Positions 1 through 44,175 of a stretch of 44,175 nucleotides of DNA are shown here, one piece after another. The translations under genes and the position numbers were made by a program. This DNA is from a virus. Under the pieces are notes generated by a model. That model ran no database searches. It was not told the DNA's origin and was given only the letters and a program-made list of their open reading frames with translations. The stretch lies in IMG/VR virus record IMGVR_UViG_3300029715_000022, positions 1 to 44,175 of that record; one strand, given 5' to 3'. Position 1 is the stretch's first letter, and every line of letters starts with the position of its first letter.

Positions 1-99
1 AGTTTGCCATCTCCGTCATCTCCTCTTTTTTGTGTAGTCGATCTCCCGGATGTAGGGATGCCGCACGGCAAACGGCACCGTCGCCTCGCCAAAGATCTC
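1..99. repeat. Terminal overlap copy 1 (identical to 44077-44175)
   Basis: Base-by-base comparison of both ends. Identity runs to the last base of the window, as expected for a circular-contig closure overlap. Confidence 0.95.
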
Positions 100-363
100 G
101 CGCAGCGCGCCGTCGAGCTGCTCCTGCATGTAGTCCTGCTCCGGCCCCGGGCGGAAGGCTGGTCCGAACTCCTCCTTGAGCTCGTTGAGCCTCGTCAGCA
201 GACGCACGATGCGCTCCCGGCCCCATACATCGTCGCCCATCGCCTGCTTATCTCGCAGCGCCACGCACAGCATGTCGTGCACGATCTGCGCCCCGGAGTC
301 CAGCCCGATATCCAGATAACGCTGCCGGTCCCGCTGCACCCGCTCCGCATAGCTATTGCCCAT
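16..363 (-). CDS. Hypothetical early protein (115 aa)
   Basis: AGGAGG lies upstream of the ATG at 363. The stop TGA (16-18) overlaps the ATG (17-19, equal to 44093-44095) of the next gene across the contig junction. No domain recognised. Confidence 0.7.
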   Translation of the reverse strand: MGNSYAERVQRDRQRYLDIGLDSGAQIVHDMLCVALRDKQAMGDDVWGRERIVRLLTRLNELKEEFGPAFRPGPEQDYMQEQLDGALREIFGEATVPFAVRHPYIREIDYTKKRR

Positions 364-1348
364 CCTTGGCCTCCTGTCCGCAGCTGTCCGCCATCGTCCG
401 CGACGTCTCGTCCCATGCCCTGCGATCGGCGATCTGCCTTGTTTCCTCGTATAATCTCTCCAGTCTTTCTCGCGCAGCCAGCTCCTCGTCCTTCCTGTCC
501 TGGATGCGGTCGCCGTTTGTCACCGGCTCCGGAGCAGCCTCCTTTGCTGGGCTTCCCAGCCATTTTGCCTTGCAAACGTCGCATCCGATATCGCTCCCTT
601 GGCAAAACTCATACGGGATCAGCTCGCAAAGGTTGTCTCCAAACCTCGATCTCGCCAGCTCCGCATCCGTCATCGCACGGAGTCGGTCGCCGTTTGTCAT
701 GGGCTTCGGCGCGGCCGCCTTTGCTGGGCTTCCCAGCCATTTTGCCTTGCAAACGTTGCATTCGATATCGCTCACTCGGCAAAACTCATACGGGATCAGA
801 TTGCAAATAGCTTCTCCAAACTTCGATCTCGCCAGCTCCTCGTCCGTCATGGACCGGATGCGGTCGCCGTTTGTCATGGGCTTCGACGCGGCCGCCTCCT
901 GCGCGGCCCACCGCTGACCGGCCTCTGTCATAGGCCAGCGGTCCGGCACGGTGACTTTGACCACCACGTCGTCCGGCTTTTCCGGCTCTGGCTTGTCCTG
1001 GCATTCCTGCAGGCTGCGGGCTGCTTCCAGGAGCAGCAGTCCGATATTGATATCTCGATACACACTCCCATTGGCCCTTAGGCCTGTTCCCGCCAGCGTG
1101 CGCCCGGCATCGGTCAGCATGTTGACCAGATCGGCCCTCCACTTCGCTTTTACCGCCCTGTCGATAGCCTCGCTAATCATTGTCGATCCTCCTTCACGAG
1201 TTTCCCGCCCATGCACCACCGGGGCAACGTCGGCGGCTGGCATTTCCGCGATTACCCGCTTTGCATCCGTCATTGTGGCCAGTCTGTTGGTCACTTCCAC
1301 CTTGGTCAGGCGTGCTATCGCCATGTCTCGGCTTATGTAATCACCCAT
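353..1348 (-). CDS. Repeat protein carrying tandem Cys-rich TNGDRIR...C..C...WL modules (331 aa)
   Basis: GGAGGA RBS before the ATG at 1348. A second in-frame AGGAGG plus ATG sits at 1180. The protein holds two full and one degenerate 59-aa repeat (PMTNGDRIRSMTDEELARSKFG..C..IPYEFC...C.VCKAKWLGSPA). Confidence 0.75.
   Translation of the reverse strand: MGDYISRDMAIARLTKVEVTNRLATMTDAKRVIAEMPAADVAPVVHGRETREGGSTMISEAIDRAVKAKWRADLVNMLTDAGRTLAGTGLRANGSVYRDINIGLLLLEAARSLQECQDKPEPEKPDDVVVKVTVPDRWPMTEAGQRWAAQEAAASKPMTNGDRIRSMTDEELARSKFGEAICNLIPYEFCRVSDIECNVCKAKWLGSPAKAAAPKPMTNGDRLRAMTDAELARSRFGDNLCELIPYEFCQGSDIGCDVCKAKWLGSPAKEAAPEPVTNGDRIQDRKDEELAARERLERLYEETRQIADRRAWDETSRTMADSCGQEAKDGQ
476..897 (-). 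repeat. In-frame 177-bp tandem repeat (about 2.4 copies) inside CDS 353..1348
   Basis: The anchor cggtcgccgtttgtca recurs at 507, 684 and 861, an exact 177-bp period (59 codons). Confidence 0.9.
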
Positions 1349-1359
1349 TGTCAGTCCTC

Positions 1360-2472
1360 CTAAAAAAACCGCTGCTGGCCTGCCAAATCTCCGCGGCGCT
1401 CCTGCTCCATGCGCTGCCTCTTGTACTCGTTATACTTCTCCCGGTAGCGGTAGCTATCCCCGAAGATCGCCCACGCGGCCCGGACTACGTTGGGCTCATA
1501 CGGCCGGATCCGCTCCAGATCCGCTGCGGCGCGGGCAGAGATCGCGCAGCCGCAGCACCCGGTGCGCTTGAGCCCATAGACCTCGTAGGCGTCCGAGTAC
1601 CGCAGCCCGTAGTACTCCTTGTACCACGCCTTGTCTGCGTCAGACACGTAAAACAGCGGCCGCAGCCGGAATTTCCCGCTTGTCGTCTCCGCAAAGCACA
1701 TGCTCCCGCTGATTCCTCTGTGCCGGATGACTCGCATACCGCCCTCGGCTCGCCGTTCCCCGGTGATTAACATGTCATACTGCTTTTCGATGGCATGGGA
1801 CGGTTGCTTTTTACATATATCGCAGCACTTGTTGCTCACCCGAAAGGGGATGGGGTGCTCCCGGACAAAGTCCAGCATGTACTTGCTGCTGTTGATAACG
1901 AGTTGGATGTCCGGCCGCGGCTCCCCGGCAGAGTTGCAGCAGCACACAAAATTGATCGTCTGCTCGCAGCCCGGATACCGGGCCTTGAGCTCGGCGCGCT
2001 TCGCAGCCTTGTCCTCCGCCTCGTTGTACTCGTCGTGGATCGACAGCGGGATCTGCTTTTTCTGGAGGCCCTCCAGCCCGGCCGACATGATCTTGGATAC
2101 AAACGGCTGGCCGTACTCCCTTGTTGCCTGCACGATGTTTTTCTTGGGGCGGACGGTCGTGATCTCCACGCCGTACCGCTCCGCCTGCTCTTTGACATGC
2201 CGCCTCGTCGCCGCCATCTCAAGGCCAGTTTCGAAAAAGTAGTAGTGCACCGGCGGCAGGACAAATACCTCGCGCACCTGCTCGATCAGGTGCAGCAGGA
2301 TATCGCTGTCACTCCCGCCGCTGTAGCTGCACATGGTGTTGGGATGCTCCCGGAGCCGCCGTGCGATGATCCCCTTGATCGCCTCGAACTTCTGCGGGGC
2401 TTCAAAGTCCGCATACGGTGGGCGATTGGTGTACACGGAGGACCTGAACTCTCCGCTTTTAGGTTTCCGCAT
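1360..2472 (-). CDS. PAPS-reductase / PP-loop ATP-pyrophosphatase family protein (DndC/IbrA-like), 370 aa
   Basis: PP-loop motif SYSGGSDS near the N-terminus. Cys clusters (CCCN, CCDIC, RTGCCGC) are typical of phage PAPS-reductase-like proteins. Confidence 0.8.
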   Translation of the reverse strand: MRKPKSGEFRSSVYTNRPPYADFEAPQKFEAIKGIIARRLREHPNTMCSYSGGSDSDILLHLIEQVREVFVLPPVHYYFFETGLEMAATRRHVKEQAERYGVEITTVRPKKNIVQATREYGQPFVSKIMSAGLEGLQKKQIPLSIHDEYNEAEDKAAKRAELKARYPGCEQTINFVCCCNSAGEPRPDIQLVINSSKYMLDFVREHPIPFRVSNKCCDICKKQPSHAIEKQYDMLITGERRAEGGMRVIRHRGISGSMCFAETTSGKFRLRPLFYVSDADKAWYKEYYGLRYSDAYEVYGLKRTGCCGCAISARAAADLERIRPYEPNVVRAAWAIFGDSYRYREKYNEYKRQRMEQERRGDLAGQQRFF

Positions 2473-2824
2473 CTCGCATCCACCCCTCCAGTTCCTCGGT
2501 CGAGATCTTGTACACTGGCTTTATCTGATGCCAGCAGTACTCCATCTCGAGGCTTTCCCCTCGGCTCTGCTCCCAGCCGGGCAGAAACACCACGAGATCG
2601 GCTGCGCGGATCATCGCAAGGCACACGTCCATGTATACCTTGCCCGGCCAGTCCGCCGGAAGCTCCGCAGTGGACAGCACCGTGTCGGCCCTCGGCGAGC
2701 CGTAATACCACGCCGTGCTGTCCAGTCGGTCCTCGCCATCCCGCAGCAGCATCCGCTTTGCGGCCGCGAATTGTGTTTTATAGTCTTCGTCGCCGGTGAT
2801 CCCACCGGCCAGATAAATTGTCAC
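2459..2824 (-). CDS. DUF4406 / nucleoside 2-deoxyribosyltransferase-like protein (121 aa)
   Basis: GTG start at 2824, 8 nt after GGAGGAG and directly after the upstream stop. The pattern IYLAGGITG...LVVFLPGWEQSRGESLEMEY fits this family. Confidence 0.65.
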   Translation of the reverse strand: MTIYLAGGITGDEDYKTQFAAAKRMLLRDGEDRLDSTAWYYGSPRADTVLSTAELPADWPGKVYMDVCLAMIRAADLVVFLPGWEQSRGESLEMEYCWHQIKPVYKISTEELEGWMRDAET

Positions 2825-2826
2825 TG

Positions 2827-3582
2827 TTACGTCTCCTCCTTGTTGTAGGCCTCCCGCAGCCTGCGGATGATATCCCCGCCGTAGCTGCCCTCGGTCAGGT
2901 CGATAAACTCCTCGACCGTCAGCAGCTCGTCTGCCGTCAGCTTGTAGCCGTGGGCGGCGGCAAACTCTGACCGTCCCATTTCGCACGAGCCGGTCAGCTT
3001 GCGATGCCAGTCGTAATAATCGGCAGACTGGTACGCCTTGCCCCACTCGTGGGACGTTACGAACTCCTCGATGCGCTCCTCCAGCGGCATCCCCTCAAGC
3101 AGCTTGTCCCGCAGCGCCTCCATTGCCGCGCGGAGCGTTTCCCCGTGGGCGTACACCCCGCCTTGCTTGACGACGTAGCAAGGCTTCGTGGTTAGGTCTT
3201 CCAGCAGGATCCTCCCTCGTGCAATGTTTCCATGGATGATGCCGAGCATCGTCGGGATGCCGTCGATCATGTAGACGTCCTTTCCGCAAAACCTGCGGAT
3301 GCCGTCGCCGAAGTCGGAGCCGCAGCCGTCGCCGAAGCCGTAGCCGGAGCCGAAGCCGCAGCCGTCGCCGGAGCCGTCGCCGAAGCCGCCTCCGGAGTCG
3401 GAGCCGCAGCCGCAGCCGTAGCCGTAGCCGGAGCCGCAGCCGGAGCCGGAGCCGTCGCCGGAGCCGCCGACGTAGCCGGAGCCGTCGCCGGAGCCGTCTC
3501 CGGAGTCGGAGCCGCAGCCGCAGCCGTAGCCGTCGACGGGGGCCGCCTGCGCGAAGCGCGCGGCATCATTTACCGTTTCCAT
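2827..3582 (-). CDS. Protein with a ~90-aa Gly/Cys/Tyr/Asp/Ser low-complexity head and a globular C-terminal domain (251 aa)
   Basis: The ORF runs METVNDAARF..GYGCGCGSDSGDGSGDGSGY..., then a non-repetitive domain (CGKDVYMIDGIPT...AHGETLRAAMEAL...). The alternative frames here give only Ala-rich artefacts. Confidence 0.75.
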   Translation of the reverse strand: METVNDAARFAQAAPVDGYGCGCGSDSGDGSGDGSGYVGGSGDGSGSGCGSGYGYGCGCGSDSGGGFGDGSGDGCGFGSGYGFGDGCGSDFGDGIRRFCGKDVYMIDGIPTMLGIIHGNIARGRILLEDLTTKPCYVVKQGGVYAHGETLRAAMEALRDKLLEGMPLEERIEEFVTSHEWGKAYQSADYYDWHRKLTGSCEMGRSEFAAAHGYKLTADELLTVEEFIDLTEGSYGGDIIRRLREAYNKEET

Positions 3583-3854
3583 ACCCGGACCCCCGATAGG
3601 GCCTTGACGGCCCTCTCACTGCACGCGACGATCTGAATCGCGTCCGTGATGGTCATCTCCGGCACGACCACGGTAAACTTGCAGTTGGCCGGGGCTGTCA
3701 CTCCGTCAACCGCTAACTGCTCCACGGCGCAGGCCCCGTCCCAATACCAGAGCTTGCGCACATTGCGCAGCTCGACTTCCTGACCGTTCCGCGCAGCGAC
3801 CTGCCCGAAAAAGACGCCGCTGCGATCGCCTCTGACGATGTAATACTTGTCCAT
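3570..3854 (-). CDS. Hypothetical protein (94 aa)
   Basis: AAGGAGA RBS before the ATG at 3854 (MDKYYIVRGDRSGVFFG...LWYWDGA). Resembles small conserved phage proteins of unknown function. Confidence 0.7.
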   Translation of the reverse strand: MDKYYIVRGDRSGVFFGQVAARNGQEVELRNVRKLWYWDGACAVEQLAVDGVTAPANCKFTVVVPEMTITDAIQIVACSERAVKALSGVRVWKR

Positions 3855-3938
3855 TTTTTGTCTCCTTATCATCATTTTTTTGGTTTTCCTTGCGTTTCTC
3901 GTCCGCGCGGCGGCGGTTATATTCCTTCTGGCGGGCCA

Positions 3939-4298
3939 TCAAGGCCTCCCGATCACCCGGCACCCGCTGCGCAGGCCGTCGCGGTCAAACTCCACGACGT
4001 ACCGGTTGTTTTTGTCCGGCCCGCTGCGGACCACGCCGACGCCGTAGTGCCACGTCCCCGTGCACACCGCCAGCACCCGCTCGCCGGGCTCCCACTTGTG
4101 TCTCCTCTCCATGCTGTGCAGCTCCTTTCTGATGCTTGCGGCCGGGCAGCGCCACAGCGGCGTGCTCGGCCATTTTGCGCAGAGCGGCGCGTGCTCGATC
4201 ACGCGCCCCGTCGCGCCGCAACGGTAAAATTTCGCATCGCGCCCGGCGTCCTCCTCCCGGAGATACCGGCACGCGCGGCAGACGCACGTAGCCGTCAC
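3939..4298 (-). CDS. Hypothetical Cys-rich protein (119 aa; start uncertain)
   Basis: The GTG at 4298 overlaps the TGA of the upstream gene (GTGA). An alternative start is the ATG at 4112, preceded by AAGGAG. The sequence is protein-like (CVCRACRY...FYRCGATG...). Confidence 0.5.
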   Translation of the reverse strand: MTATCVCRACRYLREEDAGRDAKFYRCGATGRVIEHAPLCAKWPSTPLWRCPAASIRKELHSMERRHKWEPGERVLAVCTGTWHYGVGVVRSGPDKNNRYVVEFDRDGLRSGCRVIGRP

Positions 4299-4597
4299 GA
4301 CGCTGGGATCCTTCGTACCAGCAGCGCCGCCGCGCCCAGCAGACCGGCCCCGATCCACGCCGAGGCGCGCATCACGCACACCCCGAGGATCATGCAGGCC
4401 ATCGCGGCCGTTGCCAGCACCAGCATCGCGACCTTGCGGTCCGCGTCCGCTCTGGCCTTCTTGGCCCTCTGCTCGGCCACGGCCGCCCGCAGCTCCGCCT
4501 CCCGGCATCTGCGGGCCTTCGCTCTGGCCTCCGCCTTGCGGTTCAGCTCGTCGAGCCGGGCCTGCTCGATCTGCGCCGCGCTGCTCATCCAGTTCAT
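4295..4597 (-). CDS. Coiled-coil protein with C-terminal TM helix (100 aa)
   Basis: GGAGGA RBS. The ATG at 4597 overlaps the upstream stop (ATGA). The tail is hydrophobic (MLVLATAAMACMILGVCVM). Confidence 0.65.
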   Translation of the reverse strand: MNWMSSAAQIEQARLDELNRKAEARAKARRCREAELRAAVAEQRAKKARADADRKVAMLVLATAAMACMILGVCVMRASAWIGAGLLGAAALLVRRIPAS

Positions 4598-4788
4598 TGC
4601 GCTTCCTCCTGCAGCCATTCGGCCGCCCGCCTTGTGCAGGCCTCGGCCATCGTATCGTCCGCTCCGTCGTTGCGGTAGTAGAGGCAGACGCCCCGCTGGT
4701 TGTACTGGCAGCTCTTGCACCATTCGGCCTCGACGAGCGCCGCCGCCATGGCCTCCGTGCTCTCCACGAGCCTCGCAAAATTCTTCAT
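4594..4788 (-). CDS. Small Cys-rich protein related to the repeat module of 353..1348 (64 aa)
   Basis: GGAGGGA RBS. Carries a C..C...C...C...WL motif (EWCKSCQYNQRGVCLYY...AEWLQEE). Confidence 0.7.
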   Translation of the reverse strand: MKNFARLVESTEAMAAALVEAEWCKSCQYNQRGVCLYYRNDGADDTMAEACTRRAAEWLQEEAQ

Positions 4789-4896
4789 TATTTGACATCC
4801 CTCCTATATTTGGAGAGGGCGGCAGGTATCGAGCCTGCCCTCCGCGGCTTGTGCTCTCGCCGCGGCCGTCCCTTGCGCGCCCTCAGGTCGGGCGGA

Positions 4897-5211
4897 TCAC
4901 GCGCCGCCCTCCGCGCCCTCCGGCTTGAGCCGGAGGGACTGCAGCCGTTTGTAGTTTCGCTCCATCTTCTGGATATCGAGGCCCCACGCCTTGTATGCCG
5001 CCTCAGTGTTTACATGGGTGGCGTTCCAGCATGGGATGCCCATGGCATCCATCTCCTCCTTTGCGAGAGCCTTGAGCCGGTATACCGTCCCGGCCGATGT
5101 TTCAAACAACGCTCGGATATCTTTGTTGCTCAGCTCCAGCCGCTCATAGTAGAGCCGCAGAGCCGTTTCGATATTCCGCACCTGTGGGACCCGCACTCGC
5201 CCGGTCCTCAT
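4897..5211 (-). CDS. Putative HTH DNA-binding protein (104 aa)
   Basis: The ATG at 5211 overlaps the upstream stop (ATGA). HTH-like segment DIRALFETSAGTVYRLKALAKEEM. Confidence 0.65.
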   Translation of the reverse strand: MRTGRVRVPQVRNIETALRLYYERLELSNKDIRALFETSAGTVYRLKALAKEEMDAMGIPCWNATHVNTEAAYKAWGLDIQKMERNYKRLQSLRLKPEGAEGGA

Positions 5212-5546
5212 AGCGTTCCGGCCTCGTTGGTCGTCCCGGTATCCTGCCCGGTAACGATCTGCTTGGCCAGCTCCTCTAGCATCTGCTGCTGCGCGCGGAG
5301 CTGCTCCTCCTTCTGGGCCAGCTCGGCCTCCCAGTCCCGCAGGACTCCCGCCTGCTGGTCCAGCTCGTCTTGCTTGCGCCCGATCTCCTCCCAGTGCCGC
5401 ATCTGCATGTCGCGCGCGTTGCGCCACATGCGCTCCTGCGCCTCGGCCTGCCGCTGAAGCCTGCTGTGCTCCCGCGCTGCCAGAGCCTCCTGCAGCACCA
5501 CCAATGCCAGCCATGCGGCCAGCGCGCAGCTCATTGCGATCCTCAT
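5208..5546 (-). CDS. N-terminally anchored coiled-coil protein (112 aa)
   Basis: Hydrophobic N-terminus (MRIAMSCALAAWLALVVL), then a Q/E/R-rich helical region. Confidence 0.7.
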   Translation of the reverse strand: MRIAMSCALAAWLALVVLQEALAAREHSRLQRQAEAQERMWRNARDMQMRHWEEIGRKQDELDQQAGVLRDWEAELAQKEEQLRAQQQMLEELAKQIVTGQDTGTTNEAGTL

Positions 5547-5627
5547 GTTGTTGCCCTCCGTTCTTCCATATTTGTCATTGCGAGGAGGCCGAAGGCCGAC
5601 GTGGCAATCTCTGGCCCCCGCGCTCTC

Positions 5628-5759
5628 TCACTCATTCCGCTTGTCCACGGCGACGATCATGCCGTAGATACAGCCTTTGACCGCCGCCATCTCCGCCGCC
5701 GTCATCTGCCCGGCCAGCGTCAGCAGCTTGTCCGTCATCTGCTTCAGGCTCTCGCTCAT
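5628..5759 (-). CDS. Small hypothetical protein (43 aa; below the ORF-track cutoff)
   Basis: Hand-translated: MSESLKQMTDKLLTLAGQMTAAEMAAVKGCIYGMIVAVDKRNE. A G-rich RBS precedes the ATG, and the ORF fills an otherwise empty gap. Confidence 0.4.
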   Translation of the reverse strand: MSESLKQMTDKLLTLAGQMTAAEMAAVKGCIYGMIVAVDKRNE

Positions 5760-5772
5760 TTTCGTCCCCCCC

Positions 5773-6306
5773 TCACTCCGCGATGTACCCCATCACGATC
5801 TTGGCCATCCGCCGGAGCTGGCTGCGCGTGCGGCGCATGCGCTCGTCGGCCGTGACCAGCCGCGTCCATGCCTCCTTCTCGGCGGCGCTGTTGACCAGCT
5901 CCGGGATCAGGTTGCACCATTCGCATTCGGCGTCCTGCAGCTCCCTCCTGCACTTCCCCGATTCTGCATCCTTGGCCCGGAACTTCCGCATGCCCTCCCG
6001 GTCATTGCCCTCTGCCGGATTCGCGGTCGGGTTTGCCGTCTTCTCCGCGCCCTGCTTGGGCTTTTCGTCCCCCTGCTTTTTGGCCTCTTCCGTCATTATC
6101 CCCGTGAGCAGCGCCAGGATCGCAACGCCGCCGCCCACGTCCTTGCCCCTCAGCTCCGCGCTGTAGGCATCGAGGATCGCCGACCGCAGCTTCCAGCTCA
6201 CGCTCTGCTCCTCTTTGCTTCCCGCCGGTTCCTCCGGCAGCATCTCCAGCATCAGCCGGTACTTCTCCGGCATCGCCGGGATCTCGATCTTCTTTTCGTT
6301 GTTCAT
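5773..6306 (-). CDS. Hypothetical early protein (177 aa)
   Basis: Protein-like composition in the frame consistent with the operon. No domain recognised. Confidence 0.7.
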   Translation of the reverse strand: MNNEKKIEIPAMPEKYRLMLEMLPEEPAGSKEEQSVSWKLRSAILDAYSAELRGKDVGGGVAILALLTGIMTEEAKKQGDEKPKQGAEKTANPTANPAEGNDREGMRKFRAKDAESGKCRRELQDAECEWCNLIPELVNSAAEKEAWTRLVTADERMRRTRSQLRRMAKIVMGYIAE

Positions 6307-6328
6307 TTCTTTTTCTCCTTTCTGGCGC

Positions 6329-6472
6329 TCATCCGCGCGCCTGTCCGTAAACCTTTCCCCGGCCCTTGTGCCGGGGCCTCCCCGGTCTTCTCGTCCGCTT
6401 GACTGTTTTGCTCACCACGACCACCTGACCGCTCTTGTCACGGTAACAGTATCGGTGCACCCAGGTCTCCAT
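6329..6472 (-). CDS. Small basic protein (47 aa)
   Basis: AAAGGAGAG RBS before the ATG at 6472 (METWVHRYCYRDKSGQVVVVSKTVKRTRRPGRPRHKG...). Confidence 0.4.
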   Translation of the reverse strand: METWVHRYCYRDKSGQVVVVSKTVKRTRRPGRPRHKGRGKVYGQARG

Positions 6473-6494
6473 CGTTTTCTCTCCTTTCATCCCC

Positions 6495-6734
6495 TTACTC
6501 GTTCTCCTGCAGCTCCGCCATCTCGAACTCCGCATCCTTGTAGCCCTGCAGCTCCGCCAGCGTTTTCAGCAGCTTCGCGATCTCGCGCCGCCGCCCGGCG
6601 TAGCTCACATACGGGCTTTCGCCCTGGTACTTGTACAGGCTCTCCGCTACGGCCTCCGTAACATGCAGATCAATGCAGGTCTCGGCGACCTCCTTGTAGC
6701 TGCTCATGATGTAGGTGATTCTGACTTTCGGCAT
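6495..6734 (-). CDS. Hypothetical protein (79 aa)
   Basis: AAGGAGG RBS before the ATG at 6734. Confidence 0.6.
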   Translation of the reverse strand: MPKVRITYIMSSYKEVAETCIDLHVTEAVAESLYKYQGESPYVSYAGRRREIAKLLKTLAELQGYKDAEFEMAELQENE

Positions 6735-6760
6735 CCCCTCGCCTCCTTTCTTCATTCCTC

Positions 6761-6789
6761 TTGCAATCCGCTCCCCCGCGTGGTATCCT
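6761..6789 (+). promoter_or_regulatory. Candidate sigma-70-type promoter for the plus-strand gene 6812..7240
   Basis: TTGCAA (6761-6766), 17-nt spacer, TATCCT (6784-6789), with TGg immediately upstream (extended -10). Confidence 0.45.
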
Positions 6790-6811
6790 TTCCGCGAAAG
6801 GAGTTGATTGT

Positions 6812-7240
6812 ATGTCTGATTGGGTCATCCCCTTGGTTGCCCTCGTCCCGGCGATCCTGACGGCTCTTTCCGGCCTCCTGCAGCCAGCACTGAAATCCCG
6901 TTCCGATTCCCGCGCTGCGCAGGCAGCCGCTGACCGGGAGCGCTTCGTCTCCCGCTACGATGACGCCGTCGCGCTGCTCTGCGATAGCTACGCCCGCATG
7001 TCTGAGGTCGATCGCGGGGATTCTTTCTGGCGCTTTTTGTCTGCGGCCTACCGCCTCCAGATTCTTTGCCCGGATGCGGAGCTTCAGACGCAGTTCGCTC
7101 GCATCGCGGATCTGTTTCAGCGCCAGCATTGCACTAACTGTATTACGGATGAGTGCTTCTCTGCGGCGCTTCTCATCCTCTCACGAGCATCAGCCCAAAC
7201 AGGGCCAGCTGAGCCAGCATCCCCAGAAGCACCCCGCTGA
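6812..7240 (+). CDS. Opposite-strand membrane-anchored protein embedded in the early operon (142 aa)
   Basis: AAAGGAG 8 nt before the ATG at 6812. N-terminal TM helix (WVIPLVALVPAILTALSGLL), then a helical domain. Preferred over the noisy antisense ORF 6752..7129. Confidence 0.55.
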   Translation: MSDWVIPLVALVPAILTALSGLLQPALKSRSDSRAAQAAADRERFVSRYDDAVALLCDSYARMSEVDRGDSFWRFLSAAYRLQILCPDAELQTQFARIADLFQRQHCTNCITDECFSAALLILSRASAQTGPAEPASPEAPR

Positions 7241-7346
7241 TCGTCAGCAGCGTCCCGCGATCGACCATGCGCCGCGCAGCGAGCACGCAAACAAACGTTC
7301 CCGCTGCGGCCGTCGTGCTGCAGAACATGATCAGCATCCCACGCAT
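7173..7346 (-). CDS. Small two-TM hydrophobic protein (57 aa), first gene after the leftward promoter
   Basis: Hand-translated: MRGMLIMFCSTTAAAGTFVCVLAARRMVDRGTLLTISGVLLGMLAQLALFGLMLVRG. GGAGGAGG RBS. Its 3' end overlaps the convergent gene 6812..7240 by 68 nt. Confidence 0.5.
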   Translation of the reverse strand: MRGMLIMFCSTTAAAGTFVCVLAARRMVDRGTLLTISGVLLGMLAQLALFGLMLVRG

Positions 7347-7404
7347 CCCCTCGCCTCCTCCCCTTTTCTCATTTCTAGGCTTTGATTGGATATTGCTTGG
7401 CTAT

Positions 7405-7433
7405 ACTATATCATTACTCAGCGCTGCTGTCAA
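7405..7433 (-). promoter_or_regulatory. Leftward early promoter
   Basis: On the minus strand: TTGACA, exactly 17 nt, TATAGT. This is near the sigma-70 consensus. Confidence 0.6.
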
Positions 7434-7464
7434 CCCCTATTTTATGCCCTAGCAATATTCTTTA

Positions 7465-7493
7465 TTGACTTGCGCCTCCTGCTGTGCTATTCT
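7465..7493 (+). promoter_or_regulatory. Rightward promoter of the XRE repressor gene
   Basis: TTGACT (7465-7470), 17 nt, TATTCT (7488-7493), followed by GAGGAGG and the ATG at 7516. It lies back to back with the leftward promoter. Confidence 0.55.
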
Positions 7494-7515
7494 AATTGCG
7501 AGAGGAGGTGATACC

Positions 7516-7911
7516 ATGTCCGGCACGATCAATGACCGCATTGCGCAGGTCATCGCCGCCCAAAATATTACCCGCACAAAATTTGCTGAGGCCCTGCATC
7601 TCAGCCAGCCCTATGTGTCCGGCATCTGCACCGGCGCAAGGCAGCCCTCGGATCGGACGATCCTCGACATCTGCCGGGTCTACGGCGTCTCGGAGCTCTG
7701 GCTGCGGGAGGGGCAGGGCGAGATGTACGTCCAGCGGACCCTCCGGCAGGAGATCCTCGACCTCGCGCGCAGCCTTTCGGAGGCCCCGCCGGGCGACCTT
7801 CGCCGGGACTTCCTGCTCGCCCTGGCCGACCTCCCGCCGGAGTTCTGGCCCAAGCTGGCCGACTTTATGGAGGAGATCCTTGCCCGCCGCGCCGACGACC
7901 CCGGCAAATAG
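7516..7911 (+). CDS. XRE-family HTH transcriptional repressor (CI-like), 131 aa
   Basis: N-terminal HTH (ITRTKFAEALHLSQPYVSGICTGARQPS). Placed divergently to the early operon. Confidence 0.8.
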   Translation: MSGTINDRIAQVIAAQNITRTKFAEALHLSQPYVSGICTGARQPSDRTILDICRVYGVSELWLREGQGEMYVQRTLRQEILDLARSLSEAPPGDLRRDFLLALADLPPEFWPKLADFMEEILARRADDPGK

Positions 7912-7916
7912 CGCAA

Positions 7917-7944
7917 AGCCCGCAGCACCCGCTGCGGGCTTTTG
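7917..7944 (+). terminator. Rho-independent terminator after the repressor gene
   Basis: Stem agcccgcagc / gctgcgggct, loop accc, then TTTTG. Confidence 0.75.
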
Positions 7945-8211
7945 CTATACTCTGTCGGCAGCGCCGCTCTGTTCGCACTATCGGTAGCGGCGCTCAGTGA
8001 GCGCCCGGTACGCACCCATTCTTTTGCTCAAGTGCTCTGGTGCACCTCCGCACCACCGGCAGCACCGCGCGGTGCTGCCGTAACCAAAAAACAAAGCAGC
8101 CACCGGTCTGCTAACGGTGACTGCCCTGTTGCAAAAAGAAAGGAGATTTTTGTGCACTGAAAACGAAAGAAAGAATCGATAAACGCTTACTACCCTGCGC
8201 CCCTGCCTATA

Positions 8212-8340
8212 TTATATCGCATCGTTTTCATATTCTAAACGCGAATTGCGCCGCAGCGCCCGAAGAAACTGCAGCAAACTGTAAAGCTCCGCCTCCGTCA
8301 GGTGCGCCAGCTCCCCGATCACCTCTGCCAAAATGTCCAT
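8212..8340 (-). CDS. Small hypothetical protein (42 aa; below the ORF-track cutoff)
   Basis: Hand-translated: MDILAEVIGELAHLTEAELYSLLQFLRALRRNSRLEYENDAI. AAGGAGG lies 6 nt before the ATG. Confidence 0.4.
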   Translation of the reverse strand: MDILAEVIGELAHLTEAELYSLLQFLRALRRNSRLEYENDAI

Positions 8341-8436
8341 CTTTTTCCTCCTTTTCCGTCGTAAGGGTTGCCCCTCCCCCCCCGCATTCTAGCATTTTTG
8401 TGCATTTTACACTCTGCTATTTGTGCAATGTGCCGC

Positions 8437-8466
8437 TTGATATCCCCTGCCGCTTTATGGTATACT
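8437..8466 (+). promoter_or_regulatory. Candidate promoter for 8489..9064
   Basis: TTGATA, 18 nt, TATACT, with TGg upstream (extended -10). Confidence 0.5.
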
Positions 8467-8488
8467 CACTTTGGAAGGAGTGTTGCTT

Positions 8489-9064
8489 ATGCCTGATTAT
8501 CCATCCCCCGCTGCAAAGCGCCGCCGCATTGTGCAAAACATTGTCACAGCCCTGTCCCTGATCCTGTCCGTCGTTCTCATCATCGTCCTCGCCACCGCCG
8601 AGCCGGATAGCTCCGTTTACCAGCGCGGCTTTGATTCCGGCCATGCCTCTGGCTATGTCGCGGGGAAAAACGATGAGGCTACCCCTGCATATAATCGCGG
8701 CTATGCCGCCGGGAAAGAGAGCGGATATATCAACGGCCGGAACAAGGGCTATTGGGAAGGCAAGCAGTACATGCAGCAATATATCGACGAGCTGCAGGAA
8801 GAACTGCGTGACTACCGCCTTGCCGAGCGTGGTGCCGAATCCGGCCGGGACGTCCTTGCAGAATACTTTGCCCGCAAAGATGAAGCAGCCAGCTCTCAGC
8901 CTACCTCCCCGACCTCTGCGTCCTACATTGCCAATATGTCTACCGGCAAATTTCACCGATCTACCTGCAGTTATCTGCCTGATGTAGGGAATCGTGCCTA
9001 TTTCTACTCCGCCGAAGCGGCCCGCGCCGCCGGTTATTCGCCGTGCGGGCATTGCAATCCCTGA
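8489..9064 (+). CDS. Membrane-anchored protein with C-terminal Ada-type zinc-binding motif (191 aa)
   Basis: GGAAGGAG RBS. TM helix IVTALSLILSVVLIIVLA. C-terminus KFHRSTCSYLP...AEAARAAGYSPCGHCNP. Confidence 0.7.
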   Translation: MPDYPSPAAKRRRIVQNIVTALSLILSVVLIIVLATAEPDSSVYQRGFDSGHASGYVAGKNDEATPAYNRGYAAGKESGYINGRNKGYWEGKQYMQQYIDELQEELRDYRLAERGAESGRDVLAEYFARKDEAASSQPTSPTSASYIANMSTGKFHRSTCSYLPDVGNRAYFYSAEAARAAGYSPCGHCNP

Positions 9065-9273
9065 CGCACACACATCTCCAGCACGTCCAGCACCTCCCGC
9101 CGCCCCTCCGGCGGCAGCCGCAGAAACTCCCGCACGATCTTCTCCTCCGTGGCTGGCTGCCCCCCACAGGCAGCCAGCCGCATTTTCTCCGCCAGCCTTC
9201 GGATGTTATCCTGCTGCTCCCCCCGCATTGCGCGGTACCGGCGCAGGCACCACCATCGGATCCAACTCTGCAT
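9034..9273 (-). CDS. Small hypothetical protein (79 aa)
   Basis: AAGGGGG RBS before the ATG at 9273. Converges on and overlaps 8489..9064 by 31 nt, so it is uncertain. Confidence 0.35.
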   Translation of the reverse strand: MQSWIRWWCLRRYRAMRGEQQDNIRRLAEKMRLAACGGQPATEEKIVREFLRLPPEGRREVLDVLEMCVRQGLQCPHGE

Positions 9274-9400
9274 ACTGCGCACCCCCTTGCGCCCTCATCG
9301 TACCACGTCCACCCGGCGCGCTTCCAGCCGCAGAACCGGCCCCTGCTTCCCGTTTCTGCGCCTGTGCGTGCCCGTTTTTGCACCAGACAGGAGGCGACAC

Positions 9401-9805
9401 ATGTTATCCGATCGCATGAATGAGATCAAGCAGAAAACCGGGCTCACCAATGCCTCTTGGGCCGAGCGGTCCGGCGTCCCCATCAGCACCGTCTCGCGGA
9501 TCCTCTCCGGCGCGACGGAGAACCCCGGTTTCCAAACGGTCCTCGATCTGATCTCGGCTGCTGAGGTCCCGCTCTCGGCCGTCCTTCCGGATGGCCTTGT
9601 CTTCCCGGACTCTCCCGCTTCGCCTCCCGCTGCGGAGCTGCTGGCCGAGAAGGATCGCCGCATCGCCGGGCTGGAGCGGCAGGTCGCTTTCCGCTCGCGC
9701 TGGATGCGGCTCCTCGCCATCATCTGCACCACGCTTGTCGCCGTGCTCGCCTTTTTGCTGATTTACGACGCGCTCAGCCCCCACGTCGGCTGGTTCCGCA
9801 GTTGA
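9401..9805 (+). CDS. XRE-type HTH protein with C-terminal TM anchor (134 aa)
   Basis: AGGAGG RBS. HTH segment LTNASWAERSGVPISTVSRILSG. C-terminal TM helix LLAIICTTLVAVLAFLLIY. The stop overlaps the integrase leader. Confidence 0.75.
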   Translation: MLSDRMNEIKQKTGLTNASWAERSGVPISTVSRILSGATENPGFQTVLDLISAAEVPLSAVLPDGLVFPDSPASPPAAELLAEKDRRIAGLERQVAFRSRWMRLLAIICTTLVAVLAFLLIYDALSPHVGWFRS

Positions 9806-9825
9806 TGCCCCAAGGAGAGTCTGCT

Positions 9826-10980
9826 ATGCCGATCACAAAAATACAAAAAAAGCGCGACGGCCTGCAGGGCTATCGCGTCCGCGTCAATTATACCGATCCC
9901 GACACCGGAGCCTACCGCCGGATCGAGCGCATCGTCTACGGCAAGGCCGAGGCCGCCGAGATGGAGCGCCAGCTCAGCGCCGAGGCCAAATTCCCCGCCC
10001 CCACCGCCGACGACCGCCTCACCGTCGCCGAGTTTGCCCAGCAGTATCTCAAATACAAATCGAACGAAGTGCGTGCATCCTCGCTCGCCACGCATGAGGC
10101 CCGCCTGCGCACGCACGCTATCCCATTTTTCGGCCCGCTGCGTATGCGCGCCGTCACCCCACGGCACGTTGCCGATTGGGTGTCGTCCCTGCACAGTAAG
10201 GGCCTCGCCCCCAATACCATCTCCGAGGTCTACGCAATTACAAAATCCATGTTCGCGCGCGCCGTCGAACTCCGCATCATCCCAACATCTCCCTTCGGGC
10301 GGCTCCGCTGCCGACGCAAGGCCATGCCAGACGCCCCGCAGCACGATTTCCAATTCTATACCGCAGAGCAATTTCAGCGTTTTTACGCATCGGCAGCCGC
10401 CGCCGTTTCCATTGCAAAAAATCCCATCCAAGAGCGGCAATACATGATGTTTTTCGTCGTCGCATTTTATACCGGCATGCGGCCCGGCGAAGTCCTCGCC
10501 CTTCACTGGACGGATATCGACTTCCCGGCCCGCCTGATCCGTATCCGCCGCACTTATTCCGATCGGTATGGGGAGGGGCCTGTCAAAACGGAGTCCTCTG
10601 TCCGCGATATTGGCGTCCCCGCCCCCCTTTTCGAGGAGCTGCAGGCGCACCTCCGTTTTCAGCGCGGCATGCCCGGTTTTTCTCCGGACTTCCTCGTCTG
10701 CGGCGGTCCTTCGCATCTCGTGGCGTATACTGTCCGCAGGCACAAGCTTGCCTATGCGAGCGGCGCAGGACTCCCGCAGATCCGCCTCCATGATTTCAGG
10801 CACTCTCACGCCTCCCTGCTCGTTAATAATGGCATCAATATCCAGGAGGTCGCGCGCCGCCTCGGCCACTCCAATGTCAAGGAGACTTGGGACACCTATT
10901 CCCACCTGTATCCTCGCGAGCAGGACCGCGCGATCACCGTTCTTGACACCGTCCAGCTCTCTCCTCTAACCACCCCGTGA
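9826..10980 (+). CDS. int: Tyrosine recombinase / phage integrase (384 aa)
   Basis: AAGGAGAG RBS. Arm-binding-type N-terminus (ITKIQKKRDGLQGYRVRVNY). Catalytic signatures GMRPGE, HDFRHSHAS and LGHSNVKETWDTYSHLY. Confidence 0.92.
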   Translation: MPITKIQKKRDGLQGYRVRVNYTDPDTGAYRRIERIVYGKAEAAEMERQLSAEAKFPAPTADDRLTVAEFAQQYLKYKSNEVRASSLATHEARLRTHAIPFFGPLRMRAVTPRHVADWVSSLHSKGLAPNTISEVYAITKSMFARAVELRIIPTSPFGRLRCRRKAMPDAPQHDFQFYTAEQFQRFYASAAAAVSIAKNPIQERQYMMFFVVAFYTGMRPGEVLALHWTDIDFPARLIRIRRTYSDRYGEGPVKTESSVRDIGVPAPLFEELQAHLRFQRGMPGFSPDFLVCGGPSHLVAYTVRRHKLAYASGAGLPQIRLHDFRHSHASLLVNNGINIQEVARRLGHSNVKETWDTYSHLYPREQDRAITVLDTVQLSPLTTP

Positions 10981-11242
10981 TTTTCGGTGTTTTTTCGGTG
11001 TTCTCCCTCTTATGCTCCATCTCCGAAAGCGCCGGAACCCTTGTGTTTTCAATGGTTCCGGCGTTTTTTATCCTCTCTTTTTTCGTTGATGCTCATCAAC
11101 AACAACTTTTATTCATCTTTCTGTTTCTTTCTCTTTCTGCCTCTCAACGCATCTCATTTTCTCTCTTTACATTGCTCAAACTCCAACTTTCTCCGACCTC
11201 AATTTTCAAATTCTCAAAATTCTCGGTGCTCATTCGGTGCAC
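10981..11242. other. Candidate attP region (AT-rich, with arm-type repeats and a core-like palindrome)
   Basis: Lies immediately 3' of int. TTCGGTG pairs at 10983/10994 and (C/T)TCGGTG pairs at 11222/11233, each phased 11 bp apart. Palindrome GTTGATG-CT-CATCAAC at 11085-11100. This is the lowest-GC stretch of the window. Confidence 0.4.
11030..11069 (+). terminator. Rho-independent terminator after int
   Basis: Stem cgccggaacc / ggttccggcg, then TTTTTT. Confidence 0.7.
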
Positions 11243-11279
11243 AAAAGGCCCCGGCAGTCTCCTGCCGGGGCTGTTTTTG
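11243..11279. terminator. Bidirectional hairpin terminator closing the long minus-strand operon
   Basis: 10-bp stem gccccggcag / ctgccggggc with loop tctc. An A-run lies on one side and a T-run on the other. Confidence 0.7.
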
Positions 11280-11281
11280 TG

Positions 11282-11860
11282 TCACTCCACGATGCACTCG
11301 TAGTACACGCGCGCCTTGTCCGGCACGGCGTCCTTGTCCTCGAGCCACGCCTTGGCGAGATCGAGGTAGAGGTCCGTCCCGGTGCAGCCGTGGTCCATGA
11401 GTACCTCGCAAAAATCGCTGTACACCGCATTCATTGCGCACCAAAATTCGACGGGGTCGCAGTCAATGCCGCGCTCGTGCATCATCTTGAGCACATGGTC
11501 CGGTGCCCACTTCGCGCCGACCGTGCCGTCGGCGTTTTTCATACCGCCGACCCACTTCTCGGCCTCCTCCCACGACAGACGGTCGTCATCGTCCTGCTGC
11601 TTCTCGAATCCGATATGCCCCATCTCCCGGCGCCCCGGCTCGCGGCTTCGGCCGCCGCCTCTCGGCTCGATGTCGTACCGGCGGCCCATCGGCTCGTCGC
11701 GGTAGCGGCGATCATAGTCGCCGTCGCTGCGCGGCGCATAGCGGCCGTCATTGTATCGCTCGCGTCCGCGCCCGTCGCGGAATCGGCCCTCCGGCCGGTC
11801 TCTGCGTTCCTCCTCGCCGCTCCCGCGGCGGTAGAACATCATTTTTGTCCTGGCGTCCAT
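11282..11860 (-). CDS. Hypothetical protein with R/D/E/G-rich disordered head and globular C-terminal domain (192 aa)
   Basis: AAGGAGGGA RBS. The C-terminal domain reads WEEAEKWVGGMKNADGTVGAKW...NAVYSDF... Confidence 0.75.
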   Translation of the reverse strand: MDARTKMMFYRRGSGEEERRDRPEGRFRDGRGRERYNDGRYAPRSDGDYDRRYRDEPMGRRYDIEPRGGGRSREPGRREMGHIGFEKQQDDDDRLSWEEAEKWVGGMKNADGTVGAKWAPDHVLKMMHERGIDCDPVEFWCAMNAVYSDFCEVLMDHGCTGTDLYLDLAKAWLEDKDAVPDKARVYYECIVE

Positions 11861-11871
11861 ATCGTCCCTCC

Positions 11872-12258
11872 TTATGCCGTCGGCGCCGTGCCGTTGACGC
11901 TCGCCAGATTGCTGCTCGGCGCGCAGGCCGCGCGGCCCAGCAGCCGGAAACTGCCGCCCGTCGCGGTGGTGTTGAGCACCGTGCTGTACTTTGTCCGCGT
12001 GCGGATCGCACAGGCGGTCAACTGTGCGCAGCCGCAGCTTGTCAGCGGATACTGCACTGTCCCGCTGCCGATCGTCACCACGACCGGAGCCGTGATGGTC
12101 GCCGTCGTCGGGATCGTCTGCGCCACGACGAGACAGTATTTCTCGCCGTCGTTGTAGCTCCCGGCCGGCAGGTTGATCGTCAACACGCCGTCAGCAAACG
12201 TCACGGCCTGCGAGATCACAAGACGGCGGCACAGCTTACACACGTTGTTGCATGCCAT
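11872..12258 (-). CDS. Cys-rich small protein (128 aa)
   Basis: AAAGGAGGA RBS. Starts MACNNVCKLCRRL, with further Cys at TSCGCAQLTACA. Confidence 0.75.
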   Translation of the reverse strand: MACNNVCKLCRRLVISQAVTFADGVLTINLPAGSYNDGEKYCLVVAQTIPTTATITAPVVVTIGSGTVQYPLTSCGCAQLTACAIRTRTKYSTVLNTTATGGSFRLLGRAACAPSSNLASVNGTAPTA

Positions 12259-12312
12259 GGTATATCCTCCTTTGCTCAGGGGCGGCAGCTGCCGCCCCGA
12301 TCTCTCATCCCG

Positions 12313-13104
12313 TCAGAAGCAGCCGTAGCCCTGCTGGCAGCCTGCGCCGCAGTACGCCGCATGCGGGTTTTGCACCAGGTACGTCGGCTGCGGCGTCGAG
12401 TTGCCGGTCCGGCGGATCAGCTCTTCCGTGTTGGCGTCCATCGCGGCCTTGAGCACGGCGTTCTGCTCGCTCCGCGAGGCGGCCAGACGGAGCGTCTGGT
12501 TTTCCTGCTGCAGGGTCGAGATCTTGTCGTTGACCATAAAGTCCAGGATGCTGCGCGTGTTGGCGTTGGCGTTGTCGATCACGTCGCGGGCCGTGCTCTG
12601 GATGGTGTTGCGGATGTCGCAGCTCTGCGTCGCAAGGTTGTAGTTGGTGTCGGCAAAGCCTCGCTCCATCAGGCGCTGCGTCTCGCAGCAGCACTGCTGC
12701 TGTCTCGCTCCGAGGTCGCAGATCTGGCCCTGCACGCCGTTAAAGCCCTGCATCATGCCCATCTGCGTGGCGTTAAAGCCCTGCTGCATCGCGATCTGCC
12801 CGTTGAGCATGCCGGTGTTCATGGCATAGAAGCCGTCACACAGGCCGTTCTGGAGCCCGCGGATGCCGTTCTGGATCTCTGCCGTCACAAAGCCGTCGTT
12901 GACTGCCTGCCGCGTGTCGATGCCGCTGAGATACGGCACCGCCATACCGGCCCCGTTGTTGCCGTTGTTGCCCCAGTTGTTGCCAAAGATCAGGGCAAAC
13001 AGGATAATCACAATCCACCACGAGCCGCCGCCAAACATATCGTTGTTGTTGCGGTTGCCGGAGTCAGCGCCCAGCGCATACCCCATGCCAAAATCATCTG
13101 CCAT
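12313..13104 (-). CDS. N/G/Q-rich single-pass membrane protein with Cys-rich tail (263 aa)
   Basis: GAGGAGGA RBS. TM segment GGGSWWIVIILFALIFG. Q/N/G/M repeats, a CCC triplet and the C-terminus CGAGCQQGYGCF. Confidence 0.75.
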   Translation of the reverse strand: MADDFGMGYALGADSGNRNNNDMFGGGSWWIVIILFALIFGNNWGNNGNNGAGMAVPYLSGIDTRQAVNDGFVTAEIQNGIRGLQNGLCDGFYAMNTGMLNGQIAMQQGFNATQMGMMQGFNGVQGQICDLGARQQQCCCETQRLMERGFADTNYNLATQSCDIRNTIQSTARDVIDNANANTRSILDFMVNDKISTLQQENQTLRLAASRSEQNAVLKAAMDANTEELIRRTGNSTPQPTYLVQNPHAAYCGAGCQQGYGCF

Positions 13105-13206
13105 TGTTATATCCTCCTCAGTTATTTATGATCCCACGGGCCGCGCGCGCCCGGTGAGTCCTTGCTGCGCGGCTTTTCTCAGGATCCGCAAACCGAGTGG
13201 ATATGC

Positions 13207-13428
13207 TTACCGACGGAAGGGCAGCCCCAGCTGCTGTGCCATCTGCTCTACCGTCGTACCGCGCTCCCGCGCGGCGTTGTCCGCCATCTGGAGGAGCTGG
13301 TTATAATTTTTGCCCGCCAGCATCTGCTGCATCTGCTGGAGCTGAGGTCCCGCGCCCATCTGCTGCAGGGCACCCAGCGGGTTCCGGCCCCGCTGCGCCA
13401 TCTGGATCATCATCATGAGCGGATTCAT
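13207..13428 (-). CDS. Met/Gln-rich small protein (73 aa)
   Basis: GAAGGAGGA RBS. The ATG overlaps the upstream stop. Sequence MNPLMMMIQMAQRGRNPLGALQQM... Confidence 0.65.
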   Translation of the reverse strand: MNPLMMMIQMAQRGRNPLGALQQMGAGPQLQQMQQMLAGKNYNQLLQMADNAARERGTTVEQMAQQLGLPFRR

Positions 13429-13814
13429 TCTGCCGGTTCCTCCTTCTTTTCTGCGGCAGTGAGCCGCTCGCTGATGCCGTTAAGCTGCGCCTGCATCTGC
13501 TGCAGCATCGTCAGCACCGGGTCTGTCGCGGTCTGTGTGCCGTTCTGCGCGGGCTGCGGAGGCGGCGCGGGAATATACTCCCCAAAGCGTGCAGCGCCCG
13601 CCGCAGCGTCCCAGCGCTTGGTGTAGATGCGGTTGTTTTGGATGTCCGCAAACACCATCAGGCTGCCGGAAAAGTCCACCGGCGTTGAGCTTGCCTCCTC
13701 GCGGCTCGATACCATCCGGCACATCGGCCCCTGCGGCTGCAGCGGCTGCTGCCCGTAGCCTCCGTATACCGGCGGCATCACCTGATTGTACCCGGTCTGA
13801 TAGGGATATGCCAT
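13425..13814 (-). CDS. Protein with Y/G/Q/P-rich N-terminus (129 aa)
   Basis: AGGAGG RBS. Sequence MAYPYQTGYNQVMPPVYGGYGQQPLQPQ, followed by a short globular segment. Confidence 0.7.
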   Translation of the reverse strand: MAYPYQTGYNQVMPPVYGGYGQQPLQPQGPMCRMVSSREEASSTPVDFSGSLMVFADIQNNRIYTKRWDAAAGAARFGEYIPAPPPQPAQNGTQTATDPVLTMLQQMQAQLNGISERLTAAEKKEEPAE

Positions 13815-13854
13815 TGTCTCCGCCTCCTGTCTTTGATGGATATATCATACCGTC

Positions 13855-14139
13855 TCAGCCTCTGTGCTGTGCCCGCTTCCGGCGCGTCTGTGCCCGCAAT
13901 GTGTGCAGCCGCCGCTCGATCCCCTGCATCCGGCGGGATACCGTGCTCCGCGTCATCCCCTGCCCGAATTTGTCCTCCATCTCAAATGCGATGTCCAGCT
14001 GCGCCACCTGATCGATCAGGCAGCGCCGCGCGATGTAACTGTCCTCCTCCCCGAGGTTCGCCGCCCGGATCAGCGCCTCGACCTCCTCGCGCCGCATCCC
14101 GGCCGTGCAGCTCCCCGCCTGCATCCTGCCCTTTGACAT
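13855..14139 (-). CDS. Small sigma-70 region-4-like HTH protein (94 aa)
   Basis: AGGAGGGGG RBS before the ATG at 14139. HTH-like segment MTRSTVSRRMQGIERRL. Confidence 0.6.
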   Translation of the reverse strand: MSKGRMQAGSCTAGMRREEVEALIRAANLGEEDSYIARRCLIDQVAQLDIAFEMEDKFGQGMTRSTVSRRMQGIERRLHTLRAQTRRKRAQHRG

Positions 14140-14156
14140 AGTTCCCCCTCCTGTGC

Positions 14157-14188
14157 ATAAAAATGGGAGAGGGCTTTCGCCCTCCCCC
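14157..14188 (-). terminator. Hairpin plus T-run after the giant gene
   Basis: On the minus strand: stem gggggagggc / gccctctccc (one bulge), followed by ATTTTTAT. Confidence 0.5.
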
Positions 14189-14204
14189 GCTGTGCGGTAT
14201 TTTG

Positions 14205-17200
14205 TTAATGCCACGGAGCCTTGTACAGGTCCCGCTCTGCGTAGCCCTCCGCCCGGTATAGCAGGTCTTTCTGCTCCGCCGTCAGCTGCAGGCTGTTGAT
14301 GAGTGCAAGGATCTTCGCCTTTTTCGATCCGCTGATTGATTTCCCGTTCGCGTCCTTGTCCGCGCTCAGTTCGGCCTTTTTCTGCCAGTACTGCATCCAG
14401 ATCTTTGCGCCGATTCCGCCGCTTCTTGCCTCCGTCAGTTTGTCGTAGGTCTCCTCGCTCAGCACGGTGCTCAGCGCCCTGTAGAGGCTGGTGTCCGTCA
14501 GGTTCTGCTTGAGCAGCACGTCCACCTTGTCGTTGGTCGTGAGCTGCCCGTTCTCGCCGGTCCCCTTTGCGCTGGCCAGCTTGTCGCTGACCTTTTTGGC
14601 GTCGGTCGCGCTCAGCCCGGCCTCCGTCAGGTTGGTGTAGCGCTCCGCCTCCTGCGCAAACATCTGGTAATACTTGAGGCCGTTCCGGATCGCCTCCCGC
14701 TTTTTGCCCTTGATGTTGTGCTGGTCGAGCCAGTATGCAAACTCGGAGGCCTGCTGGCTGCTGCTGAGGCTCTCGTCCTCGTACAGCGTCCGGTACTCCT
14801 CGTACACGTCCATCACGTCATCCCAGCTCATCCCGGCGTCCATCATGTTGGCGAAAACCTCATCCTTCGAGGTCGACTTCGCGCCGGTCTCCTTGTCGGC
14901 CACGCCGAACACCTCGGCATAGATGTATGCCTTAACGCTGTCCCGCACGTCAAGCTCCCGGATCGCGGTGCGCTTCTGCCGGTTTTTGTCGTTGGTGGAG
15001 AGATTCTCGTCCCCGTCCGCCTGCATGAGCTTGTTGTAAAACTGCGTCACGCCGTCCCAGCTCACGCCCTCGTCCATCAGGGTCTCGAACATGGCGTCCG
15101 TTGCGTGCTCATACTCGCCGGTCTCCTTGTTCCTCCGGCCGAACTCCTGCCGGAACAGGTAAGCCTTTTGCTCGTCGGTCAGGCCGGAGTTGTTGATGGC
15201 GTCCCGGATATCCCGCTGCGCCTGATCGGACGTCAGGGTGTCGTCTGCGTTGATCTTGATAAACTCATGCAGCAGGTTGTAGGTCTCGATCGGGTCTGCC
15301 CCGTCCTTGGATAACGTCTGCCACGTCTGCGTGTCCTTGGTCGACAGGCTGGAAAGCCCGGAGGCCCAGTAGGCATTTGCCTGCGGCGTCGCGTTTGGCC
15401 CGAAGAGGATGTTTTGCAGCGCCGTCCCAACGTTCCGCTCGACCGGATACTGCAGCCGCTCCTTGTCCCCGAAGCCCTTTGTCCGTCCTCCCTCGACGAT
15501 CGTTTTGATGCCGGAGTACGTCTTGTTGATCTGCCGCCCGCCGGGGATCGCCTGCGTCACAAGCCCGAGCAGTGCCTCTCCGCTCTCCGGAGAGATCAAG
15601 CCGTGCTCTGTGGCTGCGTCCCACAGGTCTTTGCCCTTGCCGAACAGGTCCGGCATCATCAAAGTTCTGTCTCCCACGCCGACCATGCCGGAGAGATTGG
15701 AAAGGAACGGTACCTCATTGCTGATGTTATACAGCGTGTCCTCCACAGCGTTGCCCCAGTCAAAGCCCTCCTGCGGCGTCGGAACGTCGTCGAACAGGTC
15801 TGTTCCGAACATGGCGTTGCTTGCCTTGTTGAGCATGTATCGGATCCAGTCGTTGGTGGTCAGGCCCTCTCCGGATGCAATGAAATTCATGGACATGCCG
15901 ATGATATCGAACGGGGCCGGAGTCCCTCCGTAAAGCTCCTCCGTCACGCGGTTGACCACAAAGGCCGCAAGCACGGTCTTCAGGATCACGCTGCTGAGCA
16001 CGCGCGCTGCCTTGGCCTTTCCGCTCTCCGCCGCGATCTGCCGGAACTGCCGCGGGAGATCCTGCGACACATGTTCCCAGCTGTTGAGCGCCTCGATCTG
16101 GAACATGTTGACCATCTGCATAACAGGCGTTTTGGAGTGGAACATCAGCGGCTTTGCGCCCTTGGTGCGGTCGCCCATGATGGAGCGTGCGTAGGCGTCT
16201 GCCGCCCGCATGGCCTCCTCGTGCGTCTTGCCGTCACGTATCGCGTCGAGGTATGCCGCTCTGGCCGCGATCGTCGACATCATCGTGTCGACGAATTCGG
16301 CCGGCTTAAACATGCCGGACATAAACGAGTCCGCGAAGGTGTTGGAGATATAATCCACGCCCTTTTTGCCCGTGATGAAATCGCTGTCCATCTGGAACTG
16401 CCGCAGCTTGCCGGTTGCAAACTCCGCCGTCGCCTGTGCGATGGAGCGCTTGCTCCGCTCCCCGAGGATCGTCGGCAGCTGCGCGATCTGGTTGACGGCC
16501 GACGAGACGTTGCCCGCAACATTGGCCCTCGCAAACGCCTGCGTGAGCTGTGTGCCGAGCTTCAGGATGCCGCGGCCTCCTCTGTGCTCTGCCCCGCGGT
16601 CTCCGCCGAACTGCTTCCCTGCCAGCACGTCGCCGTAGTTTTTCAGCCATACGGCAAGATCGGAATACCGCGTATTGTTTTTCTCTGCGGCGAACAGCTC
16701 GGCGATATACTGGTCAAGCTGTTTGTTGATCTCCGCTGTTGTCGGCTCTGCGAAATCATCGACCCGCTTCAGCTCGCGCAAAAAGTCCAGTTTCTCGTCG
16801 CGCTGCCCGCTGCGGGAAAGCTCGATCGCCTCCGCCAGCGAATTTTTGAAGTCGTTCTTGCCGCCGAGGCGTGTATAATTTTCCAGCGCGCGGATTTTCT
16901 GGATGTCGTCCGTGTGGAAAAGCACGTCGGACAGGTACGTCACATAGCTCTCAAACCCGTGCACGATGTCGTACTCGGTCTGCGTCCCCTCGCGGCTCTG
17001 GAAGAACGGCGTCCAGCGCTTGTTCGGCCGGAAGTCCTCCGTCCTGCCCGCGATCTCCGCCGGGAGCCTCGTTGCACTGGCGTTAAAGCCCAGCGCCTCG
17101 AACGCCTGGTTGAGCAGGTTGACCTTGTCTGCCGTGCTCAGGTGCGGCGCGTAGTAGTCGATCTTGCCGATCGGCTCGTCACCATGCGACACGAGGAAAT

Positions 17201-20200
17201 CCGCAATGGCGTTGTAGTAGTCGTCAAAGAGCTGCCGGTACTGCTTCACGGCCGCCGCGCATTTCTTCTCGTCGATCTCGCCCTTGACGCCGTCCTTCTG
17301 CGTCAGGAACTGTGCGTACTGCTGCGCCCACTTGCTTTCTGCGGCGTTCAGGTCGAGCTCCGTCGCCACGCGCTGGATCTCCGCCTCTCTGGCCTCCGCG
17401 TCCGGGCTGGCCTTCTGCGCGGTCTCCATCTTGGTCAGCTCCGTCACGGCCTTCTGAATCGCGGCCTTGTTCGGCGACTGGTTGATCCGCTGCACGGTCG
17501 CCTCGATGTCGAGGGCCATGTGGACGTAGGCACTCTCGGCCTTGTTCAGGCCCTTGACCTTGTCGCCCTCGCCCTGGAACTCGCGCACCGCGTCGAGCTG
17601 CCGGTTCATCCAGCGCAGTCTCTCCGCCTCGTTTCTCGTTACCGGGTCGAAGTAGTACCGGTTGATCTCCTCGCCGCGCTTGTCGCCGAACATCTTGAGC
17701 ATCGAGCGCTGCGGCGTCCGGTAGTTGAGTACGAGCAGGGCCTCCTTGTCAAAGCCGCCCGGATCGCTCATCAGCTCCAGCTCGTCCGGCAGCAGCTCCA
17801 TGGCCTTGTAGAGCAGCGCGTCGCGGATCGCGTACTTGCGCTGCAGCCGCAGGTCCTCACCGAGCATGCGCTTGTCGATGTACAGGTTGGCGAGGTCCGT
17901 CACCGTGTCCCACCTTGCCGTGTCTGGGATATCAGCATAGGAGTACCGCCCGGCCGCGATGTCGCGCGCGAAGTTCTTTTCGAGCGCCGTCGCGCCCCAT
18001 CGGCGCTCCGCCTTGGAGATCAGCTTGTCGGTCTGGTATTCCGCCTCGGCCCGCTGCCGCATCTCCTTGGTCGTCCGGTAGTCCGTCACGCCCATGTCGA
18101 TCTTGACGCCGATCTTGTCGAGCGCCGGGGTCGCGCGGAAGCTGTCCTTTGCCACGCCCTCAGCCGCCACGGTCGTCGCCCTTGCCGGGGCCTCTCCGTT
18201 CCGGTATGCTGCTGCGTCCGCGTCCGCTCTGGCCTTCTTGGCTGCGTTCAGGCGGTTCGCCGCCTCCTGCGGGGTGTACATGCCCTGCTTTGCCGCAAAG
18301 TCCGTCTCCACGGCGCGCCAGCCGCCGTTCTTGCGCGGCTCCACGCGCCAGCGCTTCCCGGTCACGGCCTCCAGCAGCTCCACGGCCTGCTTGGGCGACA
18401 GGTCCGTCGTCTGCGAGTAAAACGGCACATCCTTGCCCCATACAAACCCCTGCGGCATGGCGTTCGTTTTCTGCTGCACCCAGTCCCGGAAATAGCTCTC
18501 GCTCAGGACCGGCTCCCCGCGGTCATCCGCATACCCGAGCACGTCCTCCGGCTGCGTCTCCTCCCGGTCGCTTGCCAACTCCTTCCCACGGATGCCGTTC
18601 TCGCGGATGTCCTGCAGATCCTCCTGTACGGAGAATTTCTGCAGCGGCCCAATCACGCTTGTAAATTTTTCTCCGGATATCTTGACACCGTCGGCGTCAT
18701 ATGCTATACTTCCAATATAGCCGTCCTTGTGCGAACCGTCTGGGCTACCGCTTCGGTAGCCCAGCGACCGAAGCACCTGGGCGGCTCTTTTTGCGTCTGT
18801 GTACAGCACGTTGCTGTCCTCCAGCGAGAGTCTGCCCCCATCCTTCGTGTATGCACTGTTTACCTTCTGCATTCCCTCAAACCTGTATCCGCCCTCCGTC
18901 GGAAGCAGGTCCAGCACGACCTGCACGGCTTTCCCGTTCTCGGCTCTGACGTCACCGAACATGACGAGCCGGGTGTTTGCGTTTTCTGTGTCTACCGCTC
19001 GGCTCGCCAGCACGATCGCGGGGTTTTCCAGCACCTGCGGGAGCGCTTCAATGGTCTGCAGGCTCATCTCCTTATGGGTTCGCATGATCTTGGATATCTT
19101 CCACCCGTTCAGGTAGATGTTCCCGTCCTCTGCCCCCAGATTCTGCAAAACGGGGCCTGTCGTTCCTAATATCAGCCGCTCGTTCCCGTTGCGGCCTCCC
19201 CGGTCCCATCTCTCCAGGTCACTCTTGTACTGCTCGTTGATCTCTGCAGAGATACCTCCGCCCCCGCGGAACAGCGTGTTTTCATCCGCGCCCTTCGGCG
19301 CGGTTTTTCTTCGCTCTTCCTGCGCCATGCGGTATCGCTCGGACACGTTGCGCGCCTCGATCTCTCCCGCCGTGTTGAGGTACATCTCGTAATACGCGGA
19401 CTGCGGGTTCTCCATCTTCCGCTGGAGGTCAAGCAGCCGCCGGAACCACTCGTTTTTGTAGAGCTCCTCATACAGCTTGTCCTGCTCCGCCTCGTATTTC
19501 GCGTACCGCTTCCCGGCCTCGCTTTCCGGGTCTGCCGTAAACGTCGCCTCCATCTCGCGGTCAAGCTCGTTGTAGCGGATCACCTTGTTTTGGTCTGCCT
19601 TGTCGAGGCTGGTCAGGATGCGGCTGTAAAGCTCCTGCGCGCGGTCGCTTGCAGTGTCGCCGCTCTCATACTCGCGTGCCGCCCAGTATTCCGGGCTTGC
19701 TCCGCTCTCCCAGCCCTCGATCTGCTGGATCGCGTGCTGGATCTCGTGCAGCATGGTCCCGACTTTTGCGCTGTCTCCCGGCTTGTCCTCGGAGATCGTG
19801 ATGGTGTTGGTGCTCGGGTCATAGCTTCCGTTCTTGCTTCCCGTGTCGCTCTCCAGCCGGACCTTGACATTCCGCAGCTCCGGGTACGCCTCATAGAGCG
19901 AGTCATGCTCCAGTACGTCCGCAAGCGTCGCGTTCCCGCTTTCTACCCGCTCGCGCAGCCTCGCATACTCTCCGCTCCAGATATCATCCAGCTTCTCCAT
20001 GCGCTGCATTTCGCTTTCGCTGATCGTTCCCTCAAACATCTTCTGCAGCAGGTCCTGATATTCCGCATAGTCGGCATGATCCTCCCGGAACTGTGCATCT
20101 CCGCCGCCGCGGTATTCCGCCTCGCTGTTATCGATCTCAAAGCGCCAGCTCTGGCCGTCCATGGTGCGCGTCCATCCGGTCTCCTGCCAGATTTCCTCGC

Positions 20201-23200
20201 TGCTCGCGCCCTCCTGCTCCATCTGCTCGGCGAGCTGCAGCGTCTGTGAGTTCGCCGTTCTGGCCTTCTGCCCGGCAAGCGAAAATCGCCCCTCCGGGCT
20301 TCCCCTCGTCTCCTGCGAGGTCTGCGCCGGTTCGGACGCCCGCTCGCTCTGCTGCACTTCGCTCTGCACAGCCTCCGTGAACTGCGTCGCGCCCGCGCGG
20401 AACCGGTTCATGCCGGCGTAGGCGTCTGCGAGGACCTCCTCGTAAACGTCCTCCATGCTCTGGTAGGCCCCGCTGTAGCTCTGCACATACTCGCGCGCCA
20501 CCTGCTCAAATGCTTCCTCGCCGAACGTCTCCCGGACCTTTTGCAGCGCCTGCTGCACGAGGGCCGGGTCTTTGTTTCCCCGGACGTGGAAGAGCTCATG
20601 CTGCGCCAGCTGCCCGCCGTCATACTGGATGTCCGTCGCGCTGACGACGGCGCGCTTCACCGCCGCGTCATATACGCCGTTGATGCGCATCAGCTGATCT
20701 CCCCGCTGCATGGCCATCGATCCGCGCACAAAGACGACGTCCACGCCGAGCTCCGCCCCAGCCTGCTTTGCCGCCCGCATCCCGTCGTCATACATGCTCT
20801 CCGGGATCACGGCCAGCGTCACGGCATCCGATCCGCCCCGCACGAGTTTCGCAAGGCTGGTGTCGCTCTGCAGGCTGGCGTAACGGTTCAGCCGTTCCGC
20901 TCTTGCTGCGTCTTCGGGCCGTAGATTCGCTCGACGATTTGCCGGACCATTTTCTCCTGCTCCGGCGTAAGCGTTCCGCCGCTCTCCTTCTGCCGCTGCT
21001 GCTCCTGCTGCCATGCCTCCAGTCTGCTCTCCGGTACCCAGACCTGCATCCCGTTGGCTGCCTCCATCAAAAATCTCCGTTCTGCCATTGTCGATTCCTC
21101 CGGTTTCTGCCGCATTCACGGCGGCGTTTGTTTCCGCTTCCGCGCGGATGGTGTTGACGCCCTGCGCAGCCTCCTGCACGGTCTCCTGCTCTGTCTCGGT
21201 CTGCGGCGTCCCCTCTCCGTATCTCGCGTTGAGATACGCCTGCAGGTTCGCCGTCGCGCCCTCGTTGATCATGCTCAGCTCGTTTCGGAGGTTCAGGGCC
21301 GTCATGGCATCCATCGTGCCATCCTGCACGGCCTTGTCAAGATAGCTTTCGGCCGTCCGGGCCATTTTCGCGATCTCTGCATCCATGCGGCCGGTCATCG
21401 CAAAATTCGTCGCGTTCTCCTCGGCGCTGTCCCATGCCTGCCGGATCTGTCGCACATTCTCCTCCAGCGTCTCCTCCGAGAAGGTCTTGGCGTCTACGCC
21501 TTCGATGCTCCCTCTCGCATCCGCGATCACGCGCTCGGCATCCGTCCCCCGGTATGCCTTCCCCTCTCCGGTCTTGGCCCAGTATGCCTCGGCATCCACG
21601 AGATTCCGATACACCGTATTGTACTCGTTCACGGCCTGCGCCCAGCTCTTTTTTGCTGTGCTGCGCTGCACATGATCCCAGCCGTTGGCGAGCATCAGGT
21701 CCTCGTCGCCCGCCAAAAACTCGACGGCGTACTTTTCCATCTGGAGGTTCAGCTCTCCGCGGTCGCTCTGCGCCGCCGCGTCGAACATCGTGATGCGCTT
21801 GGCGTTGCCCTCGTGGTCGTTTTTGGCCAGCACTTCGGCCGTGTCCGGTCCGATGCTCAGGATCATCGCCAGAGCGAAGCCGGAGATAAACTCATCGCGC
21901 AGCTCGTCCCAGCTCAGGTCTGCCTCGCCGGTCAGCGCATAGTCCAGCGCGGCCGAACCGATCGCAGAGGCCACCTCTTCGAGGCCCTCGCCGATGCGAT
22001 CAAAGAACTCGGAGGAAATAATTTTCCGGATCGTTTCGTTTTTGAATAGCTTATAGCAAAACTCCGTCACCTTGCCGGTGTCCCCGGCGTCGATCAGCGG
22101 GTTTCCGCCGAAGAGCATGTTTGTTCCGTATTCCAGCAGACCGCCCGCGGCGAAGCGGATAAACTGCTCGCCTCTCGCGTCCCCGTTGCTCTCTGCCTCA
22201 CCGTAGGAGTTGATCGCCGCGAAGCTGCTCGTCACGATGTTGCTGCCCCGCTTTGCCATCTGCGCAAACTTCTCGGCCTTCGTCGCGGCGCTTGTCACCA
22301 GCGGCGATACCTGCCTGCCGCCCCCGGCAAAGCTTGCCATCGTTCCGGTCGCCGCCCCGGCAATTGTGGCGGAGGCCGCCATTTCCAGCGCGGCCGTCGT
22401 CAGGCCGGAGATCTGCTCCGCCGCCCAGCGTTCAAACTTGCCGCCGTTCTGCAGCAGGTCAGACGTCTCACGCCCGCGCACCCAGTCCTGATATTTGGCC
22501 TCCTGCCATTCCGGATTCCGGTAGTTGATGTTTTCCTCGCCGCCCTCGGCGAAGTAATCGCCCAGATCGTTTTCAAACGCGCCGAAGCCATTGAGCAGGC
22601 TGCCCAGCGCCTTCCCGGCGTAGCCCCCTCCGCGGACGAGCAGCTGCTCCAGTCCGGCCGGGTACTTCTGGAACAGGTTGTCGCGCGCCCTCTCCGAGCC
22701 GCTCGCCACCTGGTCGAGGAAGGAACCCGCCGACATCTCGGGGTAGCTGTTGAGCGCATCCTCCGCACCCTGTTCGTTTGCGCGCAGGCCGTTGGTCTCG
22801 CGCTGCTGGCGGTAGGTCTCCAGCTGGCTGACCACGTCGCTCGTCCCGTAGCCGCTGACGGCCCGTGTCGCCGGAGCGTTTTTGGCGTAGCGGTCGAGCA
22901 CCTGCATGTACCGGTCATACTGCTCCTGCGTCATGGCCACGTTGGCGAGGTACCCAAAGATCGCAGCGTCCGTCGCCGCGCCCTGCGACTGGCTCGTCAC
23001 GTCCGCCTGCGGATCCACATGCTTGCCCGCTGCGTCAAGCAGCTGGTCGACGCTCTTGTACTGGATGTTTTCGCGCGTCGTGCTCTGGTTGTAGCGCAGC
23101 TCATAGCCAAAGGTATTCCGGTCGGTCGGTATGCCACCCGCTGCGGCAAGCATGGCGTTCTGCTGCGCCTTGCCCGCTGCGGTGTAGTTTTCGTCTCCCA

Positions 23201-24026
23201 TCACCGGCCCGCGCAGTGCGTCCGTCCACTTCTGTTCGCGCTGGCCGAAGCTGCGGCCCTTAACCCCGCTTCGGTATGCGTCGTAGGTGTCATATACCTC
23301 GCTCACGAGCTTGTTGTACTCATCTGCGCTCATGCTCTGGCTGTAGGCCAGATAATACAGGCGGCTGGCCACATCGTCCCACTTTTCCTTCGCGGCTGCG
23401 GCGTCCGTTCCGCTTTCCCCGGCAGTCCGCAGCTCCTGCAGCTCCTGCCGGATGGTCTGGCCGTGCTGTTCCGCTGTCTGGTTCAGGCTGTCCGTGAACA
23501 GCTTTTCAAGCGATTCCCCTCGGACTCTCGTCAGCCTCTGGCGGTACGGCCCGGTCTTGTCCATCTGCAGGGCATTCTCCGCCTGCTGCTGCAGCTGGCT
23601 GCCGGTGCGGACCGGCAGCTTCGGCCGGTATCCCTGCTGGATGCCTGCGTCTACGCCCATGCCCTGCCATTCGTTCGCCTTTCGCAGCTCTCCCCACATG
23701 CCGGTCGCAGCCTTGTACAGCGACCCCACATTTCGCACAGCGTACTTTCCCTGCTCTGCGATCTGCTGCACCTTGGATTCTTTGCGCGCCGCGAGCCATT
23801 CGGCCATTGCGTCGCGTCCCTCCTCCTGCCGTACCGGCGTAGAGGACTTTTCCGTTTTTCCCGTCTTTACCCCGGTCAACGCCGTTGTCGTTTTCTTCGC
23901 CTGCTCCAGGATCTGATCTACCTTGATCTGCGCCTGACGCACGGCCCCGTGCTCCGGGGTCGCGCGCTGTGCAGCTTTCTCTGCATTCCGTTTCGCCAGC
24001 CATTCGGCCATTGCGTCCCTCGGCAT
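14205..24026 (-). CDS. Giant multidomain virion-associated protein (3273 aa) with two zincin-type HExxH motifs; polyvalent-protein-like
   Basis: Uninterrupted 9.8-kb ORF with an AAGGAGGAG RBS. HELFH at aa 1143-1147 (nt 20586-20600). HEIQH at aa 1427-1431 (nt 19734-19748). Several hydrophobic segments. Repeated ~70-80-aa helical units in the last ~370 aa. Confidence 0.9.
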   Translation of the reverse strand: MPRDAMAEWLAKRNAEKAAQRATPEHGAVRQAQIKVDQILEQAKKTTTALTGVKTGKTEKSSTPVRQEEGRDAMAEWLAARKESKVQQIAEQGKYAVRNVGSLYKAATGMWGELRKANEWQGMGVDAGIQQGYRPKLPVRTGSQLQQQAENALQMDKTGPYRQRLTRVRGESLEKLFTDSLNQTAEQHGQTIRQELQELRTAGESGTDAAAAKEKWDDVASRLYYLAYSQSMSADEYNKLVSEVYDTYDAYRSGVKGRSFGQREQKWTDALRGPVMGDENYTAAGKAQQNAMLAAAGGIPTDRNTFGYELRYNQSTTRENIQYKSVDQLLDAAGKHVDPQADVTSQSQGAATDAAIFGYLANVAMTQEQYDRYMQVLDRYAKNAPATRAVSGYGTSDVVSQLETYRQQRETNGLRANEQGAEDALNSYPEMSAGSFLDQVASGSERARDNLFQKYPAGLEQLLVRGGGYAGKALGSLLNGFGAFENDLGDYFAEGGEENINYRNPEWQEAKYQDWVRGRETSDLLQNGGKFERWAAEQISGLTTAALEMAASATIAGAATGTMASFAGGGRQVSPLVTSAATKAEKFAQMAKRGSNIVTSSFAAINSYGEAESNGDARGEQFIRFAAGGLLEYGTNMLFGGNPLIDAGDTGKVTEFCYKLFKNETIRKIISSEFFDRIGEGLEEVASAIGSAALDYALTGEADLSWDELRDEFISGFALAMILSIGPDTAEVLAKNDHEGNAKRITMFDAAAQSDRGELNLQMEKYAVEFLAGDEDLMLANGWDHVQRSTAKKSWAQAVNEYNTVYRNLVDAEAYWAKTGEGKAYRGTDAERVIADARGSIEGVDAKTFSEETLEENVRQIRQAWDSAEENATNFAMTGRMDAEIAKMARTAESYLDKAVQDGTMDAMTALNLRNELSMINEGATANLQAYLNARYGEGTPQTETEQETVQEAAQGVNTIRAEAETNAAVNAAETGGIDNGRTEIFDGGSQRDAGLGTGEQTGGMAAGAAAAEGERRNAYAGAGENGPANRRANLRPEDAARAERLNRYASLQSDTSLAKLVRGGSDAVTLAVIPESMYDDGMRAAKQAGAELGVDVVFVRGSMAMQRGDQLMRINGVYDAAVKRAVVSATDIQYDGGQLAQHELFHVRGNKDPALVQQALQKVRETFGEEAFEQVAREYVQSYSGAYQSMEDVYEEVLADAYAGMNRFRAGATQFTEAVQSEVQQSERASEPAQTSQETRGSPEGRFSLAGQKARTANSQTLQLAEQMEQEGASSEEIWQETGWTRTMDGQSWRFEIDNSEAEYRGGGDAQFREDHADYAEYQDLLQKMFEGTISESEMQRMEKLDDIWSGEYARLRERVESGNATLADVLEHDSLYEAYPELRNVKVRLESDTGSKNGSYDPSTNTITISEDKPGDSAKVGTMLHEIQHAIQQIEGWESGASPEYWAAREYESGDTASDRAQELYSRILTSLDKADQNKVIRYNELDREMEATFTADPESEAGKRYAKYEAEQDKLYEELYKNEWFRRLLDLQRKMENPQSAYYEMYLNTAGEIEARNVSERYRMAQEERRKTAPKGADENTLFRGGGGISAEINEQYKSDLERWDRGGRNGNERLILGTTGPVLQNLGAEDGNIYLNGWKISKIMRTHKEMSLQTIEALPQVLENPAIVLASRAVDTENANTRLVMFGDVRAENGKAVQVVLDLLPTEGGYRFEGMQKVNSAYTKDGGRLSLEDSNVLYTDAKRAAQVLRSLGYRSGSPDGSHKDGYIGSIAYDADGVKISGEKFTSVIGPLQKFSVQEDLQDIRENGIRGKELASDREETQPEDVLGYADDRGEPVLSESYFRDWVQQKTNAMPQGFVWGKDVPFYSQTTDLSPKQAVELLEAVTGKRWRVEPRKNGGWRAVETDFAAKQGMYTPQEAANRLNAAKKARADADAAAYRNGEAPARATTVAAEGVAKDSFRATPALDKIGVKIDMGVTDYRTTKEMRQRAEAEYQTDKLISKAERRWGATALEKNFARDIAAGRYSYADIPDTARWDTVTDLANLYIDKRMLGEDLRLQRKYAIRDALLYKAMELLPDELELMSDPGGFDKEALLVLNYRTPQRSMLKMFGDKRGEEINRYYFDPVTRNEAERLRWMNRQLDAVREFQGEGDKVKGLNKAESAYVHMALDIEATVQRINQSPNKAAIQKAVTELTKMETAQKASPDAEAREAEIQRVATELDLNAAESKWAQQYAQFLTQKDGVKGEIDEKKCAAAVKQYRQLFDDYYNAIADFLVSHGDEPIGKIDYYAPHLSTADKVNLLNQAFEALGFNASATRLPAEIAGRTEDFRPNKRWTPFFQSREGTQTEYDIVHGFESYVTYLSDVLFHTDDIQKIRALENYTRLGGKNDFKNSLAEAIELSRSGQRDEKLDFLRELKRVDDFAEPTTAEINKQLDQYIAELFAAEKNNTRYSDLAVWLKNYGDVLAGKQFGGDRGAEHRGGRGILKLGTQLTQAFARANVAGNVSSAVNQIAQLPTILGERSKRSIAQATAEFATGKLRQFQMDSDFITGKKGVDYISNTFADSFMSGMFKPAEFVDTMMSTIAARAAYLDAIRDGKTHEEAMRAADAYARSIMGDRTKGAKPLMFHSKTPVMQMVNMFQIEALNSWEHVSQDLPRQFRQIAAESGKAKAARVLSSVILKTVLAAFVVNRVTEELYGGTPAPFDIIGMSMNFIASGEGLTTNDWIRYMLNKASNAMFGTDLFDDVPTPQEGFDWGNAVEDTLYNISNEVPFLSNLSGMVGVGDRTLMMPDLFGKGKDLWDAATEHGLISPESGEALLGLVTQAIPGGRQINKTYSGIKTIVEGGRTKGFGDKERLQYPVERNVGTALQNILFGPNATPQANAYWASGLSSLSTKDTQTWQTLSKDGADPIETYNLLHEFIKINADDTLTSDQAQRDIRDAINNSGLTDEQKAYLFRQEFGRRNKETGEYEHATDAMFETLMDEGVSWDGVTQFYNKLMQADGDENLSTNDKNRQKRTAIRELDVRDSVKAYIYAEVFGVADKETGAKSTSKDEVFANMMDAGMSWDDVMDVYEEYRTLYEDESLSSSQQASEFAYWLDQHNIKGKKREAIRNGLKYYQMFAQEAERYTNLTEAGLSATDAKKVSDKLASAKGTGENGQLTTNDKVDVLLKQNLTDTSLYRALSTVLSEETYDKLTEARSGGIGAKIWMQYWQKKAELSADKDANGKSISGSKKAKILALINSLQLTAEQKDLLYRAEGYAERDLYKAPWH

Positions 24027-24036
24027 AGGCTCCTCC

Positions 24037-25269
24037 TTAGTTCACGCCCCAAAGCGAGGCGAGATAGTTTTTCTCCGCCATCGTCAGATGCCCGGCGTTA
24101 TAGTCCTGCGTGATCCGGTTAAAGATCGATTCCATCGCCGCGTACTGATCCTCTGCGCTGCGCGGATATCTCGACGAGCTGACGATGTCCCGGTAATACT
24201 GCTGCCCCAGCGCGCTGAGCTGGCTGCTGTCTGCAATCGTCGGCGTATTCCCGTCTGTGCCTCCCGTTGTCCCGCCCCCGCTTCCCGATCCGCTCCCGCC
24301 CCCGCTGCCGGAGCTGTACGAGCCGCCGCCGGATCCGCTGTAGCCGCCTCTCTGCGCCTGCACACCCGCGAGGATGCGCTTCGCGTCCTCGCCGCTGATC
24401 CCGGCCTGTGCCAGCATCTCCGCGCTCGGCATCTGGCCCAGCTGCAGCATCGTCATGGCGAGGTTATAGGCGTTCTGGCGCTGCTGCTCGTTCTGGGTAT
24501 ACTTGTCCAGCTCCTGCTGGTATCTCCACTGCTCGCGCTGCCAGTCGGCGTCCTGCTGCGCCTGCATCTTCTGCCAGTTCTGGTAGCTCTGGTCCGTCGT
24601 CGGCGTGCCCACGCCCACGCCCAGCACGCTGGATACCTGATCGTCCGCATAGCCGAGCTGCTGCCAACGGTTGAGCGCCTCGTTGATGCGCAGGCTGTAG
24701 TCGCTCTGCGCGGCGCTGCCCGCGTTCATGAGGGCCGAGAGGTAGTTGTACTGATCCTGCCGGGCCGTCTGCTGCTCGTTGTACCAGCGGTTATAGGCCT
24801 GCTGCTCAAGCTCGGGTACCTTGTCGGCCAGCTGCGCCTTGTAGTTGTCGGCCGCCTGACTGGCCGCCGCAATGGCCTGCGTGGAGGCAAGGCCGCCCGT
24901 CTGCTTGGCGTAGGCCCCCAGCGTGTCGCGCATCGTCCGGTCGCCCTCGCGCAGGTAGGTCTTGCGGTACTCCTGCATGGCTGTGTCGTTTTCGGGGTCC
25001 CATTTGTAGGCCCCGCCGCTGTTTTCCTGCAGGCGCTTGATCGCAGCGTCCAGCTCCTCCTGATAGGGGTTCTTCCAGCCGGTGTTTGCTCCGGCCCCCT
25101 GCAGGTAGTTGGCGTACTGGTTCGTCTGCGCCCACTGGTTCAATCCCTCGCCCGCGATCTTCTCATTACGCATCTGCTCATAGATCGCTGCCTGTGCATA
25201 ATTGCCCTTCGCGGCCGCGTCGTCCATCAGCTTTTTGTAGTCCGTATCCTTGTTGTATCCGTACTGCAT
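24037..25269 (-). CDS. Q/N-rich protein with Gly/Ser linker, probable internal or ejected virion protein (410 aa)
   Basis: AAGGAGGGG RBS. Q/N/Y-rich helical sequence, GGYSGSGGGSYSSGSGGGSGSGSGGG linker. Located between the portal-like gene and the giant gene. Confidence 0.75.
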   Translation of the reverse strand: MQYGYNKDTDYKKLMDDAAAKGNYAQAAIYEQMRNEKIAGEGLNQWAQTNQYANYLQGAGANTGWKNPYQEELDAAIKRLQENSGGAYKWDPENDTAMQEYRKTYLREGDRTMRDTLGAYAKQTGGLASTQAIAAASQAADNYKAQLADKVPELEQQAYNRWYNEQQTARQDQYNYLSALMNAGSAAQSDYSLRINEALNRWQQLGYADDQVSSVLGVGVGTPTTDQSYQNWQKMQAQQDADWQREQWRYQQELDKYTQNEQQRQNAYNLAMTMLQLGQMPSAEMLAQAGISGEDAKRILAGVQAQRGGYSGSGGGSYSSGSGGGSGSGSGGGTTGGTDGNTPTIADSSQLSALGQQYYRDIVSSSRYPRSAEDQYAAMESIFNRITQDYNAGHLTMAEKNYLASLWGVN

Positions 25270-25278
25270 GGCCCCTCC

Positions 25279-27315
25279 TTACTGCATGCCCTGCGGCATG
25301 CCCATCTGCTGCTGCATGGCCTGCTGCGACTGCATGGCCATGGCCTGCGCCTGCTGCTGCGCAGCCTGCTCCTCCAGCAGCTTTTTGATCGTCCCCGCGC
25401 CGGGGTAATTCTGCATTTCCATTTGAGACCAGTATCGGATCAACGTCTGCGGCTCGCTCGGGTTGCCGTAAGCGCCGCTCTGCAGGTGCTGCGTGATCTC
25501 CTGCCACATGGCCTCTCGGTTCGCGGCAAGCCCGGACGCGTTGTCGCACGAAAAGCGGAACTGATCGTTCCAGTAGAGTTCTCCCGCCTCGTCGCACTCC
25601 AGAAATGCCCACGAGTTCCATTCGGTGTCCATCTCATTCTTGCCGTGCATCTTCCGCCGCTCCTCGCAGTATGCGAGCTTGTTTCGGAAAAGCCGCTCGA
25701 AGATCTCGGCCCACGCGGCCTTCTTCATGATTTTCTTCGATTCGATTCGGCCGGCCGCCTGCGCGGCCGAAAACTCCTTGGCCTTGCCGGACGTCGCCGT
25801 CGTGTCCGTCCTGCCCTGGAACGAGTCCGTGATGCCGAGGATCCTTCGGCTCTCCTCGTAGACGTGGTTGAGGTATGCATACGGCCACTCGAGGTCGCCG
25901 GTAAAATCAAACTGCTTGACCTGCGCCAGATCGGACTGCGGCATGTACCACAGCTCCTGATCCTGCCCGTCCATGCGCAGGCCGGGGTTGTCCGGCATCG
26001 CGATCTTCGTTCCCCATTTCGAGATGCGCGTGATCATCTTGCGGCTCAGGTGATTTACCGTGTTCTGCTGATCTTTGATCTTGTCGCAGTCGCTCTCGCC
26101 CAAAAACGTGCCCCACGCGGTAACGTTCCGCTGCAGCACGACGGGGTAGATGTTCGGGCGGTAGTATGGCACCCAGTATTCCGTTTCCGCCTGCGTCTGC
26201 GTGTTGTACGGAGGCAGCGTCTCAGGCCCCAGAATCGTCTCTGCGCCGCTTTCTGCCTCCGGCGTCAAACTACCCGCTGCGCCCACGACTGTCTCGTCCG
26301 GCGTAAACTCCGGCTCTGCCGCAGTCGGTTCCGGCGCAGTCATTCCCTGCAGGCGGTTCAGAACGTCCTCGCGGACGCCCTTTTCCCGCAGGTCGGCGAT
26401 GGTCATCCAGCGTCCTTCCTCGTCCGTCTCCTCCCAGCTGCGCGCGCCGCAGTAGGCGCAGGCGTCCTTTCTCCGCCGCTCCGGCGGCAGCCCCTGCGGG
26501 TACTCGCCGTTTACGGTCGGGCCGACCATCTTCCAGTTTGCCGAGTCTGCCTCTGTCTGTCCGCACTTTTTGCAGCGGCGCAGGCGGCGGCTCTGGCAGT
26601 CCTCCAGCTCCTCGCAGACCGTGTCGCCCACCCAGACGATGCGTCCGACGCCGCCGTGCTCGTTGCGGTAGTAGGCTGTCTCCAGCGTGACGAGGTCCTC
26701 GGCCGTGCTGGCCTCCTCGCCGCGCAGGCTGGCGTCCTCCTCCGTCTCGTCCGAGACGTCCACGCCGTACCGGCGCTTGACGTATCCCTTGGTCTGCGGC
26801 ATGCGGAGAAACATGTAGTCCATGTCCTCCGGCTCCTCGACGCCGTCCTGCGGGATGTAGCGCTTGGGGTGCAGCACCGTGATGCTGTTCTCGCCGACGG
26901 TCGTGTGCGTCCGCTGTGCGCTGTCCCACTCCACGAGATACAGCACGCCGCCCTGCACCTTGCAGGTTCGCTCTGCGCGGTCGTTGATGCGCTCCGCTGG
27001 CAGCCGGTCCAGCTCGTCCAGGAGCATGGCCTCGATCATTTTGCCGAGCAGGTTGTCCTGCTGGCGGCTCGGCGTTACCTTCCCGGTCGGCATACTGTTG
27101 TCGATCTCCGATTCGATGTTTTCGCTCGTGATGTTCCAGACGTGTGGAGTTTCCGTCGGCTCGTCGATCCCGTTTTCTACCAGCGGCCGCAGCGCGTGTC
27201 CGCCCTTGTACTGCACCTCGCGCGCGTCCATCTTGTCAAGCTCCCCGGCGTAGGCCTGCAGGTTGCGGTCCAGCTTGTCCTGCCACTTGTGCAGGGTCTT
27301 TTTCTCGTTGTCCAT
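25279..27315 (-). CDS. Portal-like protein with an inserted CxxC...CxxC zinc ribbon and a Q-rich C-terminus (678 aa)
   Basis: AAGGAGGA RBS. Size, position near TerL and the Q-rich tail (EEQAAQQQAQAMAMQSQQAMQQQ) fit a portal. The assignment comes from pattern recognition only. Confidence 0.55.
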   Translation of the reverse strand: MDNEKKTLHKWQDKLDRNLQAYAGELDKMDAREVQYKGGHALRPLVENGIDEPTETPHVWNITSENIESEIDNSMPTGKVTPSRQQDNLLGKMIEAMLLDELDRLPAERINDRAERTCKVQGGVLYLVEWDSAQRTHTTVGENSITVLHPKRYIPQDGVEEPEDMDYMFLRMPQTKGYVKRRYGVDVSDETEEDASLRGEEASTAEDLVTLETAYYRNEHGGVGRIVWVGDTVCEELEDCQSRRLRRCKKCGQTEADSANWKMVGPTVNGEYPQGLPPERRRKDACAYCGARSWEETDEEGRWMTIADLREKGVREDVLNRLQGMTAPEPTAAEPEFTPDETVVGAAGSLTPEAESGAETILGPETLPPYNTQTQAETEYWVPYYRPNIYPVVLQRNVTAWGTFLGESDCDKIKDQQNTVNHLSRKMITRISKWGTKIAMPDNPGLRMDGQDQELWYMPQSDLAQVKQFDFTGDLEWPYAYLNHVYEESRRILGITDSFQGRTDTTATSGKAKEFSAAQAAGRIESKKIMKKAAWAEIFERLFRNKLAYCEERRKMHGKNEMDTEWNSWAFLECDEAGELYWNDQFRFSCDNASGLAANREAMWQEITQHLQSGAYGNPSEPQTLIRYWSQMEMQNYPGAGTIKKLLEEQAAQQQAQAMAMQSQQAMQQQMGMPQGMQ

Positions 27316-27324
27316 GTGTCCTCC

Positions 27325-29127
27325 TTAGTGCAGCGCACTACCGACGTAGTATTCAATGGCGAGGCTGTGCAGCGCCCACTCTCCCGTCGCCTCGATACGG
27401 AGCCGGAAATGGTCGCACCGGTGCGGCACGACCGGCAGGTAATAGCTCCGCTTGCCCGCTGCGGTCAGCGTCGTCACGCTTTTCCACGTCCCGCTGCTGT
27501 CGTACTGGATCTTGACGGTCACGCTCGCGCTTGTCAGGCTCAGCCGCAGCAGCAGCTTGCTCACGGCTTTGCGGTTTGGCGACTCCATCGTAAAGTCCGC
27601 AAACTCAACAAAGCTCTCCACGGCCGCCGTGTTTTTCGGGCCGCCCGGCCCCTTGAGCGTCGTCAGCGCCTTGCCGGTCGTCATTGCGATGATGGACGGC
27701 AGCAGCGTCTCCGCGCCCTCCGTCAGCGCCATGCTGTCGATGTCGGGGCTGTCCTCCACGGTCCAGATGCCGCGCAGCCCGTCGTAGTGGTATAGCCTCT
27801 GCGGGGCCGCGCCCGGCTTCTTGAGCTGTATGTAATAGTCCGTTCCGTCGCTTTGCGCGAGGCCGCCTCTGTACTCATCCGGCCCAAAAACCTGCTGCAG
27901 ATCCTGCGGGTAATCTCCGTCGTAGGCCATCATGCCCTGCGGCGAGTAGTAAAACAGCAGTCCGCCCGCTGCGCCGAGGCTGTTCTGCATGCCGTGCGCC
28001 ACGCCCGGCGCAAGGATCTCGCTCGTCTGGAATGTCGTGGCGTCCGCCCCGTAGATCCGCAGGATATAGCCCTCGCGGAAAAACGTGGGGTAATGCCAGC
28101 CGACGCCGCCCGTGATCTCGCCTCGCGTCTGCAGCTCCACGTACCAGCTGTCCGTGCTCAGCCCGTCAAAAACGTAAAAGTTCGTCGGATCGCCGAGCGC
28201 GCTGGCAAAGATCTCCTTTTTGTCCGCGCCCCAGAGGCGGTTCTCGAACTCAAAGCACACGTCCATGTCCGGCACGCTGCGCCGCAGCGTGATCGTCCCC
28301 GTCTCGCTGTACGAGGTCTGCTTTTCGCCGCTGTCGCTCGGCGGGATCTTAAAGCAATAATCCGAAAAGATGAGGATCTGTGAGCCGATCTCGCGGATGA
28401 TCGCGATCTTGTTGTTGTCCGGCTCCGTAGTCAGGCCGTCGATCTCCACGGCGTCTCCGACCTGAAATCCCGCCTTTGCAAAATTGGCCGATGCCGGGGA
28501 ATTGATCGTCAGCGTGTTGGCCGTGGCGGCGGCTCCGTAGATCGTCCCGTCCGAGATCGTGATCTTGGTCGCCGTCAGCTCCGCCTCCATGCTCACGACC
28601 CACGCGCCCATGGTGTCCCACTCATCCCCGGTCCACACAAAGAGCGACCATTTCGGGTTCTGCGGATCGTTTGGATTGGTGTTGATGACGTATGCCGTTC
28701 CCTTTTCGGCGCTCGTCGGCAGGGCTGCCGGATTGTCTGCCTTCCCCTTGACGGTGTATTTTGCCTGCACCAGCTTTTTCGCGGGCATCAGCACGATGCG
28801 GTCTCCAAATCGAACGAATTTCGTTTCTCCCGCCCCGATGTATGCTGCCTTGAGGTTGAGCAGCGCCCACTTGTACCACAGCCAGCCGTCCGCATCGACG
28901 TACCACATGGCGTGGTTGTCAAAAAACATCTCCGTTGCGCCGGTCAGCGTCCCGGCGTTCCGCCGCTTATCGCGAGAGCGCAGCAGGGGATAGTCCCTCG
29001 CGCTCATATTCTCCATGTCATAGATCTCGCCGTCCCCGGCGTTCGGGTGGTGCCGCAGCCCGCCGAACTGCACCTGCTGCGACCGCGTGATCCCGGAGCT
29101 ATAGGCCATGCCCGGCAGTCTACCCAT
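27325..29127 (-). CDS. Virion structural protein, tail-hub or beta-propeller-like (600 aa); function uncertain
   Basis: GGAGGAG RBS. Beta-rich sequence with repeated aromatic/Gly motifs. Lies between TerL and the portal-like gene. Confidence 0.75.
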   Translation of the reverse strand: MGRLPGMAYSSGITRSQQVQFGGLRHHPNAGDGEIYDMENMSARDYPLLRSRDKRRNAGTLTGATEMFFDNHAMWYVDADGWLWYKWALLNLKAAYIGAGETKFVRFGDRIVLMPAKKLVQAKYTVKGKADNPAALPTSAEKGTAYVINTNPNDPQNPKWSLFVWTGDEWDTMGAWVVSMEAELTATKITISDGTIYGAAATANTLTINSPASANFAKAGFQVGDAVEIDGLTTEPDNNKIAIIREIGSQILIFSDYCFKIPPSDSGEKQTSYSETGTITLRRSVPDMDVCFEFENRLWGADKKEIFASALGDPTNFYVFDGLSTDSWYVELQTRGEITGGVGWHYPTFFREGYILRIYGADATTFQTSEILAPGVAHGMQNSLGAAGGLLFYYSPQGMMAYDGDYPQDLQQVFGPDEYRGGLAQSDGTDYYIQLKKPGAAPQRLYHYDGLRGIWTVEDSPDIDSMALTEGAETLLPSIIAMTTGKALTTLKGPGGPKNTAAVESFVEFADFTMESPNRKAVSKLLLRLSLTSASVTVKIQYDSSGTWKSVTTLTAAGKRSYYLPVVPHRCDHFRLRIEATGEWALHSLAIEYYVGSALH

Positions 29128-29353
29128 TCTGTCTCCTCCGTTCCAGCCGCTTTTTCGCGGTCTGCATTTTGCGCTCGGCCATAGCGGCCCGGTCGCCTGT
29201 GATCGCGTCCATTTCGTTTTCGACCTGACAAAATAGATATTCCAGCCCGGCCATCAGCTTGCGGTGCCATCGGTTGAGCGCGGCCGTGTCAGCCGCGGCG
29301 TTGCCGGTCAGCTCCGGCGGCTCTCCCGCCAGCTGTCGGATATTTTGCAGCAT
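29120..29353 (-). CDS. Small hypothetical protein (77 aa)
   Basis: Fills the TerL-to-600-aa gap. Its stop overlaps the next start by 8 nt. Confidence 0.55.
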   Translation of the reverse strand: MLQNIRQLAGEPPELTGNAAADTAALNRWHRKLMAGLEYLFCQVENEMDAITGDRAAMAERKMQTAKKRLERRRQNG

Positions 29354-29367
29354 ATTTTCCTCCTATC

Positions 29368-30864
29368 TCAGAATGGGTTGCCCCATTTGCCGATCAGATA
29401 GGCCCGCTCCGTGGCGTCGGCCGATCTGTAATCCTCCAATTGATCCTTGTCCCACTTGACGCGCTTGTGCCGCGTCTCCACGGTCGCCCGCTGCTGCTGG
29501 CGCACATAGTAGGTGATCGCCAGCGCCATCACGCAGTCGTCGTGCGCGCCCTCGACCGCCTCCGGCCGTCCCTTGCTGTTGCGGGCAAAGGTCAGCATCT
29601 CGTTGAGACAATCCTCATCGTCGATCAGCTCCGGATGCTCACGCATGATCCCCTGCAGCTCCGCGATGATGACCGGCCGCGTCAGGCGGTCGGTCCGGAA
29701 GCCGAGCGCCTCGCGCACCACATGCGTCAGGCTGTCCTCAACCTGCCGCACGAACTGCCGCGGATACCGCAGCCGGGAAAGCTCCTTGATCGGATGCGTG
29801 GAAAAATTGGCCTCGATTCCGACGAGCGCCTGATTGTACCACATGCCGAGGCACCATACCTCGCGGGCAAACAGATCCTCGTCTGTCCTCGTGCGGTACT
29901 TTGCCACGAGCCGCCCCGTGCTGTTATCGATGACACACGCAACAAACCAGTCTGACCCCTCTCCCGCCGTGTCCGCCCCGATGACGTAAGGGTGTCCCGC
30001 CTTTGGCTCCTCCCAGACGAGCGTCTCGCCGTCTTCCGCGTCCGTAAACGCTGCGTCCGTGATCGCGGTCTCGTCGTAGCGATATGCAAATCTCCCGCGC
30101 CGGATCGGCTTTTTGCAGTGCAGCAGCCGATCCATCAGGATATCGCGCCGGAAGATCGTCTGACTCAGCACGCCCCACTGCCCGAGGCAGTATACCTGAT
30201 AGTAATAGGGATCCGTCTTGCGGAATGCCTCCAGCGTCAGGCGGTCCTCCTCCGGCAGAAAGCGGTTGTCCTTGTACGTCGTCCGGCTCGTCACGACGCG
30301 CGCGTCCTCACGATCGAAAAAACGCTTTTTGAGCCAATGCGTAATGGAGATCGGGTTAAACGAGATGATGATCTGCTTGTAATACTTGCGCTCGCCGCGG
30401 AGACGGATATCCAGCTGATTGAAGTCTCCCTCCAGCAGCTCGCTCGCCTCCTCGATCCAGATGCCCGAGATATCGTGGATGGATTTGAGCTTCTCCACGT
30501 CGTCCAGCCCGGCAAACAAAATCTCGCTCCCGTTGTAGAACGTGATGTACATGTCGCCGCTTTTGCCGCGCGGGATCATCTTGACGGCCGGTCCGTAGTA
30601 CTGCATGGCCTGCGCCTTGAGCTGGTCAAAGCAGCTCTCGCGCAGCGTCTTGGCGACCTTGCGGACCACGAGCATCCTGTGCCCCGGCTCCGTCGCGCAG
30701 CGCTCCAGCACCTTGCGGCCTGCAAAAATCGACTTGCCGCTGCCGCCGCCGCCCATCAGGATCAGGTGCCGGTGATGATCGAAAAACAGGGGCAGGAAAA
30801 CGGCGTTGTTGCTCTCGCACAGCTGCTTGTACCACAGCGCAGCCTGCAGCGCCTTGTCGTCCAT
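29368..30864 (-). CDS. terL: Terminase large subunit (498 aa)
   Basis: Walker A motif LILMGGGGSGKS. The overall pattern resembles PBSX/terminase_6-type TerL, with a C-terminal nuclease-like region. Confidence 0.9.
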   Translation of the reverse strand: MDDKALQAALWYKQLCESNNAVFLPLFFDHHRHLILMGGGGSGKSIFAGRKVLERCATEPGHRMLVVRKVAKTLRESCFDQLKAQAMQYYGPAVKMIPRGKSGDMYITFYNGSEILFAGLDDVEKLKSIHDISGIWIEEASELLEGDFNQLDIRLRGERKYYKQIIISFNPISITHWLKKRFFDREDARVVTSRTTYKDNRFLPEEDRLTLEAFRKTDPYYYQVYCLGQWGVLSQTIFRRDILMDRLLHCKKPIRRGRFAYRYDETAITDAAFTDAEDGETLVWEEPKAGHPYVIGADTAGEGSDWFVACVIDNSTGRLVAKYRTRTDEDLFAREVWCLGMWYNQALVGIEANFSTHPIKELSRLRYPRQFVRQVEDSLTHVVREALGFRTDRLTRPVIIAELQGIMREHPELIDDEDCLNEMLTFARNSKGRPEAVEGAHDDCVMALAITYYVRQQQRATVETRHKRVKWDKDQLEDYRSADATERAYLIGKWGNPF

Positions 30865-30897
30865 TTTCCTGCCCCCTTTTTACTTGCTCATGCTCCC

Positions 30898-31908
30898 TCA
30901 GGTAAGCGAGCTGCCGAAGCTCACGCCCGCGGCCGCGAAGGCGCGGTAATCGTAGAAGCCGCCCGTGAATCGGGCGTTGCCCTTCCAGACGTTCGCGTCG
31001 TTCTCGGCGATCTCGCTGCGCACGGTCAGCGGCTTGCGGTCAACATCCACGGCGCCGTAGTAGCGCTTGTTGTACTCGAGGTCCGCGAGGATCCACGGGT
31101 AGCCGCTCGTGCCCATGTAGGCGTTGAGGTACGGCGCGATGATCACGTTCCAGTTGCCGAACTGGTAATTGAACTTGTTGCTCGCGGCCGTGCCGGTGTC
31201 GTGGAACGCACCCAGCACGCCGAAGACGTCTGCCTTGGCCTTGGCGTCGTTCGGGATGATGATGGTGTTCGGCTCAAGGCCCGCGGGCTCGCCGCTATCG
31301 GTCTTGAGATTCTGCATGGCCGTTGCCACGAGGCCGAGATTTGCCTCGGAGAACGCGTTGGAGAATGCGTTGCTCTGCGTCTTGCCGGTGCGCTTGATCT
31401 TGTGCGACTGCGAAAACAGTTTCACGTCGTCCTTGGTCTTCGTCGAGAAGGTCTCGACGCCGAGCTTCATCGTGTCGTTGTTCTGCAGCGCCGTACCGAG
31501 CAGGCCCCAGAAAAACTTGGATCGTGCGCGCCAGTAGTCGTCCAGGAACTGGATCGGCTGCCCCTTGAGCACGCTGTCGAGCTTGTCCTCCATCATCTCC
31601 ATGGAGATCGAGAAACTGCCCTTCCACGTCACCGGCCGGAATGTCTTAAAATAGCCCTCCTCGATGCCGCCCTGCGGATACGCGCCGTTCTCGCCGACCG
31701 GCTCAAAGCTGTTGCTGCCGGTCAGCCCGCCGAGCGTGGTGCTCGCCGTCGTGATCGGCATGTTGACAAAGAGATCCTGCAGCGCATTGCCCTCCTTCTG
31801 CATCCACGCCTCATACTCCCGCTCGAGGAGCATGCGCAGCGGAGACTGCAGCTCGCCAAAGAGCGAGTTGGTCACGTTGCTGGATTCCGAAACGATAATA
31901 CCTGCCAA
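30898..31908 (-). CDS. Major capsid protein candidate (336 aa), TTG start
   Basis: GGAGGGG lies 6 nt before the TTG at 31908. Size and position after scaffold and decoration genes fit an HK97-fold capsid. The call is by pattern only. Confidence 0.65.
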   Translation of the reverse strand: MAGIIVSESSNVTNSLFGELQSPLRMLLEREYEAWMQKEGNALQDLFVNMPITTASTTLGGLTGSNSFEPVGENGAYPQGGIEEGYFKTFRPVTWKGSFSISMEMMEDKLDSVLKGQPIQFLDDYWRARSKFFWGLLGTALQNNDTMKLGVETFSTKTKDDVKLFSQSHKIKRTGKTQSNAFSNAFSEANLGLVATAMQNLKTDSGEPAGLEPNTIIIPNDAKAKADVFGVLGAFHDTGTAASNKFNYQFGNWNVIIAPYLNAYMGTSGYPWILADLEYNKRYYGAVDVDRKPLTVRSEIAENDANVWKGNARFTGGFYDYRAFAAAGVSFGSSLT

Positions 31909-31929
31909 ATATTTCCCCTCCTATCTCTG

Positions 31930-32349
31930 TCAGCCCGTGCTCGTCACCGTGCCCGGCCGGATAAACCTGCCGCGGACCGTGTCGCCGATCGCCGTGCCCT
32001 TGAATGCCACGACCTCAAAGACGCCGTTGGTCGTGGTCGCCGTGGCCTTGGAGCCGGTCGTGTCGATCGTCACCATCTGGCCGACTGCCGCGCCGGTGTT
32101 GGCCGCGCTCCACTCCGACTCAAAGATTGTTTCCTCGTGCACGCGGATGCAGGGGATCACGTCCCCGGCAGCCACCGTGCCGCCGTACATGCTGATATAG
32201 TCCGGCCGCGTTGCGCCGGTGCACTTTGCAAGCTTGCCGCTCGTGAGCGTCAGCGCCATGCCGACGGTGCATGCCCCGATGGCGGATGCCTCGAGGTATT
32301 CCCAGGGCTCAGGCTGACCGTCGCGGTAGCTCTGAGGTAAAAATGCCAT
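31930..32349 (-). CDS. Head decoration / DUF2190-like protein candidate (139 aa)
   Basis: GGAAGGAGGA RBS. Small beta-rich protein between the scaffold and capsid genes. Confidence 0.45.
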   Translation of the reverse strand: MAFLPQSYRDGQPEPWEYLEASAIGACTVGMALTLTSGKLAKCTGATRPDYISMYGGTVAAGDVIPCIRVHEETIFESEWSAANTGAAVGQMVTIDTTGSKATATTTNGVFEVVAFKGTAIGDTVRGRFIRPGTVTSTG

Positions 32350-32367
32350 TTGTCCTCCTTCCGGCCG

Positions 32368-33303
32368 TTATCCGGCCTTGTGTGTCTTGTTGTAATGTGC
32401 GGAGATCTCCGCATCCGTCGCATTGGGGTTGAGTGCCTTGTAAAATGCCTTGACCCCTGCCGGGACGGGTGCCGGGGTGTCTCCGGTCGTCTGCCGTGTC
32501 CGCTGCTGATGCTGCAGCCCGGCCGCAGCGTTTCGCGCTGCCTGTTCTCCCGCCGCGCGCTGGCCGCGCTGCAGGGCATCAAAGTTTGCAAGCCGGTATG
32601 CGTCTACGTAGTTGTTGCCTCGACGCACCGCATCAGCAAATTTGGAGCCGGTCTCCATCGCCATGATGTCGTCCAGCGACTTGATGGCGGGATTCATCCG
32701 GCGGATCTCCGCCAGCTCCGTCTCGCGGCGCTGCGAAAACTCCTGCGCTCCGGCTCTCTGCTCGGCTGCCTCGGCGCGCTGCTGCGCCTCCTTGGCTCCG
32801 CTGAGGATCTGCTGGATCTCCGGCGACTGCATCAGGGCCTGCTGCAGCCCCTCCGGTGTCAGCCGTCCGGCCTTGAGGTCGTTTGCCAGCTTGGCGTTTG
32901 CCGTGGCGGTCTGGAATGCTCTCCAGTCCTCCATGTTTTCCACGGTTTTCCCCGTAAACGGATCCTTGATCCCGGCTTTGCCAAAGACCTCTTTCTCCCA
33001 CTTTGCCCGCTCGGACGCCAGTGCGGCGTCGATCGCCTCCCGCTGCTCCCGCTCTCTGCGGGCCGCGGCCTGTTGGCGGCGGGTCTCCTTGTCCTGCGGC
33101 TGCTGCGCCTCCCCCTGCGGAGCGTCCTCCGTGTCCGGCTGCGTCTCTGCCGCGTGATCTTCCGCTTCTTCGGTTTCTGCAGGTTCGGCGATCTCCTGCC
33201 CGTTTTCGCCTGCCGGAGTCTCGTCAGCGTCAGGGGCGGCGACCTCCTGCTCGTTTGCGCCATCTTCGGGCTGCGGCAGCCCAAACTTCTGATACCAGTC
33301 CAT
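32368..33303 (-). CDS. Capsid scaffolding protein candidate (311 aa)
   Basis: Acidic N-terminus and long helical E/A/Q/R-rich sequence, immediately upstream of the decoration and capsid genes. Confidence 0.55.
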   Translation of the reverse strand: MDWYQKFGLPQPEDGANEQEVAAPDADETPAGENGQEIAEPAETEEAEDHAAETQPDTEDAPQGEAQQPQDKETRRQQAAARREREQREAIDAALASERAKWEKEVFGKAGIKDPFTGKTVENMEDWRAFQTATANAKLANDLKAGRLTPEGLQQALMQSPEIQQILSGAKEAQQRAEAAEQRAGAQEFSQRRETELAEIRRMNPAIKSLDDIMAMETGSKFADAVRRGNNYVDAYRLANFDALQRGQRAAGEQAARNAAAGLQHQQRTRQTTGDTPAPVPAGVKAFYKALNPNATDAEISAHYNKTHKAG

Positions 33304-33329
33304 GTTGTCCCTTTCTGCCCCTCAGGGCG

Positions 33330-33503
33330 TCACTTGTTGCTGCCCGCGTTGCCGCTGAGCTTCTTGCCTGCCGTCATGCGCAGGTCCGTGCCGGTGTGGA
33401 TCCGGCTCTGATCCGCCGTCGGCTTTTTGGCAAAAGGCGCCTTGACGTACTGCTGTCCGCCGTGGCCGATCTTTCCCGCGTAGCCGTCTCTGCTGTCTGC
33501 CAT
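33330..33503 (-). CDS. Small basic protein (57 aa)
   Basis: GAGGAGGGG RBS before the ATG at 33503. First ORF after the conserved late element. Confidence 0.45.
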   Translation of the reverse strand: MADSRDGYAGKIGHGGQQYVKAPFAKKPTADQSRIHTGTDLRMTAGKKLSGNAGSNK

Positions 33504-33545
33504 GCTGTCCCCTCCTCTCACCGGTTTTGGCCATTTTACCCCAAA

Positions 33546-33569
33546 AGCCGTGTTAGTTACCGTCAACTT
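33546..33569 (-). promoter_or_regulatory. Conserved late-operon element, copy 1
   Basis: agccgtgttagttaccgtcaactt matches 40651-40674 at 23 of 24 positions. On the minus strand it reads AAGTTGACGGTAACTAACACGGCT, with TAAAAT 22 nt after TTGACG. Confidence 0.45.
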
Positions 33570-33588
33570 GTACTGCCGTGTAAGCATG

Positions 33589-33625
33589 CAAAAAGAGCGC
33601 CCCGCGGTTTCCCGCAGAGCGCTCT
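33589..33625 (-). terminator. Rho-independent terminator after the lysis cassette
   Basis: 14-bp stem (two mismatches) agagcgccccgcgg / ccgcagagcgctct, followed on the minus strand by TTTTT. Confidence 0.65.
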
Positions 33626-33635
33626 CTTTCCGGCC

Positions 33636-33836
33636 TTATTCGGTTTTTTCTTCCGGCAGGCCCGCCACGCTGGTCAGCAGGCTGAGAACGCCCGCCAGCG
33701 CCGAAGCGCTGGCCACAACGGCCCAGTTGACCTCTCCGAGCACGGCGCTCGTGCCGATCGTCGCCACGGCCGTCTGCGCCACCGTCTTCACGGCGCGGAT
33801 CGCGGCGGCCTTGAGCCACTTTTTCCAGTTCCTCAT
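33636..33836 (-). CDS. Holin, phi-LC3-like family (66 aa)
   Basis: GAGGAGGA RBS. The sequence MRNWKKWLKAAAIRAVKTVAQTAVATIG...LLTSVAGLPEE matches the LC3-type holin pattern. Confidence 0.8.
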   Translation of the reverse strand: MRNWKKWLKAAAIRAVKTVAQTAVATIGTSAVLGEVNWAVVASASALAGVLSLLTSVAGLPEEKTE

Positions 33837-33849
33837 GTTCTTGTCCTCC

Positions 33850-34170
33850 TCATTTGATGCCCATCCTCGCCAGCAGCCACGCGACGACCGCGCCGACTGC
33901 CACGAGGATGATCTTTTCCACAACCTTTTCCCAGCGCTTTCCCGGCGCTGCCTGCAGTGCCTCGATGCTTTTGCGCACCGCCTTGATGTCCTCGCCGCTC
34001 TTGGCCACATCCCGCCGAATCGTCTGCTGCTCCTGCGCCATCACGGCCACGCTCGTGGCCAGCTTATTCAATGCCTTTTGGTCCTGCTCCAGCTCATCAA
34101 TCCGGTGCGTGTTGCTTTTGCTGCGCTGCTCCGTCTCCGTCAGCTTTTGGATCAGCTCATCCTGCGTCAC
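33850..34170 (-). CDS. XhlA-like lysis-associated membrane protein (106 aa)
   Basis: N-terminal coiled coil plus a single C-terminal TM helix (IILVAVGAVVAWLLA), adjacent to the holin and amidase genes. Confidence 0.65.
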   Translation of the reverse strand: MTQDELIQKLTETEQRSKSNTHRIDELEQDQKALNKLATSVAVMAQEQQTIRRDVAKSGEDIKAVRKSIEALQAAPGKRWEKVVEKIILVAVGAVVAWLLARMGIK

Positions 34171-34174
34171 CGCC

Positions 34175-35230
34175 TCACCGCCTCTCCAGATACTCGAGCT
34201 TAGCGTACCCGGTCACGCCCGCTGCGTCCACAAGGTACAGCCACTCGCCCGTGTGATACCCGTAGCAACTGCACCTGCTGCCGTCCGGCATCACGCGGAG
34301 GCTCGCGTACTGCGTGCCCGGCCCTTTCCTCAGGTTGAGGCCGCCGTTTGCCCGAACGGCGTAGCCGCGTCGGTATCCGGCCGTGTACTGCTTTGGCGGC
34401 TGCACCTTGTTGTCCGGCACGACGGTCGTGCCGCCGGAATACACCGCCTTGCCGCCGGGTCCGTACACGCTGTAGCCCGTCGGGCAGGCCGCGATCGCGT
34501 TGCCGAGATCACTGTACGCCCCGATCTGGCTGGCTGCGTCGCCCCAGCTCTTGCGGATGCGGAAAATTTCCTTTGCGCTCGGCGGCGGCGCCTGCTGTGG
34601 CTTGCCCGCCAGTAGCTCCGCCACGCGCCGCCGCAGCATCCCCATCGTGTAGCCGTGCCGCGGCCACCAGTTGTCCGGGTCGTTGTGGTCGGAGCCGTAG
34701 CCCCGCTGCCCGGCCTCGTTGTGGCTCACGATCTCCGTGATCGTTGGATAGGCCCTCATCAGGTGCGCGCACAGCTCGGCCGCTAACTCAAAAGTGTCGC
34801 GGCAATAGGCCGCGTCGCGGTGGTCGTCCTCGCAGATCTCGAATTGGATCGCGCAGTCGTTGTAACTGCCCTTGCGCCCGGAGCCGACGCCCCAGCACCG
34901 CATTTGCCACGGCAGCGTCTGACATACTGCGAGGCTGCCGTCGGCCAGCTTGCCGAGAAAGGCGTGCACGCAGACGTACAGGCCTCCCCGGTTCCAGTCA
35001 TTCCCATACCGGTTTTCGCCGAGGACGGCTTTCGTTTCGGCTGCCGTCAGCTTGCGCTCCTGCGGCTGATACTGCATCAGCCCGGCCGTCTGCCCCGGCG
35101 CGGGCTGCACGTACCGGTTGATGCTCGTGTTGTTGGCCGCCGTGCTGTGCACCACGATCTTGGTCGGCGTCATCATCCTCCCGCGCTGGTAGCACTCGTT
35201 GGCCACCAGCAGGCACTGATACTGCTGCAT
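34175..35230 (-). CDS. Endolysin: N-acetylmuramoyl-L-alanine amidase (Amidase_2/PGRP-type) with SH3-like wall-binding domains (351 aa)
   Basis: GAGGAGGG RBS before the ATG at 35230. Amidase_2-like core (IVVHSTA...VHAF...SHNE). C-terminal SH3-like segment GLNLRKGPGTQYASLRVMPDGS. Confidence 0.85.
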   Translation of the reverse strand: MQQYQCLLVANECYQRGRMMTPTKIVVHSTAANNTSINRYVQPAPGQTAGLMQYQPQERKLTAAETKAVLGENRYGNDWNRGGLYVCVHAFLGKLADGSLAVCQTLPWQMRCWGVGSGRKGSYNDCAIQFEICEDDHRDAAYCRDTFELAAELCAHLMRAYPTITEIVSHNEAGQRGYGSDHNDPDNWWPRHGYTMGMLRRRVAELLAGKPQQAPPPSAKEIFRIRKSWGDAASQIGAYSDLGNAIAACPTGYSVYGPGGKAVYSGGTTVVPDNKVQPPKQYTAGYRRGYAVRANGGLNLRKGPGTQYASLRVMPDGSRCSCYGYHTGEWLYLVDAAGVTGYAKLEYLERR

Positions 35231-35231
35231 G

Positions 35232-35573
35232 TTATCCCTCCTCGCACGTTTTTTGCCAGCCGATACATTCCACCTGCAATCCATATCTCATTGCTGCGTC
35301 GTATTCGACGTGGCAGCCTCTCGCATCGGACCAGCCGGTGGCAAAATAGACAAGGTCGCACTTTGACATCGCTTCGATGGATTTCGAGAGATAGTACAGG
35401 GGCTTGTTCACGACGCCCGCTGCTGCCAGCTCGTCCTCGTCAAAATCGAAAATCGTTTCGGCCACTTCGTAGCCTTCCGCCTCCAGCATTTTGACCGCTT
35501 CCGCGCGTTCGGACTCGATCTGCTCTCTGGTCTTGCCTCTCATCGGCTGGCTGATCATTGCCTTTTTGCTCAT
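35232..35573 (-). CDS. Second DUF4406 / nucleoside 2-deoxyribosyltransferase-like protein (113 aa)
   Basis: GGGAGGGG RBS. The pattern ISQPMRGKT...CDLVYFATGWSDARGCHVEYDAAMRYGL parallels 2459..2824. Confidence 0.6.
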   Translation of the reverse strand: MSKKAMISQPMRGKTREQIESERAEAVKMLEAEGYEVAETIFDFDEDELAAAGVVNKPLYYLSKSIEAMSKCDLVYFATGWSDARGCHVEYDAAMRYGLQVECIGWQKTCEEG

Positions 35574-35589
35574 GGTTCCCCTCCCTGCG

Positions 35590-35721
35590 CTAAAGCGCCT
35601 CAAAATAAGTCTCGTCCGTCAGGCTCTCCGCCTGCCCGGACCGGATCGCGATATACCGCCGTATCCCGTCGGTATACCGCATCCCCTCCTCGATCCACAT
35701 GCCCGGTTCAAAATAGATCAT
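35590..35721 (-). CDS. Small hypothetical protein (43 aa)
   Basis: AGGAGGG RBS before the ATG at 35721. This start avoids overlap with the upstream gene. Confidence 0.35.
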   Translation of the reverse strand: MIYFEPGMWIEEGMRYTDGIRRYIAIRSGQAESLTDETYFEAL

Positions 35722-35735
35722 GCTTGGCCCTCCTA

Positions 35736-37574
35736 TCACTTCGGCGTCAACGTCGCCGTGAGATTTGCTGCAGTGCCCTTGACGCAGAATTTTATCCACC
35801 GTTTATCAAGCGACGCCAGGTCAACCGTAAATCCGGTTTTGTCCGCGTCCAGCGTAATTGGCCCTATGGTCCCGGTTTTATCGGTAATGTAGTCCGAGTG
35901 ACTATACGCCGTCCCAGCTGCGTTGGTATACATGCTCCATGCGCTATCGCCTCCGTTCGGCGTCGTGCTCCAATCGTTCCCCTTGCAGTTTACCGCACCC
36001 GTTACGCGGATGATCGCCCCATTGGGATATGTCTGCTTGGATACATCGATTGGCGCATTGTGTCCCACTGTTACATAACCTTCCGCGGCTTTTTCGGTGC
36101 CGGACCCCGTGCTAAGCCTGATGTTATCAATTGCGCCATATGTCGCGATCAGGTCGACAGCAGCAGCCTTGACAGTCAGGTTGTAACTCGCCGTATGGCC
36201 GCCGTCTACCGTCGTGGCGGTAATCACTGCGGTTCCTGCTGCAAGTGCCGTCACGACGCCGTTTGCGACGCTGGCCACCGTCGGCGCAGAGCTGCTCCAC
36301 GTTACGGCCGGGTTCGTCGCATCGCTTGGCTGTACAGTCGCTACCAGCGTAACGCTGCCGCCTACGGTCATCTCTCCTTGCGACGCATCCAGCGAGACGC
36401 CCGTTACCGGCACGGTCTGCACCCCGGTAAAAATCTCCCGGTCATATCCCGCTCCATAGCAAAAGCTGTAGATTTTTTCCTCGCTCGGATTGATGACGTT
36501 TACCACAAACGCCGTGTCTTTCGCAGAGTTTGCTGTTTTGTTGTAGGTCATTTCCTCGCCGAACTCAATGCCGTAATACTCTGCGCTCCCGTTCTGCCCG
36601 TACTCGTTGTTGCGGGCAAAGCACATATTCGGCGTCGCGACACGCCAGACGTTGTACTCCGTCCCCACACCGCCGGAAATGCTGTTGAGCTTTGCTGCCT
36701 TAAAGCCGTGCACATGCCCATGCACTGCGGCGAGGATCTTCGCAGCGTTGCTCCCTGTAAAACTGACGGTATTCCCGCTGCTGACGGCGATACTCCCGCC
36801 GTCCACATACGCCTTGACAATGTTGCTCATGATGCAGACCGCGCCCCAGTCAAGGGGATGATGGGACAGGATCAGCACATTCCATCCGGTCTTTGCTCCG
36901 ACGGCCTTCAGCGTGTTCGCAAACCACAGCTTCTGCGCGTCGGATACGTATTCCTTTTCCGTCGCCTCGGCGGTGTTGAGGCAGATCACGCGGAGTTTCT
37001 TGCTCTCGAAATCCCGGTAGCAGTAGCCCTCCGTCGTGCTGCCCATGGTCGCGCCGGTGTTATACGCGCCGACAAGCCCGTAAAGCTCCGCCGCAGACAG
37101 CACGGTCCCGTTCTGAGCCTTACTGTACTGCAAACTGTCGTGATTTCCGAGCGTCCGGAACTGCGGAATGCCCTTGAATGCCTCGTCAATGTCTGCGTTG
37201 ATCTCTTTGATGTGCTGACGCCCCTCAGCGAGAGTCGTTGTCGAGCTGCCCGCCGTGTAGTCCCCGAGATAGCACGCAAAGTCGATATTCGGGATCATGT
37301 AGGCAAGGGCTTTCGCCGCCATCCCCGCGTGGAGATTGCCGGTTACGATGCTGTCGCTTGTATCCAACTGATGCGCGTCGGAAGCTGCCAAAAAAACAAT
37401 GCTCTCGGGCGTCCGCACCGCGGCAACTTTTTGAGCAACTGCGAGTGCGGCTGTCTTGATGTAGTCCGGGATATCCGCGTGCTGGATAGCGTCTGCGGCG
37501 CTCGCCTCCACCTCCACAACCTTTCCCCCATACGTCGCAAGCTTCCCATCCTTGACCAGTACCTTAACCGCCAT
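35736..37574 (-). CDS. Calcineurin-like metallophosphoesterase fused to a Big_2 Ig-like domain and a C-terminal beta domain (612 aa)
   Basis: All five metallophosphoesterase (MPE) motifs are present in order: SDAH, GDY, GNHD, SHHP, GHVHG. A Big_2-like segment follows (VTGVSLDASQGEMTVGGSVTLVATVQPSDATNPAVTWSSS). Confidence 0.85.
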   Translation of the reverse strand: MAVKVLVKDGKLATYGGKVVEVEASAADAIQHADIPDYIKTAALAVAQKVAAVRTPESIVFLAASDAHQLDTSDSIVTGNLHAGMAAKALAYMIPNIDFACYLGDYTAGSSTTTLAEGRQHIKEINADIDEAFKGIPQFRTLGNHDSLQYSKAQNGTVLSAAELYGLVGAYNTGATMGSTTEGYCYRDFESKKLRVICLNTAEATEKEYVSDAQKLWFANTLKAVGAKTGWNVLILSHHPLDWGAVCIMSNIVKAYVDGGSIAVSSGNTVSFTGSNAAKILAAVHGHVHGFKAAKLNSISGGVGTEYNVWRVATPNMCFARNNEYGQNGSAEYYGIEFGEEMTYNKTANSAKDTAFVVNVINPSEEKIYSFCYGAGYDREIFTGVQTVPVTGVSLDASQGEMTVGGSVTLVATVQPSDATNPAVTWSSSAPTVASVANGVVTALAAGTAVITATTVDGGHTASYNLTVKAAAVDLIATYGAIDNIRLSTGSGTEKAAEGYVTVGHNAPIDVSKQTYPNGAIIRVTGAVNCKGNDWSTTPNGGDSAWSMYTNAAGTAYSHSDYITDKTGTIGPITLDADKTGFTVDLASLDKRWIKFCVKGTAANLTATLTPK

Positions 37575-38097
37575 CGCTTACCACCTCGACGTAGAGCCCC
37601 ACCAGCTCGCTCAGCGCGTGGTATACGGGATTCCCCGTATCGCGGGTGCACCGGTACAGCACGCCGCCCTGCGTGTAATACTTGCCGTTTTCGAGCGCCA
37701 TGTTTCCGTCGTAGGGGATCGGGTCGTACTTTGTCCCGTCGTGCTCCTCGACGATGCGGGCGTACAAACTCTCCGTGCCCGCTGCGCCCGGCACCCACGT
37801 CGACTGCGACGTGTGCGCCTGCAGCACCTTGTAGAGCTTTCCGCCGGATACCAGCTTGTCTCCCGCCGCGTAGTCCTTGCCGCTCTCCCACTCCGGATAA
37901 AACGCGATCATCCGCAGCGCCGTCTGATCGTCCACCACCAGCGTGTTGATCTGCTGCTTAATAAGCATTGCACCGACCTCGCCAACTGTAAGAGGTCTAT
38001 GCTTCTCCGCTGCTTCATACTGAAGCTTTGCTTCTTCCAGTCCTGCGATTTCTTCCGCCGTCATGTCGCGGATCACGCCGTTTTCGTAAATTTTCAT
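37564..38097 (-). CDS. Protein with CBM5/12-like carbohydrate-binding motifs (177 aa)
   Basis: Motif YPEWESGKDYAAGDKLVSGGKLYKVLQAHTSQSTWVP. Located directly after the tail-fibre gene. Confidence 0.65.
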   Translation of the reverse strand: MKIYENGVIRDMTAEEIAGLEEAKLQYEAAEKHRPLTVGEVGAMLIKQQINTLVVDDQTALRMIAFYPEWESGKDYAAGDKLVSGGKLYKVLQAHTSQSTWVPGAAGTESLYARIVEEHDGTKYDPIPYDGNMALENGKYYTQGGVLYRCTRDTGNPVYHALSELVGLYVEVVSDGG

Positions 38098-38112
38098 CGT
38101 TTGATCCTCGCT

Positions 38113-40068
38113 TCACTTCAGATACCAGATTTTTACCGTTGTCCCGGCCGATACCACATTCTCGGTTTGCAGCCCATACCCAAATAACGTGATAGATGTC
38201 GGATCGACTTGTTCCAAAGCACTCGTTTTTGACGCAGCAGCCTCTGCCCTATAGCCGGAGTTTCCAAGTTTGGCATAACTCGATGCTACGGAGAAAAAAT
38301 GTTTATCCCCCGGCCTGCTAACATGTGCCCATTTACGCCCTTTGGCTGAGTATATATAAAAGCTGCTCTTATTTGAGTTGAAACTTTCCGCTTTACCCGC
38401 CATAACATTGTAATCCTGTTCTGAATCATCCGCAGTTTTACGGTATACAGGTTTGCTCCCTTCCTCAATCAGGATGCATAATTCTCGCCAATCCTCCGGC
38501 AGCCCGTCCAGTTGGACGTATGCGACGTCCTCCGGTATAGTCGTACTCGTGTGCAGCGTCCAGCTCGATCCGCCTCCGGCTCCGACCACCTGGTACACGC
38601 CCCGATAGTCATTTGTCGACAGTCCGTATACCGCGAGGCCATCGCTGACCCACGATACCTGATTGAGCGGGTTTACTGTCCCGTTTGTGATCACAAGCAT
38701 ATCGTTAACTGCGATCCCAGCATCCTGGATCGTCACCGTGCCGGTATACAGCTCCATGTTGCCGCCGGAACCGAAGCACATCCACACCATGCCGTTTTCC
38801 GGCAGTTCCGCCGCGGGGATGCCGATGTACCCGCCCACGGCGCTCATCGCCTTGAGTGCTCCGCCGGAGCCGGAAGACCCGCCCGAAGGGATGTTGACCG
38901 TCAGCGCCGCCGAGCCATCGTAGGTCCCCGTCGCCGCGCCCGTAAATGTCAGCGCATTCGGATTTTTCAACGCCGTCGGCAGTCTATTTCCCCACGCTGC
39001 ATTGCCGTCCGCGCCGACCTGCAGCAGTTTCCCGGCGTCTGCTGCCGCGCTATCGGGCAGCAGCTTGAGCAGTTTCTTTTGCGCTGCCATATACGCCGCC
39101 ACCCACACCGTATCCGGGATGTACCCGATCAGATCATTGTCTCCGGTGTAGGTCTTGATGAGCTTTTCGATTGCCCACGCCTCATCCCCGGCATAAACGG
39201 GAATCGTACCCTCAGCGGCATCCCCTATCTGTGCGGCAAGATTCCCGAGCACCGGCGGCAGATCGCCGCCGGTCGGCGGGTCTGCGAGTGTAAACTCCAG
39301 CCCGTCTGCCGTTACCTTGCCCGCGATCTCCGTCTTGTCGGCCTCTGTCAGCGCGTAGTCGGCTCCGGGGTCGCCCTTGGCTCCGGGATCGCCCTTGGCT
39401 CCGGGATCGCCCTTGGCTCCGGGATCTCCCTTGGCTCCCTTGGCCGCGCACAGTTCCCACAGCTCGTCTACACCCGGCTCGTCTCCGGCCGTGCTGTCGG
39501 CATCGTCTATCCAGACGTAGCAGCTGCCGTTGTGCTCCACGGCGTCGAGCTTGGCGTATGACGTCGAGGCATCCCACGCCCCTCGCCAGTGGAAGGGCTT
39601 GCCGTCCTTGCCCGGTGCGCCCGCTGCGCCCTTGAGGCTTTCCAGCCACTCGGCCTCCGTGCCGGTGTAGCCGTGCGCCTTGGCGATCCCGTAGGCGCTC
39701 AGGTAATAGCCCTGCTCCACGGCCCTGCCGTATACCGGCCGGATGCACTTGGCAATGTGCCGCGCCAGATCGTTCCACGCGGTGTTGTACCGCTGCATCG
39801 TGTTGGTGTAGCGCTCGTACTCGCCGTTTGCAAAGTCGACCTGCGCCTCCATCCACATCAAATAGATCCCGTCGTAGGGATACGGCGCGGCCAGCGCCTC
39901 GGTTGGCGTCGCCGAATAAGGCGTGATCTCGCTCAAGGCCAGCAAAAAGATCTCGTGGAGGATCTGTCCCTCCACTTGGTTGAGCCAGTCCAGCAGGATC
40001 GTGTCGTCGATCTCCGCCGGGATCGGCTTGAGCTGCCGCAGCCGCTCAAACAGTACCGTCGCTGTCAT
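38113..40068 (-). CDS. Tail fibre with collagen-like repeats (651 aa)
   Basis: Contains (GAKGDP)x4 collagen-like triplets, a CBM-like WRGAWDASTSYAKLDAVEHNGSCYVW motif and an AT-richer C-terminal domain. The ATG overlaps the TerS stop. Confidence 0.8.
   Translation of the reverse strand: MTATVLFERLRQLKPIPAEIDDTILLDWLNQVEGQILHEIFLLALSEITPYSATPTEALAAPYPYDGIYLMWMEAQVDFANGEYERYTNTMQRYNTAWNDLARHIAKCIRPVYGRAVEQGYYLSAYGIAKAHGYTGTEAEWLESLKGAAGAPGKDGKPFHWRGAWDASTSYAKLDAVEHNGSCYVWIDDADSTAGDEPGVDELWELCAAKGAKGDPGAKGDPGAKGDPGAKGDPGADYALTEADKTEIAGKVTADGLEFTLADPPTGGDLPPVLGNLAAQIGDAAEGTIPVYAGDEAWAIEKLIKTYTGDNDLIGYIPDTVWVAAYMAAQKKLLKLLPDSAAADAGKLLQVGADGNAAWGNRLPTALKNPNALTFTGAATGTYDGSAALTVNIPSGGSSGSGGALKAMSAVGGYIGIPAAELPENGMVWMCFGSGGNMELYTGTVTIQDAGIAVNDMLVITNGTVNPLNQVSWVSDGLAVYGLSTNDYRGVYQVVGAGGGSSWTLHTSTTIPEDVAYVQLDGLPEDWRELCILIEEGSKPVYRKTADDSEQDYNVMAGKAESFNSNKSSFYIYSAKGRKWAHVSRPGDKHFFSVASSYAKLGNSGYRAEAAASKTSALEQVDPTSITLFGYGLQTENVVSAGTTVKIWYLK
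39361..39441 (-). repeat. 18-bp tandem repeat (about 4.5 copies) encoding GAKGDP collagen-like triplets
   Basis: ggctccgggatcgccctt repeats head to tail starting at 39361. Confidence 0.9.
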
Positions 40069-40613
40069 GTTTCCCCCTCCGTTTCCGGCAGCTGCATGCC
40101 CTGGATCTCGCGCAGCAGCGCCAGCTTGTCGTCCATCGTCATCTCGCCGCCCGCGATCGCGGCTCTCGTCGGCGCGTCCGTGCTGATCTCCCGCCGCTCG
40201 CGCCAGTCATAGTTTGCCTGCAGCGCAAATTTTGCGCCCGCTGCGGAGTTTTTGTCCTCGAGCCGCTCCTGCAGGTACGTCTCGATCACCCGCTTGGCCT
40301 CGTCGCAGATCTCGTGCGTCTCATCGGCGGCCAGATACTTGCTCCACGTCTGTCGGCTGATGCCCAGCCGCCCGCACAGCCCCGTGATCGTCGGCGGGCT
40401 GACCCAACTCGTCCTGCTGGCTGGCGTCCCGTCCTCCGTCACCACGCGGACAAAGCGCGTCGCCGGGTGTCCGTACCGGTCAAACTCCGGCTGCCCGTCG
40501 TCGTCAAGCACCGGCTCCTCGCGGTATACCGGCTCCCGGTAGCGCAGCGCTGCAAAGTATTCCTGCACCGCGCGCCGAAGCGCTGCGGGCTTATAAGCCT
40601 TTTTCCGGCCCAT
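40065..40613 (-). CDS. terS: Terminase small subunit candidate (182 aa)
   Basis: GGGAGGGA lies 6 nt before the ATG at 40613. N-terminus GRKKAYKPAALRRAVQEYF. HTH segment PPTITGLCGRLGISRQTWSKY. Confidence 0.65.
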   Translation of the reverse strand: MGRKKAYKPAALRRAVQEYFAALRYREPVYREEPVLDDDGQPEFDRYGHPATRFVRVVTEDGTPASRTSWVSPPTITGLCGRLGISRQTWSKYLAADETHEICDEAKRVIETYLQERLEDKNSAAGAKFALQANYDWRERREISTDAPTRAAIAGGEMTMDDKLALLREIQGMQLPETEGET

Positions 40614-40650
40614 GTGCATCCCTCCCTGTTTGCCGTTAGGATACCACGGT

Positions 40651-40674
40651 AGCCGTGTTAGTTGCCGTCAACTT
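40651..40674 (-). promoter_or_regulatory. Conserved late-operon element, copy 2
   Basis: agccgtgttagttgccgtcaactt. On the minus strand TTGACG is followed 22 nt later by TATCCT. The element lies just upstream of terS. Confidence 0.45.
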
Positions 40675-40684
40675 TTGTGCCGCG

Positions 40685-40957
40685 TTACCATGCTTCATAC
40701 AGCCGCTTGCGCGCCCGGTAGAGTGTGCTCTCGCTGACGCCGTGCGCGATCGCCGCCGCCTGCACCGTCATTTTGCCGCAGCACCAATCCCGCAGTGCAG
40801 CGGCGAAGGCCTCCTCGCCGTAGGCCGCCTCGAGCAGCTTGGCGTCGATCCGTTTTTTGCCCTTTTTGCCCATGTCCTCGTAGCTGAGCAGCGTAAAATA
40901 GATCAGGCCCTGCCGCCGGTACGGCAGGCGGATCCCGCTCATCCGCCGAAAACTCAT
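40685..40957 (-). CDS. Putative late-gene transcriptional regulator with sigma region-4-like HTH (90 aa)
   Basis: GGGAGG RBS before the ATG at 40957 (alternative start at 41005). C-terminal HTH MTVQAAAIAHGVSESTLYRARKRLYEAW. Confidence 0.55.
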   Translation of the reverse strand: MSFRRMSGIRLPYRRQGLIYFTLLSYEDMGKKGKKRIDAKLLEAAYGEEAFAAALRDWCCGKMTVQAAAIAHGVSESTLYRARKRLYEAW

Positions 40958-41126
40958 CCCCTCGCCTCCCTTGTATGCACGATATCCGCTATACCGTTGC
41001 GGCATAGCGGTCCTGTCCCTGCCGGAGCGCCGCTCAGGCAGAGTCCTCCCGTATTAAGCTGGATATCCCATCCGCGCGCGCGTTTGTTTGGTCCGCGCCT
41101 GCGCATGCCCCCGCGCGGACCGCGAG

Positions 41127-41933
41127 TCAACTTTCTTTCTCGAGATTTTCGCCGTTTTCCAGCAGTTCGCGGGCCGTTAGTTTGTGCCCTCCGAGCTTTT
41201 TGCCGCGCTTGCGGGGCACGTAGCGCAGATATGCCCTGGCCTCGCCCTCGACGTATCTCTCCTCCAACACCCTCGCGCCCTTCGGCGCGCGCATCTTGGT
41301 GCACAGCACGACCTCGCGCTCCTCCGTCGTCGGCAGAGCGGCTCCGCGGCTGACCTTGTATTTTTTGCGGTCCGGCACGCGCCGCACTTGCCGGAGCATG
41401 TAGTAGGCGATCGGGCTGTAGTCGTCCTGCCCGCGGAGGCTGCGGATGTTGACGCTCCCGAGCGTCCAGGCGTCCCGCAGCGTATCCCAGCTGAGGCTCC
41501 CGTCCGTCTCCATGCAGATATGCACATGCAGGCGCACCAGCTCACCGGTGTCGCCGTCCATGTCGCTCGCCGAAAGCGTGTAAAACGGGATCCGGCCCTT
41601 GTCCTTGCGGCGCAGACGGCGCAGCCAGAGCATCGCCTGATGCTCTGCGGCATCGCGGAGCTTGTCGGGATCGTCTCCGGCTGTCTCGCGCAGCTTGTCG
41701 ATCCCCTCGTCCGCAAAGCGGAGCGTCACGAGCAGCCCCTTGTCCGCCGTGCAGTTGCAGTTGAGCAGGCGTGCCAGGCGGCGGACGGCCGTGTTAAAAT
41801 TTTGCTCCTGCTGCCGCGGCGTCGTCACGCCCGTCTTGCGCCCGCGCGGACGAGCGTTGTCGCCGACGTGATACCGCGTCTTTTCTGTAACTCCGTTTTT
41901 GCAACGGTAGATCCTCTCCATGATCTTCACCAT
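41127..41933 (-). CDS. HUH-superfamily rolling-circle Rep-like initiator candidate (268 aa)
   Basis: Ordered motifs: LLVTLRF (motif I-like), RLHVHICME (HUH) and SPIAYYMLRQV (Tyr motif). First gene of the long minus-strand operon. Confidence 0.6.
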   Translation of the reverse strand: MVKIMERIYRCKNGVTEKTRYHVGDNARPRGRKTGVTTPRQQEQNFNTAVRRLARLLNCNCTADKGLLVTLRFADEGIDKLRETAGDDPDKLRDAAEHQAMLWLRRLRRKDKGRIPFYTLSASDMDGDTGELVRLHVHICMETDGSLSWDTLRDAWTLGSVNIRSLRGQDDYSPIAYYMLRQVRRVPDRKKYKVSRGAALPTTEEREVVLCTKMRAPKGARVLEERYVEGEARAYLRYVPRKRGKKLGGHKLTARELLENGENLEKES

Positions 41934-41986
41934 GGTCTCCCTTCTCCCGCCACTGCGGGGCTATACATAAGCTTTTAGCAAGCCGA

Positions 41987-42012
41987 TAAATACGCGCGTG
42001 CGCGCGTATTTA
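41987..42012. repeat. 26-bp palindrome with an alternating purine-pyrimidine core
   Basis: TAAATACGCGCG-tg-CGCGCGTATTTA with 12-bp perfect arms. Two further ACGC..GCGT palindromes lie at 42026-42033 and 42049-42058. Confidence 0.9.
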
Positions 42013-42173
42013 ATATGGTATCACGCACGCGTGTGTTTCAAAAATCGCACGCATGCGTTACCCGTGTGTTCGGCTGTCAAGGTTCCCGTTTGTCGCCCTT
42101 CCGGCGGTTCCGGCGAGGCCCGATCCCCCGATCGGCCCCCGCCGCAGCCTCTGGCTGCGCTTATTTTATCCAT

Positions 42174-42192
42174 TTTGTGCATTCTGCACAAA
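42174..42192. promoter_or_regulatory. Operator-like 19-bp palindrome TTTGTGCA-ttc-TGCACAAA
   Basis: Perfect 8-bp arms. It overlaps a candidate minus-strand promoter (TTGTGC, 17 nt, TAAAAT) facing the Rep gene. A third TTTGTGCA copy lies at 42206-42213. Confidence 0.5.
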
Positions 42193-42232
42193 TTTCAACT
42201 TTATTTTTGTGCATGTTTTTTCTTGTACCCTC

Positions 42233-42261
42233 TTGACGTGCCACTCAATGAGTGGTATGAT
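42233..42261 (+). promoter_or_regulatory. Promoter of the plus-strand cassette, with a palindrome in the spacer
   Basis: TTGACG, 17 nt, TATGAT, with TGg upstream. The spacer holds the palindrome CCACTCA-a-TGAGTGG (42241-42255). Confidence 0.55.
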
Positions 42262-42337
42262 AAGACCACCAAGAGGAGCTATGCTCCAAACCACAAAGCC
42301 CGCGGCCACCGGCCGCACGAATTGAAAGGAGATCATC

Positions 42338-42973
42338 ATGGCAAAGCTCGAAAAGTATGGCCTGGGCCTCAAGGGCCTCAAAGCTGCATGCACGCGAACC
42401 AAAAACTGCCGTCCCTACTTCGGCGGCTATGGGGTCTATTACGATCGCCGCAACGACAAGGTCCTCACGACTCACTACCGGAACGAGGATACCTACCGTT
42501 GCAATAAGTATTCTGACAAGGACATCATCAATATTTGCTACACCACGGAGCCCATGACTATGCAGAGGATCGCGGACGCTATCCATGCCTGCACGGAACT
42601 TACCCTCACCCTCACGCAGCATCCCCGCGTCCCGGAGCGCTGCAGTATGCGCGGCCGGGTCTGGTTCGAGGCCGACGCTGTTGACGCTGACGGCCGCCAT
42701 TACATTGTCTTTTGGAATGTCGTCGATGCATCCTGCATGCACAGTCGCGATGACATCGACGGAGCTTACCTCGATTGGCGTCACCCTAACGCCGTTTCCG
42801 ACCCCGACGGAGATTTTATCGATAGCGTTTTAGCAGTCCGCGGCGTGGACGGCGAGACCTACTACCCCTACTACCCCATTGATCACTTCTGGCCTAAGCC
42901 TTGGGATTATCAGTTGGAGGAGCTCTATCCGCGGCTGGAAGCCAAAATCGAAGAATATATCTACGGGAGGTAA
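42338..42973 (+). CDS. Hypothetical protein (211 aa)
   Basis: GAAAGGAGA RBS. No domain recognised. The first third appears somewhat less GC-rich than the genome. Confidence 0.7.
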   Translation: MAKLEKYGLGLKGLKAACTRTKNCRPYFGGYGVYYDRRNDKVLTTHYRNEDTYRCNKYSDKDIINICYTTEPMTMQRIADAIHACTELTLTLTQHPRVPERCSMRGRVWFEADAVDADGRHYIVFWNVVDASCMHSRDDIDGAYLDWRHPNAVSDPDGDFIDSVLAVRGVDGETYYPYYPIDHFWPKPWDYQLEELYPRLEAKIEEYIYGR

Positions 42974-42978
42974 TCATC

Positions 42979-43359
42979 ATGACTATCAATCAGTACCGCT
43001 CCTGCATCGCCGAGGTATTTGCCTACGCCGAGCGCGATTTCTTCGTCTCCGATCTCGCGCTCTCCGAGATCTGGGGCGACGCCCCGGAGGCCCCCATCCC
43101 CGAATCCCGTATAGCCGCTCTCGGCCAGATCTGGGATGCCGCGCATCGTACCGTCCCAGAGATTGCAGCCGCCGCCGGTTTCAGTTGCCGCAAACTGGCG
43201 GAACGGTTTGGCATCCCGTACCGCACCGTCGAGCAGTGGTCGGCAGGGCATCGCGAGAGCGCCCTGTATCTCCGCCTGATGATGCAGGAGTGCCTCGGCC
43301 TCCTGCCCAGCCCGGATGCCCTGGCCCCGGCCGAGTCCGATCCCCCCGAGGAGGGCTGA
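42979..43359 (+). CDS. HTH protein with antitoxin/XRE-like C-terminal HTH (126 aa)
   Basis: GGGAGG RBS before the ATG at 42979. HTH segment FSCRKLAERFGIPYRTVEQWSAGHRES. Confidence 0.7.
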   Translation: MTINQYRSCIAEVFAYAERDFFVSDLALSEIWGDAPEAPIPESRIAALGQIWDAAHRTVPEIAAAAGFSCRKLAERFGIPYRTVEQWSAGHRESALYLRLMMQECLGLLPSPDALAPAESDPPEEG

Positions 43360-43460
43360 CTTTGCCTAATATCCTACCACCAAACCCGTGTCGGTTGCTG
43401 TCATCTTTCCGGCCGTTCCGCTCGGCCCCGCATCCCTGCGGCGCTGAGCGCAGCGCCCGT

Positions 43461-43499
43461 CCGGGAGCCTCCTGTGAGGCTCCCGGCTTTTTGTTTTTT
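43461..43499 (+). terminator. Rho-independent terminator of the plus-strand cassette
   Basis: Stem ccgggagcctc / gaggctcccgg, loop ctgt, then CTTTTTGTTTTTT. Confidence 0.8.
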
Positions 43500-43503
43500 A
43501 CGG

Positions 43504-43710
43504 CTACGGCAAATACCCCGCCGCCCGCATCGCCTCCGTGGAGATCGCGACTTTGGCGTCCATCACGTCCTCCCACCCGGCCTCTCCGTGCGCCGCCACG
43601 GCCAGCCGCGCGTCTGTCGGGCAGTAGGCCCGCTCCTCATATACGCGCCCGTCCCGCAGGATCACCTGCATCGGTACCGGCTCCGTAAAAAAATACTTGT
43701 CCCGCGCCAT
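43504..43710 (-). CDS. Hypothetical protein (68 aa), last gene of the early operon
   Basis: ORF packed tightly after 43712..44095. No domain recognised. Confidence 0.55.
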   Translation of the reverse strand: MARDKYFFTEPVPMQVILRDGRVYEERAYCPTDARLAVAAHGEAGWEDVMDAKVAISTEAMRAAGYLP

Positions 43711-43711
43711 C

Positions 43712-44095
43712 TCACAGCCCCTCCGGCAGCGGCGGCAGCCATCCGACGTTATCGCACCATCCGCGCAGCTTGCCGTATGACCCGTAGGCCTTGGCCCCGT
43801 TGTCCCATAGGTACCTCGCCAGCGCCTCGATCTCGTCGAGGCCCCAGCCCTCGAGGATCGGCTCCTCGGCCGCCTCTCGCGCTCGGGCGATCGCCAGCAG
43901 CTCCGCCCCGCTCTGCACGCCGCAGGCGCGCGGGATCGTCCGCCCCGCCGCCTCGCACGAGGCGCAGATCCATACCTGCGTCGGCTCCATCTCCCGCCCG
44001 CAGCACCGGCACAGGCGCGGCTTGTGCCGCCTCTGCCGGCCGCGCGTCCGCATCGGGTTCCGTACCCCCTTGCCCGAGTTTGCCATCTCCGTCAT
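43712..44095 (-). CDS. Zinc-ribbon-containing hypothetical protein (127 aa)
   Basis: Motif CRCCGREMEPTQVWICASC. The ATG at 44093-44095 overlaps the stop of gene 16..363 across the junction. Confidence 0.65.
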   Translation of the reverse strand: MTEMANSGKGVRNPMRTRGRQRRHKPRLCRCCGREMEPTQVWICASCEAAGRTIPRACGVQSGAELLAIARAREAAEEPILEGWGLDEIEALARYLWDNGAKAYGSYGKLRGWCDNVGWLPPLPEGL

Positions 44096-44175
44096 CTCCT
44101 CTTTTTTGTGTAGTCGATCTCCCGGATGTAGGGATGCCGCACGGCAAACGGCACCGTCGCCTCGCCAAAGATCTC
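44077..44175. repeat. Terminal overlap copy 2 (identical to 1-99)
   Basis: Same comparison as for 1-99. Confidence 0.95.

Follow-up and report, generated by a model that had tools for sequence, protein, structure and literature searches.

A conserved six-gene cassette beside attP in a gut phage, with a predicted membrane-anchored core protein

The window, a stretch of 44,175 nucleotides of viral DNA (IMG/VR record IMGVR_UViG_3300029715_000022), carries six small minus-strand open reading frames (ORFs), designated p1 to p6, next to the phage integration site. Reading along the minus strand, the gene for a 3273-aa giant protein is followed by a hairpin and T-run, the six ORFs, a bidirectional terminator, attP and the integrase gene (Table 1). 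The translation of the giant protein includes two HExxH motifs. The packed arrangement reported in the preliminary description, with a ribosome-binding site for each ORF, is borne out by the coordinates: the spacers from the giant gene to p6 are 65, 40, -4, 102, 54 and 11 nt, and all six ORFs have GGAGG 6-9 nt 5' of an ATG start. The cassette closes the late (minus) strand as its final transcription unit, directly abutting attP, and has the same GC content (0.60-0.63) as the rest of the phage.

Table 1. Features of the cassette and its surroundings in the window.
Feature	Position	Strand	Evidence or description
Tyrosine integrase (context)	9802-10980	+	Phage_integrase, E = 7e-21, and SAM-like N-terminal domains
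attP crossover region, in or beside inverted repeat TTGATGAGCATCAAC	11087-11105	.	Identity breakpoints against integrated copies
Bidirectional terminator, cassette end	11247-11272	.	Terminator score on both strands; -34.3 kcal/mol, z = -7.1
p6, 192 aa	11282-11860	-	R/D/E/G/Y-rich disordered head and C-terminal DUF7841 domain
p5, 128-aa beta-rich Cys protein, p5B type	11872-12258	-	Alignment of family
p4, 263-aa core protein	12313-13104	-	phrog_16490, E = 1.3e-51
Structured spacer between p3 and p4, 102 nt	13105-13206	-	Predicted fold pairs p4 Shine-Dalgarno
p3, 73-aa M/Q-rich helical protein	13207-13428	-	Start overlaps p2 stop by 4 nt
p2, 129 aa, phrog_21718	13425-13814	-	Y/G/Q/P-rich head, ~55-aa conserved central domain, C-terminal helix
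p1, 94-aa small HTH regulator of sigma-70 region-4/LuxR kind	13855-14139	-	jackhmmer family overlap
Intrinsic terminator-like hairpin and T-run, giant gene/cassette junction	14155-14188	-	Hairpin 14188-14165, then AUUUUUAU
Giant polyvalent protein gene (context), 5' of cassette	14205-24026	-	3273 aa; LPD23, E = 2e-19; MuF_C, E = 1.8e-10

Folding confirmed both terminators. The hairpin behind the giant gene has a 10-bp stem with 8 GC pairs, followed by ATTTTTAT, and none of 200 shuffled sequences was as stable as its predicted fold (-23.3 kcal/mol, z = -4.8). These two terminators are the only basis for the claim that the block is insulated, as a promoter scan found no sigma-70-like promoter 5' of it. 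The candidate attP was likewise confirmed, since integrated copies diverge from the window inside the inverted repeat at ~11087-11095. Identity to the copies L130, L132 and L121 stops at ~11095, 11087 and 11089, respectively, with host genes beyond, whereas in L131, as in the window, the integrase lies beyond the breakpoint.

The six small ORFs beside the integration site are real genes. Against relatives 89-98% identical over the region, dN/dS was 0-0.14 in the called frames of all six (0.02-0.06 for p1, 0-0.09 for p2 and 0-0.11 for p3), and in the other two frames it was mostly >1 or undefined for want of any synonymous change. All six ORFs are thus under purifying selection. The compositions described earlier were all found in the translations, namely the Y/G/Q/P head, the M/Q-rich peptide, the CCC triplet, MACNNVCKLC and the R/D/E/G head, together with GGGSWWIVIILFALIFG and the tail CGAGCQQGYGCF of the 263-aa protein. 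The profile searches also agreed with the earlier reading that catalytic motifs and standard tail or baseplate signatures are absent: none matched a cassette protein to a catalytic, tail, baseplate or lysis family, or to any characterised family.

The p1 protein of the window had no Pfam match of its own. However, its jackhmmer family shares 25 matches with a family seeded from L001:7400-7600, members of which match Sigma70_r4_2 and GerE, and this overlap backs the sigma region-4-like assignment made from the translation. Ten HTH proteins from the same position, window p1 included, were scanned; six matched GerE, six matched Sigma70_r4_2, and one matched Phage_antitermQ and the Q-like phrog_79. 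A hairpin lies directly 5' of the small HTH gene in the window and directly 3' of it in four other loci (L002, L007, L026 and L028). In the p2 family, phrog_21718 was matched by 16 of 18 members, and p2 had no PDB match; the p3 family falls into two subtypes. The 102-nt spacer that follows p3 has a predicted fold of -44.2 kcal/mol (z = -4.4) that no shuffled sequence (0/200) equalled in stability, and from this model we infer that it may act at the p4 Shine-Dalgarno.

The p4 protein has an acidic G/N head (D+E 3.5 vs K+R 0.9 in the N-tail), one hydrophobic helix (SWWIVIILFALIF) and a G/N/W linker. It also comprises a Q/N/M/G repeat region, a CCC triplet that is invariant across phages of three host groups, a long helix (~residues 155-233) and a Cys/Gly tail. 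Clustering of the family gave over 5586 groups at 90% identity; at 50% identity there were 2647, each 100-340 aa long. Only p4 carries a hydrophobic segment (Kyte-Doolittle ~2.0-2.3); p2, p3, p5 and p6 have neither a hydrophobic segment nor a signal peptide. Because the helix is short (12-15 residues) and its flanks are uncharged, the topology of p4, and even its insertion into the membrane, are predictions only. The helix had been likened to YjcZ-type sporulation peptides, a resemblance not upheld by NCBIfam, which gave no match at E < 0.1. Of the structure prediction and Foldseek comparison proposed earlier, two AF2 models were obtained, one of p4 with low confidence (pLDDT 51) and one of p5, all-beta but poor (pLDDT 45), for which Foldseek gave no match.

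The family of p5 (p5B) has invariant Cys residues in an N-terminal C-x3-C-x2-C motif and at positions 42, 77 and 112, and identity is 69% or higher in all of the top 120 of its 4489 relatives. Its family profile matched no PDB chain, and p5 had no Pfam match at E < 0.1, hence no ENA-family domain (DUF3992 or DUF4183). In most relatives, slot 5 is occupied by a BclA_C-like protein of 130-150 aa (p5A). BclA_C was matched by 5 of 13 p5A members, with a best E of 4.4e-7 that falls below the Pfam cut-off, and comparison with the sequence of the F-BclA head (9H38) gave E = 0.002. No relationship was detectable between p5B of the window and p5A. For p6, the R/D/E/G-rich head was noted correctly in the preliminary description, but the DUF7841 domain at residues 79-188 (Pfam E = 1.5e-23, 83.7 bits vs a cut-off of 25.2) was overlooked.

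The block is very probably an instance of a gut-phage cassette that is widespread, keeps its gene order and moves horizontally. The cassette is composed of a sigma-region-4-type HTH protein, a phrog_21718 protein, a small Q-rich protein, a phrog_16490 protein, a beta-rich Cys protein and a DUF7841 protein. Whether the genes co-occur as a block in other phages, a question raised in the preliminary description, was assessed in 72 phage loci in which p4 is flanked on both sides by 2.5 kb or more. Genes 2-3-4-5-6 occur in that order in 60 of the 72, and the individual members are present in 68 (p2), 62 (p3), 68 (p5), 66 (p6) and 60 (HTH); as the loci were gathered by p4 similarity and include many near-duplicates, these counts are not independent. 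The cassette is retained in 20 of 20 close relatives. The block had been taken as cargo in the moron slot, and its position, as the last late unit beside attP and the integrase gene, fits, but the order kept in 60/72 loci and the retention in 20/20 relatives do not suit an idiosyncratic moron. Detection of the proteins as ordinary virion components conserved at a syntenic position in every related phage was among the findings that the preliminary description took to speak against its own proposal, and the retention in close relatives comes near to the conservation named there.

The p4 family extends to crAss-like phages, other Bacteroides phages, viruses assigned to Methanomassiliicoccales, a plaque-isolated Bacteroides uniformis phage in which DUF7841 is found alongside, and a phage of a non-sporulating Butyrivibrio. 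Carriers of p4 include phages that have Prophage_tail or tape-measure genes as well as the podovirus-like phage of the window. In Bacteroides phage C3_41T2LP, DUF7841 lies 1.45 kb downstream of the p4 homologue; p4 and DUF7841 are the only members demonstrably common beyond Firmicutes phages. The cassette is thus not spore-specific, and the presence of p4 in crAss-like, Bacteroides and Methanomassiliicoccales viruses makes a spore-related or lysogen-only role less likely.

The cassette usually closes the late operon at its 3' end, in the orientation of the late genes, and at least 61 of 91 loci have a recognisable lysis gene on the same strand, no more than 5 kb upstream. In L028-L030 the cassette comes after holin and Amidase_2 genes, in L026 after genes for a PG_binding_1 lysin and an XhlA-like protein, and in L007 after NlpC/P60, XhlA and holin genes; in L019 it is flanked by a GH25 lysin gene on one side and a holin-like gene on the other. 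Its position is not fixed. In L001 it is found among head genes, with an XhlA-like gene and another membrane-protein gene directly upstream, in L020 between a tape-measure-like gene and putative tail genes (functions read from the sequences), and in C3_41T2LP the homologues adjoin replication and recombination genes. The window has a complete lysis cassette 20 kb away, with an endolysin (34175-35284), an XhlA-like gene (33850-34170) and a holin-like ORF, and the six-gene cassette is therefore dispensable for canonical lysis. The adjacency to lysis genes in other loci may merely reflect a position at the end of the operon.

Several known systems share features with the cassette. The head of BclA and F-BclA (PF18573; 9H38), a TNF/C1q-like trimer found on exosporium filaments and F-ENA tips, matches the slot-5 protein of the relatives, where the head gene follows that of a long helical protein, suggesting a stalk-plus-head arrangement. 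However, head and stalk are not joined in one polypeptide in the cassette, a collagen repeat and an exosporium leader are missing, and slot 5 of the window holds a different Cys-rich family with no detectable BclA_C similarity. Being small and beta-rich, with Cys residues clustered near the N-terminus and others that are invariant, p5 resembles the subunits of endospore appendages (ENA), small jellyroll proteins with an N-terminal Cys connector. However, p5 matched neither Pfam (E < 0.1) nor a PDB chain, its AF2 model is poor, and non-sporulating hosts also have phages with the cassette. Like morons and conversion cassettes (lambda bor/lom; Gram-positive toxin or immune-evasion genes between the lysis genes and attP), the cassette is the last unit before attP/int, bracketed by terminators and mobile among genomic positions in different phages. 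Unlike them, it has no detected promoter or GC anomaly, consists of five to six genes in fixed order, is found in crAss-like and plaque-isolated phages and is never lost in close relatives. In the manner of the i-spanin Rz (N-terminal TM, coiled coil and intermolecular disulfides) and PBSX XhlA, p4 combines a hydrophobic helix near its N-terminus with a long helix and conserved Cys residues, and holin, endolysin or XhlA genes usually precede the cassette. Nevertheless, p4 shows no sequence similarity to these proteins and has no lipoprotein partner gene; a spanin would not be needed in the host here, a Gram-positive-type Oscillospiraceae bacterium, and the window has its own XhlA-like gene elsewhere, p4 being much larger than XhlA. 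Finally, a small sigma-region-4-like DNA-binding gene beside an intrinsic terminator that precedes possible target genes resembles lambda Q and tR', and one member of the HTH family has the Q-type matches given above. By contrast, p1 of the window has no Q match, its gene comes after the terminator, neither a promoter nor a Q-binding element was identified, and the controlled unit would be a small terminal cassette rather than the entire late operon.

A lysogenic-conversion cassette forming a disulfide-cross-linked surface or spore-associated host structure, as first proposed, is now very improbable. The moron-like position with its terminators, the Cys-rich and Q/N/G-rich composition, the likeness of the relatives' slot-5 protein to the exosporium/F-ENA tip domain BclA_C and the many hosts among the Clostridia all suit it. 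However, core proteins in phages of Bacteroides (crAss-like and B. uniformis phages among those with p4), of non-sporulating Butyrivibrio and of Methanomassiliicoccales speak against a spore-associated structure, and a secreted one finds no support in four of the five structural-type proteins, which carry no signal peptide or hydrophobic segment. Furthermore, no YjcZ, exosporium-leader or collagen feature is present, p5 of the window is not BclA_C-like, GC content does not set the block apart, and thousands of phages keep the cassette in fixed order. Somewhat less improbable is superinfection exclusion at the membrane, or another prophage-protective function, in which p4 and its partners would sit in the membrane, be produced both by the prophage and in late infection, and block entry of an incoming phage genome. 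The site at the prophage end by attP, with terminators and its own HTH gene, is a common place for exclusion and conversion genes, the universal core is predicted to be a single-pass membrane protein, and independence of the host envelope type fits a target in the cytoplasmic membrane. Yet PADLOC models matched none of the 10 proteins tested, and the block has no promoter-like site 5' of it. The exclusion proteins known so far are individual membrane proteins of small size, or lipoproteins, unlike a five-gene set with jellyroll and low-complexity partners, and crAss-like phages, which also have the cassette, generally lack an integrase.

An accessory virion appendage, unlikely though less so, would have a trimeric p4 coiled-coil shaft, p5 as the distal head and p2, p3 and p6 as assembly factors. 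The hydrophobic N-terminal segment of p4 would fix the fibre to the particle, like the reovirus sigma-1 anchor, and the ligand would be one common in the gut (e.g. mucus glycans) rather than a host-specific receptor. The orientation of the cassette permits co-transcription with virion genes, none of its proteins would need an export signal, as is the case for virion proteins, and the BclA_C/C1q-like slot-5 protein of the relatives is a typical fibre tip. The high identity among the best p5B relatives suits a conserved ligand or lattice, and the placement in L020 also fits. Depositors have labelled p4 homologues of crAss-like and Bacteroides phages 'spike protein/glycoprotein' or 'outer capsid protein/viral fiber', although these labels are unvalidated annotation. 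Against an appendage, one structure would need to attach equally to podovirus-like, crAss-like and long-tailed particles, and the cassette sits after lysis genes, behind a regulator and terminator and away from fibre genes. Genes for collagen-like fibres are already present in the window phage (35.7-40.1 kb), and searches with the p5A family gave no relative within tail-fibre genes at the same loci.

Our best guess, offered tentatively, is that the cassette encodes an assembly produced late, held in the cell membrane by an anchor and linked to egress. The p4 protein would insert in the cytoplasmic membrane of the infected cell via its single hydrophobic helix, and its long, helical, Cys-bearing C-terminal part would form an oligomeric stalk. 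The putative small beta-sandwich p5 would cap, or polymerise on, the Cys/Gly-rich end of p4, with a BclA_C/C1q-like trimeric head presumably in its place in many relatives. The proteins p2, p3 and p6, which lack export signals and contain low-complexity stretches rich in Q/N/G/Y or R/D/G/Y, may be adaptors or matrix joining from the cytoplasmic side. The small HTH protein would switch the unit on separately, at or across the preceding intrinsic terminator, and so complete the late programme. A C1q-like head and abundant Cys residues would more commonly be expected outside the cell than on a cytoplasmic face, which weighs against the egress model, as do the short hydrophobic helix, the variable position of the cassette, the distant lysis genes of the window and the poor AF2 models of p4 and p5, and homology to characterised proteins offers no backing for a membrane or egress role. 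Counted in favour are the constraint on the genes, their collinearity and retention, the proximity to lysis genes, the terminator-HTH pairing, the restriction of hydrophobicity to p4, the BclA_C-like slot-5 protein of the relatives, the invariant CCC and the independence of host and morphotype. At about the time of lysis and egress the assembly would act at the membrane, or it would act on pieces of membrane set free together with the progeny; it would act neither on spores nor as a secreted surface layer of the lysogen. Anchoring in the membrane would explain why one core serves regardless of virion shape and host envelope.

The window corresponds approximately to a complete temperate phage genome of about 44 kb and about 61% GC, in which nearly all genes lie on the minus strand. 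IMG/VR contigs of 43-45 kb were 97-100% identical to it across the compared stretch, and the same phage was found integrated in two longer contigs (99 kb and 456 kb). A protein identical to p6, encoded by the last gene of the cassette, is recorded in NCBI with an Oscillospiraceae bacterium named as the source.

Features of the phage genome and location of the six-gene cassette
Feature	Position in window	Strand	Basis
small terminase	40065-40619	-	Pfam
collagen-like, CBM5_12 and Metallophos+Big_2 proteins	35.7-40.1 kb	-	Pfam
Amidase_2+SH3_3 endolysin	34175-35284	-	Pfam
XhlA-like coiled-coil protein, C-terminal TM	33850-34170	-	
major capsid protein	30898-31908	-	Pfam
large terminase	29368-30864	-	Pfam
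portal, weak SU10-type match	25279-27315	-	Pfam, 23.8 bits, under cut-off
3273-aa polyvalent protein (LPD23, MuF_C)	14205-24026	-	Pfam
cassette p1-p6	11282-14139	-	
tyrosine integrase	9802-10980	+	Pfam
370-aa protein with PAPS_reduct domain, early region	1360-2472	-	

The order of the virion genes (25279-40619, minus strand) is unusual, as the small terminase is followed by fibre-like, lysis, major capsid and large terminase genes, and then by genes for a 600-aa protein, the portal, a 410-aa protein and, last, the giant protein. The SU10-type match is the only one obtained for the portal. The giant protein contains two HExxH metalloprotease-like motifs (HELFH and HEIQH), and its versions in relatives are 3125-3431 aa in length with varying LPD domains (LPD3, PBECR5). 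In the relative L030, the early genes likewise include a domain related to the PAPS_reduct type.

The boundaries of the cassette were as the preliminary description had them. A hairpin follows the giant gene (14188-14165, then AUUUUUAU; -23.3 kcal/mol, z = -4.8), and a terminator predicted on both strands lies at the other end (11247-11272; -34.3 kcal/mol, z = -7.1). The six packed ORFs with their own ribosome-binding sites were likewise recovered, with GGAGG located 6-9 nt ahead of each ATG and spacers of 65, 40, -4, 102, 54 and 11 nt. When four relatives with 89-98% identity in this region were compared with the window, dN/dS was 0-0.14 in the called frames, and mostly >1 or undefined in the other two frames. 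The six ORFs are genuine genes. The 102-nt spacer between p3 and p4 (13105-13206, minus strand) has a strong predicted fold (-44.2 kcal/mol, z = -4.4) that pairs the GGAGG of p4 and could be a translational control element. Rfam and tRNA scans revealed no RNA elements in the region.

The proposed position of attP was confirmed by integrated copies in three contigs, in which identity with the window stops at ~11095 (L130), ~11087 (L132) and ~11089 (L121), within the inverted repeat TTGATGAGCATCAAC. Beyond the break these contigs continue with genes of the host, among them an ABC-transporter, while in a further contig, L131, the integrase comes next past attP as it does in the window. The presence of three different host flanks in three contigs suggests that the attP core is short and that integration is not confined to a single site or host.

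Profile searches with the six proteins against Pfam, PHROGs, NCBIfam and PADLOC returned only DUF7841 and PHROGs of unknown function. The only cassette protein with a curated domain is p6, residues 79-188 of which match DUF7841 (PF25223; E = 1.5e-23; 83.7 bits, where the curated cut-off is 25.2). A precomputed PF25223 annotation is present on relatives of p6, and none of the 19 matches listed shows fusion of DUF7841 to an extra domain. Residues 12-262 of p4 match phrog_16490 over its full length (E = 1.3e-51). The p2 protein was assigned to phrog_21718, for which the match in the window is weak (E = 1.6e-4), though 16 of 18 aligned p2 homologues match it with a best E of 1e-47. No Pfam or NCBIfam match at E below 0.1 was obtained for p1. 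Its iterative family shares 25 matches with the family seeded from L001:7400-7600 (Dulem virus 35), and merges with small HTH proteins that hold the same position in other loci. When ten of these, including p1, were scanned, six matched GerE, six matched Sigma70_r4_2 and one matched phage antiterminator Q.

AlphaFold2 models had pLDDT values of 51 for p4 (44 sequences) and 45 for p5 (32 sequences of low diversity), and no claim is based on fold. Foldseek with the p5 model, a predicted all-beta protein, found nothing at E below 1, and PDB profile searches with family alignments of p2, p4, p6 and the Cys-rich type of p5 seen in the window (p5B) gave no match. All component families have been catalogued before, though only as unknown, and no paper addressing them was found. 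The window thus shows nothing singular, but one ordinary copy of a large module that has not been described. The literature searched on DUF7841, carrier isolates, BclA/C1q with lysis cassettes and the crAss 'spike protein' does not address the cassette genes, the crAss 'tail spike' paper dealing with other proteins, and no virion proteomics for cassette-bearing phages was found in it.

Searches with p4 identified 27 phage records and 19 genome loci in groups including Oscillospiraceae, Lachnospiraceae, Christensenellales and Erysipelotrichaceae. The family comprises more than 5586 clusters at 90% identity and occurs in at least 588 IMG/VR stretches; an exhaustive search gave 2647 clusters at 50% identity, all of 100-340 aa and none with a domain fusion. 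After the neighbours of p4 had been read, ORFs of 113 sources were classified with iterative profiles, and a near-universal order emerged of small HTH, p2, p3, p4, a beta-rich protein of 130-150 aa and an R/D/G/Y-rich protein. As judged from the 72 loci in which p4 has 2.5 kb or more of sequence on either side, which were gathered via p4, include many near-duplicates and hence are not independent, p2 and a slot-5 protein are each present in 68, a slot-6 protein in 66, p3 in 62 and the HTH gene in 60. The complete order 2-3-4-5-6 was found in 60 of the 72, so that the block does recur elsewhere, a point on which the preliminary description had called for a co-occurrence check. The cassette is also kept in 20 of 20 close relatives of the window phage. 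The preliminary description was right to place these genes in a 'moron slot', but in its behaviour the cassette resembles a conserved mobile phage module and not idiosyncratic cargo. Of the features of a moron, it has the last-slot position and its own terminator (strong hairpins at both ends). A scan restricted to sigma-70-type consensus sites found no promoter upstream of p1 on the minus strand, and the GC of 0.60-0.63 does not stand out from that of the window as a whole.

Slots 5 and 6 each occur in two forms. Slot 5 is filled either by p5B or by a BclA_C-matching protein (p5A), and slot 6 by DUF7841 or phrog_28802, both of which include the motif RRDSxGRY; the slot 5/6 combinations were 35 A-A, 19 B-B, 5 A-B and 1 B-A. 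In p5 (11872-12258, minus strand), the invariant cysteines are residues 3, 7 and 10, which form C-x3-C-x2-C, together with residues 42, 77 and 112. The best 120 of 4489 p5B relatives are all at least 69% identical, as against 45-60% for p4. The spacing of C-x3-C-x2-C (residues 3-10) is that of a 4Fe-4S-binding motif. A radical-SAM enzyme was considered and rejected, as p5 is predicted to be all-beta and, at 128 aa, is far too small for that fold. The p5A family matches BclA_C (PF18573) below the Pfam cut-off and was the only slot-5 family to match the PDB, namely the F-BclA head 9H38 (E = 0.002), a TNF/C1q-like domain that forms the tip of F-ENA fibres in Bacillus thuringiensis (PMC12357932). 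By contrast, neither a Pfam match to BclA_C for p5 of the window nor a PDB match for its family profile was found, and hhalign detected no relation between p5B and p5A (probability 0.6%).

The p4 protein has an acidic head rich in G/N and a single short hydrophobic helix whose G/N/W flanks are uncharged, together with a Q/N/M/G-rich region, a CCC triplet, a predicted long helix (residues 155-233) and a Cys/Gly tail. Phages of Firmicutes, crAss-like/Bacteroides phages and archaeal viruses alike keep the CCC of p4 and the G-rich stretches that flank its hydrophobic helix. The hydrophobic helix had been likened to YjcZ-type sporulation peptides, a likeness that was not supported: NCBIfam gave only a chance match to PlsX (E = 0.03), and YjcZ is a short stand-alone peptide while p4 is 263 aa and its relatives 100-340 aa. 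For comparison with a spanin, in which an N-terminal TM is joined to a coiled coil, p4 has a predicted hydrophobic helix and a predicted long helix, in a model with a pLDDT of 51. No partner gene for an outer-membrane lipoprotein was found, as none of the neighbouring ORFs has a signal peptide or hydrophobic N-terminus, and the host is an Oscillospiraceae bacterium, whereas spanins belong to diderm hosts. Nor does p4 fit a holin, a small pore-forming membrane protein, since its 263 aa include just one short hydrophobic segment, and a holin-like ORF and the XhlA-like gene lie beside the endolysin gene (33.6-35.3 kb). The idea of a holin replacement was dropped because a complete lysis cassette (33636-35284, minus strand) is present in the window. 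A microvirus H-like DNA pilot protein was likewise considered and dropped, as the likeness is one of composition only and some carriers of the cassette have tape-measure genes.

The cassette runs in the same direction as the late genes and is in most cases the last part of their transcription unit, though its position is not fixed across phages. In relatives with a giant polyvalent protein (L028-L030) the order is holin, Amidase_2, cassette and integrase, and in a phage-plasmid (L026) the cassette abuts Rep3 and is preceded by an XhlA-like gene and a PG_binding_1 lysin. The preceding genes in L007 are NlpC/P60, XhlA and holin, and in L019 the cassette has a GH25 lysin on one side and a holin-like gene on the other. 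With a limited lysis-gene seed set, the commonest family of which proved on checking to be Pfam ELLD, a same-strand lysis gene was found within 5 kb upstream in at least 61 of 91 loci. In Dulem virus 35, the cassette lies between a MuF-like minor capsid gene and a scaffold gene, directly downstream of two genes, one XhlA-like and the other for a further membrane protein. In L020 its neighbours are a tape-measure-like gene on one side and putative tail genes on the other, as these two were read from sequence. In the window, the lysis genes are amid the virion genes, and some 20 kb separate them from the cassette.

In four other carriers an intrinsic terminator directly follows the small HTH gene and precedes p2 (L002 6506-6555, L007 5117-5136, L026 8138-8164 and L028 7652-7683). 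This arrangement looks like a gated entry into the cassette and resembles Q/tR'-type gating, one such HTH protein being the match to antiterminator Q. The window differs in that the terminator directly precedes the HTH gene. A further gene, phrog_3754, is present in L001 (6382-6780), L002 (6713-7090), L005, L006 and L017 and absent from the window; in 29 of 72 loci it is located immediately ahead of the cassette. It encodes 125 aa with YNPNP..VGDCxVRA and a later His/Asp, has a papain-like look and no Pfam match, and may process or cross-link the cassette proteins. Cleavage of a double-glycine leader of p4 by this protein was rejected since the motif is not conserved and the gene is absent from the window.

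The p4 family extends beyond phages of Firmicutes. It was found in many crAss-like phages, including cr116_1, where p4 lies 1.2 kb downstream of an annotated holin and L,D-carboxypeptidase, and in the plaque-isolated Bacteroides uniformis phage C3_41T2LP, where p4 is followed by genes for a beta-rich Cys protein, a beta-plus-coiled-coil protein, a 77-aa R/D/Y-rich peptide and DUF7841 (E = 5e-16). Profile comparison with Bacteroides phages showed only p4 and DUF7841 to be demonstrably common. No relation was detected by hhalign between p5B and the Bacteroides-phage slot-5 protein or between p2 and the coiled-coil neighbour, and hence only p4 and DUF7841 are claimed as common across phyla. Two viruses assigned to Methanomassiliicoccales also carry the family, and an archaeal-virus homologue was likewise annotated as phrog_16490 by its depositors. 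In one of them, vir215 (L032, 4152-9006), p4 lies just downstream of a reverse transcriptase gene, which may belong to a diversity-generating retroelement, and is followed by genes for a 396-aa repeat protein ending hydrophobic and a 156-aa protein with several hydrophobic stretches.

The reading favoured here, though tentatively, is a late-made assembly that is tethered to the cytoplasmic membrane via p4 and acts around egress. In such an assembly, p4 would provide the tether, p5 would sit on its Cys-rich end, the low-complexity proteins would join from the cytoplasm, and the HTH protein and terminator would gate the unit. A membrane anchor is preferred as the simplest account of independence from virion morphotype and host envelope, and the egress stage because of the recurrent linkage to lysis genes. 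Confidence is low because the cassette of the window lies outside canonical lysis, the topology is putative, and an extracellular place would be more natural for a C1q-like head with many cysteines. A less likely rival is an accessory virion fibre, for which the match of p5A to a fibre tip would speak. Membrane-level superinfection exclusion, for which the single hydrophobic helix of p4 might also serve, is less likely again; no defence model in PADLOC-DB matched the six window or four associated proteins at E up to 0.01. Least probable of these, and not supported, is the conversion or spore structure proposed in the preliminary description. The core is found in phages of non-sporulating hosts, four of five proteins lack export signals (p2, p3, p5 and p6 have neither a hydrophobic segment nor a signal peptide), and p5 of the window is not BclA-like. 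The remaining probability falls to something not yet imagined.

In broader terms, the cassette might possibly encode an undescribed multi-protein machine of tailed viruses in anaerobic gut communities, built on p4 as a membrane-anchored coiled-coil protein with an invariant CCC and serving a late step without known dedicated genes. Firmicutes phages, Bacteroidota phages and viruses that infect methanogenic archaea would have the core of this machine in common. It could be a device for egress or remodelling at the level of the membrane, or else a cross-linked structure, dependent on redox state or metal, that leaves the cell together with the progeny.

Genes of unknown function dominate gut phage genomes, and most are orphans. 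In contrast, the cassette has five to six genes in fixed order, thousands of known members and strong purifying selection, and its core proteins cross host phyla, one of them crossing domains. Such blocks usually represent a discrete undiscovered piece of virus biology. As two cultivable phage-host pairs, those of Butyrivibrio phage Ceridwen and Bacteroides phage C3_41T2LP, carry it, its role is directly testable. If the module encodes an ordinary accessory fibre, annotation would be gained for phrog_16490, 21718, 20016, 28802 and DUF7841. If it acts in egress, exclusion or particle persistence, it would bear on the persistence of temperate and crAss-like phages in the gut.

Follow-up and report, generated by a model that had tools for sequence, protein, structure and literature searches.

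Organization of the Locus

The window analyzed here is the whole 44,175-nucleotide stretch of IMG/VR record IMGVR_UViG_3300029715_000022, the ends of which share a 99-bp terminal overlap, so that the genome is read as a circle of ~44,076 bp. Its giant gene (14205..24026, minus strand) encodes a polyvalent protein of 3273 aa (363 kDa, pI 5.0) and occupies 22.2% of the window and 22.3% of the circular genome, which agrees with the initial annotation of one uninterrupted 9.8-kb ORF of 3273 aa and about 22% of the genome. The single frame opens with an ATG preceded by an AAGGAGG Shine-Dalgarno sequence and has a GC content of 0.62, 0.43, and 0.82 at codon positions 1, 2, and 3, respectively. The ORF is a real gene: more than 100 independent assemblies carry it intact, comparison with a 97%-identical relative gives a pN/pS of 0.10 (0.02-0.21 across all variable 400-aa bins), and its product is 100% identical to protein P0002 and shares 97-99% identity with over 100 proteins on ~44-kb contigs.

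The genome carries the genes expected of a phage (TerS, TerL, MCP, portal, fiber, endolysin, holin, and integrase), and those for TerS, TerL, MCP, portal, fiber, and lysis share a strand block with the giant gene; family searches of its genes returned no T4SS component. The phage is temperate, its integrated form adjoining host genes, and its hosts are Oscillospiraceae and related Clostridia. No cultured relative of the lineage was found. Tail tube, sheath, tape-measure protein (TMP), and chaperone families have no match among the other genes anywhere in the genome (the "major tail protein" matches of a 612-aa protein are confined to its Ig domain), and the phage is probably short-tailed, as judged from its lack of tube, TMP, and sheath genes.

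The giant gene is the last member of an operon with gaps of 9-10 nt between genes. In the direction of transcription, it is preceded by the gene of a 600-aa member of phrog_511, annotated as "internal virion protein" (27325..29127, minus strand; E 1.3e-35), by that of a 678-aa portal protein (25279..27315, minus strand), and, directly upstream across a gap of 10 nt, by that of a 410-aa protein (24037..25269, minus strand). The portal-like gene of the initial annotation is borne out by a nearly full-length match to phrog_156 (E 8e-31; the SU10_portal match is weak), to which the portal counterpart at locus L006 also belongs (6e-75), and the gene described there as Q/N-rich encodes the 410-aa protein, which is rich in Q, A, G, and Y and contains a Gly/Ser linker. 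The latter has no family match in family searches and no Phage_Mu_F domain (PF04233) at E<=0.01. Its gene is nevertheless a co-conserved partner of the giant gene: a homologue lies immediately upstream of the giant gene in all loci analyzed for ORF layout that have one (L008, L013, L017, L027, L043, and L006), and in the remaining loci with a homologue it lies upstream on the same strand. Many loci likewise have homologues of the phrog_511 protein upstream of their giant cassette. An intrinsic-terminator-like hairpin (14165..14188, minus strand; 10-bp stem with 8 GC pairs, then a T-run) lies 17 nt past the giant-gene stop codon and marks the operon end, beyond which lie small, uncharacterized structural-module ORFs.

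A Conserved Frame

At the N-terminus of the giant protein lies a variable leader (aa 1-446; 22689..24026, minus strand), for which an iterative HMM search recovers the closest relative only. The double occurrence of RDAMAEWLA seen in the initial annotation falls here, at aa 3 and aa 71, within a duplicated unit of ~28 aa (aa 3-30 and aa 71-98; z=10 versus shuffles). Next comes the N-module (aa 447-744; 21795..22688, minus strand), a conserved chassis domain rich in Gly and Ala, in which a GEGxEEV motif is invariant. A converged iterative HMM search locates the N-module close to the N-terminus in 111 of ~154 family members, and it matches the L006 giant protein at E 5.5e-43; it has no match in Pfam, PHROGs, or NCBIfam and no PDB sequence match. 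A variable, partly disordered linker follows (aa 745-1039; 20910..21794, minus strand), with pLDDT below 50 at aa ~980-1032, and in variant P0001 a segment spanning aa 827-1068 is tandemly duplicated.

The family-defining region is the C-module (aa ~1950-2926; 15249..18179, minus strand), an all-alpha chassis modelled as nearly all helices (AF2 pLDDT 73, pTM 0.69) with no match in Pfam, PHROGs, NCBIfam, PDB sequences, or PDB folds. Fold searches of BFVD gave 43 matches at E<=1e-3, most of them at 10-14% identity and TM 0.2-0.35; these are later segments (_2, _3, _4) of phage proteins of great length, which often bear the names of polyvalent cargo domains, and the best is named "LPD3 [Podoviridae sp.]." Among the best 50 BFVD matches, most of those with names are polyvalent proteins or large multidomain phage proteins of other kinds. 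Within the C-module, a conserved helix at aa 2671-2695 (15942..16016, minus strand; KD up to 1.9) precedes an ELYGGTPAPFD motif. In 122 of 134 members the hydrophobicity maximum falls at this alignment position; the helix has a conserved Lys and ~3 charged residues and could be just a buried core helix. Mention of several hydrophobic stretches in the initial annotation was overstated, this helix alone being strongly hydrophobic and aa 716-734 only marginally so.

The C-module gives way to two tandem helical repeats of ~78 aa (aa 2927-3003 and 3006-3083; 14778..15248, minus strand; Smith-Waterman score 134 versus 39 +/- 6.6 for shuffles) and a C-terminal tail (aa 3084-3273; 14208..14777, minus strand) that is conserved in ~65% of representatives and includes a weak partial repeat at aa 3234-3259 (E 0.006 with the unit HMM). 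Self-BLASTP detected none of these repeats, and with the unit HMM family members have 1-5 copies. Repeat units of ~70-80 aa had been proposed to fill the last ~370 aa; the unit holds, in two robust copies and one weak partial copy, and the 370-aa array does not.

Searches with the C-module define a family of 2690 clusters at 50% identity (E<=1e-3), nearly all of them giant proteins that carry the module towards their C-terminal end and almost all from Oscillospiraceae prophages. The module is present in nearly all of 150 representatives, over which a coverage map reveals conserved ends and a variable middle. The architecture is thus a frame, consisting of the N-module, the all-alpha C-module, and the helical tail repeats, around a variable cargo cassette.

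Great length, a mainly alpha-helical make-up, Gly-rich segments, a single hydrophobic helix, and embedded peptidases together invite comparison with the TMP of a long-tailed phage, since some TMPs of Gram-positive siphophages are long, helical, and Gly-rich and carry a hydrophobic helix and peptidase domains. We consider this identity highly improbable, and the rejection of it in the initial annotation is upheld. No TMP family is matched in Pfam (E<=1) or PHROGs (E<=0.01), there is no TMP annotation among the 50 best BFVD matches, and no tail tube, sheath, or chaperone was found among the other genes. Moreover, the flanks consist of the portal and 410-aa genes upstream and small ORFs downstream rather than tube, chaperone, Dit, or Tal genes; at the usual tape-measure scaling of ~1.5 A per residue, the tail would be ~490 nm long for 3273 aa; and the relatives range from 1,500 to 5,671 aa through gain and loss of enzymes. 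A tape-measure identity is largely refuted.

An Exchangeable Cargo

The cargo begins with a zincin-like metallopeptidase domain (aa 1040-1235; 20322..20909, minus strand), and a second such domain lies further on (aa 1360-1590; 19257..19949, minus strand). They hold the two HExxH motifs of the initial annotation, at aa 1143 (QHELFHVRG) and aa 1427 (MLHEIQHAIQQIEGWE), for which the chance expectation is ~0.02 (two or more occur in 3 of 20,000 shuffles); both motif regions are modelled at pLDDT 90-97, and their catalytic residues are invariant in relatives. Structure prediction, which had been proposed as a check, yields for both a well-modelled zincin-like topology of a sheet, an HExxH helix, and a Glu helix. 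The first domain (AF2 pLDDT ~95) is predicted to comprise a helix, five strands, the HExxH helix (HELFH, aa 1143-1147), and the Glu helix (EEVLADAYAG, aa 1196-1205), and occurs in ~55% of family representatives; H1143, E1144, and H1147 are kept in 71 of 71 relatives and E1197 and D1201 in 70 of 71. The second (AF2 pLDDT 90-96) is predicted to comprise three strands, the HExxH helix (HEIQHAIQQIE, aa 1427-1437), a helical insert, and the Glu helix (GEIEAR, aa 1554-1559); it matches phrog_13543 at E 1.4e-20 and has ten invariant residues in 28 sequences, the HExxH motif being invariant in relatives along with E1437, E1555, and E1557. As modelled, both domains display gluzincin-type features, namely an HExxH helix, a later Glu helix, and a preceding beta-sheet. 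Pfam Zn_peptidase_2 is matched at E 0.035 only, and a Foldseek search of the PDB with an 841-aa multidomain query gave nothing significant (PprI/IrrE at the top with E 0.36, lethal factor at rank 31), a query of this size and make-up lowering the power of the comparison.

Just past the first peptidase lies GSPEGRFS (aa 1242-1249; 20280..20303, minus strand), a candidate processing site or module junction with the family consensus [TR]G[PSA]P-x(1-6)-[RK][FY]S. Of 69 proteins, 22 have the motif 31-54 aa past the ADAYA helix, where ~0.6 would be expected (~0.009 per window of that spacing), which in its strict pattern amounts to about one third of the carriers of the first HExxH motif. The modules that come after this motif differ, and in variant P0110 a 190-aa insert falls within it. 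It adjoins an LPD23 domain (aa 1249-1304; 20115..20282, minus strand; Pfam PF18838, E 2e-19, 69.5 bits versus a cut-off of 27), in which T1283, G1284, D1290, and W1294 are invariant across 35 sequences and with which the second peptidase always co-occurs.

The segment that the initial annotation likened to PBECR domains (HKEMSLQ at aa 1651) lies inside a Pfam MuF_C match (PF18819; aa 1643-1749, E 1.8e-10, 41.3 bits versus a cut-off of 27.6, profile positions 1-102 of 103) and forms part of a predicted RNase domain of the PBECR clade (aa 1620-1760; 18747..19169, minus strand), to which Iyer et al. (2017; PMC5512222) assign MuF-C. Modelled as an alpha+beta domain at pLDDT 60-80 with no significant PDB fold match, it is 39% identical to its counterpart in the L006 giant protein, and K1643, H1651, S1675, and Y1726 are invariant in eight sequences. 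Iterative HMM searching delimits one more small conserved domain (aa 1856-1931; 18234..18461, minus strand), to which no match assigns a function. Just upstream of it, at aa ~1838-1842, variant P0040 has acquired a mobile module of 127 aa that recurs, at differing positions, in six other family members. Taken together, the domain-wise family searches suggested in the initial annotation returned LPD23 and MuF_C; there was no match of the giant protein to the MPTase-PolyVal family or to the Phage_Mu_F N-terminal domain (PF04233; Pfam, E<=1), nor any portal fusion.

The cargo of this protein is therefore a zincin-like metallopeptidase, a pair formed by LPD23 and a second metallopeptidase, and a MuF-C/PBECR predicted RNase. 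Across 12 relatives the cargo also includes ddrB-ParB, ART-PolyVal, PBECR3/5, an SNF2 helicase with an Eco57I-type methylase, LPD3, and SprT-like modules; module order is permuted between relatives, and module-sized indels and gains occur even within the 97-99%-identical population. The multi-effector reading of the initial annotation gains from these findings, with LPD23 and MuF_C above their Pfam cut-offs and polyvalent cargo in the relatives that share the C-module. All of the computational checks suggested there turned out as foreseen. The protein has at least two effector or LPD domains (LPD23, MuF_C, and the two HExxH domains), a neighborhood of virion genes, and a mosaic architecture, and it is a known kind of protein, a polyvalent protein in the sense of Iyer et al. 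(2017), within a very large uncharacterized subfamily.

Size and position would also suit an N4- or crAss-type virion RNA polymerase in a podovirus-like genome, and N4 gp50 likewise has a zincin domain. This identity is barely credible, however: no polymerase family is matched in Pfam or PHROGs, the confidently modelled central domains are all assigned (peptidase, LPD23, and PBECR), and the all-alpha C-module lacks a polymerase fold match in the PDB. The initial annotation had seen neither T7- or N4-type polymerase motifs nor DFDGD, and no motif of the DxDGD or DFDGD type was found here. Within the reach of sequence and fold searches, a virion RNA polymerase is refuted.

Comparison With Known Systems

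Several systems resemble the giant protein in part. The polyvalent proteins described in J Bacteriol by Iyer et al. (2017; PMC5512222) combine many effector domains in one polypeptide, have a zincin-like peptidase as their commonest hub domain, and share with the giant protein this peptidase type, LPD and PBECR/MuF-C domains, a setting among virion genes, and strong mosaicism of domain order; the cargo of the relatives (ART, DdrB-ParB, and methylase-helicase) fits the inventory given there. Unlike the phage-type architectures in that text, the giant protein has no Phage_Mu_F N-domain or portal fusion, which is their usual packaging handle. It differs further in that both HExxH domains miss the Pfam MPTase-PolyVal model and ~1,300 aa of frame match no Pfam LPD or other family. 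No mention of a shared structural frame was found in the passages of that article that were consulted. The conserved chassis, apparently undescribed, is the most interesting lead from this work.

Phage P1 offers a second parallel: its Dar antirestriction proteins (DarB and DdrB) are packaged in the head and injected, and a DarB-type methylase-helicase and a DdrB-type ParB domain are found as cargo in relatives, although both are absent from the giant protein of the window and P1 is a myovirus. N4 gp50, a podovirus virion protein of ~3,500 aa, is tripartite, with terminal injection and encapsidation regions around a central enzyme and with a zincin-like domain; its central enzyme is an RNA polymerase, of which the giant protein has none, and no sequence similarity was detected between the terminal regions of the two. 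Closer to the present hosts, prophages phi1 and phi4 of Clostridium clostridioforme LM41 have a polyvalent-like ORF of 8 kb that makes up ~20% of the genome and are predicted from gene content to be podoviruses (PMC11318856). They are likewise temperate gut-Clostridia prophages, of ~41 kb, with the giant ORF at the prophage end; the host is a Lachnospiraceae member, and the likeness is drawn from the description of the ORF (PMC11318856).

Cultured podophages supply homologous cargo. The block of LPD23 and second peptidase is shared at 26-30% identity with AF_016 of Pseudomonas phage AF (2213 aa), 8P_023 of Pseudomonas phage 8P (5145 aa), and gp57 of Bacillus phage Dartukuta (4203 aa). AF_016 sits at the position of T7 gp16, after internal virion proteins A and B and a structural lysozyme, and 8P_023 is annotated as "structural protein." The N- and C-module HMMs detect none of the three, which have the cargo alone in common with the giant protein, and the analogy to cultured podophage giants is consequently one of cargo and not of frame. 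No segment of the giant protein has a significant PDB sequence or fold match, to T7-type gp15 and gp16 or otherwise, and Pfam finds no lytic transglycosylase (SLT) domain in it; a functional analogy to the T7-type internal core or ejectosome proteins is possible.

A functional parallel is gp47 of Stx phage phi24B, a protein of 2811 aa with LPD domains and MuF-C that proteomics detects in abundance in virions and that cryo-EM does not show (bioRxiv 10.64898/2026.04.10.717836). Like the giant protein, it belongs to a temperate phage, in its case a podovirus, combines LPD with MuF-C, and is a proposed capsid-stored ejection protein; it differs in its Gram-negative host and its LPD set (LPD5, LPD1, and LPD38), and its presence in virions is known by proteomics whereas that of the giant protein is predicted. 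The phi24B authors propose wall degradation by the gp47 peptidase (bioRxiv 10.64898/2026.04.10.717836). Applied to the present phage, this would make the giant protein an external or tail-associated part (a needle, plug, or wall-penetrating device) that stays with the particle while its peptidases digest the Gram-positive wall. The thick wall of the Gram-positive-type host, a long alpha-helical C-module that together with the repeats could make an extended rod, and the small uncharacterized structural-module genes just downstream are all in keeping with such a device. We regard it as decidedly unlikely, as zincins of the HExxH type with a Glu further downstream cleave proteins and are not the usual types of peptidoglycan endopeptidase, and as the cargo of this protein and its relatives (RNases, ADP-ribosyltransferase, ParB-like domain, and helicase-methylase) has cytoplasmic targets. 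Nor do Pfam and PHROGs reveal a beta-helix, receptor-binding, or lysozyme domain in the giant protein, and the genome encodes a separate fiber and CBM protein.

Proposed Packaging and Injection

The explanation that we consider probable is that the giant protein is of the polyvalent type and comes from a temperate phage of gut Oscillospiraceae, probably one with a short tail, and that its frame carries variable cargo and the whole is packed in the head and injected. Capsid packaging and injection are inferred from operon context and analogues: the giant gene is the last of a tightly spaced operon with the genes of the phrog_511 protein, the portal, and the co-conserved 410-aa protein; homologous cargo resides in giant podophage ORFs, at the T7 gp16 position in AF and in a "structural protein" in 8P; and the analogous phi24B gp47 was detected in virions by proteomics. 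Heads of short-tailed phages generally contain ejection proteins, and the tripartite N4 gp50 and the ORFs of LM41 phi1 and phi4 lend further support by analogy.

According to this model, the giant protein would be made late, together with the other products of its operon, and a few copies would be loaded into the procapsid via the conserved frame. Upon infection it would exit through the portal and tail, before or with the DNA, and the frame would help to span the Gram-positive envelope, perhaps together with the phrog_511 and 410-aa proteins. The cargo would be active in the new host in the first minutes: the first metallopeptidase may cleave at the GPPxxRYS-type junction and release modules, whereupon the RNase and second peptidase would target host RNA or protein in counter-defense or takeover. 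Different phages of the family mount different cargo on the common frame.

Alternatively, the protein may be made in the infected cell and left unpackaged, as a cytoplasmic anti-defense or takeover protein or as an assembly factor left out of the virion. The missing MuF N-domain and portal fusion are compatible with this, and packaging of the chassis family is argued by analogy rather than from proteomics of its members; furthermore, P1 DdrB-type proteins are processed before packaging, so that perhaps only a fragment would be found in the head. An unpackaged protein nonetheless appears unlikely. The giant gene ends a tight late structural operon with the portal and the phrog_511 "internal virion protein," a counter-defense protein made late is useful only if carried to the next cell, the analogue phi24B gp47 occurs in virions, and ~1,300 aa of conserved non-enzymatic frame are hard to explain for a purely cytoplasmic enzyme.

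Within the preferred reading of a head-packaged, injected protein, we put forward, as a tentative possibility, that the N-module and C-module constitute an undescribed modular delivery chassis that Clostridia phages use. Loading into the capsid would fall to one end, while the other would build an envelope conduit with the 410-aa partner, the effectors inserted between them would be injected, and the first metallopeptidase would cut the junction to free the cargo; the remote BFVD matches would then reflect a similar frame in many giant polyvalent proteins across tailed phages.

Outlook

Polyvalent proteins are believed to act in a newly infected cell before any other phage molecule. To our knowledge, experimental work exists on hardly any of them and on none from the Clostridia, the strict anaerobes that dominate the human gut. 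The family described here, of ~2,700 clusters in Oscillospiraceae prophages, mounts interchangeable peptidases, RNases, ADP-ribosyltransferases, ParB-like domains, and helicase-methylase modules on one frame. Cultured lysogens exist (e.g., Oscillibacter sp. MSJ-31), and the idea is therefore testable. If the frame is a packaging and injection device, it would explain how these phages deliver counter-defense enzymes; the cargo between the N- and C-modules would then provide a handle for the discovery of new anti-defense functions, and the frame itself could be engineered to inject chosen proteins into gut bacteria.

Coding status and sequence features of the giant gene

The gene encoding the giant polyvalent protein (14205..24026 (-)) is a single unbroken ORF with an ATG start and an AAGGAGG ribosome-binding site, which occupies 22.3% of the circular genome and specifies a 3273-aa product of 363 kDa and pI 5.0. 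The reading frame clearly codes for protein, given a GC content of 0.62/0.43/0.82 at codon positions 1/2/3, a pN/pS relative to a 97%-identical relative of 0.10 overall (0.02-0.21 per variable 400-aa bin), and the existence of more than 100 near-identical full-length copies, each on an independent ~44-kb metagenome contig. Two antisense "shadow" ORFs, one opposite the giant (15414-19169 (+), 1251 aa) and one opposite the portal region (24088-27795 (+), 1235 aa), very probably arise artefactually, the antisense frame being high in GC.

All sequence strings singled out in the initial annotation were recovered at their residues, and the co-occurrence of two HExxH motifs withstood scrutiny, as 0.02 would be expected by chance and two were reached in only 3 of 20,000 shuffles. 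The proposed ~370-aa repeat tail was upheld in part: two robust repeats of ~78 aa each (aa 2927-3003 and 3006-3083; z=14, Smith-Waterman versus shuffles) are present together with a weak, partial third copy, and do not extend into a 370-aa array. These repeats were resolved by Smith-Waterman alignment with shuffling and a unit HMM, having been overlooked by self-BLASTP of the giant. At the other end of the protein (window 23733-24020 (-)), aa 3-30 recur ~70 aa further on, at aa 71-98; comparable N-terminal duplications, unrelated in sequence, reached z>5 in 10 of the 94 family members that could be tested, and one is apparent by eye in the giant of the related locus L006 (GRITLTEEQKRIA / GRITLNQKQIQIA). 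Such a duplication could conceivably serve as a targeting or packaging signal.

A conserved frame surrounding variable enzyme modules

An exhaustive search with the C-terminal region (aa 2074-3273) against 1.84 billion representatives returned 2690 clusters at E<=1e-3, of which 1131 also passed E<=1e-30. Giants (median length 2635 aa, maximum 5671 aa) in which the match lies near the C-terminus account for nearly all of them. When the whole protein was aligned to 150 of these representatives, the C-module (aa ~1950-2950) was covered by nearly all and the tail (aa 3050-3273) by ~65%, whereas coverage reached ~55% at peptidase 1 (aa 950-1250), ~18-20% at LPD23 and peptidase 2 (aa 1250-1600), ~6% at MuF_C (aa 1600-1750), and less than 10% over the N-terminal region (aa 1-900) in this single-sequence search. 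Iterative profile searching delineated an N-module (aa 447-744), which is Gly/Ala-rich, bears an invariant GEGxEEV motif, and occurs in 111 of ~154 members, every time near the N-terminus. The two modules constitute a frame for which no match was found in Pfam, PHROGs, NCBIfam, or PDB sequences; phmmer searches of three segments and hmmsearch of both module profiles against PDB sequences gave Q-rich or low-complexity artefacts as their best results, and an NCBIfam scan of the giant, the 410-aa and 600-aa proteins encoded upstream of it, and the portal was likewise without a match.

The C-module is modelled as nearly all-helical (pLDDT 73, pTM 0.69). Its Foldseek matches in the PDB, generic helical repeats and transporters (best E 0.19, TM ~0.1), were dismissed as noise. 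Among the structures of BFVD, 43 entries matched at E<=1e-3. They represent later segments of phage proteins of great length, and many take their names from widely differing cargo (ADP-ribosyltransferase, methylase, helicase, nuclease, lysozyme, MuF-C, or "structural protein [Podoviridae]"). Two are clear homologues (39% and 23% identity), and the remaining matches, at 10-14% identity and TM 0.2-0.35, are remote and suggestive. Instead of the several hydrophobic stretches described initially, the giant contains a single strongly hydrophobic one (aa 2671-2695). In 122 of 134 members the peak of hydrophobicity falls on this helix, at the same position; the helix includes a conserved Lys and may insert into the membrane or be a plain core helix.

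The cargo held between the frame modules is swappable. In twelve large relatives it comprises ddrB-ParB (5), LPD23 (5), ART-PolyVal (3), PBECR5 (2), PBECR3 (2), an SNF2 helicase with an Eco57I-type methylase (1), LPD3 (1), and a SprT-like domain (1), and MuF_C shifts among relatives to either side of the LPD23-peptidase pair or ahead of peptidase 1. The 2685-aa giant of MT835607 (L006), an uncultured faecal phage, consists of the N-module, peptidase 1, MuF_C, and the C-module, without the LPD23-peptidase-2 block. Module-sized changes are present even within the 97-99%-identical population, including a 190-aa insertion between aa 1244 and 1245, exactly ahead of LPD23 (variant P0110), a 127-aa insertion at aa ~1838-1842 (P0040), and a tandem duplication of aa 827-1068 (P0001). 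Neither insert has a Pfam match; that of P0040 is a mobile module, which six further family members carry at different sites. A motif of the form [TR]G[PSA]P-x(1-6)-[RK][FY]S (GSPEGRFS at aa 1242 of the window protein) lies 31-54 aa past peptidase 1 in 22 of 69 carriers, versus ~0.6 expected; the modules that follow it vary, and the 190-aa P0110 insertion falls within it. The motif is proposed as a candidate processing site or recombination junction.

Enzyme domains

Two domains were assigned by Pfam above the curated cut-offs, namely LPD23 (aa 1249-1304, E 2e-19) and MuF_C (aa 1643-1749, E 1.8e-10). MuF-C is placed in the PBECR clade of predicted RNases by Iyer et al. (2017, PMC5512222), and this placement, together with the Pfam match, bears out the initial by-eye recognition of a PBECR-like segment. 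An AlphaFold2 model of aa 960-1800 (841 aa), built from a 25-sequence alignment, is confident for both HExxH domains (pLDDT 90-97) and moderate for MuF_C (60-80). In the model of peptidase 1 (aa 1040-1235), one helix and a sheet of five strands precede the HELFH helix, and the EEVLADAYAG helix comes later; in peptidase 2 (aa 1360-1590), three strands lead into the HEIQHAIQQIE helix, which a helical insert separates from the GEIEAR helix. This layout corresponds to the zincin arrangement that Iyer et al. (2017, PMC5512222) report for polyvalent-protein peptidases. H1143, E1144, and H1147 of peptidase 1 are conserved in 71/71 relatives (E1197 and D1201 in 70/71), as are ten residues of peptidase 2 in 28/28, a pattern compatible with active enzymes. 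Known zincin families in Pfam gave no significant match to the giant sequence, and Foldseek of the 841-aa model against the PDB, for which a multidomain query is a poor test, likewise gave nothing significant (PprI/IrrE at E 0.36, lethal factor ranking 31st). Because sequence and fold matches are both non-significant, the two domains are termed simply "zincin-like" here.

Genomic context and lifestyle

Since bases 1-99 recur at 44077-44175, an assembler overlap of 99 bp, the sequence represents a complete circular genome of ~44,076 bp, with almost every gene on the minus strand. In transcription order, the replication initiator (41127-41933) and small terminase (40065-40619) are followed by a collagen-like tail fibre (38113-40068), a CBM protein, and a 612-aa protein (35736-37574 (-)) combining a calcineurin-like metallophosphoesterase with a Big_2 Ig-like domain, to which its "major tail protein" matches are confined. 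Encoded between tail-fibre and lysis genes, this metallophosphoesterase-Ig protein is enzymatically unusual for a virion module. Just upstream of the amidase endolysin (34175-35284) lies a nucleoside 2-deoxyribosyltransferase-like gene (phrog_355, 35232-35603 (-)); this gene and the PAPS-reductase/PP-loop gene of the early region (1360-2472 (-)) may have nucleotide or DNA-modification functions. A holin and two proteins of unknown function separate the endolysin from the major capsid protein (30898-31908), after which come the large terminase (29368-30864), a 600-aa phrog_511 "internal virion protein" (27325-29127 (-)), the portal (25279-27315 (-)), a 410-aa Q/A/G/Y-rich protein (24037-25269 (-)), and the giant. 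As the phrog_511, portal, 410-aa, and giant genes are separated by gaps of 9-10 nt each, and a hairpin with a 10-bp GC-rich stem and T-run lies 17 nt past the stop codon of the giant, the giant closes the late operon. Six small genes (11282-14139 (-); 94, 129, 73, 263, 128, and 192 aa, the fourth being phrog_16490 and the last DUF7841) fill the interval from this terminator to the attachment region, beyond which lies the integrase (9802-10980 (+)); they may include the virion's missing adaptor or tail parts.

The phage is temperate. Relatives carry an integrase and repressors, and one element was found integrated: a 97%-identical relative resides in a 137-kb contig beside ABC-transporter genes. 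The prophage-host junction (L003:22947) maps to window position ~11088, within 10980-11282, between the DUF7841 gene and the integrase, and is flanked on the host side by ABC-transporter, phosphodiesterase, and HAD genes. The C-module is encoded at 41 loci in GTDB (one genome per species), almost all in Oscillospiraceae or related Clostridia of guts and on long chromosomal contigs; cultured carriers include Oscillibacter sp. MSJ-31 and two Oscillospiraceae isolates, CM710M_45 and CM74B_53B.

Megablast of the giant gene against GenBank phages gave no match, and tblastn of the portal, major capsid protein, and 600-aa protein matched unannotated human faecal fragments only, so that no cultured phage offers a guide to morphology. 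We infer a short tail from gene content only, because the lineage lacks a cultured relative and no family corresponding to a tail tube, sheath, tape measure, or chaperone was detectable in the genome. The possibility that the giant is itself a tape measure was rejected, as neither tube and chaperone genes nor a match to a tape-measure family in Pfam or PHROGs was found, and no tape measure appears among the best 50 BFVD matches of the C-module; a role as virion RNA polymerase was also rejected, no polymerase family in Pfam or PHROGs having matched and no DxDGD-type motif being present.

The constant neighbour of the giant is the 410-aa gene rather than the portal: a homologue (354-546 aa) lies directly upstream in every layout-examined locus possessing one, distant relatives included, while the position of the portal varies. 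This protein, which has a Gly/Ser linker at aa ~308-340 and no family match anywhere, may be a partner of the giant, may be ejected along with it, or may serve as its chaperone. Farther upstream, many loci encode a phrog_511 homologue of 550-600 aa (e.g., L006:2937-4691, L013:1132-2784, and L043:2656-4437); of the 862 positions in the PHROG profile, the window member aligns solely to those of the C-terminal half, and an ejection protein, nozzle, or adaptor are its candidate roles. As some relatives lack the 678-aa gene between the phrog_511 and 410-aa genes, the 600-aa protein was considered as the portal in place of the 678-aa protein, an idea rejected because both families occur in L006, where a clear phrog_156 portal is encoded at another place.

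Relation to known proteins and proposed mechanism

The giant displays the testable features of the phage-type polyvalent proteins of Iyer et al. (2017), a 97%-identical copy is titled "Large polyvalent protein associated domain 23" in nr, and temperate prophages of C. clostridioforme, predicted to be podovirus-like, have been described with similar 8-kb ORFs spanning ~20% of the genome (PMC11318856); it is therefore placed among known polyvalent proteins. Public names in the family reflect cargo only, as judged among the 21 matches listed for profile A1 against a 5.8-billion-protein database. The frame modules were undetected by HMM in the giant ORFs of phages AF, 8P, and Dartukuta, and in the portions of the literature available no prior description was found of the conserved frame, its size, or its co-conserved 410-aa partner.

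Alongside the observed architecture, enzyme signatures, mosaicism, and phage context, a mechanism may be proposed in which the giant would be loaded into the capsid and ejected together with the DNA. Several considerations argue for this scheme: the giant ends a late operon with a portal and an "internal virion protein"; short-tailed phages generally store ejection proteins in the head; N4 gp50 provides a tripartite precedent of injection region, enzyme, and encapsidation region; a homologous LPD23-peptidase block sits at the T7 gp16 slot in AF_016 of phage AF and within a 5145-aa phage 8P protein that is annotated as structural; and the analogous phi24B gp47 (2811 aa) has been detected in virions by direct proteomics (bioRxiv 10.64898/2026.04.10.717836). 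Most likely, the frame would contribute loading and envelope crossing and peptidase 1 self-processing, with the predicted RNase (MuF_C) and peptidase 2 acting as effectors.

A giant polyvalent protein is in itself no surprise to specialists; its frame, however, offers a concrete and testable way into the question of how phages of gut anaerobes inject proteins.
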